In this document: in pieces, positions 1 through 64,000 of the stretch
How positions within the stretch are numbered: the stretch's first letter is position 1
Layout of the letters: every line of letters starts with the position of its first letter
Source: Cenarchaeum sp.
GTDB taxonomy: Archaea; Thermoproteota; Nitrososphaeria; Nitrososphaerales; Nitrosopumilaceae
DNA: 64,000 nucleotides
Assembly (NCBI GenBank): GCA_963693095.2
Contig: OY843768.1
Location: 1,408,001-1,472,000, forward strand
Reading direction: 5' to 3'
Program-made: the position numbers and the translations under genes
The notes under the pieces: model-generated
Told to the model about the DNA's origin: nothing
The model's database searches: none
What the model saw: the letters and a program-made list of their open reading frames with translations, nothing else

Positions 1-1470
1 GCCCGCGAGTATGAGGCGCCTTATGCGCAGGACCATGGCCGCGACGAGGTGTATGATGCCGATAAAGAGCGAGACCTTTAGTATGTCGATGACCTGCTCG
101 AATGTTAGCTCGGCTACGCTTATCGCGCCGACTAGCCACGAGACAGAGTGTAGCAGGCCGCCCTCGTGGAGGAGCGACTCAAAGGGCTCCAGGTGGTCGA
201 GGTGGAATCCAAACGCCTCGCCCGCACCGACTCCGGCTATGGCAGCTGACGCGCCGGATATGGCGATGAGCATTCCCCAGCGCGAGAGCGTCCCCTGGCC
301 CTTTAGCTTGAACAGCAGGCCCATGCCCATCAGGAGGAGGCCGTGGCCCAGGTCGGCGAACATTATCCCGTAGAATATGGGCCACGCAAGCGCTATCATC
401 GGCGTTGGATCAAGCTCGCCAATGCGCGGTATTCCCTGGCTCTGCGTTATGGGCTCAAACGTGCGCGCAAACCGCCTGTTCTCGAGGAGTGTTGGCGCAC
501 CGGCGGCAACATCACCACTCATCTCATCCACCATCGCAGCCCACTTTGGGAACGCGTTTGCAAACTTTGATGCGAGCCTTGCCGGTATGTATCCCTGTAT
601 GACCGCAAACCTGCGCGTCCCGCCGGGCTTTCGCAGCGTCTCTAGGACATCCTTTGCGACGAGGGCAGCCTCTCGCATCGCCGCAATCTCGGCGCGGCCG
701 GACTTTGATATGGAGGCGAGGCGCCGGCTTATCTCCTTTTGCCGTGCGCGAAGCTCGGCGGCCTTTGAGGCGGCCAGCGCGTGGGCCTCGCTTGGAACCT
801 GCGGAAATCCCTCGGGTATGCGAAACGGCGCAGCGCCAAACCCGCGCATCACCTTTAGCACGCGCTCCGAGTCCGATGCGGCGCACACGACAAGAAGCCC
901 GACGCTCTCCTTGGAGCCCAGGTCGAGTCGCAGGACCGTTGCGCCATCAAGTGAGCGCACGACCTCATCGTGATCAGATGCGCCAATGACAAACATGTCG
1001 ACGTAAAAGTTGCGCATCAGGCCAAAGCCGCCGAGGTTGACGCCAAGGCCAGAGGCCGCACCGAGGCCTGCGCGCAGTGCCAGGTACTCCTCAAGTGACC
1101 TGCGCGACTGCGCAAGCTCCTCGAGGAGCTTTGTGGCCTCGCCGATGACGCCGGGCGCGCGCGAGCGCATGTCGGCCATCAGGCCCTCTATCTCGGAGAG
1201 CTCATAGTCGCGCCGGCGAATCGAGGCTCCCTTGAAGAGAATCTCCATAATCCCGACACGCTCGGGTATGCCCAGGCCCCGAGCCGCCTCGTCTATCTCC
1301 TGGAAGAGCTTTTGGGCCTCAAGGAGCAGGTCGTCGAGCTCGGGCGTGACGAGCTCGTCCTTTGAGTCGATCTTGTGGAACCACTCAAACTCGGCCAGGC
1401 GCGAGACTGCCTGCGCGGCCTCTGATCGCGGGAGCGCAAGCGTGGCCAGGCGAAGCTCTGCTACTCCCAA
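1..1470 (-). CDS. atpI: A/V-type ATP synthase subunit I (partial, runs off the left edge)
   Basis: Not in the ORF track. Translated by hand from TTG at 1470: LGVAELRLATLALPRSEAAQAVSRLAEFEWFHKID..., with a later hydrophobic stretch (FYGIMFADLGHGLLLMGMGLLFK). Divergent from atpE; TATA-like AT tract at ~1495-1502. Confidence 0.88.
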   Translation of the reverse strand, partial: MGVAELRLATLALPRSEAAQAVSRLAEFEWFHKIDSKDELVTPELDDLLLEAQKLFQEIDEAARGLGIPERVGIMEILFKGASIRRRDYELSEIEGLMADMRSRAPGVIGEATKLLEELAQSRRSLEEYLALRAGLGAASGLGVNLGGFGLMRNFYVDMFVIGASDHDEVVRSLDGATVLRLDLGSKESVGLLVVCAASDSERVLKVMRGFGAAPFRIPEGFPQVPSEAHALAASKAAELRARQKEISRRLASISKSGRAEIAAMREAALVAKDVLETLRKPGGTRRFAVIQGYIPARLASKFANAFPKWAAMVDEMSGDVAAGAPTLLENRRFARTFEPITQSQGIPRIGELDPTPMIALAWPIFYGIMFADLGHGLLLMGMGLLFKLKGQGTLSRWGMLIAISGASAAIAGVGAGEAFGFHLDHLEPFESLLHEGGLLHSVSWLVGAISVAELTFEQVIDILKVSLFIGIIHLVAAMVLRIRRLILAG

Positions 1471-2014
1471 TGTGGCACGCGTCCAGAGTTCTACTTTTTA
1501 ATACCTTTCTGATGTCCTGGACCCCTTTTGGCCCTTTTGCGATCCCAGGGGCACAGGCTGGCGATCGGGGCAGTGTCGGCCATGGGCACCTTGCCCCGCC
1601 AGAACCACCCGCTAGTGGCGCAGGATCTGCGCCCAGGGCGCGCATGTCACGGCAGGCGCCATGTCGGCCGTATGGTCGCCACCGGTGAAAACCCAGGGTG
1701 CGCAGCCAGCCTGCCAGGGGACGGGCACGCCCAGCTGCCATTGAGCACCCCAGGAGGAGCCTCGCGCGCATACGTGGGCAGCCGACGAAAGGAACCGATC
1801 TGCGTTCAAGACATATATAAGAGCCAGCAGTTTGGCGTCCCATGAAGCCCATGTCCGGAAACGACGAGTCTGTCTCGCAGTGACTGCAATGGCATCCTGC
1901 ATCACACCATCAAACCCCCAGACTGTCAAGGTCATGCCCTGCGTGTCGAGAGGCGCATTCACAATGTCCAACAGACGCCATGCGCATAAAACACAAAGCA
2001 GGCGAGGCGGCACG

Positions 2015-2263
2015 ATGACAGAGCCCTCATCAGATTTTACCGCAAGGCAGATAGACTTTCAGGCCACAATCATCAAGGCACGCATGACAGACGTTCTCGG
2101 GGAGATCGACAGTGCGGCACTCGCCAACAACATGGCCATGGGAGGAGCCCAGTTCACCCAGGCTGATGCCGCACTCGCACTTGATGTCATGGAGCGCATG
2201 GTGGACGTTCACATTATCAATATAAAGTCCGCAATTGCAGGATATCGGAGGGACAGTGTCTGA
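2015..2263 (+). CDS. small helical hypothetical protein (82 aa)
   Basis: MTEPSSDFTARQIDFQ...; TATA-like CATAAAA ~25 bp upstream; TGATG overlap with the next ORF. Confidence 0.55.
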   Translation: MTEPSSDFTARQIDFQATIIKARMTDVLGEIDSAALANNMAMGGAQFTQADAALALDVMERMVDVHIINIKSAIAGYRRDSV

Positions 2264-2541
2264 TGCAAGACGCCGCGAGTCTTGAGGACATAAAACGGGA
2301 GATTGCCGACCTGCATGCACGCAAGGTAGTTGCAACAAGGGCGCACAGGGAAGCCATGCACGACTGTGTCAAAAAGGACGGCTCTCCGGACACTGCGATA
2401 CTAGTCCAGCGACGCGCCGACATCAACAGCATAGAAGCACGGTTGCGCGAGCTAGAGGATCAATACTATCTGATATCCCTCAGGGGATCCCAAAAAAGGG
2501 ATTCAGCAAAAGAAACAGTCGCAAAGGGCGTCAGCACGTAA
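2263..2541 (+). CDS. small coiled-coil hypothetical protein (92 aa)
   Basis: LEDIKREIADL...INSIEARLRELEDQYY heptad pattern; coupled to the upstream ORF. Confidence 0.55.
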   Translation: MQDAASLEDIKREIADLHARKVVATRAHREAMHDCVKKDGSPDTAILVQRRADINSIEARLRELEDQYYLISLRGSQKRDSAKETVAKGVST

Positions 2542-3148
2542 CGTCGGCGCGCAATCATGGCGCCATTTATGCGAGCGGCCATGGATGCAGCCACAGACAT
2601 CGTGCCACAGCATCGTATCCCGCATGGCATGGACACGCCGATGACTCTGCCCACAGGCGACCCTGTGCGCGTCACGTGATCTCGGTGCGCCCATGGCGCT
2701 TTGCTCAACTGCCGGTTCAGGCCATAGTCGACCCAGCGAGACAGGGGCACTCCTGCGCCAGTGGGGCAGACGGCGTATGGGGCATTTGTGGCCTCCCGGC
2801 ACGAGGCCCCCACGGGTCAGGGCAGCAGGCGGCCATCAGTCCCCGTGGGCCGACGCTGCCGGTGGCAGCCGATTGGGCAGCCTAGCCCCAGGTGGGCGCC
2901 CATGCCATGCGACACCGGCGGGGTCTGGCATTGCATGTGCCACGTGCGCCCATTGGGCCCCCATCACATCAGAGCCACTGCCATGGGTGCAGGATCGCCG
3001 ATCCGCCCGAGCTCGCCGTGCCGACTCTTAGGGCACAGACGCGCACGCGCAGGAGAGGCCGACGCCGGACCAAAATGGGCGCATGATCCGCCCAAACTGC
3101 CAAAAACCAACAAACACTAAAATCTGCGCCATCGGACGTGTGGCCGAT

Positions 3149-3748
3149 TTGGCCTCAAATGTGCCCCTTGAGAGGACGATCAGCACGGTTCTAGAGCAGG
3201 CCGGCGGGGAGCTCCTAGGAAGCCTTGCCGAGTCACACGACGAGGCCCAAAAGGCCCTCGCTGCCTCGCTGCCTGGCCTAGAGGCCGAGTATGACCGCAT
3301 AATATCCGAGGCAGGCAAGGAGGCAGACAAGCTAAAGAGGCAGATCACCGGCGGAGCCGACCTCGAGGCGCGCAATGCGCAGCTCCGCCTCGTCGAGGGG
3401 GCAATCGACAAGGTCTTCGGCGAGGTCGCCTCGCGAATACGCGACGCGTCCCGTGACGAGTCCTACTCACGCCTGATCGCAGGCCTCCTCTCAGAGGCGA
3501 CGACTGCCCTAGGCACGACAGACGTCATCGTCTCGACGAGCGCCACTGACCGCGAGGCAGTCTCGGGTGCCGTCTCGGCAGTCTCAGGCGCCGAGCTTGC
3601 CGCCGAGCCCATAGAGTGCATGGGCGGCCTGCGCGTCGTGACGCGCGATGGCGCGACATCTTTTGACAATACTCTTGACGCAAGGCTGGAGCGCATGAAG
3701 CCTTTAATAAGGAAGGAAATTGCCACGCGCTTTGGACTAGGTAACTGA
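3149..3748 (+). CDS. atpE: A/V-type ATP synthase subunit E
   Basis: C-terminal MGGLRV...DNTLDARLERMKPLIRKEIA motif; directly upstream of atpA; TTG start inferred. Confidence 0.9.
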   Translation: MASNVPLERTISTVLEQAGGELLGSLAESHDEAQKALAASLPGLEAEYDRIISEAGKEADKLKRQITGGADLEARNAQLRLVEGAIDKVFGEVASRIRDASRDESYSRLIAGLLSEATTALGTTDVIVSTSATDREAVSGAVSAVSGAELAAEPIECMGGLRVVTRDGATSFDNTLDARLERMKPLIRKEIATRFGLGN

Positions 3749-3751
3749 GAT

Positions 3752-5521
3752 ATGGCGGTACAGGGCAGAATCGTGTGGATAAGCGGTCCGGCCGTCAAGG
3801 CCGACGGGATGGCCAGCGCAAAGATGTACGAGACAGTCACCGTGGGCGAGGCAAAGCTGATAGGCGAGGTCATCCGCCTCACCGGCGATGTCGCCTTTAT
3901 CCAGGTCTACGAGTCGACTAGCGGCCTGAGGCCAGGCGAGCCGGTCACAGGGACTGGAAACCCGCTCAGCGTCCTGCTCGGGCCGGGAATCATCGGCCAG
4001 ATATATGACGGCATACAGCGTCCGCTTCGCGAGCTCTCAAAGGCATCAGGCTCGTTCATTGGGCGCGGGATCACGACGACTCCCATAGACATGTCCAAAA
4101 AGTACCACTTTATCCCCAGCGTCGCTGCAGGCGACACAGTTGAGCCCGGCAGCATAATCGGATCCGTAAAGGAGACTGACATGATCAACCACAAGATAAT
4201 GGTTCCTCCAGACCATGCGGGCGGCCGCATCACGAGCATTGTGGCCGAGGGCGACTATGATCTCGAGACCGAGCTCGCCAAGGTCGAGGGCGGCGAGGTG
4301 ATAAGGATGTACCAGAGGTGGCCGGTTCGAAAGGCGCGGCCCTACAAGGATCGCCACAACCCAACGATACCGCTGATCACCGGACAGCGCGTCATTGACA
4401 CGTTCTTTCCCATAGTAAAGGGCGGCACGGGCTCGATACCCGGCGCATTTGGTACGGGCAAGACAGTCACGCTGCACCAGATAGCAAAGTGGGCAGACTC
4501 GCAGGTCGTAGTCTATATCGGATGCGGCGAGCGCGGCAACGAGATGACCGAGGTTCTTGTGGAGTTTCCGCACCTAAAGGATCCGCGCACGGGCAAGCCA
4601 CTAATGGACAGAACTGTACTCGTTGCCAACACGAGCAACATGCCAGTCGCCGCGCGCGAGGCGAGCATATACACGGGCGTCACGATCGCCGAGTACTATC
4701 GCGACATGGGCAACGACGTCGTCCTAGTCGCCGACTCGACGAGCCGCTGGGCAGAGGCCCTCAGGGAGATGAGCGGCCGACTCGAGGAGATGCCTGCCGA
4801 GGAGGGCTATCCGTCATACCTGGCCTCGAGGCTAGCCGAGTTCTACGAGAGGGCAGGCCGCGTGCGCGCACTCGGCGGTCCGGACAGGGACGGCTCAGTC
4901 ACGCTCGTTGGTGCCGTCTCGCCGTCCGGAGGCGACTTTACGGAGCCCGTGACGACGCACACGATGCGCTTCATCAAGACGTTCTGGGCGCTTGACGCAA
5001 AGCTCGCATACTCGCGCCACTATCCGTCGATAAACTGGATGAACAGCTATTCGGGATACCTCGGCGACATATCGACGTGGTGGGAAAAGGAGGTCAGCGA
5101 GGGATGGCCCGCGCTGCGCCAGGAGGCATACGGCATACTCCAGCGCGAGGACACGCTAAAGGAGATAGTCAGGCTGCTCGGCACAGAGGCCCTACCTGAC
5201 GAGGAGAAGCTCATACTAGAGATCGCGCGCATGATAAAGATAGGCATACTCCAGCAGAACTCCTTTGACGAGGTCGACACCTATTGCAACCCCAAAAAGC
5301 AGTACATGCTCCTAAAGATAATGATCGCGTTCTATGAGCGCAGCAAGCGCGCACTAGTCGACGGGGCCGGCATTGCCGACATCCGATCGCTTCCGGTGAT
5401 ATCGTCGATACTAAAGGCAAGGATGGAGATAAAGGATGACGAGATGCCAAAGCTAGAGGCCATCCTCGGGACGATGGAAAAAGAGTTTGAGCAGATTCGC
5501 GTGGGGGCAAAGGCGGCATGA
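3752..5521 (+). CDS. atpA: A/V-type ATP synthase subunit A
   Basis: Walker [41 protein letters not shown]. Confidence 0.98.
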
Positions 5522-6903
5522 GCCAGTCCGGTGGCGTCCAGTACAGCAAGATAGCCGAGATAAAGGGTCCGCTAGTCATAGTTGACGGTGTCGAGAACGC
5601 CGCCTTTGACGAGCTAGTCGAGATAACGGCCGGTGACGAGCGCAGGCTCGGAAAGGTTCTCGAGGTCGGAAACGGCAAGGCAGTCGTGCAGGTCTTTGAG
5701 GGCACGACAGGCCTCTCGGTCGCCGAGACGAGGGCAAAGTTTGTCGGGCGCGCCATGGAGATGCCCGTCTCGCGCGAGGTTCTGGGCCGCGTCTTTGACG
5801 GGCTCGGAAGGCCAAAGGACGGCCTGCCTGATCCTGTCGCTGACAAGTTTGTTGACATTAACGGTGAGCCGATGAACCCCGAGCAGCGCGAGTATCCCAA
5901 GGACTTTATCCAGACTGGCGTCTCGGTCATCGACGGGATGATCACGCTTGTTCGCGGGCAAAAGCTCCCGATATTTTCGGGCTCGGGAATATCGCACAAC
6001 ATACTTGCCGCGCAGATTGCGCGCCAGGCCACGGTGCGCGGCACGGGCGAGGAGTTTGCCGTAGTCTTTGCTGCAATCGGTGTCCAGTACAGCGAGGCCG
6101 AGTACTTTAGAAAGAGCCTCGAGGACTCGGGCGCGCTAAAGCGCAGCGTCCTGTTCCTAAACCTCGCCGACGATCCCGCAATAGAGCGAATCATCACGCC
6201 CCGCGTCGCGCTGACTGTGGCCGAGCACCTGGCATTCGAGCTGGGCATGCACGTCCTAGTCATACTCACCGACATGACAAACTATGCCGAGGCGCTCAGG
6301 GAGATAAGTGCGGCGCGCGAGGAGGTGCCCGGCCGCAAGGGATACCCCGGATACCTATACACTGACCTCTCGACGATATACGAGAGGGCCGGCAAGCTCA
6401 ACGGCAAGCAGGGCAGCGTGACGCAGGTGCCCATACTCTCAATGCCGTCTGATGACATCACGCACCCGATACCTGACCTGACCGGATACATCACGGAGGG
6501 CCAGATAGTCCTGGGCCGCGACCTCTTTAGGCAGGGCGTCTATCCGCCGGTAAACATACTCATGAGCCTGAGCCGCCTGATGAAGGACGGGATCGGCGCA
6601 GACCGCACGCGCGATGACCACCAGGAGATATCAAACCAGAACTATGACGCGTACTCGCGCTCGCAGGAGGTTCGCGCGCTCGCCGGCATCGTCGGCAAGG
6701 CCGGCCTGACTGACATTGACCTAAAGTACATGGATGTCGGCGAGGTCTTTGAGAAGGAGTTCTTGAGCCAGGGCGTCGACGAGAACCGCACACTAGAGGA
6801 GACGCTGAGCATACTCTGGAAGGTCGTCTCTATGCTACCGAGAACCGAGATCACAAAGGTCAAGGACAAGTTCATCGACGAGCACTACGACGGGGGAAAG
6901 TGA
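5518..6903 (+). CDS. atpB: A/V-type ATP synthase subunit B
   Basis: [49 protein letters not shown]. Confidence 0.98.
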
Positions 6904-6907
6904 CGCA

Positions 6908-7540
6908 ATGTCCTTTGGCCAAAGCGTCGCAGTCACAAAGATAGAGCTCCTAAAGTACAAGCGCTCAAGCCAGGTCGCAACGATGGTTCAAAAGATACTC
7001 GATGACAAGAGAAAGGTTCTCCTAAAGAACATCGAGGAGATGATCGACGAGGCGATGAAGGCGCGCGGCGGCATCTGGGAGCCGCTCCAGGACATTTACA
7101 CGTCAGTCAACGAGTCATACCTCGCGCTAGGCACGCACACTGTCGACTCGGTCGCCGAGTCAACGCCGGCCGTCATGGAAGTCGACGTCAGCGTTCGCCG
7201 CATAGTTGACGTAAAGGTGCCCACGCTAAACGTCACTGAAAAGGACACAAAGTCAGCACCCTATGGATTTGCCGACACAAACGCATCGATGGATCGCGCT
7301 ACAAAGCAGATAAAGGAGCTCCTACCGAGAATCTGCAAGGCCGCCGAGTATGAAAACTCGATATTCAGCCTCGCCAAGGCGCTCGAAAAGACGCAAAAGC
7401 TCCTCAACGCCCTAGAGAACGTCATAATCCCGCAGTACCAGCAGCGCATAAAGTTCATCGTGTCGGTCCTCGAGGAGCGCGAGCGCGAGGAGTTTGCCAA
7501 GCTCAAAAAGGTAAAGGCGGCAATGGAGAGGCGCAAGTGA
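6908..7540 (+). CDS. atpD: A/V-type ATP synthase subunit D
   Basis: TKIELLKYKR, KTQKLLNALENVIIP, LEEREREEFAKLK. Confidence 0.95.
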   Translation: MSFGQSVAVTKIELLKYKRSSQVATMVQKILDDKRKVLLKNIEEMIDEAMKARGGIWEPLQDIYTSVNESYLALGTHTVDSVAESTPAVMEVDVSVRRIVDVKVPTLNVTEKDTKSAPYGFADTNASMDRATKQIKELLPRICKAAEYENSIFSLAKALEKTQKLLNALENVIIPQYQQRIKFIVSVLEEREREEFAKLKKVKAAMERRK

Positions 7541-7542
7541 CC

Positions 7543-7674
7543 ATGGCGCGCGACGCCATAGCGGGGATGCTCGGCGAGGCCGGCAAGGCACTAGAGGCCG
7601 AGCACGGCGCGCTGCGCACCGAGATCAAGTCTGGCCTCGAGGGCCTCAAAAAGAAGGCGTTATCAGGGGCATGA
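7543..7674 (+). CDS. 43-aa helical peptide at the end of the atp operon
   Basis: Hand translation MARDAIAGMLGEAGKALEAEHGALRTEIKSGLEGLKKKALSGA; ATG 2 bp after the atpD stop; host-like codon usage. Confidence 0.55.
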   Translation: MARDAIAGMLGEAGKALEAEHGALRTEIKSGLEGLKKKALSGA

Positions 7675-7680
7675 GCTGCG

Positions 7681-7735
7681 TGCGGCGCACGGAATCGCGT
7701 GCCGCAGTCGAGGACCGTCTTTTTATAATGACGGC
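7681..7735 (+). terminator. GC hairpin plus T-tract after the atp operon (terminator, or a TATA element)
   Basis: TGCGGC...GCCGCA stem followed by CCGTC-TTTTTATAAT-GACGG. Confidence 0.35.
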
Positions 7736-7907
7736 GGCTAGCACAGGTAGATTAAAGTACGGTACGCCTAAAAGGCAGGCGTGAGAGTCACGGGGACGCA
7801 AGCATCGTCAGATCCTGCCGCAGTTCGATGTGGAGCAGACTGGCAAGTTGGCAGATTTGGAGAATATCGAATGTGGGCATTAGGCCAACAGCGGAGACGA
7901 AGGCGCA

Positions 7908-9017
7908 ATGATGTCAAGACAGGCATCAAATAGGACAAAATGGTCATCGAGGGGTACGAAAACGCCGCACGTAAATCGTCTGACAAACCTCAAGGCCACA
8001 CTAGAAAGCGCACACAACAACAAGATGTTTGTGGACACGACATCCGTAAAGACTCCAAAAAAGAAACCCACCCACATAGACCTGTTCTCCGGCGCCGGCG
8101 GAAACATGGAAGGGTTGAGGCAGGCAGGATTTAGCACAATATTGTCAGTGGAAATAGATGATGACGCATCTGACACCATAGAAAGCAATTTCCCCAAGAC
8201 ACACCACATTAGAGGCGATATTACCAAAGTGCCCAATTCCCAAATTAAAAGAAACATAGGTAAGAAAAATATCGATGTGCTTTCTGCTGGATTTCCATGC
8301 CAGGGATTTTCGATTGCCGGATTTCAGGACATAGATGACAAACGCAATATCCTGTATCGAGAAGTGGTAAGATTTGTTCGGTTGGCACAACCAAAGTATA
8401 TCGTGCTTGAAAACGTTCCAGGAATAATAAGCATGAATAACGGGAAATTTGTTGCTGACATAAAAAGATCATTTACAAAAATTGGATATCCAAATATGTC
8501 TGTCCTAATACTCGAGTCAGCCACATATGGCGTACCACAAATAAGACCGCGAGCAATTTTTATGGCAAATAGGCTAGGCAAAAAAAACCCATATCCGCTC
8601 CCCATATTATCTCCAGACAATTACAGGCCAATTGAATCAGCAATTGGAGATCTTGAGAAAAAAAAGAGGGAGAAAGACACCAATCATGAATGGACGGCAC
8701 ACCGACCAGACATGATAAAACGGATAGCGCGCATACCTCCAGGAGGATCACTCTATGAGACTTATGTAGACTGCGCAAAGCGCCAATATGTAGGAGTTCC
8801 CTCAATGACGATAAAAGAAAATCATGGAGGAACTCACATACACTACAAGCTTGATCGCATGATCTCGGCAAGAGAGATGGCAAGATTACAGAGTTTCCCA
8901 GACAGCTTCAAGTTTTCAGGCAGGATGAAACGAGTCATGTGGCAGATTGGGAATGCGGCACCGCCACTTTTGTTTAAGCACATAGGCAAGTCAATAATCA
9001 GTCAAATCAAAACATAG
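7908..9017 (+). CDS. orphan DNA (cytosine-5)-methyltransferase (true start may be ATG ~8025)
   Basis: Motifs I DLFSGAGG, IV AGFPCQGFS, VI ENVPG, VIII PQIRPR, IX REMARLQSFPD, X IGNAAPP; visibly AT-richer than flanks. Confidence 0.93.
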   Translation: MMSRQASNRTKWSSRGTKTPHVNRLTNLKATLESAHNNKMFVDTTSVKTPKKKPTHIDLFSGAGGNMEGLRQAGFSTILSVEIDDDASDTIESNFPKTHHIRGDITKVPNSQIKRNIGKKNIDVLSAGFPCQGFSIAGFQDIDDKRNILYREVVRFVRLAQPKYIVLENVPGIISMNNGKFVADIKRSFTKIGYPNMSVLILESATYGVPQIRPRAIFMANRLGKKNPYPLPILSPDNYRPIESAIGDLEKKKREKDTNHEWTAHRPDMIKRIARIPPGGSLYETYVDCAKRQYVGVPSMTIKENHGGTHIHYKLDRMISAREMARLQSFPDSFKFSGRMKRVMWQIGNAAPPLLFKHIGKSIISQIKT

Positions 9018-9188
9018 AAACAAGCCAGTGCATACCAGAGATCAAAAGATCGCCCGAATCAGCGATTTATTGCCTTTCCCCATGAATTTACATGTGCGCG
9101 ATAGACTCAGTGGAGTCTATACGGCCACGGTGTATGCTCTTGCATGACCAGCATACCTAAATCCATGCCATCGTGGGGCGGCGGCAGG

Positions 9189-10052
9189 ATGAAGGTCGCC
9201 GTCTTTGCAAGCTGCACCGAGGATGAGATCACAGTAGACGGGAGGACGAGCGTGACGCAGGGCGGACCGGGCACATATTGCAGCATCATGGCGCGCCGGA
9301 TGCGCGCCGACGTCGAGCTCCACACAAGAATGCCGCCTAGTGCTAGCGCTCGCGGCGTCCTCGAGGAAGAGGGCATATCGATACACGGCACACCGGCTGC
9401 GAGCATCATGCGCTTTGCGCTTGACGTCCATGGGCGCGAGCGCACGGTTCGCCTCCTTGATGCCGGAGAGCCCATCGAGTACGCAGGCGGACTGGGAGTC
9501 GACGGGGCGATCATAACTCCGGCGTGCGGTGAGATGTCACAAGAGACGTTTGGTGCGATAAAGGCCGACGCGCCGTTTGTGTTCCTGGATCCGCAGGGGT
9601 TTCTCAGGAGAGCCGGTGCGGACGGCGTTATCACACTGGCGCGCACCGAGATGGACCTGCAGGGCGTCTCGGCGATAAAGGTAGACGACGACGAGCTGGC
9701 CGCGCTCACGGGAGGCAAAAGTGTCGGCGCACTAGCCGACGCCGGAGTCGAGCACGTCCTTCACACGTCCGGGCCGGACATATTGATGGTGTCAGGAGGC
9801 CGCGAGTACCGTCTTCGGCTGCCAAACCGCAGCGTAGCGGACACGACCGGAGTCGGCGACATGTTCTCGGCGTCATTTTGCGTCACGATGCTCAAGGAGC
9901 GTGACGCGCTGTGGGCGTTCTGCTTTGCGTGCGGGGCCGCGCACGCCGCACTGGACACGGGCGCAACAGGCACCAAAAAGATCCCCTCGCGGCGCTCAGT
10001 GGAGACTAGCGCGGCGTACTTTTACAACACTGTCGAGTTTTCAAGCGCATAG
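9189..10052 (+). CDS. PfkB/ribokinase-family carbohydrate kinase
   Basis: GGPGTY N-terminal motif, DPQGF, DTTGVGD signature. Confidence 0.85.
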   Translation: MKVAVFASCTEDEITVDGRTSVTQGGPGTYCSIMARRMRADVELHTRMPPSASARGVLEEEGISIHGTPAASIMRFALDVHGRERTVRLLDAGEPIEYAGGLGVDGAIITPACGEMSQETFGAIKADAPFVFLDPQGFLRRAGADGVITLARTEMDLQGVSAIKVDDDELAALTGGKSVGALADAGVEHVLHTSGPDILMVSGGREYRLRLPNRSVADTTGVGDMFSASFCVTMLKERDALWAFCFACGAAHAALDTGATGTKKIPSRRSVETSAAYFYNTVEFSSA

Positions 10053-10075
10053 GCTGCGTGCGCGCATCGCGGCGA

Positions 10076-10597
10076 TCACGGGGCCTTTTCTCCGGCGTCC
10101 CCGTGCCGCCTTGCCATGAGGAGGCCGCGCGAGCGCATCGCCTTGCGAAAGAGCACAAACCCAAGGGCCGTCGTTATCGCTCCAAAGAGTATGTTGGGGA
10201 GGCTCGACTCGCCTGCAGACGTGGCCATGAGCGTGAACACTAGTCCCATGAGCATCATGAGCACGCCGAGGCCGGCGAACGTGACGAGGACGAGGGGCAG
10301 CTGCTTAGGAGCCTCGCCGAGTGACTTGTCAGGTATCACGCCCTTCTTTACTGCGTCATGGCACACGTCGCAATAGTGGCCCTGCTTTTTGTCGCGCCAT
10401 GCCGACTTTAGGTAATAGAACTCTAGTTCGCACAGGTCGCATGTCTTTTTTGGCAGCGTTATGCGCGCGTTCTTGTCAAAGTCATCCCCCAGGTGCAGCA
10501 TGCACTCCTTGCAATAATAGCCCGGAACGCGCCACATGCGGTGAAACCTGTATTTTTTGAAGCCGAGCGGGCGCCCACAGCCGGCGCATGCGGTCAT
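10076..10597 (-). CDS. Cys-rich zinc-finger membrane protein coupled to the urea transporter
   Basis: Four CxxC pairs followed by two hydrophobic helices; ATGA overlap with the DUR3 stop. Confidence 0.75.
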   Translation of the reverse strand: MTACAGCGRPLGFKKYRFHRMWRVPGYYCKECMLHLGDDFDKNARITLPKKTCDLCELEFYYLKSAWRDKKQGHYCDVCHDAVKKGVIPDKSLGEAPKQLPLVLVTFAGLGVLMMLMGLVFTLMATSAGESSLPNILFGAITTALGFVLFRKAMRSRGLLMARRHGDAGEKAP

Positions 10598-12591
10598 GCC
10601 GCTTCTGTGTCAGCGGCAGGCTTGCGTCGGCGCGCGACGCTCGCTATGCTGTGCCGCGCCTCGATGAGCGGCAGGCCGATGATAAAGAACGATGCAATTG
10701 ACACCCATGCGACAGCAATGCCGACCCACAGGTGGTAGAACGCAATGTCAAAGACATATCCCGAAAAGAACAGCGGGAGTGGCCATCCGACGATTAGGAC
10801 GAGCGTCATTATGCCGCCGCCCTTTAGGCTAAACTTGAACGCGCGGTTTAGCGAGGCCTCGTCTTGCTCGAGTGATTTCTCGTGTGCGGCGATCTCCTCT
10901 TTTGACATGTCGACGAGCTTTATCTTTTCGCGTATCGATGACCACTCAAAGTCCGTCTTGCGCACGAGGCTCCCGATTATGGCTATTGCGCCTCCCGTGA
11001 GTATGCCCGCAATGTTGCCAAACAGCATCGAATAGTTGTGGCCCAGGCTGTCAAGGGAGACCACGCCGCCATAGTCTGGCAGCGACGAGGCCACGCCCAC
11101 CCATGTCGTGAGCGCCACGGCAAGACCCGCTATGGCACCGGCCGTGGCGGCGTACTTGTTTGTGCGCTTCCAAGTTATCGTCAGGGCTATCGGTATGACC
11201 GCCGAGCCGATCAGGACGCCCATCGCAAGGTAGACGAAGCCCAGGCTCAGGCCCATCCCGAGGAGAATGACGGCCAGGCCGCCCATTCCGATCCCAAATC
11301 CGACTATGGCCGCCCGCGAGACGCGCAATAGCTGCTTGCCTGTGGCGTTGGGGTTCTTGTACGTGCGGTACACGTCATACGTGATGAGCGACGAGACGGC
11401 GATCAGCTCGGCCGAGCCGGCTGACGTGACTGCCATAAAGAGCATCGTGAGAACCATGATCGCGCCGACCTCGCCCATGAGCACAGAGGCTGCCGCCGGC
11501 ACCGTGAGGCCGAGCTGGACCTGCTCGGGCGTGAGGTCGACACCAAGCGCGACGGCAGTGAGCCCCATCGTTGTTGCGAGTGTAAACGGTATTGCAAACC
11601 AGCACAGGCCGCCGAGGAGGAACCCCTTGACAGTCGAGCGCGGCTGCGCGGCGATCGCGCGCTGCCAGTAGGCCTGATCCACAAAGACTGTCCCAAAGTT
11701 TCCGACAATGTTGATTATTCCGAATATGAGACCGCCGACTGAGGCCATCGTGAGGTACATGCCTGCGGCGTTGCCCTCGACGGGGCGAAGCTGTGCGGCC
11801 TCGACTAGCTTGTCGTACATTCCCTCAATGCCGCCAGTGATTGGGCTCACAAAGTACACCGTGCCGACAAATATGAGTATGACGATAAATATGATAATCG
11901 TGTGCATATAGTCGGCGATAAACGTGGCCTTTAGCCCACCGACGAGCGTATAGATCATCACTCCTATAGGAATTAAAAATGCTGCAAGCGATATGTTCAT
12001 GCCAGTGAGGCCGTTGACGACTGCGGCGCCGCCGAGAAGGAGCATTGCGGTGACGATCATGTTGGTCATTAGCGCAAACACGAGAAAGACCCTGTGAGCG
12101 CCGTCGCCAAAGCGCGCGCGTATAATCTCGAGGAAAGTGTGCGCGTTGGGGGCCTTGCGCTTTAGCTCGATTGCGAGTATTCCAAAGAGGAGAACCTGGA
12201 TTGATGCGCCGGCCGCATACCAGAACGGACCGCTAACGCCATACTGGTACGCAACAGTTGATGACTGGAGGAGCGTCGCTGCCCATGTCCATGCCGACAC
12301 GATCGCTGCGGCCGTGAGGCCGGTCTTTATGACGCGGCCTGCCGTGTTGAACCACTCAGAGGTCTGCTTTACGCCGAGGTACTTTTCCTCGACCTTTATC
12401 TCCAGCGATATGACAACTGCAAAGACCGCACCGAGGCCAACTACGATAAACCAGCCGACTGACTCGTCGAGAACCTCGCCGATCTTGAACTCGCCCTCAA
12501 TGACGCCGGCTCCATAGGCTTCGCCGACACCGAGCGCGACGGCCGCAAGGGCGGCAATCGAGATTGTTGCAAGGCGGACCAGTCTTTGCAC
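10594..12591 (-). CDS. dur3: urea active transporter DUR3 (sodium:solute symporter family)
   Basis: SAWTWAATLLQSS, GNFGTVFVDQAYWQRAIAA, many TM helices; adjacent to urease; GTG start inferred ~25 bp from a TATA-like element. Confidence 0.93.
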   Translation of the reverse strand: MQRLVRLATISIAALAAVALGVGEAYGAGVIEGEFKIGEVLDESVGWFIVVGLGAVFAVVISLEIKVEEKYLGVKQTSEWFNTAGRVIKTGLTAAAIVSAWTWAATLLQSSTVAYQYGVSGPFWYAAGASIQVLLFGILAIELKRKAPNAHTFLEIIRARFGDGAHRVFLVFALMTNMIVTAMLLLGGAAVVNGLTGMNISLAAFLIPIGVMIYTLVGGLKATFIADYMHTIIIFIVILIFVGTVYFVSPITGGIEGMYDKLVEAAQLRPVEGNAAGMYLTMASVGGLIFGIINIVGNFGTVFVDQAYWQRAIAAQPRSTVKGFLLGGLCWFAIPFTLATTMGLTAVALGVDLTPEQVQLGLTVPAAASVLMGEVGAIMVLTMLFMAVTSAGSAELIAVSSLITYDVYRTYKNPNATGKQLLRVSRAAIVGFGIGMGGLAVILLGMGLSLGFVYLAMGVLIGSAVIPIALTITWKRTNKYAATAGAIAGLAVALTTWVGVASSLPDYGGVVSLDSLGHNYSMLFGNIAGILTGGAIAIIGSLVRKTDFEWSSIREKIKLVDMSKEEIAAHEKSLEQDEASLNRAFKFSLKGGGIMTLVLIVGWPLPLFFSGYVFDIAFYHLWVGIAVAWVSIASFFIIGLPLIEARHSIASVARRRKPAADTEAA

Positions 12592-12678
12592 TGTTATAGG
12601 GACGGCACGCTTGGCTATAAGCATTATAGATATGGTTATAAGGATGATTGGACATATTGGGCCGACGCGCAGCCCACC

Positions 12679-14388
12679 CTAGAACAGGCTATAGAGGCGT
12701 CCGAGCGGCACGCTTCGCGCAGGCTCGGCAGTCGCAATCTGGCCATCGACGCGCACCTTGTACGTCTCGGCGTTGACCTCGATCTTTGGCGTCAACGAGT
12801 TGTGGACCATGTCGGCCTTGCCTATCTTGCGGCAGTTGGAGACTGGAACCATCCTCTTTTTCGTGCCAAGCCTTGACTGGAGGCCAGATTCGTGGGCCTC
12901 AGCGGACACAAAGGCCAGCGACGTGGAGCCCCTCGCGCCGCCGAACGCACCGAACATTGGGCGGTACCTCACCGGCTCGGTGTTGGGTATCGACGCGTTG
13001 GGATCCCCCATGAGCGAATATGCGATGAGCCCGCCCTTTATGACAAGCCTTGGCCGGATGCCAAAGAACTGCGGTGACCACATGACAATGTCGGCAAGCT
13101 TGCCGCGCTCCAGTGAACCCACGTATGAGGAGATGCCATGCGCAATTGCGGGATTGATCGTTATCTTTGCGAGATAGCGCATTATGCGCGCATTGTCGGC
13201 GTTGCCGTCGCCGGCCAGGGGGCCGGTCGCATCCTTCATCTTGGATGCCGTCTGCCAGTTTCGCACCGTCACCTCGCCGACTCTGCCCATGGCCTGGCTG
13301 TCTGAGGACATCATGCTTATTGCGCCAATGTCATGGAGAACGTCTTCGGCTGCAATCGTCTCGCCACGTATGCGCGACTCGGCAAACGCGACATCCTCGA
13401 CCACTGACGGGTTGAGGTGGTGGCAGACCATCATCATGTCAAGGTGTTCGGCGAGCGTGTTTACGGTAAACGGTCGCGTTGGGTTTGTCGAGGACGGCAG
13501 GACATTGGGCTCACCGGCGATCTTTATGATGTCAGGCGCATGGCCCCCGCCTGCCCCCTCCGTGTGGTACGTGTGTATGGTGCGGCCAGCAATGGCAGCT
13601 ATTGTGTCATCGACATAGCCGCACTCGTTTAGCGTGTCCGTGTGGATCGCGACTTGCACGTCTGCCCTGTCCGCAACGCGCAGTGCCGCATCAATGGTAG
13701 CCGGAGTCGTGCCCCAGTCCTCATGGAGCTTTAGGCCGCACGCGCCGGCCCGCACCTGTGCCATGAGCGTCTCCTCGCGCGAGTCGTTGCCCTTTGCGAG
13801 AAACCCGACATTCACTGGGAGCGCATCGGCGGCCTCTAGCATCCTGTGTATGTTCCACTCGCCCGGCGTGCACGTTGTGGCGCACGTCCCGTCAGCCGGT
13901 CCGGTCCCCCCGCCGATCATCGTCGTGGTGCCGGCGCATATTGCGTGCGTGGCCTGCTGCGGCGAGACAAAGTGGATGTGGCTGTCTATAGTGCCCGGCG
14001 TGCAGATCGCATGCTCGCCGGCGATGACCTCCGTGCTAGAGGAGACGACCATGTCAATGCCGTCCATCGTTCCTGGATTGCCCGCGTTTCCGACGCCGGC
14101 GATCAGGCCGTCCTTTATCCCAATGTCTGCCTTTATGATCCCGAGGACGGGATCCATCACGATCGCGTTCGTTATGACGAGGTCAAGGGATCCCTCGCGC
14201 GGCGCGCCGCTTGCCTGGCCCATGCCATCACGCGCGCTCTTGCCGCCCCCAAAGACAATCTCGTCGCCGTGGCGCAGCAGGTCACGCTCGACGCCGGCGA
14301 TGAGCGACGTGTCAGCAAGCCTTATTCTGTCGCCGACTGTCGGCCCATAGAGGTCAACGTACCTGTTGCGCGCAATCTCAAGTGTCAT
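12679..14388 (-). CDS. ureC: urease subunit alpha
   Basis: [48 protein letters not shown]. Confidence 0.98.
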
Positions 14389-14752
14389 GTGCCATGCCCC
14401 CAAATCCTGACGCGCTGGCGCGCTGCATTGCCTCCTCGCGCCGCTCCTCAAGGTCGCCGTTGACGAGTCCAGAGAACCCCCAGACGTTGCGCGTGCCCCC
14501 ATACTCGACGAGCTCGACTTCGATCGTCTCACCGGGCTCAAATCGAACCGACGTGCCGGCAGGAATGTTCAGGTGCATGCCGTATGCGTCAGGACGCGCA
14601 AACACGAGTGCCTTGTTTGCCTCAAAAATGTGCGCGTGCGAGCCGACCTGTATGGGGCGATCACCGGAGTTTGTGACGGCCATGCGCGCCGTTCTCCTTG
14701 ACTCGTTGGCAAGTATTGGCCCGTCAGACAGAATGTACTCTCCAGGTATCAT
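14378..14752 (-). CDS. ureB: urease subunit beta
   Basis: [30 protein letters not shown]. Confidence 0.97.
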
Positions 14753-14759
14753 GCGCGCA

Positions 14760-15062
14760 TCACACCACCGGATCGTGAACGCTCACGAGCTTTGTGCCGT
14801 CCTCAAACGTGGCCTCCACGTGGACTGACCGTATAAGCTCGGGCACTCCCGGAAGGACGTCATCGCGCGAGAGGACGTGCCTTGCCGAGCTCACCAGCTC
14901 TGGAACGCTCCGGCCATCGCGTGCGCCCTCGAGTATGTGATCCGATATCAGCGCGACGGCCTCGGGGTGGTTGAGGCGCAGTCCGCGCGCCTTGCGGCGC
15001 ATGGCAAGCTGCGCTGCCATGAAGACGTGGAGCTTGTCCTCGTCCCTCGGCGTGAGCATCAT
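14760..15062 (-). CDS. ureA: urease subunit gamma
   Basis: [37 protein letters not shown]. Confidence 0.97.
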
Positions 15063-15080
15063 GGGCGGCGCGCAGGCGCC

Positions 15081-15098
15081 AATCTATTTTAATAGTTC
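15081..15098. promoter_or_regulatory. shared AT-rich TATA region of divergent ureA / ureE
   Basis: AATCTATTTTAATAGTTC in a 60-bp gap, roughly 20-35 bp from both start codons. Confidence 0.55.
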
Positions 15099-15122
15099 GG
15101 ACCCGTGCGCAGGCGTGTCGCG

Positions 15123-15590
15123 ATGGTCGAGGAGTGGACGATAGAGCGCAATGCGGGAGCCGACCCACACGACGGTGACGGCGGGCTAGAGAGGCTAGTC
15201 CTCACGCGAACCGAGCTTGCGCGCTCTCGCGTGAGAAGGACGGCGGCGCGCGGGACAGACGTTGCCATATCCCTCAGGGCAGGCTCCCACCTCCACCGTG
15301 GCGACGTTCTTGCGTGCTGCGGCAGACGTGTCCTCGTCGAACAGTCCCCCGAGAGCGTCATTGCGGCAAGGATTCCGGCAGGGGCCGGTGCGGGGGTCCT
15401 GATGGGCCACATTATAGGCAACATGCACCGGCCAATATCGATAGACGGCTCGACTGTGCGCTTTCCGATACAGGCCGACTCGGAGCTCGAGACGTTTGGG
15501 CGCCTCCTCGGCGCAGTCGAAGGCGTGGAGATGGCAGTCGAGGAGACAGTCTTTGAGCCGCACGCGGGGGCAGACACGCATGGGCACTGA
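15123..15590 (+). CDS. ureE: urease accessory protein UreE
   Basis: LHRGDVL, GHIIGNMHRPI, FEPHAGADTHGH tail. Confidence 0.88.
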   Translation: MVEEWTIERNAGADPHDGDGGLERLVLTRTELARSRVRRTAARGTDVAISLRAGSHLHRGDVLACCGRRVLVEQSPESVIAARIPAGAGAGVLMGHIIGNMHRPISIDGSTVRFPIQADSELETFGRLLGAVEGVEMAVEETVFEPHAGADTHGH

Positions 15591-16278
15591 GGCGCACATT
15601 GAGGACCTTGCCCTCCTCCAGGTGTCTGACTCGTTCTTTCCGGCAGGCCTCTATGCAACATCAAGCGGGCTAGAGACGTTAGTTGCGCGCGGCGATGTCT
15701 CCGGGCGCGAGGCCCTAGAGGCAGTCGTGCGCCTGCAGATCGCCCAGCAGGTTGGCCCCTCGGACTGTGTGGCCACGATCGAGGCGCACCGCCTCGCCAG
15801 GGCCGGCGGCGCAGAGGCCGTGCGCGAGACTGACATGATGGCCATGGCACTAAAGCCGGCCAGGGAGGCCAGGGAAGCGTCGGCAAGATCCGGCGCGCAG
15901 ACCCTGCGCGCCGCACGCGAGATGTGCGATGACGTCGTGCTTGGGCGCTACTCGGAGATGGTTCGCCTAGCCGAGACGCCGGGGTCATATCCCGTGGCAC
16001 TCGGCGTGTCATGCCTTGCGCTAGGCATTGGTGCGCCAAGGGCCGCGCTCTCGCTCCTCTATGGGTTCTCTGTGAGCGTCGTTGGCGCAGCACTGCGCCT
16101 TGGGATCATAGATCACCTCGAGGGCCAGCGCACGCTCGGGGCGCTGCGACCAGACATTGCGCGTGCCGTGAAGCGCGCGAGTGCGATGCGGACAGGGGAC
16201 ATGTGGCAGTTCACGCCGCACCTTGACATATGCCAGATGGACCACGAGAGGGCCGAGACGAGGATGTTTGCGACATGA
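15580..16278 (+). CDS. ureF: urease accessory protein UreF
   Basis: LQVSDSFFPAGLYATSSGLE, HERAETRMFAT. Confidence 0.92.
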   Translation: MGTEAHIEDLALLQVSDSFFPAGLYATSSGLETLVARGDVSGREALEAVVRLQIAQQVGPSDCVATIEAHRLARAGGAEAVRETDMMAMALKPAREAREASARSGAQTLRAAREMCDDVVLGRYSEMVRLAETPGSYPVALGVSCLALGIGAPRAALSLLYGFSVSVVGAALRLGIIDHLEGQRTLGALRPDIARAVKRASAMRTGDMWQFTPHLDICQMDHERAETRMFAT

Positions 16279-16925
16279 GCGAGACCCGCAGGATTGCGCG
16301 CGTCGGGATTGGCGGGCCGGTCGGCTCGGGCAAGAGCATGCTAATCGAGCGCGTCGTTCCCATCCTGGCGCGCCGTGGATACAGCGTGAGTATCATATCA
16401 AATGACGTCATATCAAAGGAGGATGCCGACCGCATGCGCGAGAACCTCGCCACGAGGCGCGGCCTCTTGCCCGAGAACCTCGTCATTGGGCTCGCCACGG
16501 GCGGCTGCCCGCACACTGCGGTCCGCGAGGACCCCTCGATGAACCTCGCCGTAATCGAGGGCCTAGAGCGCGACCACCCCGGCCTTGACCTGATAATAAT
16601 AGAGAGCGGCGGCGACAACATAACGACGACGTTCAGCCCGATACTTGCGGACTATTTCATATACATTATCGACGTTGCCGGCGGCGACAAGTATCCCAGA
16701 AAGGGCGGACTCGGCATAGAGACATGCGACCTGCTCGTGATCAACAAGGTTGACCTTGCCGCCGGCGTTCACGCCGATCTCGACGTCATGCGCGCAGACG
16801 CCAAAAGGACGAGGGGGTCGAGGCCGTTCATATTCACAAACTGCATGACTGATGAGGGCATAGCCGACGTCGCCGACAGGATAGTCTCTGATGTCCTCTT
16901 TGATGCGCCGCCGGGGGCGCAGTAG
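16275..16925 (+). CDS. ureG: urease accessory GTPase UreG
   Basis: GGPVGSGKS, TGGCPHTAVRED, ESGGDN, NKVD. Confidence 0.96.
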   Translation: MSETRRIARVGIGGPVGSGKSMLIERVVPILARRGYSVSIISNDVISKEDADRMRENLATRRGLLPENLVIGLATGGCPHTAVREDPSMNLAVIEGLERDHPGLDLIIIESGGDNITTTFSPILADYFIYIIDVAGGDKYPRKGGLGIETCDLLVINKVDLAAGVHADLDVMRADAKRTRGSRPFIFTNCMTDEGIADVADRIVSDVLFDAPPGAQ

Positions 16926-16926
16926 C

Positions 16927-17760
16927 GTGGGGCACACCGCAGCATGCGCGGGCCTCCTCGCCGTCTCCCTTGAGCGCCGGCACGGGGGGCGGACCGTCAT
17001 TGCCTCGCAGGAGAGCCGCGCGCCGCTCCTCTCGCAGCGCGCAGTCTATGCCGATGCGCAGTTTGGCGGGCTCGCAAGCGTGTGCATGATGTCATCATCT
17101 GGCGGCATCGTGCAGGGAGATGCGCACACGACTCGAATAGCGCTGGGGGCCGGTGCGCAGGCCCGCATCACGGCCCAGGGGGCGACTCGCGTCTATGGCA
17201 TGGACTCGGGCAGCGCGACGCACAGCGTGGGCGTGAGCGTCGGCGAGGGAGCATACCTCGAGATGCTGCCCGGCCAGCTCATCCCGTATGCGCACTCGCG
17301 CTATGCGCAGTCCACCGAGTGCGTCATCGACGACTCGGCGACTGTCATCTGCTCGGAGATAGTCACGCCGGGGCGCGTTGCCATGGGCGAGTCGTTCATG
17401 TATGACACGTGCCACCTGTCCATGGCAGTGCGCAGCCAGGACGGCCGCCTCCGCCTAGCTGATGCGGCGCGCCTCGAGCCGCGCGAGGGCGACATTGCCA
17501 GGGTCGGCGCGCTAGGCGACAAGACCGTGGCAGGCAGCGCATACATACTCGCAGCCGAACCGCTCGCCGCAGAGATGTGCGAGTCCATAGCCGGCATGCG
17601 CATCGCAGAAGGCGTCTCGTGCGGCGCGAGTCCCATCCATGGTGGCGACGGCCTCACCGTGCGTATGCTCGCAGACAGGCCCGAAGACATTGCGCGCACG
17701 ATACGCGACATTGCATCCACGCTTCGCCGTCTTGCGCTATGCGAACCGACTAGCCCATGA
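16927..17760 (+). CDS. ureD: urease accessory protein UreD/UreH
   Basis: SGGIVQGD, ITAQGATRVY, EIVTPGRVAMGESF. Confidence 0.9.
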   Translation: MGHTAACAGLLAVSLERRHGGRTVIASQESRAPLLSQRAVYADAQFGGLASVCMMSSSGGIVQGDAHTTRIALGAGAQARITAQGATRVYGMDSGSATHSVGVSVGEGAYLEMLPGQLIPYAHSRYAQSTECVIDDSATVICSEIVTPGRVAMGESFMYDTCHLSMAVRSQDGRLRLADAARLEPREGDIARVGALGDKTVAGSAYILAAEPLAAEMCESIAGMRIAEGVSCGASPIHGGDGLTVRMLADRPEDIARTIRDIASTLRRLALCEPTSP

Positions 17761-18109
17761 CGATGCGGTCACCAGAGACTGACATGACAGAGCCTCCGGC
17801 GTTGCGGACCGCGCGCTTTAGCGCCCTGTCCATCGTCGCGACGATCCCGCCGTTGCGGCGCACGTGCCCGACTATTGCCGCATCCGCATATTGATCCCCT
17901 CCGAGGTCGACTGTCCTGCGCGAGGCCATTGCCTCAAGTGCGCGTGCTGCGCCGTGGCTCGAGTCACGCAGCCGGCGCAGCTCGGCGACTACGGCGTCGG
18001 GGACGACAAATGAGACATCGCCGATCTCCTCGGTGAGCGAGTCGATGTTGAGTATGCGCACGCTGTGGATGTGGACCAAAAAGCTCGTGTCGCAGAGAAC
18101 GTCAGCCAA
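17750..18109 (-). CDS. PIN-domain protein (Utp24/Fcf1-like)
   Basis: VLCDTSFL, VVAELRRL, ADAAI, IVATMDRAL; follows eIF2-gamma as is usual in archaea. Confidence 0.85.
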   Translation of the reverse strand: MADVLCDTSFLVHIHSVRILNIDSLTEEIGDVSFVVPDAVVAELRRLRDSSHGAARALEAMASRRTVDLGGDQYADAAIVGHVRRNGGIVATMDRALKRAVRNAGGSVMSVSGDRIVMG

Positions 18110-19385
18110 CCGCGCCAGCACCTATGAGGCGCCACCTGTCGGCCATCTTGCGGCTGATCGCGACACTGCGGCCCCCAAGGAGGCAGACGCTCCGGCGAAA
18201 CTCCACGGTGACGCGGTTGCCCTTGGCCGACTTTGCCTGGCACAGGGCCGGTGCGGTCCCAACGCTCAGGCGCAGCATCTCGCCGGCCTTTATCGGGGAG
18301 ATCTTTGTGTCAGTCTCGCCGACTGCCGCATCAAAGAGGCTCACCTCCATCGTCGCACCCGAGACGTTCTCCGGAAGCGAGCCGGGCGCACCGATGACCG
18401 AGCCAGTCAGGCTGTCGCCGGCCGTCATTGCCGGATCGAGCCTCGTGCCTATGGCCACGAGGCCCCCTGGCCTGACCTCCTCGACGCGCCCCGCACCGGT
18501 CCCGAGCGAGACTATCGTAGTCGTGAGCGGGTCGTGGCGGCCCTTGCGCTCGTCTAGCACGCCTGGCCGAATCTCGATCTCGTCGCCGACGTGCAGCGAG
18601 CCCTGCGTGAGGCTGCCGCCGATGACGCCGCCGGAGATTCCGCCAATGTCAGTGCCCGGCCTGTTGACGTCAAATGAGCGCAGGACGTGCATTATGGGCT
18701 TCTCAGATGGGTCGCGCTCTGGCGTGGGGATCGTCTCGTCGATCGAGGCGATGAGCGCATTTGTGTTGAGCGAGGACTGGGCAGACACGGGGAGTATCGG
18801 CGCAGACTCCCTCCCGCTGCCCTTGAGGAACGCGGCTATGGCGTCATGGTTCTCGATGGCCTGCTCGTACGTGAGGAGGTCGACCTTGTTCTGGACCACG
18901 ACGATCTGCTTTATGCCGAGTATGTCAAGTGCCAAGAGGTGCTCCTCGGTCTGGAGCTGCGGAACCTTTTGGTTGGCCGCAACGACGAGGAGTGATCCGT
19001 CCATGAGCGCTGCGCCGGAGAGCATATTTGCCATGAGGCTCTCGTGGCCGGGGCTGTCGACAAAGCTCACGACGCGCGAGAGCTCGGACTCGGAGCCGCA
19101 CTCGGGGCACTTTGGCGACGTCGAGTGGCCAAGCGGTGGCTCACACGATGCGCATTTGTAGAATGCCGCATCCGTATAGCCGACGCGTATTGTGATTCCG
19201 CGGCGCAGCTCCTGGCTGTGAACGCTCGTCCAGCGGCCCGTGAGCGACTGGATTAGCGTGGTCTTGCCATGGTCGACGTGGCCTGCAGTCCCAATGTTGA
19301 CGCACGGCTGCCTTCCGTGCTTTTTGACGTACCAGTCAGGAAGCGTGTCGTTCCAGCTCAACGAGGCCGGATCGCGCGCGTTCAT
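18102..19385 (-). CDS. eif2g: translation initiation factor aIF2 subunit gamma
   Basis: GHVDHGKTT, RGITIRVGY, zinc knuckle, DSPGHE, QNKVD, RWRLIGAG. Confidence 0.97.
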   Translation of the reverse strand: MNARDPASLSWNDTLPDWYVKKHGRQPCVNIGTAGHVDHGKTTLIQSLTGRWTSVHSQELRRGITIRVGYTDAAFYKCASCEPPLGHSTSPKCPECGSESELSRVVSFVDSPGHESLMANMLSGAALMDGSLLVVAANQKVPQLQTEEHLLALDILGIKQIVVVQNKVDLLTYEQAIENHDAIAAFLKGSGRESAPILPVSAQSSLNTNALIASIDETIPTPERDPSEKPIMHVLRSFDVNRPGTDIGGISGGVIGGSLTQGSLHVGDEIEIRPGVLDERKGRHDPLTTTIVSLGTGAGRVEEVRPGGLVAIGTRLDPAMTAGDSLTGSVIGAPGSLPENVSGATMEVSLFDAAVGETDTKISPIKAGEMLRLSVGTAPALCQAKSAKGNRVTVEFRRSVCLLGGRSVAISRKMADRWRLIGAGAVG

Positions 19386-19388
19386 ATG

Positions 19389-19862
19389 CTAAGCTTTTTG
19401 CTCTTTGGGGCCGTCTGCGGCTCCCGCACCCACGTCGTCCTTTGCCGACTTCGCTGGCGCATCGCCGGAGCCCTCGCCGGCGCTATCTCCAGGGCTGTCT
19501 CCTGCGGCCTTTGGATCCTCAAGCTTGCCGTCATACAGGCAGTTAACCTGAAAGACCTCCTCGGTTATCTCGCGCCCTCGCACGAGCTTGCGCACGCGCT
19601 CGCCGCGCCCCGCATGCGGAAGGCCGACGCCCCGCGACAGCATGACGTACTTGCGCGAGCCGCCATGGACGTCACCGCGCATGGGAACGCCAGACTTGTC
19701 GCTGCCTCCTGTTATCGTGATCTTGCCGACAAGGCCGGCTGCGGCCGCGTCGAGCTCCGTGCCGATGGCAGCCCCTATGAGCTGGTTGGCCTCGGCATCC
19801 TTTAGCTCGTGGGTCGTCGAGCGTCCCCGCGTGTCCGATATGGCAAGTTTGAATGTCGCCAA
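19389..19862 (-). CDS. rps6e: 30S ribosomal protein S6e with an acidic C-terminal tail
   Basis: ITGGSDKSGVPMR, GERVRKLVRG. Confidence 0.95.
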   Translation of the reverse strand: MATFKLAISDTRGRSTTHELKDAEANQLIGAAIGTELDAAAAGLVGKITITGGSDKSGVPMRGDVHGGSRKYVMLSRGVGLPHAGRGERVRKLVRGREITEEVFQVNCLYDGKLEDPKAAGDSPGDSAGEGSGDAPAKSAKDDVGAGAADGPKEQKA

Positions 19863-19931
19863 GTGCGCACGGCGCGCGCGCCTTGGTTAATTAACCTTGT
19901 GAGCGTGACGGGCCAGCCGGCGCGCGCACGC

Positions 19932-22139
19932 CTATTCTATCGTGTATGTCGCCTGATCTGCGCTGGCAGAGTCAGCGGCGCGTATCGTGTACACGCCCGG
20001 ATACTGGTCACGTGGAATGATCCACTCGCCGCTAAACGCGCCCTCGGCAGTGGAGCGCGCAACCTGCGCGAATATCGTCTCGCCGTTGTTATGCGTCACC
20101 GTTATGTCCACGGGCTGGCTCCCGGCCGCGCCCTCGCCGCGTATGGTGATTGCCTTGCCCGTCGCCACCGGAGTCTCGCTGACCTGTATCTTGATTCCCG
20201 AGGTGACCTCGACGACAACGTCAAATGACGTCATCGCCGACTGTGTTCCGCTGCGCGCCATGAGCGTCCACGTGCCCTGCTCGGGGCTAGAGCGCACAAA
20301 GAATGACGCGGTGAACTTTTTGCCTTCTGTCGTGAACGTCTCGATGGTCTTTGTCTCATCGCCAGACGGGCTGATCATGACAACATCCACGAGCGACTGG
20401 GCACGCTCGCTCACGCCCAAAACCGTGACCAGCTCGCCTGGCGTGTAGAGCGTCTTTGTCGTGGAGATTGTCATCGTTCCCGCATTGCTCTGGAGTCCCA
20501 CGGTGAACGTGCGGTCAGCCGAGTTGTTCCCATAGTAGGCGATCGCAGCATATATCCCGCGCGTAAATTCAGAGAGATCGAGCATCTTTACGTAATTTCC
20601 CTCGGCATCAAGGGAGATCTTTGTGCGCTGCTCCTCCTGCTTTTTGGCCGGATGTACCACGACGAGCGTCGCGTCTGACTCGCTGCGCCCCAGCACCGAT
20701 ATCGTCGCCGTCTCGCCGATCGCATAGTTGAGCTTGTCCATCTTTACGACAAACGGGATCTCGGGCCTCGCGCCTAGGCCGACATACGAGATTGACTCCT
20801 CTGTGCCCTGCGCGAGGAACATGACGTATGTCCCCTTGGGGTATGGCGTCTCGGTCAAAATCTCAAAGGCCACGCTTCCTGACTCGCCCACTGCGATAAT
20901 GTCCTCATAGACTGCAGTTCCCTGCGGGTTCTCGAGGATCACCTCGAGGTCAAGGTTCGGCTGTGCCGTGCCTCCAAACAGGAGCGTGTCGCCGGGGTTG
21001 TACATGAACTTGCGCGGCTGTATGCTTATTGGCAGGCCAGACTCGAGATCCCAGCTCCGGCTGACCGTCGAGCTTCCGTCGTATATGACCGCAGTGTAAC
21101 GGCCGGGACTCCAGCTTGACTGCGTGTTGATGCTGCGCGACCACGTGCCTTCAGGGCCGACCTTTAGCGTGTTGACCGATATCGCATAGTCGAGCGGGTG
21201 CTTTAGCGTCACGAGGAGCGAGGCGCCGGGGTTGGCCGAGCCGGACAGGCCCACCTCCTTGCCACCTAGGATCGTCGGCGCGACGTCGCCGGCGGTGAGC
21301 GGCTGCTCGATGTCATCGCCGATGACCTCGACTGTCCCTACTGTGCGCACGCGAGGCTCGTCGATCCGCACCGGCCTCTGCAGCGTGTTGCCCATGTCAT
21401 CAGACAGCGCAAAGTCAACCCTGGCCGCAGGTGCAGCAGACGGCACCGTCGTCGTGTACACAAACCTGCCCGACTCGCCAGTCTCTATCGAGCCGAGGTC
21501 AGCCGAGCCGAGCGAGAGCGAGAGCGTGCTGTTGGCCCCAAAGCCATCACCCACGACGCGTATCGTTGCGCCCTGGTGCGGCCCGCTCGGAACCACCCTA
21601 AACTGCGACGTGCCGTCGATTATGCCGGCCGGCGGGGCATCGGGCGCATCGGGCTCCTCGCCTTCCCCGCCGTCCTCGCCGCCCGGCGGTGGGGGCGGGG
21701 GTGGCGGCGGCGTCTCGCCTGGCACTACCTTGCCCTGGGCGAGCGTGTTGCCGGCGGCGTCCAGGGCGCGCCAGTTTATCCCGTCGGCTGCAGCAGACGT
21801 CTCGACGCCAAACTGTGCAGACTCGCCGGCCATCGGCGGCACTGATGCGCTAAACGAGATGAGCGCCTCGGCCTGGCGCGAGCCCGTCCAGCCGGCGCCT
21901 GTCTTGAAGGACTCAAAGGAGTTTCCGGCGGCAAGCCACATGTCAACGGAGGCGACAGGCACGCTGCCCGAGTTTACCAACGTGATGATTGCCGTGTTGC
22001 CAAGGGAGTGCCCCGTCACCGAGACGTCGGCGTCCTGCGCGAGTGCTGACCCACCGGCCACCGCAATGACCGCGATGAGCACGCCGAGTGCTGCCCCATG
22101 CCGCATGCGCGCCGTCCGGCGCGCCTCTAAATTAACCAT
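19932..22139 (-). CDS. secreted multi-domain Ig-like/surface protein
   Basis: Signal peptide, poly-Pro/acidic linker, repeated beta-sandwich units (DKLNYAIGET, KTLYTPGE, PGVYTI). Confidence 0.8.
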   Translation of the reverse strand: MVNLEARRTARMRHGAALGVLIAVIAVAGGSALAQDADVSVTGHSLGNTAIITLVNSGSVPVASVDMWLAAGNSFESFKTGAGWTGSRQAEALISFSASVPPMAGESAQFGVETSAAADGINWRALDAAGNTLAQGKVVPGETPPPPPPPPPGGEDGGEGEEPDAPDAPPAGIIDGTSQFRVVPSGPHQGATIRVVGDGFGANSTLSLSLGSADLGSIETGESGRFVYTTTVPSAAPAARVDFALSDDMGNTLQRPVRIDEPRVRTVGTVEVIGDDIEQPLTAGDVAPTILGGKEVGLSGSANPGASLLVTLKHPLDYAISVNTLKVGPEGTWSRSINTQSSWSPGRYTAVIYDGSSTVSRSWDLESGLPISIQPRKFMYNPGDTLLFGGTAQPNLDLEVILENPQGTAVYEDIIAVGESGSVAFEILTETPYPKGTYVMFLAQGTEESISYVGLGARPEIPFVVKMDKLNYAIGETATISVLGRSESDATLVVVHPAKKQEEQRTKISLDAEGNYVKMLDLSEFTRGIYAAIAYYGNNSADRTFTVGLQSNAGTMTISTTKTLYTPGELVTVLGVSERAQSLVDVVMISPSGDETKTIETFTTEGKKFTASFFVRSSPEQGTWTLMARSGTQSAMTSFDVVVEVTSGIKIQVSETPVATGKAITIRGEGAAGSQPVDITVTHNNGETIFAQVARSTAEGAFSGEWIIPRDQYPGVYTIRAADSASADQATYTIE

Positions 22140-22157
22140 GCCCCCGCGGCGTGCGCA

Positions 22158-24251
22158 TCACACGCCGATCCTGTCGAGCTCGCCGCGTGCGGCAATGTTC
22201 TCGTACTGGCGTATCCTCTCGGCGATAAGTCTGTAGAGGGACCGAAAGCTGTCGCGTGTCCTGTCTGACAAAAAGTCGGCCTCATCGAGCGCAATCTTTT
22301 CACAGATATAGCGCGTGATCTCCTCGTTCTCAAATGAGCCCCAGTTGTCCTCCCTGTGATCCTCCCAGATCGAGTGGAGGCTCTCAACTACGCCATTTTT
22401 GCTACGCGCAGAAATGTCCTCGGGCGTCAGGTTGCCATATCCCTCTGAGCGCAGCTTTATCTCGTATGTCTGGTTTACCGCGTGGAGATAGTCTTCAGTT
22501 TTCATATAGTCCTCTATTGAGCGTATCGTGCCGCCCTCACGCTCAAAGAATATCATCTGGACCTGTGAGAACTTGTTGGCCACGAGCTGCGAGGAGATCT
22601 GCTTTGACTCGTCGCTGTTGTCAAGGAGAACAAACGTCCTGTACCCGTGGTTCTTGTAAAAGACGGCTAGCGGCATGACAGAGTTCTTGTTGAACGCGGC
22701 AACTATGTTGAGGGGGTTCATCGATATGTTCGGATCCTTGAGAAACTTGTCAAACGCATTGAGGTACATGCAGTCAGACATCGTCTCAACGATAATGACA
22801 GGCCTCGAGTTGGTCCCTATCTCCCTGTCGACTATCGAGTCGACAAGCCCCCGCGAGAGGCCATAGAGGATGGGCGTGAGCGTCTTGTCATCGGCGTTCC
22901 AGTAGTCATAGAATATGCGGCTCAGGTGCTTGCGCTTGTCGAGCTCGACGACTAGGAGGTTGCCCGGCGTGTAGTCAAATATCATGAACGGCGAGTGCGT
23001 CGCGTAGAGAACCTGGTTTGAGCCCGCAAGCGACTTGAGGAGGTCAGATATCCCGCGCTGCTGCGTGGGGTGCAAGTTGCGCGCCGGCTCGTCTAGGAGC
23101 AGTATGGCCTCCTTTAGCTCGGCGCGCTGCGTCTCGGCGGCAAAGTTGACGATGAACGAGAACGTCCACTTGAATCCCTCGGCGCGCCTGTTAAGCAGTC
23201 CCGTGTTGGTGACTGTCCCGTCACGGTGTATGTCAGAGATCACGACGCTGATGATGTTGCCCGGCTGGTAGCGCAGGTCCACGCGGATCGGGTCGCCACG
23301 CCATGCGGGGTTTAGCCTTTCGGTCAGGCGGTTGCTCGCAGTTGTCAGGAACTTTATGACCTTGGAGGGACTGTCGCGCATGCCATCAAGTTCCTCTATC
23401 TCGAGCTCAGAAAGGTAAAAGAGGTTGCGCACGGTCTCGGCCTTGTCAAACTCCTCGACAAACTCTATTCCCGAGCGCACCTGCGGATCCTTGATCTTTG
23501 TGTACTCGTTGAGGTCAATGTTGCCGTATATCTTTTTGTAGTCAGAAAAGTAGACAAAGCGTGGATGGAGCTCACTGGCGATAAAGTTCTTTAGCGCCTC
23601 AAGATCAGACGTGCCGCTCAGCAGGCTTGAGAACTGGTTCTCCGGACTCGAGTAGAGCTTGTCCCACTCGGTAACGACGCGCGACTCGTCACTTGAGAGC
23701 ATGTGGAAGCGGTTGCTAAACTCGGCCATGAGTGTGTCAAACTCGGTCTGGGTTCGCGGTGGTGCGCGCGAGAACGCCGACGTGTCAAGCTGTATGCGAA
23801 TGTGGTTTGGTATAGTGTCAAGAAACGCCATTATCTTGCCGATAAAGTTCTCCCAGGAGTTGAGTGCCTTGTTCTCCGTGTCGCTTATCTCAATGTCCCC
23901 AAAGTCGTACTGGACCTCGTCTTTCTTGTTGGTCCGGTACACGCGGACACGCTCTATCTCGCGGATGGCAGGAAACATCTCCCTGATCATTATGGTCTCC
24001 TTGGCGCTCAGCTCGAACTCGCCCTCGGCGAGCGTGACTTCGGACTTTAGGTCCTCGGACATCTCGTCGCAGAGGTCAAGCTCGGAGACCTTTTCGTCCC
24101 TGTTGAGGAGCGTGAGGGCCTGCAGGATCGTCGTCTTGCCGCTCTCGTTGCGGCCCACAAAGGCGGCCAGATCGCCGACATTGATCTCCCCAGAGTCGTG
24201 TATGCAGCGATACGCCCTGACTCGGAACTTGCGGAGCCTCATTTGGGACAC
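22158..24251 (-). CDS. OLD-family-like ABC ATPase with TOPRIM-like C-terminus
   Basis: Walker A GRNESGKT, LLLDEPARNLHP, YATHSPFM, IIVETMSD, LLDNSDE. Confidence 0.85.
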   Translation of the reverse strand: MSQMRLRKFRVRAYRCIHDSGEINVGDLAAFVGRNESGKTTILQALTLLNRDEKVSELDLCDEMSEDLKSEVTLAEGEFELSAKETIMIREMFPAIREIERVRVYRTNKKDEVQYDFGDIEISDTENKALNSWENFIGKIMAFLDTIPNHIRIQLDTSAFSRAPPRTQTEFDTLMAEFSNRFHMLSSDESRVVTEWDKLYSSPENQFSSLLSGTSDLEALKNFIASELHPRFVYFSDYKKIYGNIDLNEYTKIKDPQVRSGIEFVEEFDKAETVRNLFYLSELEIEELDGMRDSPSKVIKFLTTASNRLTERLNPAWRGDPIRVDLRYQPGNIISVVISDIHRDGTVTNTGLLNRRAEGFKWTFSFIVNFAAETQRAELKEAILLLDEPARNLHPTQQRGISDLLKSLAGSNQVLYATHSPFMIFDYTPGNLLVVELDKRKHLSRIFYDYWNADDKTLTPILYGLSRGLVDSIVDREIGTNSRPVIIVETMSDCMYLNAFDKFLKDPNISMNPLNIVAAFNKNSVMPLAVFYKNHGYRTFVLLDNSDESKQISSQLVANKFSQVQMIFFEREGGTIRSIEDYMKTEDYLHAVNQTYEIKLRSEGYGNLTPEDISARSKNGVVESLHSIWEDHREDNWGSFENEEITRYICEKIALDEADFLSDRTRDSFRSLYRLIAERIRQYENIAARGELDRIGV

Positions 24252-24345
24252 CCTTGCGCAACGCGTGATTTAACCCGTTGGTCATATTTGGCTACATTAT
24301 GGCGTAAATTTTGTTAAATAGATATAAGGGAAGTTTGCGCGCGGC

Positions 24346-24795
24346 GTGCCTAGAACCATGGCCTCACGCCTCGGCGCCACGCTCGTCTTTATCCTCCCCG
24401 CAGTCGCATCAGTCGCCCTCGGCGGCGTGGTCATGGCCCAGATTCTCCAAGAGCCCGGTCGAGGGGGCACAGACGCCTCCGAGCACGTCACGATAGTTGG
24501 CCTCGAGGCCTCATATGCGGCACCGGCTGCCGTGAGCGCCCACGTGCACGTGACGCATGAGGCCTTTGACTGCGGCGACCTGGACATCAGGGTCAGCGAT
24601 CGCCAGACGGGCAGGATAGTTGGCAACAGCGGGTTCTTTGGGCAGTGCTTTGCGAGCACCAACACGATGATACCCGTCGACGGGGCATTCTCCATAAATG
24701 TCGTCGAGTCTGGAACGTACGAGATGACAGTTACCATCAGGGATGCGCAGGGGAGAAACAGCGCGAGCACAACAGGGGTGTTTACGGTAAGTTGA
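24346..24795 (+). CDS. membrane-anchored small exported protein
   Basis: N-terminal TM helix, beta-rich domain with a Cys pair (FDCGDL...GQCF). Confidence 0.65.
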   Translation: MPRTMASRLGATLVFILPAVASVALGGVVMAQILQEPGRGGTDASEHVTIVGLEASYAAPAAVSAHVHVTHEAFDCGDLDIRVSDRQTGRIVGNSGFFGQCFASTNTMIPVDGAFSINVVESGTYEMTVTIRDAQGRNSASTTGVFTVS

Positions 24796-24821
24796 CCGGC
24801 ATGGCAGGCGTGGTGGAATAG

Positions 24822-24971
24822 ATGGCAAGGGAGACAAAGGCCGAGCGCATCAAGAGGGTAAAGGCAGAGCTCGAGTCACTCGAGGAGAAAAAGCGCGTCC
24901 TTGAGGAGACAAGGCACAGGACAAGCAAGCAGGGTGTCACAGAGGCACATGTTGGGGACGGTGCAGAGTAG
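24822..24971 (+). CDS. 49-aa peptide similar to the N-terminus of the downstream TFE-beta
   Basis: Hand translation MARETKAERIKRVKAELESLEEKKRVLEETRHRTSKQGVTEAHVGDGAE; stop 1 bp before the next ATG. Confidence 0.55.
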   Translation: MARETKAERIKRVKAELESLEEKKRVLEETRHRTSKQGVTEAHVGDGAE

Positions 24972-24972
24972 A

Positions 24973-25797
24973 ATGGCAGACGGAGGCGCACTTCCACTGG
25001 ATCGCGAGTCAGAGCTGAGAAAAAAGAAGGGCGAGCTCGAGGCGCTAAAGGAGAAAAAGCGCATACTCGACAAGGACGACCAGGCCCACATGACGGGCAA
25101 CAAGGCAAAGTCCAAAAAGGCTCCAAAGAAAAAGGCAAAGGCCAAGCCAAAGGCGCCGGCCAAAAAGGATCCCGTGAAAAAGGAGACAGTTGCCAAAAAG
25201 GCGCCAAAGAAAAAGGCAAAGGCCAAGCCAAAGGCGCCGGCCAAAAAGGATCCCGTGAAAAAGGCCACAAAGAAAAAAGAGGCGGCAAAAAAGCCAAAGG
25301 CGGCCAAGCGCGAAGGAAAGCCAAAGCGAACCAGGCGCAGGTCGCGCCTAGAGCCGATCGAGCTCACAGACGAGGAGCAGATCGAGGACGCCATAACTGA
25401 CGAGGAGATTGCAAACTTTCAGGTCGGCAAGGCAAACATGGAGCAGCTGATCAACAGGGTGTGCGAGATACTCTCAGGCGGGCCCTCAGGAGGCACGCTC
25501 CAGTCCGACGTGTGGAGGCGCCTAAAGCTCACCCTGAGTGACGGGTTTAGGCTGGCCCTAAAGCTCGAGTGGCTCGGCCTCATCACGCGCGAGAAGGTCC
25601 TCGAGAACGGCAGGTGGACGTACAGGCTCATACTAAAGAGGACGCCGATTAGCACTAGGTCCATAGTCGACGCCCCATGCCTGACGTGCAAGGTCGAGCA
25701 GAAATGCACGCCCGAGGGAGAGGTCAGCCCCCACACGTGTGACCTCATCAGGGACTGGGTCATCACCGAGTCAAAGAGGTCACGCAGGAGGGGATGA
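24973..25797 (+). CDS. TFE-beta / RNA polymerase III Rpc34 homolog with a Lys/Ala/Pro-rich N-terminal extension
   Basis: wHTH (GTLQSDVWRRLKL...LEWLGLITREK) plus PCLTCKVEQKC...EVSPHTC..IRDW, matching the 4Fe-4S motif of RPC34/RPC39. Confidence 0.75.
   Translation: MADGGALPLDRESELRKKKGELEALKEKKRILDKDDQAHMTGNKAKSKKAPKKKAKAKPKAPAKKDPVKKETVAKKAPKKKAKAKPKAPAKKDPVKKATKKKEAAKKPKAAKREGKPKRTRRRSRLEPIELTDEEQIEDAITDEEIANFQVGKANMEQLINRVCEILSGGPSGGTLQSDVWRRLKLTLSDGFRLALKLEWLGLITREKVLENGRWTYRLILKRTPISTRSIVDAPCLTCKVEQKCTPEGEVSPHTCDLIRDWVITESKRSRRRG
25112..25264 (+). repeat. in-frame near-perfect duplication with 81-bp period (KKAPKKKAKAKPKAPAKKDPVKK x2)
   Basis: Direct repeat visible at DNA and protein level. 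Confidence 0.85.
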
Positions 25798-26387
25798 GAC
25801 CCCACGAGGCGCGACGCGACGCGTATAGGCGGCTTGCGCGCGAGCAGGGGTACCGCAGCCGCTCATCATACAAGCTAAAGGAGCTCAACAAGGCGTACAG
25901 GGTGATCGGTGCGGGATTTGGCGTCCTTGATGTCGGCTGCGCTCCCGGTGGATGGACGCAGGTCGCCGTGCAGCTCGCCGGCAACCGCGGGCGCGTCATG
26001 GGAATCGACAAGTTGCACACCGAGGAGGTTCCCGGAGCGCGCGTCATGAGGCGCGACGTCTCTGACGATGGGATCGCCGAGGAGGTCCTTGCGCACTTTG
26101 GACAAAAGATCAACGCAGTAATCTGCGACCTCTCCCCACAGGTGAGCGGCAACTGGTCAATCGACCACGCCAGGCAGGTCGCGCTCAACTATGACGCCGC
26201 GCGCATACTAGGCCGCGTCCTAGACAGGAAGGGCAATGCGGTGTTCAAGGTGTTCGACGGCGAATACTCGGCAGAGTTTTGCACATACATGAAAAAGAGA
26301 TTTGCGCGCACAAAGCTGACAAAGCCCATGGCAAGCCGAAAGACGAGCAGCGAGACGTATATCGTGTGCCTCGGGTATCTCCACTAG
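25794..26387 (+). CDS. rlmE: 23S rRNA Um2552 methyltransferase RlmE/RrmJ
   Basis: GYRSRSSYKL, DVGCAPGGW, CDLSP, KPMASRKTSSETY. Confidence 0.95.
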   Translation: MRPHEARRDAYRRLAREQGYRSRSSYKLKELNKAYRVIGAGFGVLDVGCAPGGWTQVAVQLAGNRGRVMGIDKLHTEEVPGARVMRRDVSDDGIAEEVLAHFGQKINAVICDLSPQVSGNWSIDHARQVALNYDAARILGRVLDRKGNAVFKVFDGEYSAEFCTYMKKRFARTKLTKPMASRKTSSETYIVCLGYLH

Positions 26388-27541
26388 AGCAGGGCGAGTA
26401 TCTCAGGCATCGTCGCATCAGTCCTAAACCCCGTCGTGTCAAGCGATGTTGGCGATGCAGAGTGGCCCGCGCGGCCCAACATCTCTATAATCCTCTCCAG
26501 GCGCGGTGGTGACCGGCGCGCGCGCGATGCAATCTCGTCTATCGTGTAATAGCATGGAGGCATGGCCGACTCGGCAGCAGCCCTCTCCATTATGCGCGCG
26601 CATGACCGGTCGACTGTGTGCGTGGCGCACTCGGCGAGCATTGCAGACGAAAACTCGGCGTCAAATATGGGTCCTGTCCAGAGCGGGCCGGCCACGTGTG
26701 GCGCAGCGCCACACTCACACGGGCCGTGGCCTTCGAGTACGCCACGCCTGCCGCACGCGTCACAGTGGAATATTTGCCCGTGCGCCTCGCGCGTGTCAGG
26801 GCGGTTTGCGGCCTCGAGGTAGACCCTGTAATAGTGCATGTCGCTCTCGCAAAAGATCGGCGTGAGCGTCATGTCGAGTCGCGCCGCCACTGCCATGGCA
26901 CATCCGGCGATCAGGCGAAGTGCCGTCTCGCGCGCATGCGGCGTGCGGCGTATGGGCACCCCGCCGTAGCGGCGCGCGCACGCGGCCGGAAAGAGTCCAT
27001 GAAGAACCTGCAGGTCCGTGGCCGTCAGAGAGAGCATGCCACCGTGCGCAGTTGCCCTGATCGCGCAGTCAAGGTATCGCGCCGGCGAGCCAAACGGGTC
27101 AACGTCTACGACGAGTCCGCGCATGCCCTTCCTAGCGCGCGCCGAGAGAAAGCGGCACGCCTCGTCCTCAGACGTCTCCACGCGCTCCGAGCAGTCGTTG
27201 AGGGCTGCCGAGCGGTCGGCAAGGTCTAGCGCAACGGGGTTTAGGTCGTTGAGCATTACATGGACCGAGGGGTCGGCCTCGTTGGCAAGCCGAACGCCGC
27301 GCGCGCCGACTCCGGCGAGACCCTCAAGGACAAGCAGCTCGCCGGTGTGCGACCTTGCGCGCGCAGCGCACGCGAGAACCGAGATGTCGCGGTTTAGGCG
27401 GGCGCGCGGGTTGTAGAACGCCGGCTCGTGCGGCGGCGAGGCAGCCGAGAGCGACTCGCGCGGAACGAGGAGGCGCGTCGTGCCCTCGATAGTCTCGGTC
27501 ATCTCGGCAGTCTCGGTGTCGCCCAACGGCATCGCACGCAT
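26384..27541 (-). CDS. trm1: tRNA (guanine-26-N2)-dimethyltransferase Trm1
   Basis: FYNPRARLNRD, DVDPFGSP, TATDLQVL, GPLWTGPI, GFRTDA. Confidence 0.93.
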   Translation of the reverse strand: MRAMPLGDTETAEMTETIEGTTRLLVPRESLSAASPPHEPAFYNPRARLNRDISVLACAARARSHTGELLVLEGLAGVGARGVRLANEADPSVHVMLNDLNPVALDLADRSAALNDCSERVETSEDEACRFLSARARKGMRGLVVDVDPFGSPARYLDCAIRATAHGGMLSLTATDLQVLHGLFPAACARRYGGVPIRRTPHARETALRLIAGCAMAVAARLDMTLTPIFCESDMHYYRVYLEAANRPDTREAHGQIFHCDACGRRGVLEGHGPCECGAAPHVAGPLWTGPIFDAEFSSAMLAECATHTVDRSCARIMERAAAESAMPPCYYTIDEIASRARRSPPRLERIIEMLGRAGHSASPTSLDTTGFRTDATMPEILALL

Positions 27542-27652
27542 ACGGGGCGTGTCTTAAGCATTGTATGGCCTGCGCGTGTGGCGCACGCGCAACGTGGTGG
27601 AGCGCGCACGAGTCCCATATGGCTTTATACGGAGATCTCTGGCGTGCGCGCG

Positions 27653-28381
27653 ATGCTCGTGTGCGGTGTTGATGACGCCGGCCGCGGCCCTGTAATGGGC
27701 CCACTAGTGATAGCCGGAGTCACGATCGAGAAACGACACCTCCGGCGACTGTCACGCCTCGGCGTGCGCGACTCCAAGGAGCTCACTCCGGCGCGGCGCG
27801 AAGAGCTGTATGACGAGATCGTGGACGTGGCCGTCGATCACCATGTCTCGCGCATACAACCACGCACGATAGACAAGCACGTCAAGCGCCACGAGCTCAA
27901 CCTTGTTGAGGCGATCCACATGGCGCGCGTCATATCAGGGTTAATGCCACACACAGCATACGTTGATGCGTGTGACGTCAATGCCAAAAGGTTTGGCAAG
28001 ATGGTCTCAAGCCTTCTAAAAGACGGCTGTGCCGCAAGAGTAAGGCCATATCACAGGGCAGACAAGAGATTTCCCATAGTGTCAGCCGCGTCGATCATCG
28101 CAAAGGTCGAGCGTGATCGCGCAGTCGCAAGGATTCGCAAGATCCACAGCATCGGCAGCGGTTACCCCGCAGACCCAGCATGCGTCAGGTTCCTAGAGCG
28201 CCACGCGATGAAAAACGACGCGCCACCAAGGTTTGCGCGCGCCACATGGATGACGGTTCGTCGCATATACGGGCTCAGCGAGCCTGAGCCAAGGCGAGCG
28301 CGTGGTCGCGGTCATAGGGCTCAAGTCCCATTGATTGGAGCACGTCAAGCTCGTCGGAGACCTTTGCAAGCTCGTCGCTGA
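27653..28381 (+). CDS. rnhB: ribonuclease HII
   Basis: GVDDAGRGPVMGPL, RDSKEL, VSAASIIAKVERD, GSGYPAD. Confidence 0.95.
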   Translation: MLVCGVDDAGRGPVMGPLVIAGVTIEKRHLRRLSRLGVRDSKELTPARREELYDEIVDVAVDHHVSRIQPRTIDKHVKRHELNLVEAIHMARVISGLMPHTAYVDACDVNAKRFGKMVSSLLKDGCAARVRPYHRADKRFPIVSAASIIAKVERDRAVARIRKIHSIGSGYPADPACVRFLERHAMKNDAPPRFARATWMTVRRIYGLSEPEPRRARGRGHRAQVPLIGARQARRRPLQARR

Positions 28382-28949
28382 TCACCGACGCCGGCGTGCG
28401 TGTCACGTCAATGCTGCGCGCCTTTATGACAAGGATGAGCCAACCGTGATCGCGCAGGTGTGCGCGGCAGTTGGCCAGGGCAATCTCGGTCTGGTCAGGC
28501 TGCGCGATATCCGAGTACACGACATCAACCTTGCCATAGACTGAAAAGTACTCTCGCGGCTGGCGCGCGTCCTGCATGACCGGAGTGACGTTTGTGCGAT
28601 GCGAGGCGACGCGGTCGAGGAGCTCGCGCGCGACGCGGCTGGCGTGCTCGACGGCGAAGACGCGGCCGGCGGTGCCAACAATGTCCGAGACGTGGCTGAC
28701 CGTCGTGCCCGTCGAGGCCCCAAGGTACAGGACAGACGAGCCGCGCACGATCGGAACCGGCTCAAGGCCCTTTAGTATCGCCGCGGCGAGCTTGCTGCGG
28801 TGCGGATCCCACAAGCGCCATTCAGTCTCCCCGCGCAGCACGAGATCCTCCCCATAGACGCTCCTGCCGCGCGCGAGGTTTGGCGTCGCGAGGCGGCGCT
28901 GGCCGTCATGCTCTATTGTCGCGTGAGCCTCGTCTGCCCTTTTTGTCAA
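28275..28949 (-). CDS. flpA: fibrillarin-like rRNA/tRNA 2'-O-methyltransferase
   Basis: WDPHRSKLAAAI, VLYLGASTGTTVSHVSD, DIAQPDQ; TTG start preceded by GGAGGA. Confidence 0.95.
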   Translation of the reverse strand: MTKRADEAHATIEHDGQRRLATPNLARGRSVYGEDLVLRGETEWRLWDPHRSKLAAAILKGLEPVPIVRGSSVLYLGASTGTTVSHVSDIVGTAGRVFAVEHASRVARELLDRVASHRTNVTPVMQDARQPREYFSVYGKVDVVYSDIAQPDQTEIALANCRAHLRDHGWLILVIKARSIDVTRTPASVISDELAKVSDELDVLQSMGLEPYDRDHALALAQAR

Positions 28950-30249
28950 ATCTCCTCCGTGGGCCCCTAGGACCCTTTTTGCCCTGGCCCCGTGACCCCT
29001 CCTGTCGCTCGCGGCCGTCACGGCGTCCGCGGCCGTCGCGGCCGTCGCGGCGCGGCGGACCGCCATGCCTAGAGCCCCCATGGCGCGGGGCATCCTGGCG
29101 CGCGCCGCGATCCCCAGGGCGCGCACCCTCGCGTGGCTCGGGGCGCGGAACAGTGCCGATCTCCCTGACGCGCACGTTGAGCTTTTCAAGGAGCGTCTCG
29201 TTGAGGCCGCCGCCATAGACGTCAACGCGCGCGGCAATTGCGGCCTTTGAGGCTATCGCGCGCGCCATCCGCCCGCGCTGCCAGCGCGGCGCAGCATGAA
29301 CCAGCGCGTGCTGAAAGAGCAGGCCGTGCTTTGGCGGCAGCGCGCCAGTCTTTAGCGATCGAAAGAGCGCCTTCTCGGCGCCGAGAACCTGTATGCTGCT
29401 AGCCGGCATCGTCGCAAGCCTCGTGAGGCTGCCGGCCCGCGATATCACGCGCGCGCCAATGAGCGCGCCGAGTATTGCAGACGTGTTTGGCGCAACGCTT
29501 TCCATCTCGGCGTTCACGTGGGCCTCGAGCTCGTGGCGGTGCGCCGATAGGTGCAGTATGTGCTCGGCTAGATCACGAACCATGGCCAGGCTTCCGGCTG
29601 CAATCTCGCCACCGCGGCTCTTTGGCGCCATGAGAAGAACCATCTCGGCGACAGACTTGTCGAGTCCAGCCTCGGTGAGTGACTCGCCTGATATGCCAGC
29701 ACGATCGCCGATGCGCGCGACGCGCGCGTATGGCGCAATGCCGTCGATGACGTTCTCTAGCTCGGGAAAGTGGAGGCCATACCACTCGCGCAACCGCGAG
29801 TTGTGCCCGTTGAGTGCCCTGTCGGCCTCATCCATCGCGCGAATCGCCTGGATAATGTGCGCGTCTGGACTCTGCGAGGCCTCACTCACTTTTGCCGAGG
29901 ACAGGCCCATCGCAAAGTCGCGCAGCTTTGAGGCCGCATCCTCCTCGCCAGACGCAAATCCCGCCTCCACAAGTATCGCTATCTTGTCAGCCTGTATCCT
30001 TGAGACCTCGGACTCTTCAAGGGCGCGCGCCTCCACTGACCGTGCGCGAAGCGCGTCAAGCAGGGCCTCGTCATTCACCGTGACGCCCGAGTCAAGCGAC
30101 TCGGCGTGTGCCACGAGCGCGTCGATCTCGCCCTCGCCGCGCCTGATCGCCATGTACTCGGCGGCCGCATCGGCGAACGGGAAGGAGGCCACGCGCCTCG
30201 AGCCGTCGAGGGCGACGATGCCAAGCTCGGTGAGCACGATTGACTGCAT
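28906..30249 (-). CDS. nop5: C/D-box RNP protein Nop5 (Nop56/58) with an Arg/Gly-rich tail
   Basis: RLREWYGLHFPEL, PASSIQVLGAEKALF, PPKHGLLFQ. Confidence 0.95.
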   Translation of the reverse strand: MQSIVLTELGIVALDGSRRVASFPFADAAAEYMAIRRGEGEIDALVAHAESLDSGVTVNDEALLDALRARSVEARALEESEVSRIQADKIAILVEAGFASGEEDAASKLRDFAMGLSSAKVSEASQSPDAHIIQAIRAMDEADRALNGHNSRLREWYGLHFPELENVIDGIAPYARVARIGDRAGISGESLTEAGLDKSVAEMVLLMAPKSRGGEIAAGSLAMVRDLAEHILHLSAHRHELEAHVNAEMESVAPNTSAILGALIGARVISRAGSLTRLATMPASSIQVLGAEKALFRSLKTGALPPKHGLLFQHALVHAAPRWQRGRMARAIASKAAIAARVDVYGGGLNETLLEKLNVRVREIGTVPRPEPREGARPGDRGARQDAPRHGGSRHGGPPRRDGRDGRGRRDGRERQEGSRGQGKKGPRGPRRRFDKKGRRGSRDNRA

Positions 30250-30451
30250 GCGTGGCGCGCCTCGTCGGCTCGGTTAAAAATGCTGTTTGGGAGACGCAAG
30301 CCCAGGCAGGGCGGTGAACTGCCCCGCACATGTGCAGAGATGATGATGAAAACATCATGTTTTAATATGATGTGTGGTCTAATCACTAGAAAGCCAATTT
30401 TCAAGTGTCTAAAAATAGAGTATTAATATAACATAATTGATATGTGTGGCC

Positions 30452-31639
30452 ATGCCAAGAACCACGTGGGACACGAGCGGGTTCACAAAGCCCAACGGTC
30501 GGTTTGTGAGCACACAGGCCGGAATCAAGGCATTCGTCCCCAATCCGCTCCCGGCGAAATGGACGGCGCACGGACAGCTCCTCAACATGTACGTAAGGGC
30601 CGAGAAGGCCATGAGCTCCCTAAACACGGTTGCAAACATGATTGGCGTGACGGACCTTTTGACAGCGCTCTATATACGAAACGAGGCCGTTCAGAGCTCC
30701 ATAATAGAGGGCACGCTGGCAAGCCTGGAGGACCTGTTGCAGTATGAGGCGGCCAAACACATCGATGAAGAGGAGGCAGATCGTCTAAGCATGGCAGAAG
30801 TCTCCAATTGCGTAAAGGCCATGGAAGAGTCAATGGAGGAGGTTACAAAAACTGGTGAGATCGACATTGACCTGGTAAAAACAGCACATCGCACACTATG
30901 GAGCAGAGTTCGCGGACAGGAGATGAATATTGGCACATTAAGGAGGGGGCAAAATGCCATACAAAATGGGAGAGGAGACATTGTGTTTGTGCCGCCTCCG
31001 CCTGATCATGCAGAATCCCTCATGGAAGAGCTCATTAGGTTTATGTCAGTTAAACAGCCTGAAATTCCAACCCTTGTTCAATGCGCCATGGCACACTATC
31101 AGTTCGAGACAATTCATCCGTTTGGGGACGGAAATGGACGTGTGGGCCGTATGCTCATACCGCTCATACTTGCCAAAAATGGTGAACTAGGCAAACCAGT
31201 GTTACAGCTTGGAGAATATCTTGCGGCAAATAGGTCAGAGTACTATATGCGCCTGGAGATGATAAGCCAGAAATCAGATTGGGACGGGTGGTGTATGCTG
31301 TTCATGCGGGCATTTGCTGAACAGGCCGAAGCGGCCACAAGGAACATTATAGCCATGGCCGAGATTCAAGACAGATATGCCAAAATGGTCTCAGGAACCG
31401 GCCGTTCCATAGCCGCGCGCACGCTGGAGCTGCTGTTCTCAAACCCCTACATTACCACGCGGCGTGTGCAGGAGGACCTCAGGGTGTCACACACCGGTGC
31501 CTCGCGCGGCATAGCACGGCTAGAAGAGATGGGCATCCTCACAAAAATCCCGAGCGCGCGACGCAGGCGCATCTGGGTCGCCACGGAGATCATCGACACT
31601 ATGCGCAGTGCCGTGCCCACAGGCACGACACTCGTGTAA
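30452..31639 (+). CDS. Fic-family AMP-transferase with N-terminal autoinhibitory helix and C-terminal wHTH
   Basis: HPFGDGNGRVGR Fic motif, SSIIEG inhibitory motif; lower GC than flanks. Confidence 0.92.
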   Translation: MPRTTWDTSGFTKPNGRFVSTQAGIKAFVPNPLPAKWTAHGQLLNMYVRAEKAMSSLNTVANMIGVTDLLTALYIRNEAVQSSIIEGTLASLEDLLQYEAAKHIDEEEADRLSMAEVSNCVKAMEESMEEVTKTGEIDIDLVKTAHRTLWSRVRGQEMNIGTLRRGQNAIQNGRGDIVFVPPPPDHAESLMEELIRFMSVKQPEIPTLVQCAMAHYQFETIHPFGDGNGRVGRMLIPLILAKNGELGKPVLQLGEYLAANRSEYYMRLEMISQKSDWDGWCMLFMRAFAEQAEAATRNIIAMAEIQDRYAKMVSGTGRSIAARTLELLFSNPYITTRRVQEDLRVSHTGASRGIARLEEMGILTKIPSARRRRIWVATEIIDTMRSAVPTGTTLV

Positions 31640-31672
31640 CCGTTATATCGCAACGTCAGCAGCAGGGGTGCG

Positions 31673-32581
31673 ATGGCAGCATCATTGGAGACGCGCGTGG
31701 GCCCGCTCACGCTCTCATCACCGACGATGCTCGCCTCGGGCATACTCGGCATATCAACAGACGTGTTTGCGCGCATACTTGGGGCCGGAGCCGGAGCCAT
31801 AGTCACAAAGTCGCTCAGCACCGAGGCCTGGGAGGGCTATGCAAACCCCACGGTCATAGGGGCAGCCGGCGGCGGGTGGCTAAACGCAGTGGGCCTCTCA
31901 AACCCTGGTGCTGCCGAGTTTGCCGCGATGCTGCGCGCCTCACCAGACACGCCGGCGATCGTCAGCCTGGTAGGCTCCTCGGAGGCGGACTTTGAGCGCA
32001 TGGTCGCCGAGTTTGACGGCTGCAACGTCATCGCGTACGAGCTAAACCTGTCGTGCCCGCACGTCGCCAAGGTCGGCCTCGAGGTCGGCGATGACGTCGA
32101 GCTAGTCGGCAGGATCGTAGAGTCCACGCGGCGCGCATCGCGCGTGCCCGTCATCGCAAAGGTCGGACTCGGAACCGCCGACTATATGGAGACAGTCAGG
32201 GCAGCAGTTGACGCGGGAGCCGGCGCGATAACTGCAATAAACACGATACGCGCGATGGCCATAGACGCCGAGGCCGCACGACCGATCCTGAGCAACAGGT
32301 TTGGCGGACTGTCAGGCACGCCGATAAAGCCCGTCGCACTCCGTTGCGTGTATGAGATAGCGTCACGCCACGATGTTCCAGTTATCGGGTGCGGTGGAGT
32401 CTCGACGTGGGAGGATGCCGTCGAGTTTATCCTAGCCGGCGCGTGCGCAGTCCAGGTCGGCAGCGCGCTAGCCGGCGGCAATGTCAAGGTGTTCGGTGAG
32501 ATCAACTCTGGAATTGCGCAATACATGGACCGCAAGGGTCACACGTCGGTGTCAGGAATGGTGGGAATTGCAAGGCAATAG
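31673..32581 (+). CDS. pyrD: dihydroorotate dehydrogenase, catalytic subunit (family 1B)
   Basis: NAVGLSNPG, ELNLSCPH, GGLSGTPIKP, IGCGGV. Confidence 0.95.
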   Translation: MAASLETRVGPLTLSSPTMLASGILGISTDVFARILGAGAGAIVTKSLSTEAWEGYANPTVIGAAGGGWLNAVGLSNPGAAEFAAMLRASPDTPAIVSLVGSSEADFERMVAEFDGCNVIAYELNLSCPHVAKVGLEVGDDVELVGRIVESTRRASRVPVIAKVGLGTADYMETVRAAVDAGAGAITAINTIRAMAIDAEAARPILSNRFGGLSGTPIKPVALRCVYEIASRHDVPVIGCGGVSTWEDAVEFILAGACAVQVGSALAGGNVKVFGEINSGIAQYMDRKGHTSVSGMVGIARQ

Positions 32582-33377
32582 CGCGCCGTCGATGAGGACG
32601 ATAGTCTCAGTGCGTGATGAGACGCCGACGGTGCGCACACTAGAGTTCGCCGACGGTGCACTCGCCGGTGCGCTTGCCGGCCAGTTTGTCATGGTGTGGG
32701 TTCCCGGCAAGGGCGAGCTGCCAATGAGCATCATGGTCTCCGAGACTGCAGGCCACGCCGCACTGACCGTGCGAACGCACGGCCCGTCCTCCCGCGCCCT
32801 CTATTCGACTCCCGTCGGCGGCCTTGTCGGCATCCGCGGGCCGTATGGCAACTCGTTTGGGGTTCGCGGGCGCAACGTTCTCCTCGCTGGCGGCGGCACA
32901 GGCCTGGTGCCGCTCATGCGCCTCATCGCACAGTCACCACCAGATGCGCGCATAACGCTGGCGATGGGGGCTCGCACGGCCGAGGAGGTCTTTTTTGAGG
33001 AGATCGCCGCGCGCCTTGCCGGCCCGAGGAGCCTCGAGGTCGTCGTGGCCACCGATGACGGGACACGCGGAGAGGCCGGAACCGTCGTCGATGCCGTGGG
33101 GCGCATCCTCGAGTCTGGCTCCTTTGACTCGGCACACACGTGCGGGCCGGAGCCCATGATGAGGGGCGTCGTCGACGCTGCCCGCTCAAGGGGCGTCTTT
33201 GTGCAGGCGAGCATCGAGCGCGTCATGAAGTGCGGCGTAGGCATATGCGGGAGCTGCGCAATGGACGCAAGCCTCGTGTGCTGCGACGGAACCGTCCTCG
33301 ACGGGGAGCGCCTGGCGGCTAGCGGCGAGTTTGGGCGCACATACCGCTCAAAGTCAGGCGTGCGCACGCCCTACTAG
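32568..33377 (+). CDS. pyrK: dihydroorotate dehydrogenase electron transfer subunit
   Basis: GQFVMVW, RGPYGNSF, GGGTG, CGPEPMM, MKCGVGICGSC. Confidence 0.93.
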   Translation: MQGNSAPSMRTIVSVRDETPTVRTLEFADGALAGALAGQFVMVWVPGKGELPMSIMVSETAGHAALTVRTHGPSSRALYSTPVGGLVGIRGPYGNSFGVRGRNVLLAGGGTGLVPLMRLIAQSPPDARITLAMGARTAEEVFFEEIAARLAGPRSLEVVVATDDGTRGEAGTVVDAVGRILESGSFDSAHTCGPEPMMRGVVDAARSRGVFVQASIERVMKCGVGICGSCAMDASLVCCDGTVLDGERLAASGEFGRTYRSKSGVRTPY

Positions 33378-33565
33378 GGCACAGTCGCCGATCTCGGGCT
33401 GCGCTTCCCGCCACGCGCGGATCCGGCGCCCTGGCGCATACTTTGGTCGATTTTATGCGCAGTATCATGCAATATAGGCCCCAAAAGGCCCCATATTGGG
33501 CGGTTTTATGGCGTTTTGCCCCCCACATGACCCGCAAGACTTAAAATAATTCATGCGCGCCCTCG

Positions 33566-35308
33566 ATGACGAAACCAAGGATGGGCCACCCCAAAATTGT
33601 CCTCACGGCCGACCGTACGCTCATGTCCCCCTACAGGAACATATCGCTTGCCACGTTCTTTGGCTGCGCGCCGGCCCTTGACCCCCACAGGGACAAGGGG
33701 AGCTTTTGGTACAAGGTCCTAGGCAACCAGGTCACGCCACGCATACTCTTTGACTTTATCTGCAACCCCATCCCCAACACAAACGGCGTGGCGGACTTTG
33801 CCCCCTATGGCCTGCGCAAGATCGAGGCCGGCCTCCTCAGGGACGGCTATGCGCGCGAGGACGTCGTAGTCGCGCATCCTGACCACGTCGAAAAGTTCAT
33901 TGGGCCAGAAACTGAGGTCGTCGGAACCTACGAGATGGACCCACTCGGCATGGGTCCGGTCACGATGACGTTCACGTACGGCAGAAAGCAGGTCTCATAT
34001 GACGAGTTCTACTGTGCGGATCTGCACAAGAGCATAAACGATGCCAAGAAAAAGAACAAGAGCAACGCAAAAGTCATCGCCGGCGCGTCAGGCACGTGGC
34101 AGTACAACTATGATCCCGAAAAGATAAAAGAGTACGGCCTCTATGCCATACTCGAAGGCGAGCTCGGCGGGATTGCCCCAGAGGTCGACGGCCATGCCGG
34201 CAGGTTCTTTGACCACCTAATCGCCGGTGACTTTGAGAACATGGACCCTTTCAAAAAGAATGACCGCTTCAAGGTCAACATAAAGGAGTTCACCCGCAAC
34301 GGCAAAAATATCCATGGCAGGTTTGTCAACTTTTGGGACAGGCCAGATATAGAGGACATACCGGACATCGTTGAGCCTAGCATGCACGGCATGGTCGAGG
34401 TCATGCGCGGGTGCGGTCGTGGGTGCAAGTTCTGCGACGTCACGCTCCGATCGCTTCGTTACTATCCGCCAGAGAAGGTAAAGCGCGAGATCGAGGTCAA
34501 CATCAAAAAGGGCGGTTCGCGCTCGGCGTGGATACACAGTGACGACATATTCGTGTACGGGATGGATCCCACAACGACGAAGAACATGGCGCCAAACAGG
34601 GAGGCACTCGAGGAACTCTTTGAGGCCATAATGTCAACTGGTGTCAATCACACAAACCCAACGCATGGCACGCTAGCCGGCGCGATAGCCGACGAGAGGC
34701 TCCTGCCAAACATATCAAAGACCATAAGGTCATCGGCCTCAAACCTGACGGGCATACAGTGCGGCCTTGAGACGGGCAGCCTGAGGCTCATCGAAAAGTA
34801 CGCCGACCGCAAGCTCGCCCCGTATGCGCCCTCCGAGTGGCACTGGGTCGTAAAGGAGGGCGTAAAGACGCTCAACGAGAACTATTGGATACCCGCATTC
34901 ACGCTCATCATGGGCCTTGACAACGACGAGACGCCAGAGGACTCGTGGGAGACCATACGCCTTCTCAGCGAGCTCGAGCGTGAGCAGCCTGACTCGATGT
35001 TTACGGCCACTCCCCTGACGTTTGTTCCCATAGGCCTCCTCGAAAAGTCCGAGTTCTTTAACATCGGCAACGAGATGGATCCCGCGCAGCTAGGCGTCAT
35101 GTACAAGACCTGGCAGCACAACTTCAAGTATGGCATACAAAAGTTCATGACAAAGACGGGCGGCGGGACGATCCTCAAAAAGGTGTTCTTTAACGGGATT
35201 GCGCGCACGCTTGGCGGCACGCCGCTAAAGGCCATGGAGAGCTATGCGCGCCGGAGCAGCCGCGAGCACGAGCGCGTCATCGAAAAGATAAGGGCAAATT
35301 ACCTCTAG
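33566..35308 (+). CDS. B12-binding-type radical SAM protein, probable GDGT ring synthase (Grs family)
   Basis: CGRGCKFC; N-terminal IVLTADRTLM and APYGLRKIEAGL resemble GrsA/GrsB as recalled. Radical SAM is secure; the Grs function is inferred. Confidence 0.7.
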   Translation: MTKPRMGHPKIVLTADRTLMSPYRNISLATFFGCAPALDPHRDKGSFWYKVLGNQVTPRILFDFICNPIPNTNGVADFAPYGLRKIEAGLLRDGYAREDVVVAHPDHVEKFIGPETEVVGTYEMDPLGMGPVTMTFTYGRKQVSYDEFYCADLHKSINDAKKKNKSNAKVIAGASGTWQYNYDPEKIKEYGLYAILEGELGGIAPEVDGHAGRFFDHLIAGDFENMDPFKKNDRFKVNIKEFTRNGKNIHGRFVNFWDRPDIEDIPDIVEPSMHGMVEVMRGCGRGCKFCDVTLRSLRYYPPEKVKREIEVNIKKGGSRSAWIHSDDIFVYGMDPTTTKNMAPNREALEELFEAIMSTGVNHTNPTHGTLAGAIADERLLPNISKTIRSSASNLTGIQCGLETGSLRLIEKYADRKLAPYAPSEWHWVVKEGVKTLNENYWIPAFTLIMGLDNDETPEDSWETIRLLSELEREQPDSMFTATPLTFVPIGLLEKSEFFNIGNEMDPAQLGVMYKTWQHNFKYGIQKFMTKTGGGTILKKVFFNGIARTLGGTPLKAMESYARRSSREHERVIEKIRANYL

Positions 35309-35320
35309 TGCGTGTCCGCA

Positions 35321-37288
35321 CTAGTCCGAACCGGCGCGCTTGTCGAGTATGTTGCCGAGGCGCGTGACGTCACTGGGCACATAGAGATCAACGAGCCAGT
35401 CGATGGCCACGCGCAGGCGCTTCTCGGCGCTAGGAAGGCGCGAGAGGTAATAGTTGCGCCAGAGGAGCCAGGCGAGGACGCCCTTTAGCCTGATCCCAAA
35501 GAGGAGCGCAACGCCGTCACGCTTTCCGATCATCGCCATTGAACCGGCTGACTCGTAGTCAAAGCGCCGTGGCGCGCGCCCGCCCTTTAGCGCCGCAGTG
35601 ACGTTGTGTGCCGCAACAGACGCCTGGCGTATGGCGTTCTGCGCAGTCGGCGGGTACGGCCTGTCGGTTCGCGAGTCGATGAGGTGCGCACAGTCGCCTA
35701 GCGCATGGACCTCGGGGTGGCCGGCGAGCTGCAGCCACTCGTTGACCATGACGCGCCCGCCTGATCCGTGTTCTGCATCAAGGGACGCTATGACCGGCGA
35801 TGCCTTCACGCCGCCTGCCCAGACTGTGGTCATGCACGGTATGACCGTCCCGTCACTAAGCGTCGCCGAGTCAGGCTCGACTGAGGCGAGCTTTACGCCC
35901 CTTAGTATCTCGATTCCGCTCCGTGCCATTGCCTTCTCGGCATACTCGCCGAGGTCGCCGATCTCCGGCAGTATGCGGCCCGAGGAGACGAGGATGACCC
36001 TAATGGCGCCCGGCTCGATATTGCGATAATAGCGCTCGGCTGACTCGGTCACAAAGTCCTGGATCGCGCCGGCCGTCTCCACGCCAGAAAATCCGCCGCC
36101 GACTATGACAAACGTCGCCATGCGGGACTGCGCGTCCACGTCATCCTCCTGGTCTGCGCTCTCTAGCATCATGATTAGCCGGTTGCGCAGCGAGAGCGCA
36201 TCCTCTAGCGTCTTTATTGTGAGCGCGTTCTCCTCGACGCTCTTGTTTCCGTAATAGTTGGTCTCGCCTCCGAGTGCGAGGACGAGGTGGTCATAGTTCA
36301 TCTCGACGGCCTTGCCGTCCATCCTGCGCCTGATCGTTGCGGTTCGCGAGTCAAGGTCGATCGACTCGACGCTTGCGTGATAGTAGCGTGCGCGCCGGCA
36401 GAATGTCCTTATCGGCGTCGATATGTGGCGCGGCTCGACGTGACCCGTGGCCATCTCGGCGAGTAGCGGCGTGCTGAGGAAAAAGTTGTCCTCGCTGACT
36501 ATTGTGATGCCCGTGTCAACAGAGTCCTCAAACTCGCGCTGGAGCCGGCGCAGGACGCCAACTCCGGCATATCCGCCGCCGAGTATGAGGATGCGGCGCA
36601 GGAGTGGTGAGCCGCTCCCGTGCATGCGCGCCACGTGCTGCGCGTACGTCGCCCTCTTGGAGAACTCGATGTCACACCTGTGGCAGCGATAGTTGGCGCC
36701 AAATCGGCGCGTCAGTGCCGATGCGATGATTCCGACTGTGAGTCCCCATATTATGTGCGATATCGCCGAGTCCGTCAGGACCACGGCGGCGTCAAGCTGC
36801 GTGGCTGCCATCGAGGGCATGTCAGCGGCAAGACCCGCAGCAGCCGGATCTATGATTGCCATCGAGACGGGAATTGCAAAGGCGACGAGAACCGTGAGGC
36901 CCACGATGATTCCGTACGCGACACCGTTGCGAATGCGCGAGAGGCTTATCCCAAACACCCTATAGAGGACGACTCCGGCGACTATGCCGATCGAGGTCGC
37001 CACGAGCATGTGAAGCACGAGGCCGGCCAACGGCTCGCCAGAGCCGACTATGCGCGCGATGACGAGGAGGAGGCGCAAATAGTCGTTGCCCCCTATAGTC
37101 GTGGCGTATATCTGCGAGGCGTGCATGAGCATCGCGCCGGCTAGCGAGCCGGCCACGACAAAGGCGACCTCGCGGCGAAGCGAATAGTTGACGCGCGGCT
37201 CATCTAGCGTGCTGTGCACCGCCGGAGTGCCGGCAGTCTCCCCTGTCACACGGATCGGCGTGGCGGGGGGCAATATGTGGGTGCGCAT
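35321..37288 (-). CDS. type II NADH dehydrogenase-like flavoprotein fused to a 4-TM domain and a C2H2 finger
   Basis: ILGGGYAG, IVGGGFSGVE, ALGDCA, PTAQNAIRQ; CHRC-x12-H-x4-H finger; start uncertain. Confidence 0.85.
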   Translation of the reverse strand: MRTHILPPATPIRVTGETAGTPAVHSTLDEPRVNYSLRREVAFVVAGSLAGAMLMHASQIYATTIGGNDYLRLLLVIARIVGSGEPLAGLVLHMLVATSIGIVAGVVLYRVFGISLSRIRNGVAYGIIVGLTVLVAFAIPVSMAIIDPAAAGLAADMPSMAATQLDAAVVLTDSAISHIIWGLTVGIIASALTRRFGANYRCHRCDIEFSKRATYAQHVARMHGSGSPLLRRILILGGGYAGVGVLRRLQREFEDSVDTGITIVSEDNFFLSTPLLAEMATGHVEPRHISTPIRTFCRRARYYHASVESIDLDSRTATIRRRMDGKAVEMNYDHLVLALGGETNYYGNKSVEENALTIKTLEDALSLRNRLIMMLESADQEDDVDAQSRMATFVIVGGGFSGVETAGAIQDFVTESAERYYRNIEPGAIRVILVSSGRILPEIGDLGEYAEKAMARSGIEILRGVKLASVEPDSATLSDGTVIPCMTTVWAGGVKASPVIASLDAEHGSGGRVMVNEWLQLAGHPEVHALGDCAHLIDSRTDRPYPPTAQNAIRQASVAAHNVTAALKGGRAPRRFDYESAGSMAMIGKRDGVALLFGIRLKGVLAWLLWRNYYLSRLPSAEKRLRVAIDWLVDLYVPSDVTRLGNILDKRAGSD

Positions 37289-37340
37289 TGGGCAGACCCT
37301 CAATAGCGTTAAATCTAGACCCCGTGGGTGGGGCGCAGTC

Positions 37341-38537
37341 ATGGGTGAGTTTGACGAGTTTGCCGAGGCCCTCCTGGACCAGCTCTCCGTGGAGGTCTCC
37401 GAGGAGCGCGAGATGGAGAGGCTCGCCGGCGACATAGCCGGCGATGCGGACTTTGACGTCTCATTTGAGGCCCTCGATGCCCTCGCCGAGTCCACGCTAA
37501 GCGAGATGGTACGCCTCGCCGAGGAAGTCACTGGCCTCAAGGTCGCCGACGGGCTGCACGTGGAGATAACAGGGTTAGATGACTTTAAGGCACTCAAGGC
37601 AAAAAAGGTCTATGCGCAGGGAGACGCGCGCGAACACGTCAGGCGACTCTTTGCGGCAGTCGCAGCGCAGGACACTGGTGCCATAGCGAGCCTGGCCAAG
37701 GACGACACGGCGCGCTTTCTGGTCTATTCGACATACGCAAAGGCGTATCTCTCAAAGATATCGACGACGTACGGCGACTATATGGACTCGACGATACACC
37801 TCAACTCGTTCATACTCGCGCGCTATCCGCAGATAATACTGTACAGGCAGGGCAAGCCGTACGCCGCGCGCCATGGCGCAGTCAGGTCAGGATACATCGG
37901 TGCCGTAAAGATGACGATCCTCGAGGAGGCGGTACACTCGATGCAGGAGCCGCTCCACAAGGCCAACGAGGCTGCAGTCTCCAAGGTCAACGCGCTAAAC
38001 GAGGAGCTCGCCGCGTCGATCATCGCACTCGATGACTCCACTGCGGCAAGCCTTTCAGAGTACCTAAAGCTGCCGCCCGTGCCCGATGACTTTGCAGTCG
38101 CAAGGCGCGCAAACCTGTTTTTCACGCTAAATCCGGACAACTTTGTCGCGCGCGTCCTCGGGCCTGACGTCATGACATACAGCAGAGTCGAAGTGGATCC
38201 AAAGATAGGCGAGATGGTGCCAGGACTCGCCGACATATACGCAAGGTGGCTTGGCCCCATACAGGCCCACCATGCGGCGTTCACCGTCATGGAGGGCATG
38301 GCAGAGTTTACAGTCAGGGAGGCCCTGTCGGGGGATGCGGACTTTGACATGTACCTGCAGACGTTCATGGGAACCGACATGACGTCATATGGCGTGCGAA
38401 AGAGCATAGGGCGCGACTTTGTCGCCGCGGCGCACAAGGGCATCGGGCAGGGCGCCTTTGGCGAGATGCTGCGCCGCACGCCGACGACAAGGGACCTAAA
38501 GGACCCCTCGGCGTGGCTTGGGACCACACGCGCATAG
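37341..38537 (+). CDS. hypothetical protein, zincin-like (degenerate HExxH)
   Basis: ILEEAVHSMQ and TVMEGMAEF motifs; host codon usage. Confidence 0.7.
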   Translation: MGEFDEFAEALLDQLSVEVSEEREMERLAGDIAGDADFDVSFEALDALAESTLSEMVRLAEEVTGLKVADGLHVEITGLDDFKALKAKKVYAQGDAREHVRRLFAAVAAQDTGAIASLAKDDTARFLVYSTYAKAYLSKISTTYGDYMDSTIHLNSFILARYPQIILYRQGKPYAARHGAVRSGYIGAVKMTILEEAVHSMQEPLHKANEAAVSKVNALNEELAASIIALDDSTAASLSEYLKLPPVPDDFAVARRANLFFTLNPDNFVARVLGPDVMTYSRVEVDPKIGEMVPGLADIYARWLGPIQAHHAAFTVMEGMAEFTVREALSGDADFDMYLQTFMGTDMTSYGVRKSIGRDFVAAAHKGIGQGAFGEMLRRTPTTRDLKDPSAWLGTTRA

Positions 38538-38541
38538 CGCC

Positions 38542-39354
38542 ATGCCCGCGTTTGACCCGTTTCTAGCCGAGTGGTCGTCCTTTGCGACTGATGCGCGCTA
38601 TAGTCTCGTCGAGCGCGGCCTAAAGATGGCCCAGCTCCTCGAGTATCCAGACCTTGACATGTCCGCATATGTCGCCAAGCTTGCGGCAATGCGCGAGTCA
38701 TTCAGGCTTGATATGGGCAGTGCAGCAGACACGTCATCGGTGATAGGCGCGCTCAACTCGCACGTCTTTGGGACGTGCGCGTTTAGGGGCGACTTTGAGG
38801 ACCACTATGACCCGCGAAACAACTTTCTCAACGAGGTCATCGACCGGCGGGTAGGAATCGCCATAACTGTCTCGATGGTCTACGCCGAGATAGCGCGCGG
38901 TGCGCGCCTCGAGATGAGGCTCATCAGCTTTCCCGGCCGCGTTCTCGTGGGACATGGCGCGACGGTAATCGATGCTGTCTCTGGCGGGCGTATACTAGGC
39001 GAGGACGACTTGCGCGCGCTCCTAAAGGCCACCGTGGGCCCGAACGCCGAGCCCACCGAGGACATCCTTGTGGGCGCAACACCAGAGAGGATGCTCGTGC
39101 GCCTCGCGCGAAACCTAAAACACTCGTACATGCACTCGTACGCGCACGACAGGGCATTGCGCTGCGCACGCATGGCCCTCGTCCTAGCGCCAGACTCGGC
39201 TGAGGACATGAGGGACTCTGGCCTCCTTGAGGCGCGCCTCCAGGATCGCCAGGGTGCCATAGAGCACCTTGGGCGCTACCTCGAGATGAACCCCAACGGG
39301 GACGACGTCGACCACGTCCTAGAGATTATACGTCAGATGCGCTCTAGTCGATGA
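38542..39354 (+). CDS. SirB1/transglutaminase-like protein with C-terminal TPR
   Basis: YDPRNNFLNEVIDRRVG, ISFPGR, RDSGLL...YLEMNP. Confidence 0.85.
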   Translation: MPAFDPFLAEWSSFATDARYSLVERGLKMAQLLEYPDLDMSAYVAKLAAMRESFRLDMGSAADTSSVIGALNSHVFGTCAFRGDFEDHYDPRNNFLNEVIDRRVGIAITVSMVYAEIARGARLEMRLISFPGRVLVGHGATVIDAVSGGRILGEDDLRALLKATVGPNAEPTEDILVGATPERMLVRLARNLKHSYMHSYAHDRALRCARMALVLAPDSAEDMRDSGLLEARLQDRQGAIEHLGRYLEMNPNGDDVDHVLEIIRQMRSSR

Positions 39355-39514
39355 TGGACTCGACATCGCTGCCGCCCTTTATCATCGAGATTTCGTGGCG
39401 TGCGATCTTGTTGCGCATTGCGTGCTTTAGCCTGTCGACCTCTGCGCGCAGCGTTGCGACCTCGTCCTCGAGGCGCGCGACGCGGTTGTAGATGGTCTCA
39501 GATGACTCGCTCAT
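39344..39514 (-). CDS. 56-aa coiled-coil protein
   Basis: Hand translation MSESSETIYNRVARLEDEVATLRAEVDRLKHAMRNKIARHEISMIKGGSDVESIID; TATA-like element ~25 bp upstream. Confidence 0.7.
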   Translation of the reverse strand: MSESSETIYNRVARLEDEVATLRAEVDRLKHAMRNKIARHEISMIKGGSDVESIID

Positions 39515-39573
39515 TTCAGCGTCCCCCTCACCAAATTTACTTAAAAAGGTATGTCCGGCCCCACGCGTGAAGC

Positions 39574-39735
39574 CTAGAGCTCAAACTCCTTGTTGCACGA
39601 GGGGCACTTTGCGCGCTCCTCGCCCGGAGGGCCAATTATCTGGATTCGCCCTATCGTCTTGCACTCGCGGCACATGCCCGTCGTCACGTTGCGTGCGCGC
39701 GTGCGGACGATCTTTTGGCTCTTTCTGCGCCCCAT
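39574..39735 (-). CDS. 53-aa basic zinc-ribbon protein (Elf1-like architecture)
   Basis: MGRRKSQK...CREC...CPSC; TATA-like element at ~39762-39768. Confidence 0.7.
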   Translation of the reverse strand: MGRRKSQKIVRTRARNVTTGMCRECKTIGRIQIIGPPGEERAKCPSCNKEFEL

Positions 39736-39792
39736 CTCGCGCGGTGGGGAGTCGCGCGCACTATTAAGTCTAATTGCCACGGCGCGCTTTGG

Positions 39793-39879
39793 TGGCGCGG
39801 AGAGAGGGATTCGAACCCTCGTGCTCTTGCGAGCATGGGATTAGCAATCCCACGCCCTACCAGGCTAGGCGATCTCCGC
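39793..39879 (-). tRNA. tRNA-Ser(GCT), CCA encoded
   Basis: GCGGAGA acceptor stem, GTGGGA-TTGCTAA-TCCCAT anticodon arm, long variable arm, GGTTCGAATCC. Confidence 0.95.
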
Positions 39880-40109
39880 ACGTGCGCCGCACGCGCAGTC
39901 GCGCGTATTAAACTGATGCGCATTTGGAGCCGCGCATTGGCCTTCGGCGCCTGATGTCCGCCATCCCTGTCCGGGGAACCCAAGCCGTGCCGTTGGGGAG
40001 AGTCCAGGACGCCCCATGGCTCCCACGGCGCAGACAGGTCGTCCCGCAAGGCGGCCATGCGGCGCGCACGGCGCAGGGTTTAATATCAAATTCCTGCGAG
40101 CGCAGGGCA

Positions 40110-41144
40110 ATGACCAGCAAGGCAGCAGTGATGCGAGGGGATGGCATAGGTCCGGAAGTCGTCGATGCCATGCTATCTGTCCTGCGCGAGTGCAACACGG
40201 GGATTGAGCTTGTCATGTGCGAGGCCGGCTCGGAGCAGTGGGAGAAAAATTCGCGACGCGACGCGACGTACATACCTGATGCGACGATGGACGAGCTAAA
40301 GCGCACAGACGCGTGCTTTAAGGGTCCGACGACGACTCTGCCAGTGCCGGGCGCACCGCGAAGCGTCGCAGTCACGCTGCGCCAAAAGTTTGAGCTGTAC
40401 GCCAACATTAGACCGTGCTCGACATACGAGAGGATCACGCCGGGCCGCCACCTCGAGTGCGTCTGCTTTCGCGAGGCCACAGAAGGCCTCTATTCGGGCG
40501 TCGAGGCCCAAGTCGGGCCAGACGCGGCCATTGCAATAAGAAAGGTGACAAGGGCTGGTTGTGCGCGTCTCGTCGATGCGGCGTTTGCGTGGGCAAGGGA
40601 TCGCGGCATGAAAAAGGCAGTCGCCATCACAAAGAGGAACATACTAAAGCGCACCGACGGCATATTTTGGGAGGAGGTTCAGCGAGCCGCCTCTGAGTCT
40701 GCCGGCGTCGACGTCTCTGAAGTGTACATTGACAACATGGCCCAGCAGCTCGTCGTGGCGCCTGAACAGTTCAACGGGGCAGTCCTGCTCAGCACAAACC
40801 TCTTCATGGACATCATATCCGAGCTCGTCTCTGGCCTCGTCGGCTCGATAGGGCTAATACACTCGGCGAACATGGGCGACACGTACGCAATGTTCGAGGC
40901 TGCCCACGGCTCGGCACCAGACATCGCCGGCCAGGGAAAGGCAAATCCGGCAGCGACCATACTGTCAGGCGCATGGATGGCCGAGCACCTCGGCGAGGCC
41001 GAGATCGGGCGCGCCATAAGGGAATCGACTGCCAGTGTCATCAACGAGGGCAAGGCCGTGACTGCAGACATTGGCGGCTCGGCGGGCACCACGCAGATGG
41101 CCGCAGCCATTGCTGCCGGTGCGGCCTCGTCGCTACGCCGCTGA
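40110..41144 (+). CDS. isocitrate/isopropylmalate dehydrogenase family protein
   Basis: GDGIGPEV, LRQKFELYANIRP, NLFMDIISE, FEAAHGSAPDIAGQGKANP. Confidence 0.92.
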   Translation: MTSKAAVMRGDGIGPEVVDAMLSVLRECNTGIELVMCEAGSEQWEKNSRRDATYIPDATMDELKRTDACFKGPTTTLPVPGAPRSVAVTLRQKFELYANIRPCSTYERITPGRHLECVCFREATEGLYSGVEAQVGPDAAIAIRKVTRAGCARLVDAAFAWARDRGMKKAVAITKRNILKRTDGIFWEEVQRAASESAGVDVSEVYIDNMAQQLVVAPEQFNGAVLLSTNLFMDIISELVSGLVGSIGLIHSANMGDTYAMFEAAHGSAPDIAGQGKANPAATILSGAWMAEHLGEAEIGRAIRESTASVINEGKAVTADIGGSAGTTQMAAAIAAGAASSLRR

Positions 41145-41173
41145 AACGGCGATTGCCGCGGGTGCGGCCGCCC

Positions 41174-41698
41174 CTATGCCCGCGAGGCCTCGATTAGTAG
41201 GAGGGTCTCAAAGAACATCTTTTTTGACATGACCGTGCGCGTCAGGAGGCCAGACGAGCGCGCCAGGTTGACTAGCTCCTCGGGGTGCGAGAGCGATGAC
41301 GTGACAAAGAGAAAGCGCCCGCCGCGCGCAATTCGCGGGATAGCCGAGCGCATTATGCGCAGCGGGACCTCGACGCCGCCGCGTCCGCCATCAGTCGCGT
41401 GGACCTCGACGGAGTCTGACTCGACATAGGGCATGTTGCATATGACAAGCTCAAAGTCTCCCCGCAGCGCGCCGGCACCGTCACAGCAGACGCGATTTTT
41501 CGCGCGAAATGTCTGCGTGTGCAGCGCGCCAAGGTTGATGTCTGTCGCGACGACGAACTCAAATGAACGCTCCAGGACGCGTGTCAGGTATCCGGATCCC
41601 GATCCTATCTCAAGGGCGCTATGGCCAGACGCGCCGACTAGGCCATCCTCAAGGAGGAACGTGTCCTCGGCGCGCGCGTACTCGCGCTCAGCGCCCAA
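41174..41698 (-). CDS. HemK2/PrmC-like methyltransferase
   Basis: EDTFLL, EIGSGSG, NMPY, DGGRGG. Confidence 0.85.
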   Translation of the reverse strand: MGAEREYARAEDTFLLEDGLVGASGHSALEIGSGSGYLTRVLERSFEFVVATDINLGALHTQTFRAKNRVCCDGAGALRGDFELVICNMPYVESDSVEVHATDGGRGGVEVPLRIMRSAIPRIARGGRFLFVTSSLSHPEELVNLARSSGLLTRTVMSKKMFFETLLLIEASRA

Positions 41699-42407
41699 GT
41701 GACTGCGCGATGCGGACAATCTCTCCACCGTCGAGCTCCTCTACCCGCCCGTCACCATCCCCCGTGCGCGGCGCCGCACCGAGTATCTGCAGCGCGCGGC
41801 GGAGCGTCTTTCTCCTGTACGAAAAGAGCGAGTTTATCGCATGAACGGTCTGCGCATCGAGCGTAGCGAGGCGGCGCAGCGAGAGTATGACCGAGTCAAC
41901 GCGAGGCGGCGGGTCAAAGCTGTCACGGCCAACGCCGGCGACACGCGATATGTCAAATGCCGCATTGGCGACCACGCTTATTGCGCGCCGGTCGCATGCG
42001 CGCGCAGGGCAGAGCTTGTCGGCAAACTCGCGCTGCACGATGACGGCCCCACGGGCAAAGCGGCGCTGTGCCATCCACTCAAAGGCACGCCGGCTCTGTG
42101 AGTACGGGAGGCTAGAGACAAAGACGTCAAACTCGCCATCACCAGAGAACGCATCAGCGCAGCGCAGCTCAAGGTTTGGCGTGTGCCCGAGGCGCTCACA
42201 GACGTCGGCGTGAAGGCGCGCATCAGACTCTACTGATATGACTCGCGCGGCGGCCTCGCAGAGGAGGGGGACGAGTGCGCCCGTGCCCGTGCCTGCCTCA
42301 TATACCGTGTCCGAGCCCCCCACGTCGGCAGCCGAGACCACTAGCGTGGCGGCCTCTGTGGAGGCCAAAAAGTGCTGACCCGCCTCAGCGCGCCGGCTGC
42401 GCGTCAT
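41688..42407 (-). CDS. ksgA: 16S rRNA adenine dimethyltransferase KsgA/RsmA
   Basis: GQHFL, EAGTGTG, SLPYS, QREFA, FDPPPRVDS. Confidence 0.92.
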   Translation of the reverse strand: MTRSRRAEAGQHFLASTEAATLVVSAADVGGSDTVYEAGTGTGALVPLLCEAAARVISVESDARLHADVCERLGHTPNLELRCADAFSGDGEFDVFVSSLPYSQSRRAFEWMAQRRFARGAVIVQREFADKLCPARACDRRAISVVANAAFDISRVAGVGRDSFDPPPRVDSVILSLRRLATLDAQTVHAINSLFSYRRKTLRRALQILGAAPRTGDGDGRVEELDGGEIVRIAQSLGR

Positions 42408-42970
42408 CGCTTGACAAAGATGCTCATGCGCGTGACGCCCGTTATCTCGTCCATGACGCGCTGCACGATGCGCGTGATGGGATCCTTGAGACCCGCGCGC
42501 TCCTCGACGTCGTCATAGCTCTCAAACGGGCTCCTTGTGCGCTCGTCGATGATCGTCTTTAGGAGCTTCCTGCCCACGCCGGGTATTATCTCTAGGGCAT
42601 GCGTGCGCGGCGTGAGCGGCTCTGCCCTGTTGATGTACATGACAAAGCGCTCCTCGCTGTCCTCGACTATCTCACGCACGATGCGCGGGATCGCATCTTT
42701 TGCGCCGCTAGGTATCCGCTCGTACTCTAGCTTGCCGAGGACGGAATCGATCTTTGATCGACTCTCCTTGCTCACGTCAAGCCTCTCGCCGATCTCAAAG
42801 GATGCGCCCTCGCTGCCGAGAACCTCAAGGAGCGTAAACTTGTTCTCGCCGATCGTCGTAAGTATAATCCCCTTTTTGCCGCGAACCGTCATCGAGCGCT
42901 GGCGCGTGCGAAAGTCAAGCACGCGCACCATCTCCTCATACTTTTTTGGGACAGGGGCGGACAATACCAC
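42404..42970 (-). CDS. DUF655 family putative RNA-binding protein
   Basis: IGENKFTLLE, HALEIIPGVG HhH; conserved rpl21e-rpo4-DUF655-ksgA order. Confidence 0.9.
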   Translation of the reverse strand: MVLSAPVPKKYEEMVRVLDFRTRQRSMTVRGKKGIILTTIGENKFTLLEVLGSEGASFEIGERLDVSKESRSKIDSVLGKLEYERIPSGAKDAIPRIVREIVEDSEERFVMYINRAEPLTPRTHALEIIPGVGRKLLKTIIDERTRSPFESYDDVEERAGLKDPITRIVQRVMDEITGVTRMSIFVKR

Positions 42971-42981
42971 ATTACCCTTGG

Positions 42982-43308
42982 TCAGGACTTCTCCTTGATT
43001 ATGGAGATTATCTTTTCAAGTGTCTCTGTAAGGATTAGCTTTTTCCAGCCGAACGTGAACGAGCGCAGCTCGGCCATCGAGGACGGGAGGATGTTGACTA
43101 TCTCCACGGCCTCCTCCTCGGTCAGTCCGCACTCCTTGACCATGCGCTGTCGCATCTTTTTGGCCTCATCTCCCTCGATCGAGACGAACTTTGTCGCATA
43201 GTCGCGCGTCCAGTTCTGTATCTGATCCATCGAGTCAGGATCCGCCTTGCCAAGGAGATCCTTGACCTCTGCTAGAGTGATCGGCTGCTTTTTGCGTATC
43301 TCCTCCAA
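42982..43308 (-). CDS. rpo4: RNA polymerase subunit Rpo4 (RpoF)
   Basis: ITLAEVKDLL, EEAVEIVNILP..AELRS; gene order. Confidence 0.9.
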   Translation of the reverse strand: MEEIRKKQPITLAEVKDLLGKADPDSMDQIQNWTRDYATKFVSIEGDEAKKMRQRMVKECGLTEEEAVEIVNILPSSMAELRSFTFGWKKLILTETLEKIISIIKEKS

Positions 43309-43309
43309 C

Positions 43310-43612
43310 TTACAGCACCCCAAACGGCTTTACGTGATCAAGCCTGGTTATCAGCGTCTTTGACTTGTTGCCCAGCTTTACGTCGAGCGTGAGCGTGCGC
43401 CTGCCCACGTTGCGGACGAGGCCAACCTTGCCGTGATAGCGACGGTGCGGCAGGCCCTTGTGCTGCGAGGGGTCGATGATGACGAGTGCCCTCTGGCCCA
43501 CGGTGTACTCACGCAGGAGGAACGAAACGCCCCTGATGGCCCTTTTGGTCATGATCGAGCGTGACTTGTGGCGGAATCCGTGCGAGCGGCCCGACGGCTT
43601 TTTGGTGGTCAT
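43310..43612 (-). CDS. rpl21e: 50S ribosomal protein L21e
   Basis: SHGFRHKSR, HKGLPHRRYHGKVG. Confidence 0.95.
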   Translation of the reverse strand: MTTKKPSGRSHGFRHKSRSIMTKRAIRGVSFLLREYTVGQRALVIIDPSQHKGLPHRRYHGKVGLVRNVGRRTLTLDVKLGNKSKTLITRLDHVKPFGVL

Positions 43613-43653
43613 TACAGGCCGCGTGCGCGGCTGCCTATTTTTAACACTTTTGG

Positions 43654-44865
43654 CTATTTAGCGGCCTCTTGGGGGTCTGAATCGCCTGATTCTGCCCCTG
43701 GAGCCGGTGCGTCAGGCGAGGCGTCAGGCGAGGCCTCTACTGTGGCCGCATCGTCGACCCCCGGCTCGGGCACGTCAGTAGGACCCTCGACCCTAGGGCC
43801 GTCATCGGCCTCTGGCTCGGGCGCTGCCTTTTTGACCCTCTTGGTGGCCGGCTTGGCCGCAGGCTTTGCGGCAACTACCTTTTTGGTCTTTTTGGCCCCT
43901 GCATCCTCGGGGTCGATCACTCCGGCTGCCCCGAGCGCAAAGAGAACCTCTTCCTCGGGATGGTGCGGGCTGTCAACCATGCGCGCAATCCTCTTCTTGC
44001 CGGATTTTTTAAAGTAGACTCGGTACGTGCTCGTGTGGGCCACAACGTTGCCGCCGACGGGACGCGTTGGATCGCCAAAGAAGACATCTGGTGATGCCAT
44101 GACCTGGTTTGTCGCTATCGCAGCACAGTTGTATGTCTCGGCGATGCGCGAGAGCAGGTGAACAAAGTGGTTGAGCTTTTGCTGCCTGGCGGCTAGCGTG
44201 CCCCGTCCAAGGTACTCTGACCTAAAGAGGCCCACGGCAGAGTCTGACACTATGAGTTTTATGTTGTTGTCCTTTATCAGGTTGCTCGCCTCCTCGAGTA
44301 TGAGCGTCTGGTGCGCGCTGTTGTAGGCGCGCGCAACTATGATGTTCTCGAGAACTTTTTCGGGATCCATTCCGTGCGCATTGGCGATTGTGACTATGCG
44401 CTCCGGACGGAAGGTGTGCTCGGAGTCTATGTAGAGCACGTTGCCCTGCAGGCCGCCCTCCTCGGGAGACTTTTGGACCATGACGCACATTGTGTGACAG
44501 AACTGTGTCTTGCCGCAGCCAAACTCGCCATACACCTCGGTGAGCGCCTGCGTCTCGATGCCGCCCTCAAAGAGCGTGTCAAGGCAGTTCGTGCCAGTGG
44601 TGATCTTGCCAATGTCCTGCCTCCTCTTGTAGATTTCCGAGGCGCTCTCAAAGCTCTGCGCTATGAGACCAGCGTCGGCAAGCTGCACGCGTGCCTTGTT
44701 GACTATCTTTTCGGCCGTGTCGCGGTCCATGCCGGTGATCTCGGTGATCTCGACGGGACCCCTGACTACGAGGTCCATCATGTTGTGAACCCCGGCGTCG
44801 GTGAGTTTCTTCGTGGTGACCGGCCCGACCCCCGCGAGGTTCTCGAGCTTGTACTCGGCTTCCAT
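43654..44865 (-). CDS. radA: DNA repair and recombination protein RadA with a low-complexity C-tail
   Basis: GEFGCGKTQ, TFRPERI, RSEYLGRGTLAARQQKL, RIARMVDSP. Confidence 0.97.
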   Translation of the reverse strand: MEAEYKLENLAGVGPVTTKKLTDAGVHNMMDLVVRGPVEITEITGMDRDTAEKIVNKARVQLADAGLIAQSFESASEIYKRRQDIGKITTGTNCLDTLFEGGIETQALTEVYGEFGCGKTQFCHTMCVMVQKSPEEGGLQGNVLYIDSEHTFRPERIVTIANAHGMDPEKVLENIIVARAYNSAHQTLILEEASNLIKDNNIKLIVSDSAVGLFRSEYLGRGTLAARQQKLNHFVHLLSRIAETYNCAAIATNQVMASPDVFFGDPTRPVGGNVVAHTSTYRVYFKKSGKKRIARMVDSPHHPEEEVLFALGAAGVIDPEDAGAKKTKKVVAAKPAAKPATKRVKKAAPEPEADDGPRVEGPTDVPEPGVDDAATVEASPDASPDAPAPGAESGDSDPQEAAK

Positions 44866-45051
44866 GGCAGAGGGGTCAGTACGGTACTATAAAGGGATTT
44901 ACCTGAATGGCGGATTTCGGCGTGTTTCTCCACAAGGGCAAATTTCCTGTTTTCTATATAGATAAATCCTGCCCACGCCGAGCATCAGGACGCGCCAAAG
45001 TGACCACATCCCGTAAAGACTTTTTTAGAGCGCCCCGGCGGGCCGTTCCAG

Positions 45052-45684
45052 ATGGCAGATATCATTGCCAGGATCGATGGGCTCATCGAGAGAAAGAGCC
45101 TGCTAAAGCACCCGTTCTACCAAAAGTGGTCCGAGGGCTCACTTGACATCGAGTCGCTTGCCGGATACTCAAAGGAGTACTATCAGCTCGCGCGCGCAGT
45201 CCCGGACTTTGTCGGCTCGATAGTTGCCAGCGCGCCGTCTGGCACCGACACTGCCGAGATGGTCAGTGTAATGGACGAGGAGCGCGAGCACATACCGATG
45301 TGGGAGAGGTTTGCCGCATCGCTTGGCGCAGGACGCGAGTCGCTAGGATCAGGGAGGCCAAAGACAGTCGATGCAGTCAGCACCATAGGCGGCCTCATGG
45401 GATCATTTGAGGGCGGCGCGAGTGCAATGTATGCGCTTGAAAAAGAGATACCAAAGATCAGCCACACAAAGCTTGACGGACTAGCAGAGTTTTACGGCAT
45501 AACATCAGCAGACGCAACAGAGTACCTAAGGGTTCACACAGAGGCAGACATACGCCATGCTGCAGTCTGGAGTCGCATAGTGGCCGAGTCGCCAAGTCCC
45601 GAGACGATGCTCACCGTGGCCGACGCGTCACTCGATGCGCAAAACCTGCTACTCGACAGCTGCTATGAAGCATACTGCCAATAG
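45052..45684 (+). CDS. TenA/PqqC/CADD-like heme-oxygenase-like diiron protein
   Basis: LLKHPFYQKWSEG, DEEREH, YALE, HTEADIRH. Confidence 0.82.
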   Translation: MADIIARIDGLIERKSLLKHPFYQKWSEGSLDIESLAGYSKEYYQLARAVPDFVGSIVASAPSGTDTAEMVSVMDEEREHIPMWERFAASLGAGRESLGSGRPKTVDAVSTIGGLMGSFEGGASAMYALEKEIPKISHTKLDGLAEFYGITSADATEYLRVHTEADIRHAAVWSRIVAESPSPETMLTVADASLDAQNLLLDSCYEAYCQ

Positions 45685-45778
45685 CACGTCGTGACGTTTC
45701 ACGCAAGCCCCCGCAATACCAGACAAAACCATCACACTTGCATGGCTCTTGTGGCATTCCATCGAGCCGGCAACTATT

Positions 45779-45817
45779 GACTAACGCAGCGCCTCGCACT
45801 CCAAATCTGCGTTAGTC
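45779..45817. repeat. perfect 11-bp inverted repeat
   Basis: GACTAACGCAG-N17-CTGCGTTAGTC. Confidence 0.7.
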
Positions 45818-46253
45818 CTGGCGCAGGACGTCAAGAACGCCATGGCAGTCTGTCTGTCTCTAGTCTTGCGCACATGCAAACTGCGCGCACGCGCTGCCGA
45901 GTCCACACCATGTGCAATGCCCCGCATGCGCGCCTTGAGCGGGCTCATCAGCACTACGGTGGGAGGCCCGCCCATTATAGGAGGACGCCATGGGGGCGGC
46001 CAAATCCGCACCTCCAATATGGGCACAGTAGGGGCACGACTGTCCTGATGCCCCCTCATGCCAGGGCACAGCAGGCAATGCCCACCGGCGCGCACTGCCC
46101 CCAGCGGCCACGGCGCGGCGCATGGAGCCATCAGCATGTCTGCGCCCCTCCATCACGACCCAGGTTGCGCCATGGGAGGAGGGACACGTGCCGAGCCATG
46201 GGCGTTTGCGCGCGTGTAACATTTTATAGCAGCGCAGCGGCGCGCCGGAGCGT

Positions 46254-46327
46254 GGGCCCGTAACTCAGCTTGGTAGAGTAACCGGCTCATAACCGGTGAG
46301 CCACGGGATCGAAGCCCATCGGGCCCA
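46254..46327 (+). tRNA. tRNA with CAT anticodon, most likely tRNA-Ile2 (agmatidine type)
   Basis: GGGCCCG/CGGGCCC-A acceptor stem, ACCGG-CTCATAA-CCGGT anticodon arm, TTTTATA ~25 bp upstream. Confidence 0.88.
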
Positions 46328-46366
46328 CCTTCGCTAGTTTTAAAGCGAGTCTTGCGTGCGCGCGCA

Positions 46367-46436
46367 GTCGGCTGCGATGAGGAATCAGAGTTAACCTGAA
46401 CTGACTGATGAAAAGGCATTTGACCGAGCTGCCGAC
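46367..46436 (+). ncRNA. C/D-box guide sRNA targeting 23S rRNA (H69 and the ~1938 region)
   Basis: TTTTAAA TATA at 46338; terminal stem GTCGGCtGC/GCtGCCGAC; C GCGATGA 46374, D' CTGA 46396, C' CTGATGA 46405, D CCGA 46424; guides TCAGAGTTA and AAGGCATTTG. Confidence 0.8.
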
Positions 46437-46438
46437 GA

Positions 46439-47053
46439 CTATGCGCGCGTGCGCGCGCGTATCTCGCCCATGACACCATCATCAATCCTGCCGCTCGAGT
46501 GGAGCGCATCGGCGAGCTCGAGTATGGTCGCGACGCTCCGGAGCTCGACGCCCTCGTTTCGCAGGGCGTCGCCGGCCCCCTCGAGGCGGTCAACGAGGAC
46601 GATTGCGCCGCTGACGCCGGCGCCGATCTCGCGAAGTGCGGCGACTGCGTGCAGGACAGAGCCTCCCGTCGTGGCGACATCATCAACAACTAGCACACGG
46701 TCGCCGGGTGACACAATGCCCTCGACGGCGCGCGAGGTTCCGTGGCCCTTTGCGGACTTGCGGACATAGGCTAGCGGCTTTGCGGACTCGATGGCCATGG
46801 CCGACGCAAAGACGAGGCCTCCGGTGGGGATGGAGGCAAGCGAGTCAAATGAGCCAAGGCCCCCGAGGGCCTCGATCTCCCCGAGGAGCGCGCCGACCAT
46901 GCGCCTGAACGCCACCGGCGAGGAGGGCACGGCACGCATGTCGACATAGTAGGGGCTCCTCTTGCCGCTAGAGAGCTCAAAGTCGCCAAACTTTAGCGCA
47001 CCGAGCCCATGGAGCGATTCGGCGAACTCTCTAGGCCTCACGCGTGGCCCCAA
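46439..47053 (-). CDS. pyrE: orotate phosphoribosyltransferase
   Basis: FGDFELSSGKRSPYYVDMR, VRKSAKGHG, VVDDVATTGGS. Confidence 0.95.
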   Translation of the reverse strand: MGPRVRPREFAESLHGLGALKFGDFELSSGKRSPYYVDMRAVPSSPVAFRRMVGALLGEIEALGGLGSFDSLASIPTGGLVFASAMAIESAKPLAYVRKSAKGHGTSRAVEGIVSPGDRVLVVDDVATTGGSVLHAVAALREIGAGVSGAIVLVDRLEGAGDALRNEGVELRSVATILELADALHSSGRIDDGVMGEIRARTRA

Positions 47054-47095
47054 GCGCGACGGTTTTATTTTAGTTTGCGCGCGGGTCGGCCGTAG

Positions 47096-48175
47096 ATGCC
47101 CGAGATATGGCTCAACTATGGCTCCACGGACACGGTACTTGACATAAGGGCCGAGAACCTCGGTGACTCGATCGGCGCGGCAGGCTCGGCCCTGACGGCC
47201 GAGGGTCTCGGCGAGAGGCTCGAGGCCCTAGAGGCCGTGATGCCCCCGCGCATCGTCATGCTCAACGCAACGCGCGCCACTGCCAAGGCCATCGGGGCGC
47301 TGCGCGAGCTGTGCGAGTCAAAGTCGACGCCGTTTCCGGGCATTCTCGCCGAGCACGCGCTAGTCGCGCAGGCCAGGGCCGTCCTGCCCGAGGGCATCAA
47401 TGTCGCCGAGTTTGATCCCGCCGGTGGGCCTGGTGGCGGGATTGCGTTTCTAGCCGAGGCCGAGCTCGACGGCCTCTTTGGCTATGAGACTGTCGCAACG
47501 AGGCTCCTGCGGCGGTTTGGCGGCGAGGCGATGCACAGGGCATACACGAGGCGCGCGGGCAACTCGCCGGTTCCCGGACAGGAGACGCCATGCATGGAGG
47601 AGGCAAAGTCGTTTGCCGCAGGCCTCGACGTGACTGCCATAGAGGTCATCGGCGGCGGTGACGGCATTGGCGAGATTGCCACGGGCAACCCCGCCGAGAC
47701 TGCAGGTGCGGCAGCACCCCTCGGCAAGACGCGCGCCCTAGAGTCCTCAAACCGCTCAATGATCCTGAGCACTGGAAACGCGCACAGTGGCGCGACGCTC
47801 TCCAGGGCGCTCCACTCGCTGTGGAGCTGCGCGCGGGCCGTGCCCGGCGGTGGCCTCGTGGTCCTCCTCGCCGAGTGCTCTGGTGGCCTGGGCTCAGAGG
47901 CCCTGCGCAGGTTCGTCGAGGGACGCATGACCATCGAGCGCACAAAGCGTCCGCCAACATACATGGAGGGCATGGAGGATCTCCTCTACCTCGCCGAGGC
48001 GCGCGAGCGCATGGCCGTCGCGCTAGTCTCGACCATTCCTGACCTCTATACCAGAAAGCTCTGGATGTCGTCGATCGACTCGACAAAGCTTGCACTAGAG
48101 CACATACTAAAGAAGGGGCCGCGCCAAAAGGTCGCAGTCATCGCAGACGGCGCGCACACGCTCCTTGGCGCCTAG
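47096..48175 (+). CDS. LarA/DUF2088-like protein (degenerate lactate-racemase fold)
   Basis: MPEIWLNYG start, GGLVVLLAECSGGLG, KVAVIADG. Confidence 0.6.
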   Translation: MPEIWLNYGSTDTVLDIRAENLGDSIGAAGSALTAEGLGERLEALEAVMPPRIVMLNATRATAKAIGALRELCESKSTPFPGILAEHALVAQARAVLPEGINVAEFDPAGGPGGGIAFLAEAELDGLFGYETVATRLLRRFGGEAMHRAYTRRAGNSPVPGQETPCMEEAKSFAAGLDVTAIEVIGGGDGIGEIATGNPAETAGAAAPLGKTRALESSNRSMILSTGNAHSGATLSRALHSLWSCARAVPGGGLVVLLAECSGGLGSEALRRFVEGRMTIERTKRPPTYMEGMEDLLYLAEARERMAVALVSTIPDLYTRKLWMSSIDSTKLALEHILKKGPRQKVAVIADGAHTLLGA

Positions 48176-48207
48176 TGCCACGCGGGCATCCATCTGTCAT
48201 GGGTTCC

Positions 48208-49311
48208 CTAGATGAGGCCCATGAGGGGCACTAGGATCGCGTCCGGGAGCGGCGCGCACAGGAACGCCAGGACCGCCATTGCCGCAAAGGCGGCCTTTCT
48301 TCCGGCCGGCAGGGGCGAGACGTCATCGAGCGGCTCAGCGCCAGGGCTCCTCATCGAGAGCACGACGATGAGTATGGCCATCGGATAGTAGCCGAGCGCG
48401 GCAAGGACTGCGACGCTGCCGTACGTCGCGTATCGATGCGCCTTGCGCCCGAGAAGAACCCTTGCCATGTGGCCACCGTCGAGCTGCCATGCGGGCAGCA
48501 TGTTTAGAAACGTGATGAAAAACCCAACCCATGCGGCGAATATGACCGGCGTGACTATGATCGTCATGCCATCACCGCCGTTGCCAAACGCCTCAAGTGC
48601 GGCATACATCAGCAGGGGCTGGCCGAGCATCCATGGGTCAAGCCGCATCATTGCGGCCTCCTCGTTCGTTATCGCCGGTGCAGTCGCCGCGCCGACGACC
48701 ATGACGATGATGGCGACTGCGAGGCCGGCGATCGGGCCGGCGATCGCGACATCAAAGAGTATCCTCCTGTTCACCGTCACGCCGCGTGACTGGATAAACG
48801 CGCCAAACGTCGGTATGCCGATGATCGGCAGGCCGGGTATAAAGTATGGCCATGTCGTCCGGAGTCGGTGGTGCCATGATGCCGCCAGGTGCCCAAGCTC
48901 GTGCATCCCGAGGATGCCAAGGAGCGCCAGCGTGTACACTATGGCAACTGCGATGGGGTCGCCTATATGGGCAATCTCGTTTGTCGCCTGGGCCTTGTGC
49001 GCGCCATCGACCATCACAAAGGCCACGACGATGGCAAAGAGCGCGCGTGGAACCCACGGCGACGTGAAAAAGAAGCCCTGCGAGCGCTGCTCCACGCGCT
49101 GGGCGAGTATGCTCGTCTGTCCGGCACTTGACTCGACCCTGCACACGACATCGGTTCCGTCTAGCATGCGCGTCAGGCTCACAAACTTCTCCTCAATATC
49201 GCCCTCGGCGACGCTGATTCTCACAATCCCGTTCTCCTCAGAGACCGAGTCGACAGTCATCAGCGAGGAGACCATGTCCACCACGTCCTGGGCGCTCGGG
49301 CTCCTTACCAC
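48208..49311 (-). CDS. site-2 protease (M50 family)
   Basis: HELGH, PTFGAFI, IAGPIAG, NMLPAWQLDGGH. Confidence 0.92.
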   Translation of the reverse strand: MVRSPSAQDVVDMVSSLMTVDSVSEENGIVRISVAEGDIEEKFVSLTRMLDGTDVVCRVESSAGQTSILAQRVEQRSQGFFFTSPWVPRALFAIVVAFVMVDGAHKAQATNEIAHIGDPIAVAIVYTLALLGILGMHELGHLAASWHHRLRTTWPYFIPGLPIIGIPTFGAFIQSRGVTVNRRILFDVAIAGPIAGLAVAIIVMVVGAATAPAITNEEAAMMRLDPWMLGQPLLMYAALEAFGNGGDGMTIIVTPVIFAAWVGFFITFLNMLPAWQLDGGHMARVLLGRKAHRYATYGSVAVLAALGYYPMAILIVVLSMRSPGAEPLDDVSPLPAGRKAAFAAMAVLAFLCAPLPDAILVPLMGLI

Positions 49312-49585
49312 GTTGAGCCCCGCGCGCGTGCGGCAATTAATGGCTTTTGGGCATGAGCCCGCATGGCCGCACGCAGCCGTGGCGCGGTGCAGGGCTCTCC
49401 CGAGGGGGCACGGGCAGGCCCCATGGCCAGGGAGCCAGATCGCAGGAAGGGGCGAGTGGGCCATGGCAGGGCAGGATGCCTGCTGCGCGACCCTGTGCGG
49501 TCTGGCGGTCATGTGGACGCAGGGCCACAGGGTTGCCGAATTGCCTTCATACTTTAAATAAGGACATTCTGGGGGCGGTTTGAAA

Positions 49586-49888
49586 ATGAAGCGCGCAATG
49601 CCCGTTATCCTGACCCTAGTGGCGCTTTCGATCGCATCATTTGCCGGAACTGCGCACGCGCAGGGCGCAGGCGAGGACTCTACGGGACTAAAGCTCTTTG
49701 GCGCAGGCCTGGCCTTTGGCCTAGCCGCATTTGGGGCAGGAATCGGCCTCGGGCAGGTGGGTGCAGCCGGCCTGGCAGTCATCAGCGAAAACCCCGCTCT
49801 CCAGTCAAAGGTCTTCATATTCGTCGGCATGGTCGAGTCAATCGCGATATATGGCATCGTCATGATGTTCATCATACTCGGCCAATAG
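49586..49888 (+). CDS. atpK: A-type ATP synthase subunit K/c (proteolipid) with a signal-peptide-like leader
   Basis: GAGLAFGLAAFGAGIGLGQVG, GMVESIAIYG; TTTAAATA ~25 bp upstream. Confidence 0.95.
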   Translation: MKRAMPVILTLVALSIASFAGTAHAQGAGEDSTGLKLFGAGLAFGLAAFGAGIGLGQVGAAGLAVISENPALQSKVFIFVGMVESIAIYGIVMMFIILGQ

Positions 49889-50107
49889 GCCAGCCTAACT
49901 TTTGCCCACCAGATCTCCTACTCTTGGCGTGCCTTGTCACACAGGCTAGGGGTTCCTGGCCTCTCGAGTCGGTCTATTCCAGAGCTCTCAGTCATGACGG
50001 GCAGTGCCCCACAGGTGCCTTGTACGAAAAGTAGTGGACTGGGCACGGGTGCTTGCCGGGGGCGTCCAGATCCAGGACTCGCCTTCCCACACGGCGCGCT
50101 GTGCGCC

Positions 50108-50572
50108 CTAGCTCCGGTACTGGAGCCTCTCGTTGTCGAGAATGCGGTCACAGTAGCGGCACTTTAGGACGCGGCCGTCCCTGTCGATGACGTCCATGAC
50201 TGACTCGATGGGCTCGCCGCTGTTGGTGACACAGTCTGGGTTTGTGCACATGAATATGCGCCCAATGGCATCAGGCAGTGAGGCTCGCCTCTTTTCGACT
50301 AGGCGGTACGAGCGCACTATATTGACAGTCGCCCTGGGGGCTATGACTGCGAGCTTGCTCGTGTCATCGTCCTTGAGGAGGACGCCCTCGACCTTTATGA
50401 TGTCCTTTTTGCCGTGCTTTGCGCTAGGCACGTTGAGCGCGACGGTGACCGTCTCGCCGTCCCTGCCGTCGATGCCCAGGGCCGAGACGACGCGCAGTCC
50501 CCTGCCGGCATCGATATGGTCGATCACGGTGCCCTCGCGGATGCGCCTCACGGTCAGCTCCGACTCGTCCAT
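50108..50572 (-). CDS. pyrI: aspartate carbamoyltransferase regulatory chain
   Basis: GTVIDHI, KKDIIK, CTNPDCVT, CRYC. Confidence 0.96.
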   Translation of the reverse strand: MDESELTVRRIREGTVIDHIDAGRGLRVVSALGIDGRDGETVTVALNVPSAKHGKKDIIKVEGVLLKDDDTSKLAVIAPRATVNIVRSYRLVEKRRASLPDAIGRIFMCTNPDCVTNSGEPIESVMDVIDRDGRVLKCRYCDRILDNERLQYRS

Positions 50573-50611
50573 GGCAAGAGTTTGTATAAGTGCCCGTATA
50601 TATGGTGCGCC

Positions 50612-51538
50612 ATGAGCCTGCGCGGGAGCGACGTCATATCGGTCCGTGACCTGGGTCGTGACGGCCTCGAGAGCGTCTTTGCGGCAACTGACCGCATCAT
50701 GGAGATGCCCGAGGCGCAGCGCCGCCTCCTGTGCGCAGGCAAGTCGCTAGGATACCTCTTCTTTGAGCCGAGCACCAGGACGCGCCTGAGCTTTGAGGCC
50801 GCAATGGCATCTGTCGGCGGGACGTCATTGGGCATATCGGACTCGGCATCCTCGTCTGCGCAAAAGGGCGAGTCACTCGCCGACATGGTTCGCATAATGT
50901 CGATATACTCTGACGCCCTGGTCCTGCGCCACTCACTTGACGGCTCGAGCAGGTTTGCCGCCGAGGTCTCGGAGCGCCCAGTCATCAACGGCGGCAGCGG
51001 AACCGAGGAGCATCCCACGCAGGCGATACAGGACCTCTATACCATGCGCCGCGAGCGCGGCAGGATCGACGGACTCACCGTCGGCATCATCGGCGACCTA
51101 AAGTACGGCCGGACAGTCTACTCGCTCCTCCACGCGCTTGGCAACTATGACGTAAAGGTTCACCTAGTCTCCCCCGAGTCGCTGCGCATACGGTCAGACT
51201 CTGTATACGAGATACGCCAAAAGATGGATCTCGCCGAGTCGACTAGCCTCAATGACTGCATTGACGCACTAGACGTCGTGTACGTCACGCGCGTGCAGCG
51301 TGAGCGCTTTCCGGACAGTGAAGAGTACCAAAAGGTTCGCGGGAGCTATATCATTGGCACGGACATGCTCCAAAAGATGAAGAGCGAGGCTATCATCATG
51401 CACCCCCTCCCGCGCCTCGACGAGATAGCCACAGAGGTCGACTCGTCGCCGGCGGCGCGCTACTTTGAGCAGGCGCGCTATGGCATGCACACGCGCGCGG
51501 CCCTCCTCGCGCTGATTCTTGGCGACTGGAAGGCCTAG
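50612..51538 (+). CDS. pyrB: aspartate carbamoyltransferase catalytic chain
   Basis: FFEPSTRTRLSF, HPTQ, GDLKYGRT, HPLPR. Confidence 0.97.
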   Translation: MSLRGSDVISVRDLGRDGLESVFAATDRIMEMPEAQRRLLCAGKSLGYLFFEPSTRTRLSFEAAMASVGGTSLGISDSASSSAQKGESLADMVRIMSIYSDALVLRHSLDGSSRFAAEVSERPVINGGSGTEEHPTQAIQDLYTMRRERGRIDGLTVGIIGDLKYGRTVYSLLHALGNYDVKVHLVSPESLRIRSDSVYEIRQKMDLAESTSLNDCIDALDVVYVTRVQRERFPDSEEYQKVRGSYIIGTDMLQKMKSEAIIMHPLPRLDEIATEVDSSPAARYFEQARYGMHTRAALLALILGDWKA

Positions 51539-51818
51539 GCGAACAGACTCTGCGCGCCACTGATGTTCGCGCATGTGCCCCGGCATACAGACTGTATTCA
51601 ACAGCACATGGCCGGGGCCACACGGTTCTGAAGGTCAGCGATGGCATGCGCGCATGATGCCATCAGGGGCGCGTTCGCCTGTCTTCTGCCACGTTCGTAC
51701 AGTCATGTAAGCGGGGACGTCTAGAGGCGCCGAGACAAGCGGGGTGGGCAGAATGCGACAGTTTAGGCTGGAGATCGTAGGCGCCAATCACGCCTGATGG
51801 ATCCAAAAACAGTTAAAA

Positions 51819-51977
51819 ATGGAGCCTGACGACACCACCATGTTGGATGACGACGAGAGGATGAAGAAGGCGAGGGAAAGGGTCGCCAAGATGGAGCTGG
51901 GCGGTCCAAAGTTTGCGTCACCGGAAGAATACATGCGCGGACAGGCACCTGACTATAAACCCAAAAAGCAGGAGTGA
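51819..51977 (+). CDS. 52-aa charged hypothetical peptide at the island edge
   Basis: Hand translation MEPDDTTMLDDDERMKKARERVAKMELGGPKFASPEEYMRGQAPDYKPKKQE. Confidence 0.4.
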   Translation: MEPDDTTMLDDDERMKKARERVAKMELGGPKFASPEEYMRGQAPDYKPKKQE

Positions 51978-52037
51978 CGATGACTCCAGAGTCAGACTCG
52001 AATGACGGAGTTGCTAATTGGCACGATAATAAATGAT

Positions 52038-53486
52038 TTATTCTGTGATGGTAAATGAACGTGCCAATATTCTTGAATATGATATATAGTTAAGCAGATG
52101 AGGAAGATCATCAAAGAGATTTTTCCATAAGGGATTAGAAGGGTCAGCTTTTTGAAGGTTGTTAAAATGGTCAGATCTACGCAATATACCTTTGGTTGCT
52201 GGATCAAGCGAGTGTGTCGAACGAAGATCATTAATTTTTACCAGGTTAATCAGCTTGACAAGATCTGAAAAGAGATCAAAACGAAGATTATGTAAAGACA
52301 TATAGCTTAGTAATGCTGGTGGAATAATGTATACAAAGTCATCATGTTTATGCAATAGTGGGTTAAGTCCAGTAATCGATACGTCAAGACCATCTTGGTC
52401 AAATAGTTTGCTCCAAGACTCATCAAAAAATTCTTTATTTGATGATAAAATTGTAAATAGTTGCTGTTGTAAATCAGTAAGAGTGATTGATTCAATAAAT
52501 TTGAATGCATTCAGATTATTTAAATGAGTGTGAACAGCTATAGAGGTAAGAACTTTGAGATCAGAGAGCGAGGGTGTGCGCATAATTGAACCAAGTTTGC
52601 CAGCAATTACTAATAACGAATTTTTATTTTTAAATGCATGACGTCGAATAATAATACAATTGACGATATCGCCGGGTTCAAGCTCAGAAGCTAGTGGTTC
52701 AACAACAAATAAACGAGTGTTTAGAGAAGTGAATTTAGGAGGTTTAGAGAGAATTTTACCTTGAATTGCGCGATATTGAAACCGATCCTGTAAAAAATCA
52801 AATTGATGAACAGATGAATCAATTTTAACGATCTTTACTAGTGTTTTAAATACATCACATGTCTCAAGAAGTTCTGTGTAGCCATGATAAATAAAATTAT
52901 GGAAAGAATCATAGTCATTATTAATATCAGCAGCAGGCAATCGCCAATAAGAGTAAGTAAAACACTGATCAACTATTTTAGAATGAGTAATGTTTGGCCG
53001 TTCAATATTAGTAGCCCAATTTCTGAGAAGAAAATTCAAACTAGAAAATTGTGGCGGGATATTACGCTCAAATTTGAATCGTTCATACACATCAGAAACA
53101 AGAACACGCTGAGCAGAATTAGGAAAATATTCATGTATGCGTTTAGTTCCATGTAGATGCATCAATGTAAAATGGTTTAGATCTTGAACATATGTGGCAA
53201 GAAAAGCAGCTGGTGCGCGTGTATCAAAATAATGTATTTTACGACTAAGCAGGTTAAAAGATTGTGGAGAGAATAATGATAACGGTAATCTCAAGTTAAG
53301 CCGTATGCACGCATTATCTTTAACACTTTCAATACGCATATGTTCAATATCAGGAACTGAGCGAGAAGTAAGTTCTGCAATTCTTTGAGAAGAAACCAGA
53401 ATTAACTGTGTTAAAAATTTAGGATATGAAGGCTCAATAAGCTTTTCTAAAATTTGGATTTCTATATTTTCGCGAGATGGCATCAA
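52038..53486 (-). CDS. unknown 482-aa protein, last gene of the DISARM-like operon
   Basis: Long ORF in AT-rich DNA, ATGA overlap with the drmC stop; no recognised motif. Confidence 0.8.
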   Translation of the reverse strand: MMPSRENIEIQILEKLIEPSYPKFLTQLILVSSQRIAELTSRSVPDIEHMRIESVKDNACIRLNLRLPLSLFSPQSFNLLSRKIHYFDTRAPAAFLATYVQDLNHFTLMHLHGTKRIHEYFPNSAQRVLVSDVYERFKFERNIPPQFSSLNFLLRNWATNIERPNITHSKIVDQCFTYSYWRLPAADINNDYDSFHNFIYHGYTELLETCDVFKTLVKIVKIDSSVHQFDFLQDRFQYRAIQGKILSKPPKFTSLNTRLFVVEPLASELEPGDIVNCIIIRRHAFKNKNSLLVIAGKLGSIMRTPSLSDLKVLTSIAVHTHLNNLNAFKFIESITLTDLQQQLFTILSSNKEFFDESWSKLFDQDGLDVSITGLNPLLHKHDDFVYIIPPALLSYMSLHNLRFDLFSDLVKLINLVKINDLRSTHSLDPATKGILRRSDHFNNLQKADPSNPLWKNLFDDLPHLLNYISYSRILARSFTITE

Positions 53487-53998
53487 AGATCATCTCCTTG
53501 TTTTATAGAACGCGCAAGCACATCCAACATATTAGCAATTTTGGAAACAGAATTTCCGTTAATTTTAAGCATAATTTCATAATTATAATTCATAGCATTT
53601 TTAGATATGTTAGGAGATCCTATCAACGCAAATTTTCTATCGATTACTATAATTTTAGCGTGAAGAGAACCATATTTGTGCTTTATTTGAAAGTTAAATA
53701 GATCAAAATTTGAAAATTTTTGAAAAGCAATCAATTTTTGTCTTGAAAAGTCTCCAATGGTTGATCCTTCCAAATCATTAACAATAAATTGAACATAACA
53801 ACCAGCATTAATTTGATCTTGAATAATATCAAAAAATGTTTTCATTTCAAAATTATCTCGGCCTAAAGAAAATGCCGAGATTTGTATGCTAGTCCGGGCT
53901 TGTTTTAGTGAATCAAAAACTGTGTCTACTATATTACTTGCTTCGTATCCTACCCATAATGCGCCAGATGCAGAAATTGAAGCAATCTCACGGGTCAA
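53483..53998 (-). CDS. drmC: DISARM phospholipase D-family nuclease DrmC
   Basis: Single HKD motif LHAKIIVIDRKFALIGSPN...NYE; coupled to drmB. Confidence 0.85.
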   Translation of the reverse strand: MTREIASISASGALWVGYEASNIVDTVFDSLKQARTSIQISAFSLGRDNFEMKTFFDIIQDQINAGCYVQFIVNDLEGSTIGDFSRQKLIAFQKFSNFDLFNFQIKHKYGSLHAKIIVIDRKFALIGSPNISKNAMNYNYEIMLKINGNSVSKIANMLDVLARSIKQGDDL

Positions 53999-55944
53999 CG
54001 CTTAAGTGACTCCAAAAGAAGGTTACGATCTAAAAACTTGTTGTAAGAATCACATGATGTTTCAGAAACAAATAAGCAAGCATGACAAGCAGCACCATTA
54101 AACCGATTGTGGGTTTTCCGTCTATCAACACAAACAGGATCATTGGAACATATACGGATGTTATGATAAACATGGGATAGAATCTCTGAAAATGACGGAG
54201 CTAGGCTAATTAGACCCCCCAAGGTTCCGTCTCCCCCGGGCTGAGCTGTGTAAAGCAGAAGGCCAGATGTGTGTCGGCCAGACTCATCCTCATGACAATA
54301 AACACGCTCAGCAATACTTGCAGATGAAAATCCCGAACTGATTGCAAGCTGGTTAATGATTTTATGAGACAGCGCATGCCACCACACAAATCTAGGATTA
54401 GTTTTTCTTTTAGCTTCTAAACTTTTTTTAGACCAAGATTCATAGGTTGTGTTCCAAGCATCAAATGAGTCGTTTGAAGTATTTAGAACAGTGAGGGGGT
54501 CAAAGTTTATGTTTTTGTCAGAAGGGTCACATACTTGTATAAATAATCCTTCACCACGCAGTTGATGGCCAACAAACCACCTAGTATCATCTTCGTCATA
54601 GTAATTATAAATCAATTTACCCTGACGGTGGATGATTGGTATATTAGCATCATCCGAATCATCAAGTTCGTGTGTAACAACCTCACGCGAATATCCCAAT
54701 TGTACGCGGGTTAAATGTAATTGACGTATTGGAGAAATTCGGAAGTGGAGATTGAAATCCTCATGAAAGAAATCTATCGAATCAGTAGGTTCAATATGTA
54801 AACCAGTGAACGTACCATGTTTTTGGGGAGGAAAACCGTTTACGGTTGCATTAAGTAAATTGTTAAATTCATCATTAATCACGTTTTCAAAGTCAAATTC
54901 TGATTTATCAGATTGTTTTTTTGTCATATCTTCTGAAATTTTTGTAAGCGCATGTTTTATTTCATCCAATGTGGAAGTTTCAATAGCAGGTATAGGAAGA
55001 TTAGCATTGTATTTTTGATTAATTCGTTTACAATGATCAAGAAATTGCGTGTGTGTAAAATTAGGAGAGTTGTTGTGAAGAAATAGATCTAATGCCAATG
55101 GGTTTTCAGAGAGTATTCCAAGCTTACCAGGTACAGGAGGAATAGAAACGGCCAACATCAAGTCCACAACACGGATATTGCTAGAGTTTTTTAGTATAAG
55201 TTTAGAAGGTTCGCCACATGTTGAGATATTGTCTCTGGGAGGGTATTCTTGCATCACGCCAGAACATTGCAAAGTACCATTATCAGATTTTGACCGAAGT
55301 TCAAAGTACGAAACAGATTTATCACAATTTGTGCGCTGAAATGAACCATTTTCATAATAACCGTAACATCGAACAGTGAAATTATTATCACTATCAGATT
55401 CGTCCCATTCAAATACATCACCTAGGCATTCAAAGTGTCCACGATGAACCTCATATTTCCAATCAATGTCATCCAAATGACCGTTGTTACACGCCCTAAC
55501 AAATCGTACCGATGAACCTCTGTTTTTGTGACGTTTTGAAAGATTAGCATTGCTAGAACAGTTTGGACAGCGGATTTCAGCATGACCAGATATGTTTTGT
55601 AACTTAGACAATACAGGAGTTCCCGGATGGGCATTGCAAACAGACCAACGAGGAAATATGAAAGATCGAAACAAATATGTATTGTCGTCAGGGGTCAGAT
55701 CAGCGTTAGATGGCATTTGAAATATTTTAATAGCTTTTTTAGCAGGAAATTTTCTTTTTAGTATATTTTCCATATTAGAATCTTTAATGCAGAATGAATT
55801 TAATTGAAAATCAGGAAAACGACGAAAGTCGTCTATTATATTCAACAAAGACGGAATCACCACATAGCCACTTGCAATCGGAATCATCGATCCACTACCA
55901 TAGGTAGTAACATATTGTGATGGTCGTAATTGAACACTAGGCAT
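53995..55944 (-). CDS. drmB: DISARM DUF1998 protein DrmB
   Basis: LRPSQYVTTYGSG, RFVRACNNGHLDD, HALSH, DGTLGGL, CSNDPVC...GAACHACLFVSETSC...NKFLDR. Confidence 0.92.
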   Translation of the reverse strand: MPSVQLRPSQYVTTYGSGSMIPIASGYVVIPSLLNIIDDFRRFPDFQLNSFCIKDSNMENILKRKFPAKKAIKIFQMPSNADLTPDDNTYLFRSFIFPRWSVCNAHPGTPVLSKLQNISGHAEIRCPNCSSNANLSKRHKNRGSSVRFVRACNNGHLDDIDWKYEVHRGHFECLGDVFEWDESDSDNNFTVRCYGYYENGSFQRTNCDKSVSYFELRSKSDNGTLQCSGVMQEYPPRDNISTCGEPSKLILKNSSNIRVVDLMLAVSIPPVPGKLGILSENPLALDLFLHNNSPNFTHTQFLDHCKRINQKYNANLPIPAIETSTLDEIKHALTKISEDMTKKQSDKSEFDFENVINDEFNNLLNATVNGFPPQKHGTFTGLHIEPTDSIDFFHEDFNLHFRISPIRQLHLTRVQLGYSREVVTHELDDSDDANIPIIHRQGKLIYNYYDEDDTRWFVGHQLRGEGLFIQVCDPSDKNINFDPLTVLNTSNDSFDAWNTTYESWSKKSLEAKRKTNPRFVWWHALSHKIINQLAISSGFSSASIAERVYCHEDESGRHTSGLLLYTAQPGGDGTLGGLISLAPSFSEILSHVYHNIRICSNDPVCVDRRKTHNRFNGAACHACLFVSETSCDSYNKFLDRNLLLESLKR

Positions 55945-58900
55945 CTGAAACAAACCCCCATTTTTCACCCATTGTGAATGTCGGCTCAACATCACGAAGT
56001 GAGTAATGCACATTTTTGTAAGCAGAAATTTTACCAGCCATTTGATGATGTTTTGTGCCGAGCACAACATGATTTTTTAGTTTAGCTCTAGTAGATTGAT
56101 TATAAATAAATTTATCGCCATAGTCTCTAGAAATCCGATTCGCACAACTGTTCCATATACAAATAGCGTCATTAAACAGCAGAGTAAACTCGTCAGAACT
56201 AACTGGCAAATCTGAATCAGGCGACAGATTGGAAAGAAGTGTTTTTGCAGAGTCAAATATTTGAGTTAGAGAAGTGCAAAGTGCAGTTATTTCATCATTT
56301 TTGTGATGTCCAATCATATAGTTAGGATTGTTTTGCCAATCAGCAGAAACAGGTTGTTGGGCAATGTGGCCAGCATTTCGTAGTATAGCCACAATTATTG
56401 GGCCAAGACATGTCTTTAACGCTTTTTCAGAAAATGGAGAGGCACTAATAGGTTCTACAAAACGGTTTATAGCTCTATGATACCCAACAAAATTTTCATA
56501 ATGACTAAGATCACGAACTCGTGTAGCACGCAGCCAAGTAATCACAAGTCCGGGATGTTTGCGTCCAATACGACCGGTTGATTGAATGTAGCTAGATGTG
56601 GATTTTGGCTGCCCCACAACAGTCATAAGTCCAAGTCTATCAATATCAATTCCTGTACCAAAAATAGAGGTAGTGAAAAGAGCATCAATTTTTCCAGGTT
56701 TTTCTAGATCTTCCATAGCTTTAGGGAGATCTAGAGATTTGACAGAGCTAGAAAGCTCAACAGCTTTTGTTTGATCTAAGTATCTATGAGAATAGTTTAA
56801 GCTGACCATTATAGATTCAGGAATTTTGCTTGTTTGTTCTACAGAACTAAAAACTATTTTATTATTTTTGATTTGAAATTTATTTGTGATGTGTGACTTT
56901 CGATCACTAGCACCACATTGAAAAGAGGTAGTTGATGAATAGTTGTGAATAGCAACCCACACGAGCGTTCCACGAGATGATGGAATTGGGGTTTCAAGCA
57001 ACAATTCATTTGCATTTTTATGACAACGCTTGACAAATTCATCTGTTGTGTTCGAAAGTAGTTTAGACGGAGTATCATCGATCGGATTATTGTCGTACAA
57101 GGCAACAGACATTTCGCCCGATTCGTTAGAGCAATAGATGGTAATGGAGACAAGGTCAGAGTCATGGGAAAGTAGAACAGGAATAAACCTCGTTCCCGGA
57201 TCGAATTGACTGTTGTCTAATCTGTGTGAGATTGAAAAGTCATTCTTTGAGCTCAATTTTTTAACATCACGTATAATATCAGAATTGTACAAATTGCGCG
57301 CAATGGCCAATTCACGAATTGCATTGAAGTATCCCACAAGTGTCCAATATGCATCAAGATTAGCAGGCATTGCCTGGGATTTTGGGGATTTATGAAGTCG
57401 GTAAATTGAACTAAGTAATGATGCATATATTCTCACCAACCCAAGTAGCATGCTTCTTGGGGCAAGTAGTCCAATATAAAGTCGTCCGGGAGTATCACAC
57501 GAACATGAAGGATCTTCGTCAATTTTGCTAAAATAATTATCGCCGTCACGTATACCCGGAGGCGGGAACACACGTGCAGTACGTCTGTAAACCACTGCAA
57601 CCTGACGTGAAGATTCTTTGATTGTAGCCGTAGATGCAATGTATTTAATTTTAGGAGTGCCCGGAGAAGAAAGTATATCAATAGCGATTTCGTAAAGGCC
57701 AACCATGCTTCCCAATGGGCCTTCAATAAGATGAAGCTCATCCTGTATAATTAATGACGGTGGATAAAAATTGGGCACAGGATCAGATAAACTATCGTCT
57801 TTGTACGTGCCAGCACGGTGAAATCCATCAAACATGTGATAAGTGTCAACATTGCCGAATATGGATGCTGCTTCGGGTTTAAATGCCAATTGGGCAAATT
57901 TGTCAGTAGTGGCAATTATAACTGTCGGGCAACGGCCATACACTTGTGGATCGATTGTAAAGGCCGAAATAGGAGTGCTAATCGACTTATTAGGATCATT
58001 TTGTGAAACAAACGGCTTGGCTATGAGCGTTTGACCACGAGGCATAGTTTTTTCAAACCAAGGGATCTCCCACGTTAAGCAATCGGGGTTTGGGCAGTGT
58101 ATAGAAAAATCAAATCGCTTATTAGAATTATTCTCATACAAAAAGAAATAGCCCGGTCGTGATGCACGAGTGCATTGGAGCGGAACACTGTATTTTGTAA
58201 GCTTAAGTGCCCGCATTATATCATCACGCCACCATTTATCTATATTGTCAGAAGAGAGATGGTTAGTACGAAAATGTACACGTAGAGCACAATAGGTACC
58301 GTGTTCATTAGTGTGAATACGAGAAAGAGATTTTGCTGGTGAGCCATCTTTTTTGCATATAATGTGCCCATTACCACAAAATTTTGAATTGTCTATTGAA
58401 TCGAATTCTTCAGACACCATATTGGTTTCTACAATCCAGGTAATAGTAAAAATTTCACGGTTTGTAATTTCTTTGTCAGAAATTGCCAATAATGATCCAC
58501 AACAAGGACACTTTGTAATTTGGGCAGGTTCGCCGCTATTCCCTCGACTAGTTCCAGGAGGAAGCGGAGATAGGGCGCCTTCAGCATTAAGGAAAGATCC
58601 AACTTGTTCAAACCGGTTAGGAGTTATATCACCGATCCACAATCCTAACGAAAAACGGTTTTGACCCCAGAGATTTTTTCGTGAATCTCTTTCGATCAAA
58701 TCTGGATCAGTAAATTCAACATTTCGAGGCAGCCAATGCTTGACTCTCAACATATCAGAGGCGAGGATTAATCCCAACGTCCTACTAAATTGCTGAATTG
58801 TCAAAAGTCGGAGAGTGTATCGAGATATGATAGAAACACCGCCATCTGTTTGAAAGTCTTTGTACGTAACAAGTCGGCGATAGGCAAAAGTAAACGCCAT

Positions 58901-60361
58901 AAGTCCAAGATACGCCTCTGTCTTTCCACCACCGGTTGGGAACCATAGAATGTCACAAAAATCTTTATCTTGTTTATTGTCTGGAATGAGACCCGGCAAT
59001 GTTTGTAAGATAAATGCTATTTGAAATGTATGCCAAGAAAAGTGTGCGTCATTATCGTTGCTATCCCATTGGTGTTTCATATGCATAGCCTCGTTCATAA
59101 AGCAAAATGCCAATCGTGCTTTTTCGTTACACAATAATAAATCAATCCCTTTTTGGATACGATCTGCACACTGATAACATTGTTCAATATTTTCATCAAG
59201 TAAATCATTTTTGGTAGAATAAGTTTCTTGTTGATCAGATATCCATTGTTTGTATTCTGTGACAATTGGTGTGAATGTAGAAGAGATAGAATTAACATCC
59301 CACAAGTCAGCAAGGCGATCTGCATTAAATCTGTCAGAATTACCTCGAATTTCAGGTTGGCGAACAACATACATTGGTAAATATTCGGTACGTATGTCAG
59401 AATTTTGAAATTTTTGAAGAACATCATCTGGCATTATTGATGATTGTGCATCAGGCCACATCATGGAGCAAAAATCTTGATTCGCGGAATCAGAAGCAGG
59501 ATCTATATCTTTCCACATAACCCCACACAGATGTCCACGACCTTTATTGGCCTTGTTTTGATATAAATAATCATTGTTTGTTTTATCGGCAAATGGTGTT
59601 CCAAGATCTTCAACGGATGAGTCAGAGCCGCATATAACGCGAATTTGTGGTTGAAAAATCGACAATACATTGTTTTGTCTTTTGTTGGGTTTGGTTCCAG
59701 AATATGGCGATTCGTTAACAAGAAATATAGATACATGCCATTTATTATTTTCAACGTAACGTGTATAGACATAAAGCTTTGCATCATTGCTTCCAATATT
59801 ATGAATAAATGAATTTGAAGGCAACAGAGGGGTAGCGATTTTAGAAACATCGATCAGGTCAGAAACCATCAGACTAGGGTGACGTTTGTATGTTCCCGGA
59901 GCATGGACTAGCTCGTATTTGCCCCACGTGCAACATATCTGAATTAGTGGCGGGGCACCTGCAACGACAAATGATAGACCCATTGAGTATGCACCCTGCA
60001 TTAGGTTAAGGTCAGAATCAACACTAATTTTATAGTCTGTTTCATCTGATTCAAAGTCGGAATCTCCATGATGTAAATTGTCGGGAAAATTTGCCTTTTC
60101 GTATGGATCGGGAGGGATGTTAAAATCAGGTTTGTCAGAAGAACGAAGACGGGGGTTAAGAATTCCCATGGTGTATTGAACTGATGGATTTTCGATTACC
60201 TCATCAGGTCCACATCTAGGTCCAAGCATATCTTCAAAAAGTGATTTGACCATATAGGTACGAGCTAAACCTGAGAATAGACTCTCTGTAGATGTAAAAT
60301 TAGAATTATTAGTTTCAGAATTTGAATGGTTGTCTGTATGCTCAGTGGTAGGTTGTGTCAA
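55937..60361 (-). CDS. drmA: DISARM SF2 helicase DrmA (1474 aa, enlarged)
   Basis: WFPTGGGKTEAY, RYTLRLLTIQQF, IIQDELHLIEGPLGS, STAT, GIDIDRLG, YIQSTGRIGR, RDLSHYE. Confidence 0.92.
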   Translation of the reverse strand: MTQPTTEHTDNHSNSETNNSNFTSTESLFSGLARTYMVKSLFEDMLGPRCGPDEVIENPSVQYTMGILNPRLRSSDKPDFNIPPDPYEKANFPDNLHHGDSDFESDETDYKISVDSDLNLMQGAYSMGLSFVVAGAPPLIQICCTWGKYELVHAPGTYKRHPSLMVSDLIDVSKIATPLLPSNSFIHNIGSNDAKLYVYTRYVENNKWHVSIFLVNESPYSGTKPNKRQNNVLSIFQPQIRVICGSDSSVEDLGTPFADKTNNDYLYQNKANKGRGHLCGVMWKDIDPASDSANQDFCSMMWPDAQSSIMPDDVLQKFQNSDIRTEYLPMYVVRQPEIRGNSDRFNADRLADLWDVNSISSTFTPIVTEYKQWISDQQETYSTKNDLLDENIEQCYQCADRIQKGIDLLLCNEKARLAFCFMNEAMHMKHQWDSNDNDAHFSWHTFQIAFILQTLPGLIPDNKQDKDFCDILWFPTGGGKTEAYLGLMAFTFAYRRLVTYKDFQTDGGVSIISRYTLRLLTIQQFSRTLGLILASDMLRVKHWLPRNVEFTDPDLIERDSRKNLWGQNRFSLGLWIGDITPNRFEQVGSFLNAEGALSPLPPGTSRGNSGEPAQITKCPCCGSLLAISDKEITNREIFTITWIVETNMVSEEFDSIDNSKFCGNGHIICKKDGSPAKSLSRIHTNEHGTYCALRVHFRTNHLSSDNIDKWWRDDIMRALKLTKYSVPLQCTRASRPGYFFLYENNSNKRFDFSIHCPNPDCLTWEIPWFEKTMPRGQTLIAKPFVSQNDPNKSISTPISAFTIDPQVYGRCPTVIIATTDKFAQLAFKPEAASIFGNVDTYHMFDGFHRAGTYKDDSLSDPVPNFYPPSLIIQDELHLIEGPLGSMVGLYEIAIDILSSPGTPKIKYIASTATIKESSRQVAVVYRRTARVFPPPGIRDGDNYFSKIDEDPSCSCDTPGRLYIGLLAPRSMLLGLVRIYASLLSSIYRLHKSPKSQAMPANLDAYWTLVGYFNAIRELAIARNLYNSDIIRDVKKLSSKNDFSISHRLDNSQFDPGTRFIPVLLSHDSDLVSITIYCSNESGEMSVALYDNNPIDDTPSKLLSNTTDEFVKRCHKNANELLLETPIPSSRGTLVWVAIHNYSSTTSFQCGASDRKSHITNKFQIKNNKIVFSSVEQTSKIPESIMVSLNYSHRYLDQTKAVELSSSVKSLDLPKAMEDLEKPGKIDALFTTSIFGTGIDIDRLGLMTVVGQPKSTSSYIQSTGRIGRKHPGLVITWLRATRVRDLSHYENFVGYHRAINRFVEPISASPFSEKALKTCLGPIIVAILRNAGHIAQQPVSADWQNNPNYMIGHHKNDEITALCTSLTQIFDSAKTLLSNLSPDSDLPVSSDEFTLLFNDAICIWNSCANRISRDYGDKFIYNQSTRAKLKNHVVLGTKHHQMAGKISAYKNVHYSLRDVEPTFTMGEKWGFVSDA

Positions 60362-60413
60362 TGTAGAACGTTACCTCTGGACAAAATGAACTTAATCAAC
60401 ATGGACAATTTGT

Positions 60414-61436
60414 TTACCTCGTAGACTGTGCGCGTAGGGTTTTTCTGCGCGGGTGGCGAACAATCATTCGATGGGCAGTTATATGAGGCACCATATGTTT
60501 GGCTATTTCAGAGACTATTGGAGGAACCACCGCATTGCCTAATTGTCGGTATGCGTGAGAATCGGAGACGTGTAGCTTGAAGTTTTTGGGAAAACCCATG
60601 AGTAGAGCGCATTCTTTTGGTGTAAGTCGGCGCGGGTTTTTCCGTGATCCCTGGTAGACGAGGATTTCAGCCCCATCCTTGTAGTAGCGGGCACTCAGAG
60701 TTCTTGATGCACCGTCAAGGTCAGCCAAGCCATATCCAAACCCATTTCCTTTTTTTCGGTTTCTTTCTGCATGACGTTTCAGCGCAGACCACACGCCGTC
60801 AGTTAGCGTGTATTTTGCATCCGGTGAGCTGTCCAAGATTTTTTTGAGTTTGGGGCCTGATCCGGAAAATTGCGGAAATGCAAAGTTTGTGGGCTCGGCA
60901 AACCCAACCAAGAAAAGGCGCTCCCTGTGCTGGGGAACTGCGGATCGGGCATCAATTACCTCATGGCGTATATCATAACCGAGTTTTTTCAGCTCTTTTT
61001 CGATGATCATGAGCGTTCGACCCCCATCATGTGAACGGAGATTTTTGACATTCTCCAAGAGAAATGCCCGTGGACGTTTGGCTCGGAGTATACGGACGAT
61101 CTCAAAGAACAGGTCTCCCTGTGACGAGTCAGCAAACCCGTCAGGCCTGTTCATACTTCGCTTTTTGGACACGCCGGCCAGAGAGAACGGCTGGCAGGGA
61201 AAGCCCGCCACGAGCACATCATGATCGGGTATTTCAGAGGGCCGGATTTGGCGAATGTCCCCAGATGGAACATCCCCAAAATTAGACTCATAGGTGTTGC
61301 GGGAGTGCTCGTTCAGCTCGGAGGAAAAGACACACCGCCCACCGGCCTTTTCGAATGCCATACGCATTCCCCCAATTCCGGCAAATAGATCGATGAACGT
61401 GAATTTAGATCGCTGTCTGGTAGGCAATTCTGTCAA
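60414..61436 (-). CDS. drmMII: Dcm/EcoRII-like DNA (cytosine-5)-methyltransferase, DISARM DrmMII
   Basis: DLFAGIGG, GFPCQPFS, ENVKNL, PQHRER; TRD GNGFGYG...RTLSARYYKDGAEIL resembles CCWGG-specific Dcm. Confidence 0.9.
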   Translation of the reverse strand: MTELPTRQRSKFTFIDLFAGIGGMRMAFEKAGGRCVFSSELNEHSRNTYESNFGDVPSGDIRQIRPSEIPDHDVLVAGFPCQPFSLAGVSKKRSMNRPDGFADSSQGDLFFEIVRILRAKRPRAFLLENVKNLRSHDGGRTLMIIEKELKKLGYDIRHEVIDARSAVPQHRERLFLVGFAEPTNFAFPQFSGSGPKLKKILDSSPDAKYTLTDGVWSALKRHAERNRKKGNGFGYGLADLDGASRTLSARYYKDGAEILVYQGSRKNPRRLTPKECALLMGFPKNFKLHVSDSHAYRQLGNAVVPPIVSEIAKHMVPHITAHRMIVRHPRRKTLRAQSTR

Positions 61437-61456
61437 GGCGCCGTACGGTATACTAC

Positions 61457-61466
61457 GTTATAAGGA
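61457..61466 (-). promoter_or_regulatory. putative TATA box of the DISARM operon
   Basis: CTTATAA on the minus strand ~25 bp upstream of the drmMII TTG start. Confidence 0.5.
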
Positions 61467-61480
61467 TAATGGACAACTGC

Positions 61481-61647
61481 ACAGGCGTGCGAGAACAGGC
61501 GTGCGAGAACAGGCGTGCGAGAACAGGCGTGCGAGAACAGGCGTGCGAGAACAGGCGTGCGAGAACAGGCGTGCGAGAACAGGCGTGCGAGAACAGGCGT
61601 GCGAGAACAGGCGTGCGAGAACAGGCGTGCGAGAACAGGCGTGCGAG
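61481..61647. repeat. perfect tandem repeat, 14-bp unit ACAGGCGTGCGAGA, 11 full copies plus 13/14
   Basis: Read directly; no spacers. Confidence 0.97.
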
Positions 61648-61692
61648 GCCAATACTGTGAATCAAATGCCAGTGTTCCATCCTGATCGCAGC

Positions 61693-64000
61693 CTAGCTTT
61701 CCGCATCACGCGTGGCCGGCGTGTAGACGACGGTCGGCGTACTAGCCGTGCCTCCAAAGTCACCGTGCGTGAGTGCAAACCCCATGTCACCCGAGAGGCG
61801 CAGTGTGCGCACAAACTCGCCTGACGCGTCATCTGCAACCCCCACGGCCGCCTCGCCGTTGACAATCCACTCAGCTGCCACAATGTCCCCGATCACAGGC
61901 TCGTCGAGGGTCACCGTTGTGACAGTCGCCGATGTCGTGTGCGCCGATGCGATCGTCGGAGGCCTAGTGTCGATCTCTATTGCTCCAGAGGCACCCTGGA
62001 CCGCAGTCGCCGTCACACCCGTCGAGCCGTCAATCGCCGTGACCTCAAAGGTGAGCAGGCCAGAAACTGCGTCGCCTGCCACCGTGTGCACGTGCGTCCA
62101 GGTCTGCCGATAGTCCCCCGGCGCGTCGACCATGGTGAGCGCAGGACCGCCGAGGATGGAGACTGTTGGGTCTGCGCTGATGCCGGCCGGCTCGTTGAGC
62201 GTTGCAGTGATGACAATGTCATGGCCGATGCCGGCCGTGCGCGCGCCCAGGCCGCTCCGCTGCACCTTTGGCGTCTGCACGCTGTCGTCATCGTCCTCCA
62301 CCACAATGGCCGAGACGGCAACGGTGAGCGCAGTCGTATCGGTGCCGGCCGGAATTGTTCCAGAGACTGCAGTCGACATGCGCGGCAGGTATGCCTGGCA
62401 CACCGGATCTATTGTGTCGCTGTGCAGGCATGTGCGCTCTGTCTCAAAGTTTGGCGTGGCGACCGGAAGGTATCGCACTGTCGGAGCAACGTCTGCCGGC
62501 TGGGCCGAGGTGTCCGGAAGTGTGAGGGACATGCTTATGCCGTCGGCAGAGAGTTTATGGGACGCAAACTCTAGGTGGCGCGCGACGTCACCGGCCGCAC
62601 CAGGAAACGTCGCAGGCGTCAGGTCTATTATCCAGCTCGATGGCGTGGACTCGGCAAATCCTAGCAGCCGTTCTGTGAACGTGACTGTCATCGTTGTCGG
62701 TGACGTGAGCGCCGCCGTGAATGCCGGAACGAGATTCGTGCCAAACCGGAACGGAATATTCACAAGCTGCGGGTTGTCAGCCGGTGTCAGGTCACCGGCA
62801 ATATGCCTCTTTAGCGTCGTGGGGATGGTGACTGTGTGCGACGGAGCCGATGGTCTTGTCGCATCGAGCTGAATCGAGACGTACGATCCGTCGGCCTCGG
62901 CGGCGCTGACGGTTCCGTCAAACGCAGCTCCTATGGCGGCGTCGGACGGCAGCGCACCTCGTTCAGGCATCACGCGCAGCGTCCCCCACGGACCGTCCGT
63001 GCGCGAGGCCGGATGCGGCGGATCGGCAAGCGTCCGGCGATCAGGGGCGTTGCCCGGAAAGTAGACTAGCACGCGCGAGGCGTCTGGTGAGGCATCAGAC
63101 GGGATGATGCGCAGTGACACGGACTCTTGCGAGCCGGCAAACGCAGAGCCGTCTGAGCCCATTATCGTCGGCGGCAGGCGGACAGAGTATGCGACGTCGC
63201 CCCTGGCCTCGTACGTGCTGCCACGCTCATCGACGAGCGAGACGACTAGCGTTCGCGGGCCGTCAGGCGCGACCCTGTTGGATATGGGAAGCGGCGGGAT
63301 CGGCAGGCATTGGGGCTGGAGGCTGCCCTGTGCAGAGCACGCTGGATCCTCGGGCATGTCCGGCGGCGCCTCGCCCCGCACGACGTCAAGCGAAGAGGGC
63401 ACCGAGGAGTGGTCGATATCGGCGCCAAAGAGGACGCGAATCTCGCCATATGCGGCAAACTCGGCACTCACCACGCGAGGCGGGCCGGCGACTGCCACAG
63501 TCACCGGCGAGGCCAGCGCGTTTGCGGGCTGCGCGGTGTCCACTATGGAGAGCCGTCGTGTCGTGTCAGCCGGCGCGTACATTATCGACACCCCCTCGCC
63601 GAGCGTCGCGTGATCGGTGGCAGTCGCACCTAGCGTGACTGTGCGTCGCGCAAGGTCCACCATAACTGATGACGGCACGATTCCCTCGGGGCTCGACCCG
63701 GAGACGAGGCGCCAGTCATCTGCAATGGGAGCCGACTTTGTCGGCGCGAGCATGACGGCTTCGCTGAACGTGACCACATAGGATGGCGCAGACTCGTCAA
63801 ACGGGTCAGCACGGTGCGCCGTAAACTCTGGGGGCGCGCCGTCTGTGGCCAGCGTGTCAAAGACACGAAGCGGCAGGTGGCCGTCTCGTGACAGGCTGTC
63901 AGAGACATCAGAGTATATCACGCGCGGCTGCTGGCCGGTCGAGTCTAGCGCGCTGTGCGTTATGGTCATCGTCGTGACCGGCGAGCCCTGTGGTATCGTG
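61693..64000 (-). CDS. large repetitive surface/adhesin-like protein (C-terminal part; frame is open to the window edge)
   Basis: Thr/Ala/Pro/Val-rich beta repeats (VVTFSEAV, TMTVTFTE, TVTLDEPV...VVYTP), SwmB/Ig-like. Confidence 0.8.
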   Translation of the reverse strand, partial: TIPQGSPVTTMTITHSALDSTGQQPRVIYSDVSDSLSRDGHLPLRVFDTLATDGAPPEFTAHRADPFDESAPSYVVTFSEAVMLAPTKSAPIADDWRLVSGSSPEGIVPSSVMVDLARRTVTLGATATDHATLGEGVSIMYAPADTTRRLSIVDTAQPANALASPVTVAVAGPPRVVSAEFAAYGEIRVLFGADIDHSSVPSSLDVVRGEAPPDMPEDPACSAQGSLQPQCLPIPPLPISNRVAPDGPRTLVVSLVDERGSTYEARGDVAYSVRLPPTIMGSDGSAFAGSQESVSLRIIPSDASPDASRVLVYFPGNAPDRRTLADPPHPASRTDGPWGTLRVMPERGALPSDAAIGAAFDGTVSAAEADGSYVSIQLDATRPSAPSHTVTIPTTLKRHIAGDLTPADNPQLVNIPFRFGTNLVPAFTAALTSPTTMTVTFTERLLGFAESTPSSWIIDLTPATFPGAAGDVARHLEFASHKLSADGISMSLTLPDTSAQPADVAPTVRYLPVATPNFETERTCLHSDTIDPVCQAYLPRMSTAVSGTIPAGTDTTALTVAVSAIVVEDDDDSVQTPKVQRSGLGARTAGIGHDIVITATLNEPAGISADPTVSILGGPALTMVDAPGDYRQTWTHVHTVAGDAVSGLLTFEVTAIDGSTGVTATAVQGASGAIEIDTRPPTIASAHTTSATVTTVTLDEPVIGDIVAAEWIVNGEAAVGVADDASGEFVRTLRLSGDMGFALTHGDFGGTASTPTVVYTPATRDAES

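Follow-up and report, generated by a model that had tools for sequence, protein, structure and literature searches.

Within the 64,000-nt stretch of DNA analyzed here (the window), ORF analysis locates a DISARM cassette at positions 52038–61436, made up of five co-oriented genes on the minus strand in the order drmMII-drmA-drmB-drmC-orfX. PADLOC assigns four of the five, as DrmMII, DrmA, DrmB, and DrmC. The leading gene, drmMII (60414–61436), begins at a TTG and encodes a Dcm-like C5 cytosine DNA methyltransferase of 340 aa. After a spacing of 52 nt comes drmA (55937–60361), also with a TTG start, which encodes an SF2 helicase of the YprA family (1474 aa). It is followed by drmB (53995–55944; 649 aa), encoding the DUF1998/MZB zinc-binding partner of DrmA; by drmC (53483–53998; 171 aa, TTG start), encoding a short form of the PLD-family nuclease with a single HKD motif; and by orfX (52038–53483), which encodes 481 aa from an ATG and belongs to an unnamed family. 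Stop and start codons overlap by 8 nt between drmA and drmB (ATGCCTAG), by 4 nt between drmB and drmC (TTGA), and by 1 nt between drmC and orfX (TGATG). The initial annotation of this DNA had described five genes in one orientation with such overlaps among the last four, a methyltransferase gene in the lead, and an unrecognized gene closing the operon, and each of these points was borne out on the minus strand at the positions given above. The C5-methyltransferase, SF2 helicase, DUF1998, and HKD motifs that it listed were likewise all found, with the catalytic motifs intact.

Signals that may delimit the operon lie on either side, both on the minus strand. Read from the sequence, a TATA-like hexamer, TTATAA (61458..61463), precedes the drmMII TTG by about 25 nt and is a candidate archaeal promoter, from which a leaderless or near-leaderless drmMII transcript might arise. 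A consensus scan found a terminator-like hairpin with a T-run (51971..51987) about 50 nt past the orfX stop, which is likely the operon end. Since terminator-like sites in the region were no more numerous than in shuffled sequence (7 found, 7.5 expected), only the position of this hairpin is suggestive.

The methyltransferase was readily identified, with E-values of 3.2e-150 against PADLOC DrmMII (PDLC02653) and 7.8e-85 against Pfam PF00145. The protein retains intact motifs I, IV, VI, and VIII, including FAGIGG (18–23), PCQ (80–82), and ENV (128–130). Its best PDB sequence matches, 3lx6 and 3me5, are both labeled “cytosine-specific methyltransferase.” DrmMII is 46% identical to Dcm of E. coli K-12 (171 of 368 columns), and this identity extends through the variable region between motifs VIII and IX; the target is therefore probably CCWGG or a related CCNGG-type site. 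Unlike Dcm, DrmMII has no N-terminal extension, and no vsr gene was seen adjoining drmMII in the window. A plasmid-borne methyltransferase 51.7% identical to DrmMII adjoins genes for Vsr and an endonuclease of the MvaI/BcnI family. Counts of CCWGG and other motifs in the window carry no signal for the methylation target; in its host part, CCWGG occurs 137 times against 134.5 expected, which is uninformative in this respect.

The remaining core genes were also assigned with strong scores. DrmA matched PADLOC DrmA (PDLC02571) at E = 0 with 1098.8 bits and the DrmA of PDB entry 7s9v at 3.1e-110, and it carries a Walker A motif (GGGKT, 477–481), DELH (874–877), TAT, and QSTGRIGR. For drmB, the longest ORF begins at 56070, and the PADLOC DrmB profile (PDLC02583; 6.3e-133) begins at residue 46 of that ORF; we took as the start the ATG that fits the profile, which gives the 649-aa protein. 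DrmB also matched the Pfam MZB family (PF09369; 1.2e-8) and DUF1998, and it has invariant Cys clusters. DrmC matched PADLOC DrmC (PDLC02614) at 4.8e-27 and PLDc_2 at 1.7e-15 over residues 29–152. Its HxK(x4)D motif lies at 113–120, and 16 relatives all share H113, K115, D120, G127, S128, and N130. At 171 aa, this protein is too short for an N-terminal four-helix bundle, which the available text of a survey of YprA-family helicases (bioRxiv 10.1101/2025.09.15.676423) describes for most DrmC proteins. Annotated plasmid drmC genes are 744–798 nt long (about 247–265 codons). Aligned with their homologues, all five cassette reading frames are full length, and the catalytic motifs are intact.

The closing gene belongs to a small family with 46 representatives at E ≤ 1e-3. 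In a 33-sequence alignment, the invariant columns are M1, Y98, N103, W180, P183, K213, T214, and P375. None of them is Asp, Glu, or His; we propose that OrfX, having no evident catalytic signature, is non-enzymatic. One distant family member is labeled Alphaproteobacteria. Sequence searches gave little to connect the family with others. With the SSB and RPA families of Pfam, there were no relevant matches among the 33 members, and five unrelated single-member matches fell at E-values of 0.019–0.052. The best match of the orfX profile to PDB sequences was TAF6 at a non-significant E of 0.055, and a protein atlas search returned no usable match for OrfX or for its relative in a second locus, described below. 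Kinship with DrmB was considered and rejected (hhalign profile probability of 0.08%), as was kinship with three unassigned ORFs that adjoin drmA elsewhere (0.1–0.5%; nothing below E = 3 with hmmsearch). A tblastn search of 72,556 plasmids gave no orfX match at E ≤ 0.01, and plasmid searches recovered DrmA in 100 records and DrmB in 72, all below 60% identity. Ten DISARM-type plasmid regions were inspected; an orfX relative was absent from all ten, and none contained an annotated DrmE.

Could OrfX be a shorter, strongly diverged DrmE whose gene has relocated to the operon's 3′ end, so that the locus would be an ordinary class 2 system with a DrmE that current profiles miss? OrfX does sit in the role of a “fifth gene of unknown function,” as DrmE would. 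Moreover, several drmA-adjoining ORFs elsewhere also evade PADLOC, namely one of 801 aa between a DrmMII-type methyltransferase gene and drmA in L. plantarum pMK02, one of 480 aa in Nostoc, and two of 326 and 507 aa in Bacillus, so the DrmE models may cover little of the real diversity. However, OrfX matched no model of PADLOC (DrmE included), Pfam, or NCBIfam; neither it nor a co-oriented upstream ORF of 758 aa drew any PADLOC family even at E ≤ 10; and none of the 33 members of the orfX family matched a DrmE model at E ≤ 0.1, with the DrmE models used throughout without a canonical DrmE as positive control. On these searches, the earlier statement that no drmE is recognizable stands. The lack of any detectable relationship between OrfX and the three drmA-adjoining ORFs noted above also speaks against this explanation, as does gene order, with orfX placed after drmC and DrmE before drmA. 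We consider a relocated DrmE unlikely.

A search with an 11-sequence orfX alignment yielded one orfX relative among 69 pattern matches, which did not include the genome of the window itself. It lies in a Nitrosopumilus-labeled metagenome-assembled genome (MAG), at a locus (L001) that has all five genes in identical order and with identical best PADLOC submodels. The initial annotation had proposed looking for this gene order in other archaea, and here it is found. The OrfX proteins of the window and of L001 are 32% identical, whereas the remaining four proteins share 46–55% identity. Conservation of the gene order in a second locus argues that orfX is a real component of the cassette rather than an accident. 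Among 17 orfX relatives with known contig sizes, eight match the contig of a DrmB and/or DrmC relative to the exact nucleotide (2157, 11047, 17866, 10536, 10727, 11049, and 14357 nt, plus L001); the other nine have no size-matched DrmB or DrmC relative and are mostly on short contigs or distant members. Gene order was thus observed directly in two loci, the window and L001, and for the seven others we infer it from identical contig sizes. Where a size-matched contig had a DrmB relative, we compared the identity matrices of the two proteins (eight pairs, including the window); they were correlated (Mantel r = 0.91), with only 7 of 5000 permutations as high. In 26 of 28 comparisons, the identity of OrfX was below that of DrmB, and, judged by such identities, OrfX is the fastest-diverging part of the cassette.

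These data also bear on whether orfX is a passenger, that is, a separate defense, anti-defense, or regulatory gene with no part in DISARM activity. The link between orfX and DISARM is drawn from gene context and sequence, orfX evolves faster than the drm core, and distant members of its family (one of them in an Alphaproteobacteria MAG) come without a known gene context, all of which would be compatible with a passenger. Against this, the orfX start overlaps the drmC stop by a single nucleotide, and the gene holds the identical position in L001 despite the low identity of its product. The co-occurrence on seven size-matched metagenomic contigs, the correlation with DrmB distances, and the similar rarity of the short DrmC family (16 clusters, including the window protein) and the close orfX family (nine clusters, counted likewise) also argue against it. 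A mere passenger therefore seems improbable to us, and orfX is better regarded as an accessory gene of the system.

The composition of the cassette points to an origin outside its present host. In a scan of the window, GC content drops from 58–66% to 33–41% across 52000–60000. The drmA, drmB, drmC, and orfX genes have 31–39% GC, compared with 59–64% in host genes and a background of about 61%, and GC3 is 0.20–0.29 in the cassette genes of foreign composition versus 0.71–0.82 in host genes. The initial description of AT-rich genes in a GC-rich genome thus holds for four of the genes but not for drmMII (50.5% GC, GC3 0.50). At the window locus, we found no flanking direct repeats, integrase, IS, or other mobility genes. 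In L001, the cassette forms a block of 34–38% GC between flanks of about 52% GC, and it is bracketed by inverted repeats, 96–97% identical, that encode DDE transposase ORFs (IS copies). Taken together, the composition here and the transposase-bearing repeats around the related locus support horizontal acquisition of the cassette, as had been suggested. Although the strongly foreign codon composition, the TTG starts of three genes, and the present lack of mobility genes at the window locus would suit a decaying or silent relic without function in this host, the five full-length frames, the intact catalytic motifs, and the tight gene coupling that has been kept make a relic very improbable. As for the host, the housekeeping genes in the window are archaeal (RadA, A-type ATPase, eIF2-gamma, and Nop), and it also carries urease genes and a sodium/solute symporter. 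The amo gene family had no match among the scanned ORFs of the window (a selection, mostly of at least 200 aa); of the earlier identification of an ammonia-oxidizing archaeon, the archaeon is supported by these genes and the ammonia oxidation is not.

Where sequence comparison gave no lead for OrfX, its predicted structure offered one. The AF2 model is of high confidence (pLDDT 89.3, pTM 0.92) and predicts a beta-rich protein with multiple OB-like folds and a C-terminal helical domain. A Foldseek search against the PDB returned eight matches at E ≤ 1e-3, each a DNA binder with multiple OB folds or a complex that contains such a protein; these included SSB of Deinococcus/Thermus, RPA of P. abyssi, and a chain of an NER complex, with HIN, RPA70, Teb1, TEBP, and CST lower in the match list. 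The matches are weak, with query-normalized TM of 0.11–0.24, rmsd of 8–17 Å, and E-values near 1e-4. In a viral structure library (BFVD), the matches were phage SSBs and baculovirus LEF-3, which we take to be an SSB. Multi-OB binders (two-OB SSB, RPA, HIN-200, and LEF-3) are therefore the closest structural neighbors of the model in both libraries, and the aromatic and basic residues among the invariant columns (Y98, W180, and K213) are a further likeness. Unlike these proteins, OrfX has an N-terminal helical hairpin and a C-terminal domain of 180 aa, and it shares no sequence similarity with them. We regard the OB-fold assignment as a consistent lead rather than proof. The C-terminal domain modeled alone had no PDB match at E ≤ 1e-3; short, non-significant winged-helix matches fit its secondary structure as read. 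A complex prediction with two DrmC and one OrfX (score 0.00, mark 0.32), run without controls, is uninformative on binding.

The explanation that we favor, at a probability of roughly 0.6, is that the locus is an intact, horizontally acquired class-2-type DISARM in which a DNA-binding-like accessory protein, OrfX, stands in the place of DrmE. In such a system, the Dcm-like DrmMII would mark host DNA, probably at CCWGG/CCNGG-type sites, and DrmA, as an ATP-driven helicase, would form the core complex with DrmB as its zinc/DUF1998 module. If the mechanism of Serratia DrmAB carries over, this complex would be activated by foreign DNA with single-stranded 5′ ends. The single HKD motif suggests that DrmC would be a dimer-type PLD nuclease. 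OrfX, as a putative non-enzymatic accessory with several OB-like folds and a helical C-terminal domain, would fill the role that DrmE has in Bacillus; it may bind single-stranded DNA, whether this is the DrmAB-triggering substrate or a strand released by DrmAB unwinding, and could act as a sensor or adaptor in contact with the DrmAB complex.

A bolder reading, which we think possible though rather doubtful, is that the orfX family defines a third, unnamed class of DISARM, carried by IS elements, in which the place of DrmE is taken by a multi-OB protein of RPA/SSB type that reads viral single-stranded DNA. OrfX would then license DrmAB-DrmC upon reading such DNA, and it would perhaps also replace the missing four-helix-bundle domain of DrmC. 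The IS-borne cassette would circulate among marine archaea of low GC content and in some bacteria, with high-GC relatives capturing it repeatedly.

The mechanism of DISARM is partly understood, and we know of no established role for DrmE, the class 2 accessory. An accessory with a readable multi-OB fold in the place of DrmE turns this into a concrete hypothesis, that of a single-stranded DNA sensor or adaptor for DrmAB. There is also a practical side. The type II DISARM definition of PADLOC requires DrmE; detectors with this requirement would not call the cassette class 2, and censuses of defense systems in archaea, nitrifiers included, would consequently undercount it.

The favored reading leaves the overall picture of DISARM unchanged, as its core, its presence in archaea, and class 2 loci without drmE are already in print. 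Class 2 DISARM has previously been reported in archaea, and the available text of a class 1 DISARM preprint states that class 2 has drmE only “on occasion.” The YprA-family survey, in the text available, mentions “many uncharacterized DISARM-like classes,” and its Table S1 as available gives “DISARM-like helicases” in genomes of the ammonia oxidizers Nitrosopumilus, Nitrosopelagicus, Nitrosarchaeum, Nitrosotalea, and Nitrosotenuis, covering the helicases but not their neighbor genes (bioRxiv 10.1101/2025.09.15.676423). In what is available of that source, the main text never uses the terms DrmE or OB-fold, and the supplements never mention DrmE. In literature searches pairing DISARM with Thaumarchaeota, ammonia-oxidizing archaea, or sponges, no description of such a locus came up. 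What appears to be new here is the conserved, unnamed fifth gene in the place of drmE, with a predicted fold resembling single-stranded DNA-binding proteins.

Among known systems, the class 2 DISARM of Bacillus paralicheniformis, which Ofir et al. reportedly described in 2018, has the order drmE-drmA-drmB-drmC-drmMII, and its CCWGG methylation is said to mark self. The window shares with it the C5 methyltransferase and the DrmA/DrmB/DrmC core in one co-oriented operon, which upholds the class II assignment of the initial annotation. It differs in that no DrmE is recognized and an unrelated 481-aa OrfX closes the operon, that the methyltransferase gene comes first instead of last, that DrmC is a PLD-only form of 171 aa, that DrmA has a greater length (1474 aa, where its best PADLOC profile has 1282 positions), and that the host is an archaeon. 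The markers of class 1, the SNF2 protein DrmD and the N6-adenine methyltransferase DrmMI, are absent, the AT-rich block having only the five genes. In the class 1 system of Serratia sp. SCBI (PDB 7s9v/7s9w), DrmA and DrmB are two genes, as in the window, but class 1 also has DrmD and an adenine methyltransferase, and no orfX-like gene. According to the available text on Serratia DrmAB, a 5′ single-stranded DNA overhang dislodges a trigger loop, which leads to activation (PMC9142583). Set beside these systems, the suggestion of a new DISARM subtype holds in a restricted form: the locus is a rare class-2-type variant with a new accessory protein, and not a new kind of system.

The DISARM-type cassette occupies 52038–61436 of the window as five minus-strand ORFs, and PADLOC, Pfam, and a motif check confirmed the operon with C5 cytosine methyltransferase (MTase), helicase, DUF1998, and HKD motifs described in the initial annotation. 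PADLOC named four genes: drmMII (PDLC02653, 3.2e-150; Pfam PF00145), drmA (PDLC02571, E = 0, 1098.8 bits; Pfam Helicase_C; PDB 7s9v, 3.1e-110), drmB (PDLC02583, 6.3e-133; Pfam MZB/DUF1998), and drmC (PDLC02614, 4.8e-27; Pfam PLDc_2). The last gene, orfX (52038–53483, 481 aa), matched no family in PADLOC or Pfam at E ≤ 0.01 or in NCBIfam at E ≤ 0.001, nor at E ≤ 10 in PADLOC and E ≤ 1 in Pfam. Catalytic motifs are intact: FAGIGG, PCQ, ENV, and QHRER in the MTase; GGGKT, DELH, TAT, and QSTGRIGR in DrmA; CPNC, CSNDPVC, and CHAC in DrmB; and HAKIIVID in DrmC. A 52-nt gap separates drmMII from drmA, while the later genes overlap by 8 nt (drmA/drmB, ATGCCTAG), 4 nt (drmB/drmC, TTGA), and 1 nt (drmC/orfX, TGATG). 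By eye, a TATA-like TTATAA lies about 25 nt upstream of the drmMII start; a hairpin and T-run, a kind of site not enriched in the region, lie 3′ of orfX.

A word-indexed search of 5.8 billion clusters returned eight relatives of orfX, and an exhaustive search found 46 representatives at E ≤ 1e-3, orfX included (31 at ≤ 1e-10 and 10 at ≤ 1e-30). Nearly all members are 440–560 aa, with no longer fused form among the 46. None of ten clusters looked up is named in any source; a distant member from an Alphaproteobacteria MAG carries the label “hypothetical protein”. Of the 17 relatives with a known longest-contig size, 8 have exactly the size recorded for a DrmB and/or DrmC relative, from which co-location was inferred; the other nine come from short contigs or are distant members. 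Across eight linked pairs (contigs carrying a DrmB relative, plus the window), the identity matrices of orfX and DrmB were correlated (r = 0.91, reached by 7 of 5000 permutations), and orfX was less conserved than DrmB in 26 of 28 comparisons. We conclude that orfX is a real, conserved component of the cassette.

The AlphaFold2 model of orfX (33-sequence alignment) reached a pLDDT of 89.3 and a pTM of 0.92. Foldseek against the PDB gave eight matches at E ≤ 1e-3, comprising Deinococcus and Thermus SSB, P. abyssi RPA, and a chain of an NER complex; lower matches included p202/AIM2/IFI16 HIN domains, RPA70, Teb1, TEBP, CST, Cdc13, and RADX. TM-scores were low (0.11–0.24 on the query), as expected if individual barrels alone are shared, without their arrangement. 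A viral structure library yielded LEF-3 and phage SSBs, and residues 301–481 modelled alone (pLDDT 89.4) had no significant structural neighbour. The family-invariant positions (aromatic, basic, Asn, Thr, or Pro) include neither an acidic nor a His residue, a pattern that points to binding rather than catalysis. Profile comparisons linked orfX neither to DrmB nor to the uncharacterized ORFs that neighbour drmA at three DISARM-like loci on plasmids.

The initial annotation had proposed searching other archaea for the same gene order, and a genome scan with the orfX family found it at one locus, L001, in a MAG labelled Nitrosopumilus sp. (one relative among 69 pattern matches). Its order, MTase-DrmA-DrmB-DrmC-orfX, is that of the window, with identical best PADLOC submodels, and the cassette forms a 34–38% GC block inside flanks of about 52%. 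Inverted repeats at 1039–1821 and 11647–12428 of L001 (96–97% identical) bracket the cassette and encode DDE_Tnp_1 ORFs, a layout resembling a composite transposon; no such IS is present at the window locus. A dndBCD-dndA cluster with a DUF3800 gene, then a third transposase, comes after the L001 cassette, and 20029–21327 is listed with these and the repeats.

GC content in the window falls from 58–66% to 33–41% across the block. The initial annotation described five AT-rich genes in a GC-rich genome, which holds for drmA (39%), drmB (38%), drmC (31%), and orfX (34%) but not for drmMII, which at 50.5% (GC3 0.50) is compositionally apart from the other four; host genes have 59–64% GC and a GC3 of 0.71–0.82. 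DrmA is 46% identical to its L001 copy versus at most 34% to plasmid copies, while drmMII is no closer to the L001 MTase (54.5%) than to Dcm-like MTases of bacterial plasmids (up to 55.6%). Together with the gap before drmA, its GC content and plasmid-level similarity suggest an exchangeable MTase module that may have been swapped, or may have a different history. One plasmid MTase (51.7% identical) adjoins Vsr and an MvaI/BcnI-family endonuclease. drmMII shares 46% identity with E. coli K-12 Dcm, variable region included, and among PDB sequences it matches 3lx6 and 3me5 best, with M.HhaI behind them; the likely target is CCWGG or a CCNGG-type site. CCWGG counts in the host part of the window (1–51999 and 61700–64000) are uninformative on the target (137 observed versus 134.5 expected by a maximal-order Markov estimate). 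CCSGG is under-represented there (60 versus 113.7, ratio 0.53). A second C5 cytosine MTase (7908–9017, plus strand, 369 aa; PF00145, 4.1e-65) shares no more than 29% identity with drmMII.

An intergenic perfect tandem array at 61481–61647, 45–211 nt upstream of the drmMII start, repeats a 14-bp unit (ACAGGCGTGCGAGA) 11.9 times and produces a spurious 176-aa plus-strand ORF. The unit recurs in the window only as one match with two mismatches, Rfam gave no match, and no counterpart lies upstream of the L001 MTase. The array might act on expression as a variable-number repeat.

The rest of the window carries archaeal genes (RadA, A-type ATPase, eIF2-gamma, Nop, Trm1), with urease genes and a sodium/solute symporter among them. 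No scanned ORF (a selection, mostly at least 200 aa) matched an amo gene family, so the ammonia oxidation assigned in the initial annotation is plausible only. An Rfam match to the Helicobacter 5′ ureB sRNA (71.2 bits; 13944–14236, plus strand), antisense inside the urease alpha-subunit gene, is most likely due to coding-sequence conservation in urease and not to an sRNA. Elsewhere, a 697-aa AAA_15/AAA_21 ATPase (22158–24251, minus strand; PADLOC AriA 1.1e-24, Old 8.7e-22, and GajA models) is a possible OLD-family defense gene, beside a 735-aa ORF with an MG2 domain (19932–22139), and a Fic/DOC protein (30437–31639, plus strand) matches the SoFic model at 5e-98.

The cassette fails PADLOC’s formal type II definition because DrmE is required there. 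A class 1 DISARM preprint describes class 2 as having drmE “on occasion”. Earlier reports place DrmE-containing class 2 DISARM in Freyarchaeia and in Woesearchaeales proviruses, alongside Dnd in the latter. In the YprA-family survey (bioRxiv 10.1101/2025.09.15.676423), neither DrmE nor the OB-fold appears in the main text, nor DrmE in the searched text of the supplements. It describes many uncharacterized DISARM-like classes, DISARM-like helicases in many Nitrososphaerota genomes (Table S1), and an N-terminal four-helix bundle in most DrmC proteins. The proposal of a new, horizontally acquired subtype is partly supported. The novelty is narrower than proposed, namely a conserved, fast-evolving fifth gene, SSB-like by predicted fold, coupled to a short DrmC, and the cassette’s significance, which we consider moderate, rests on orfX.
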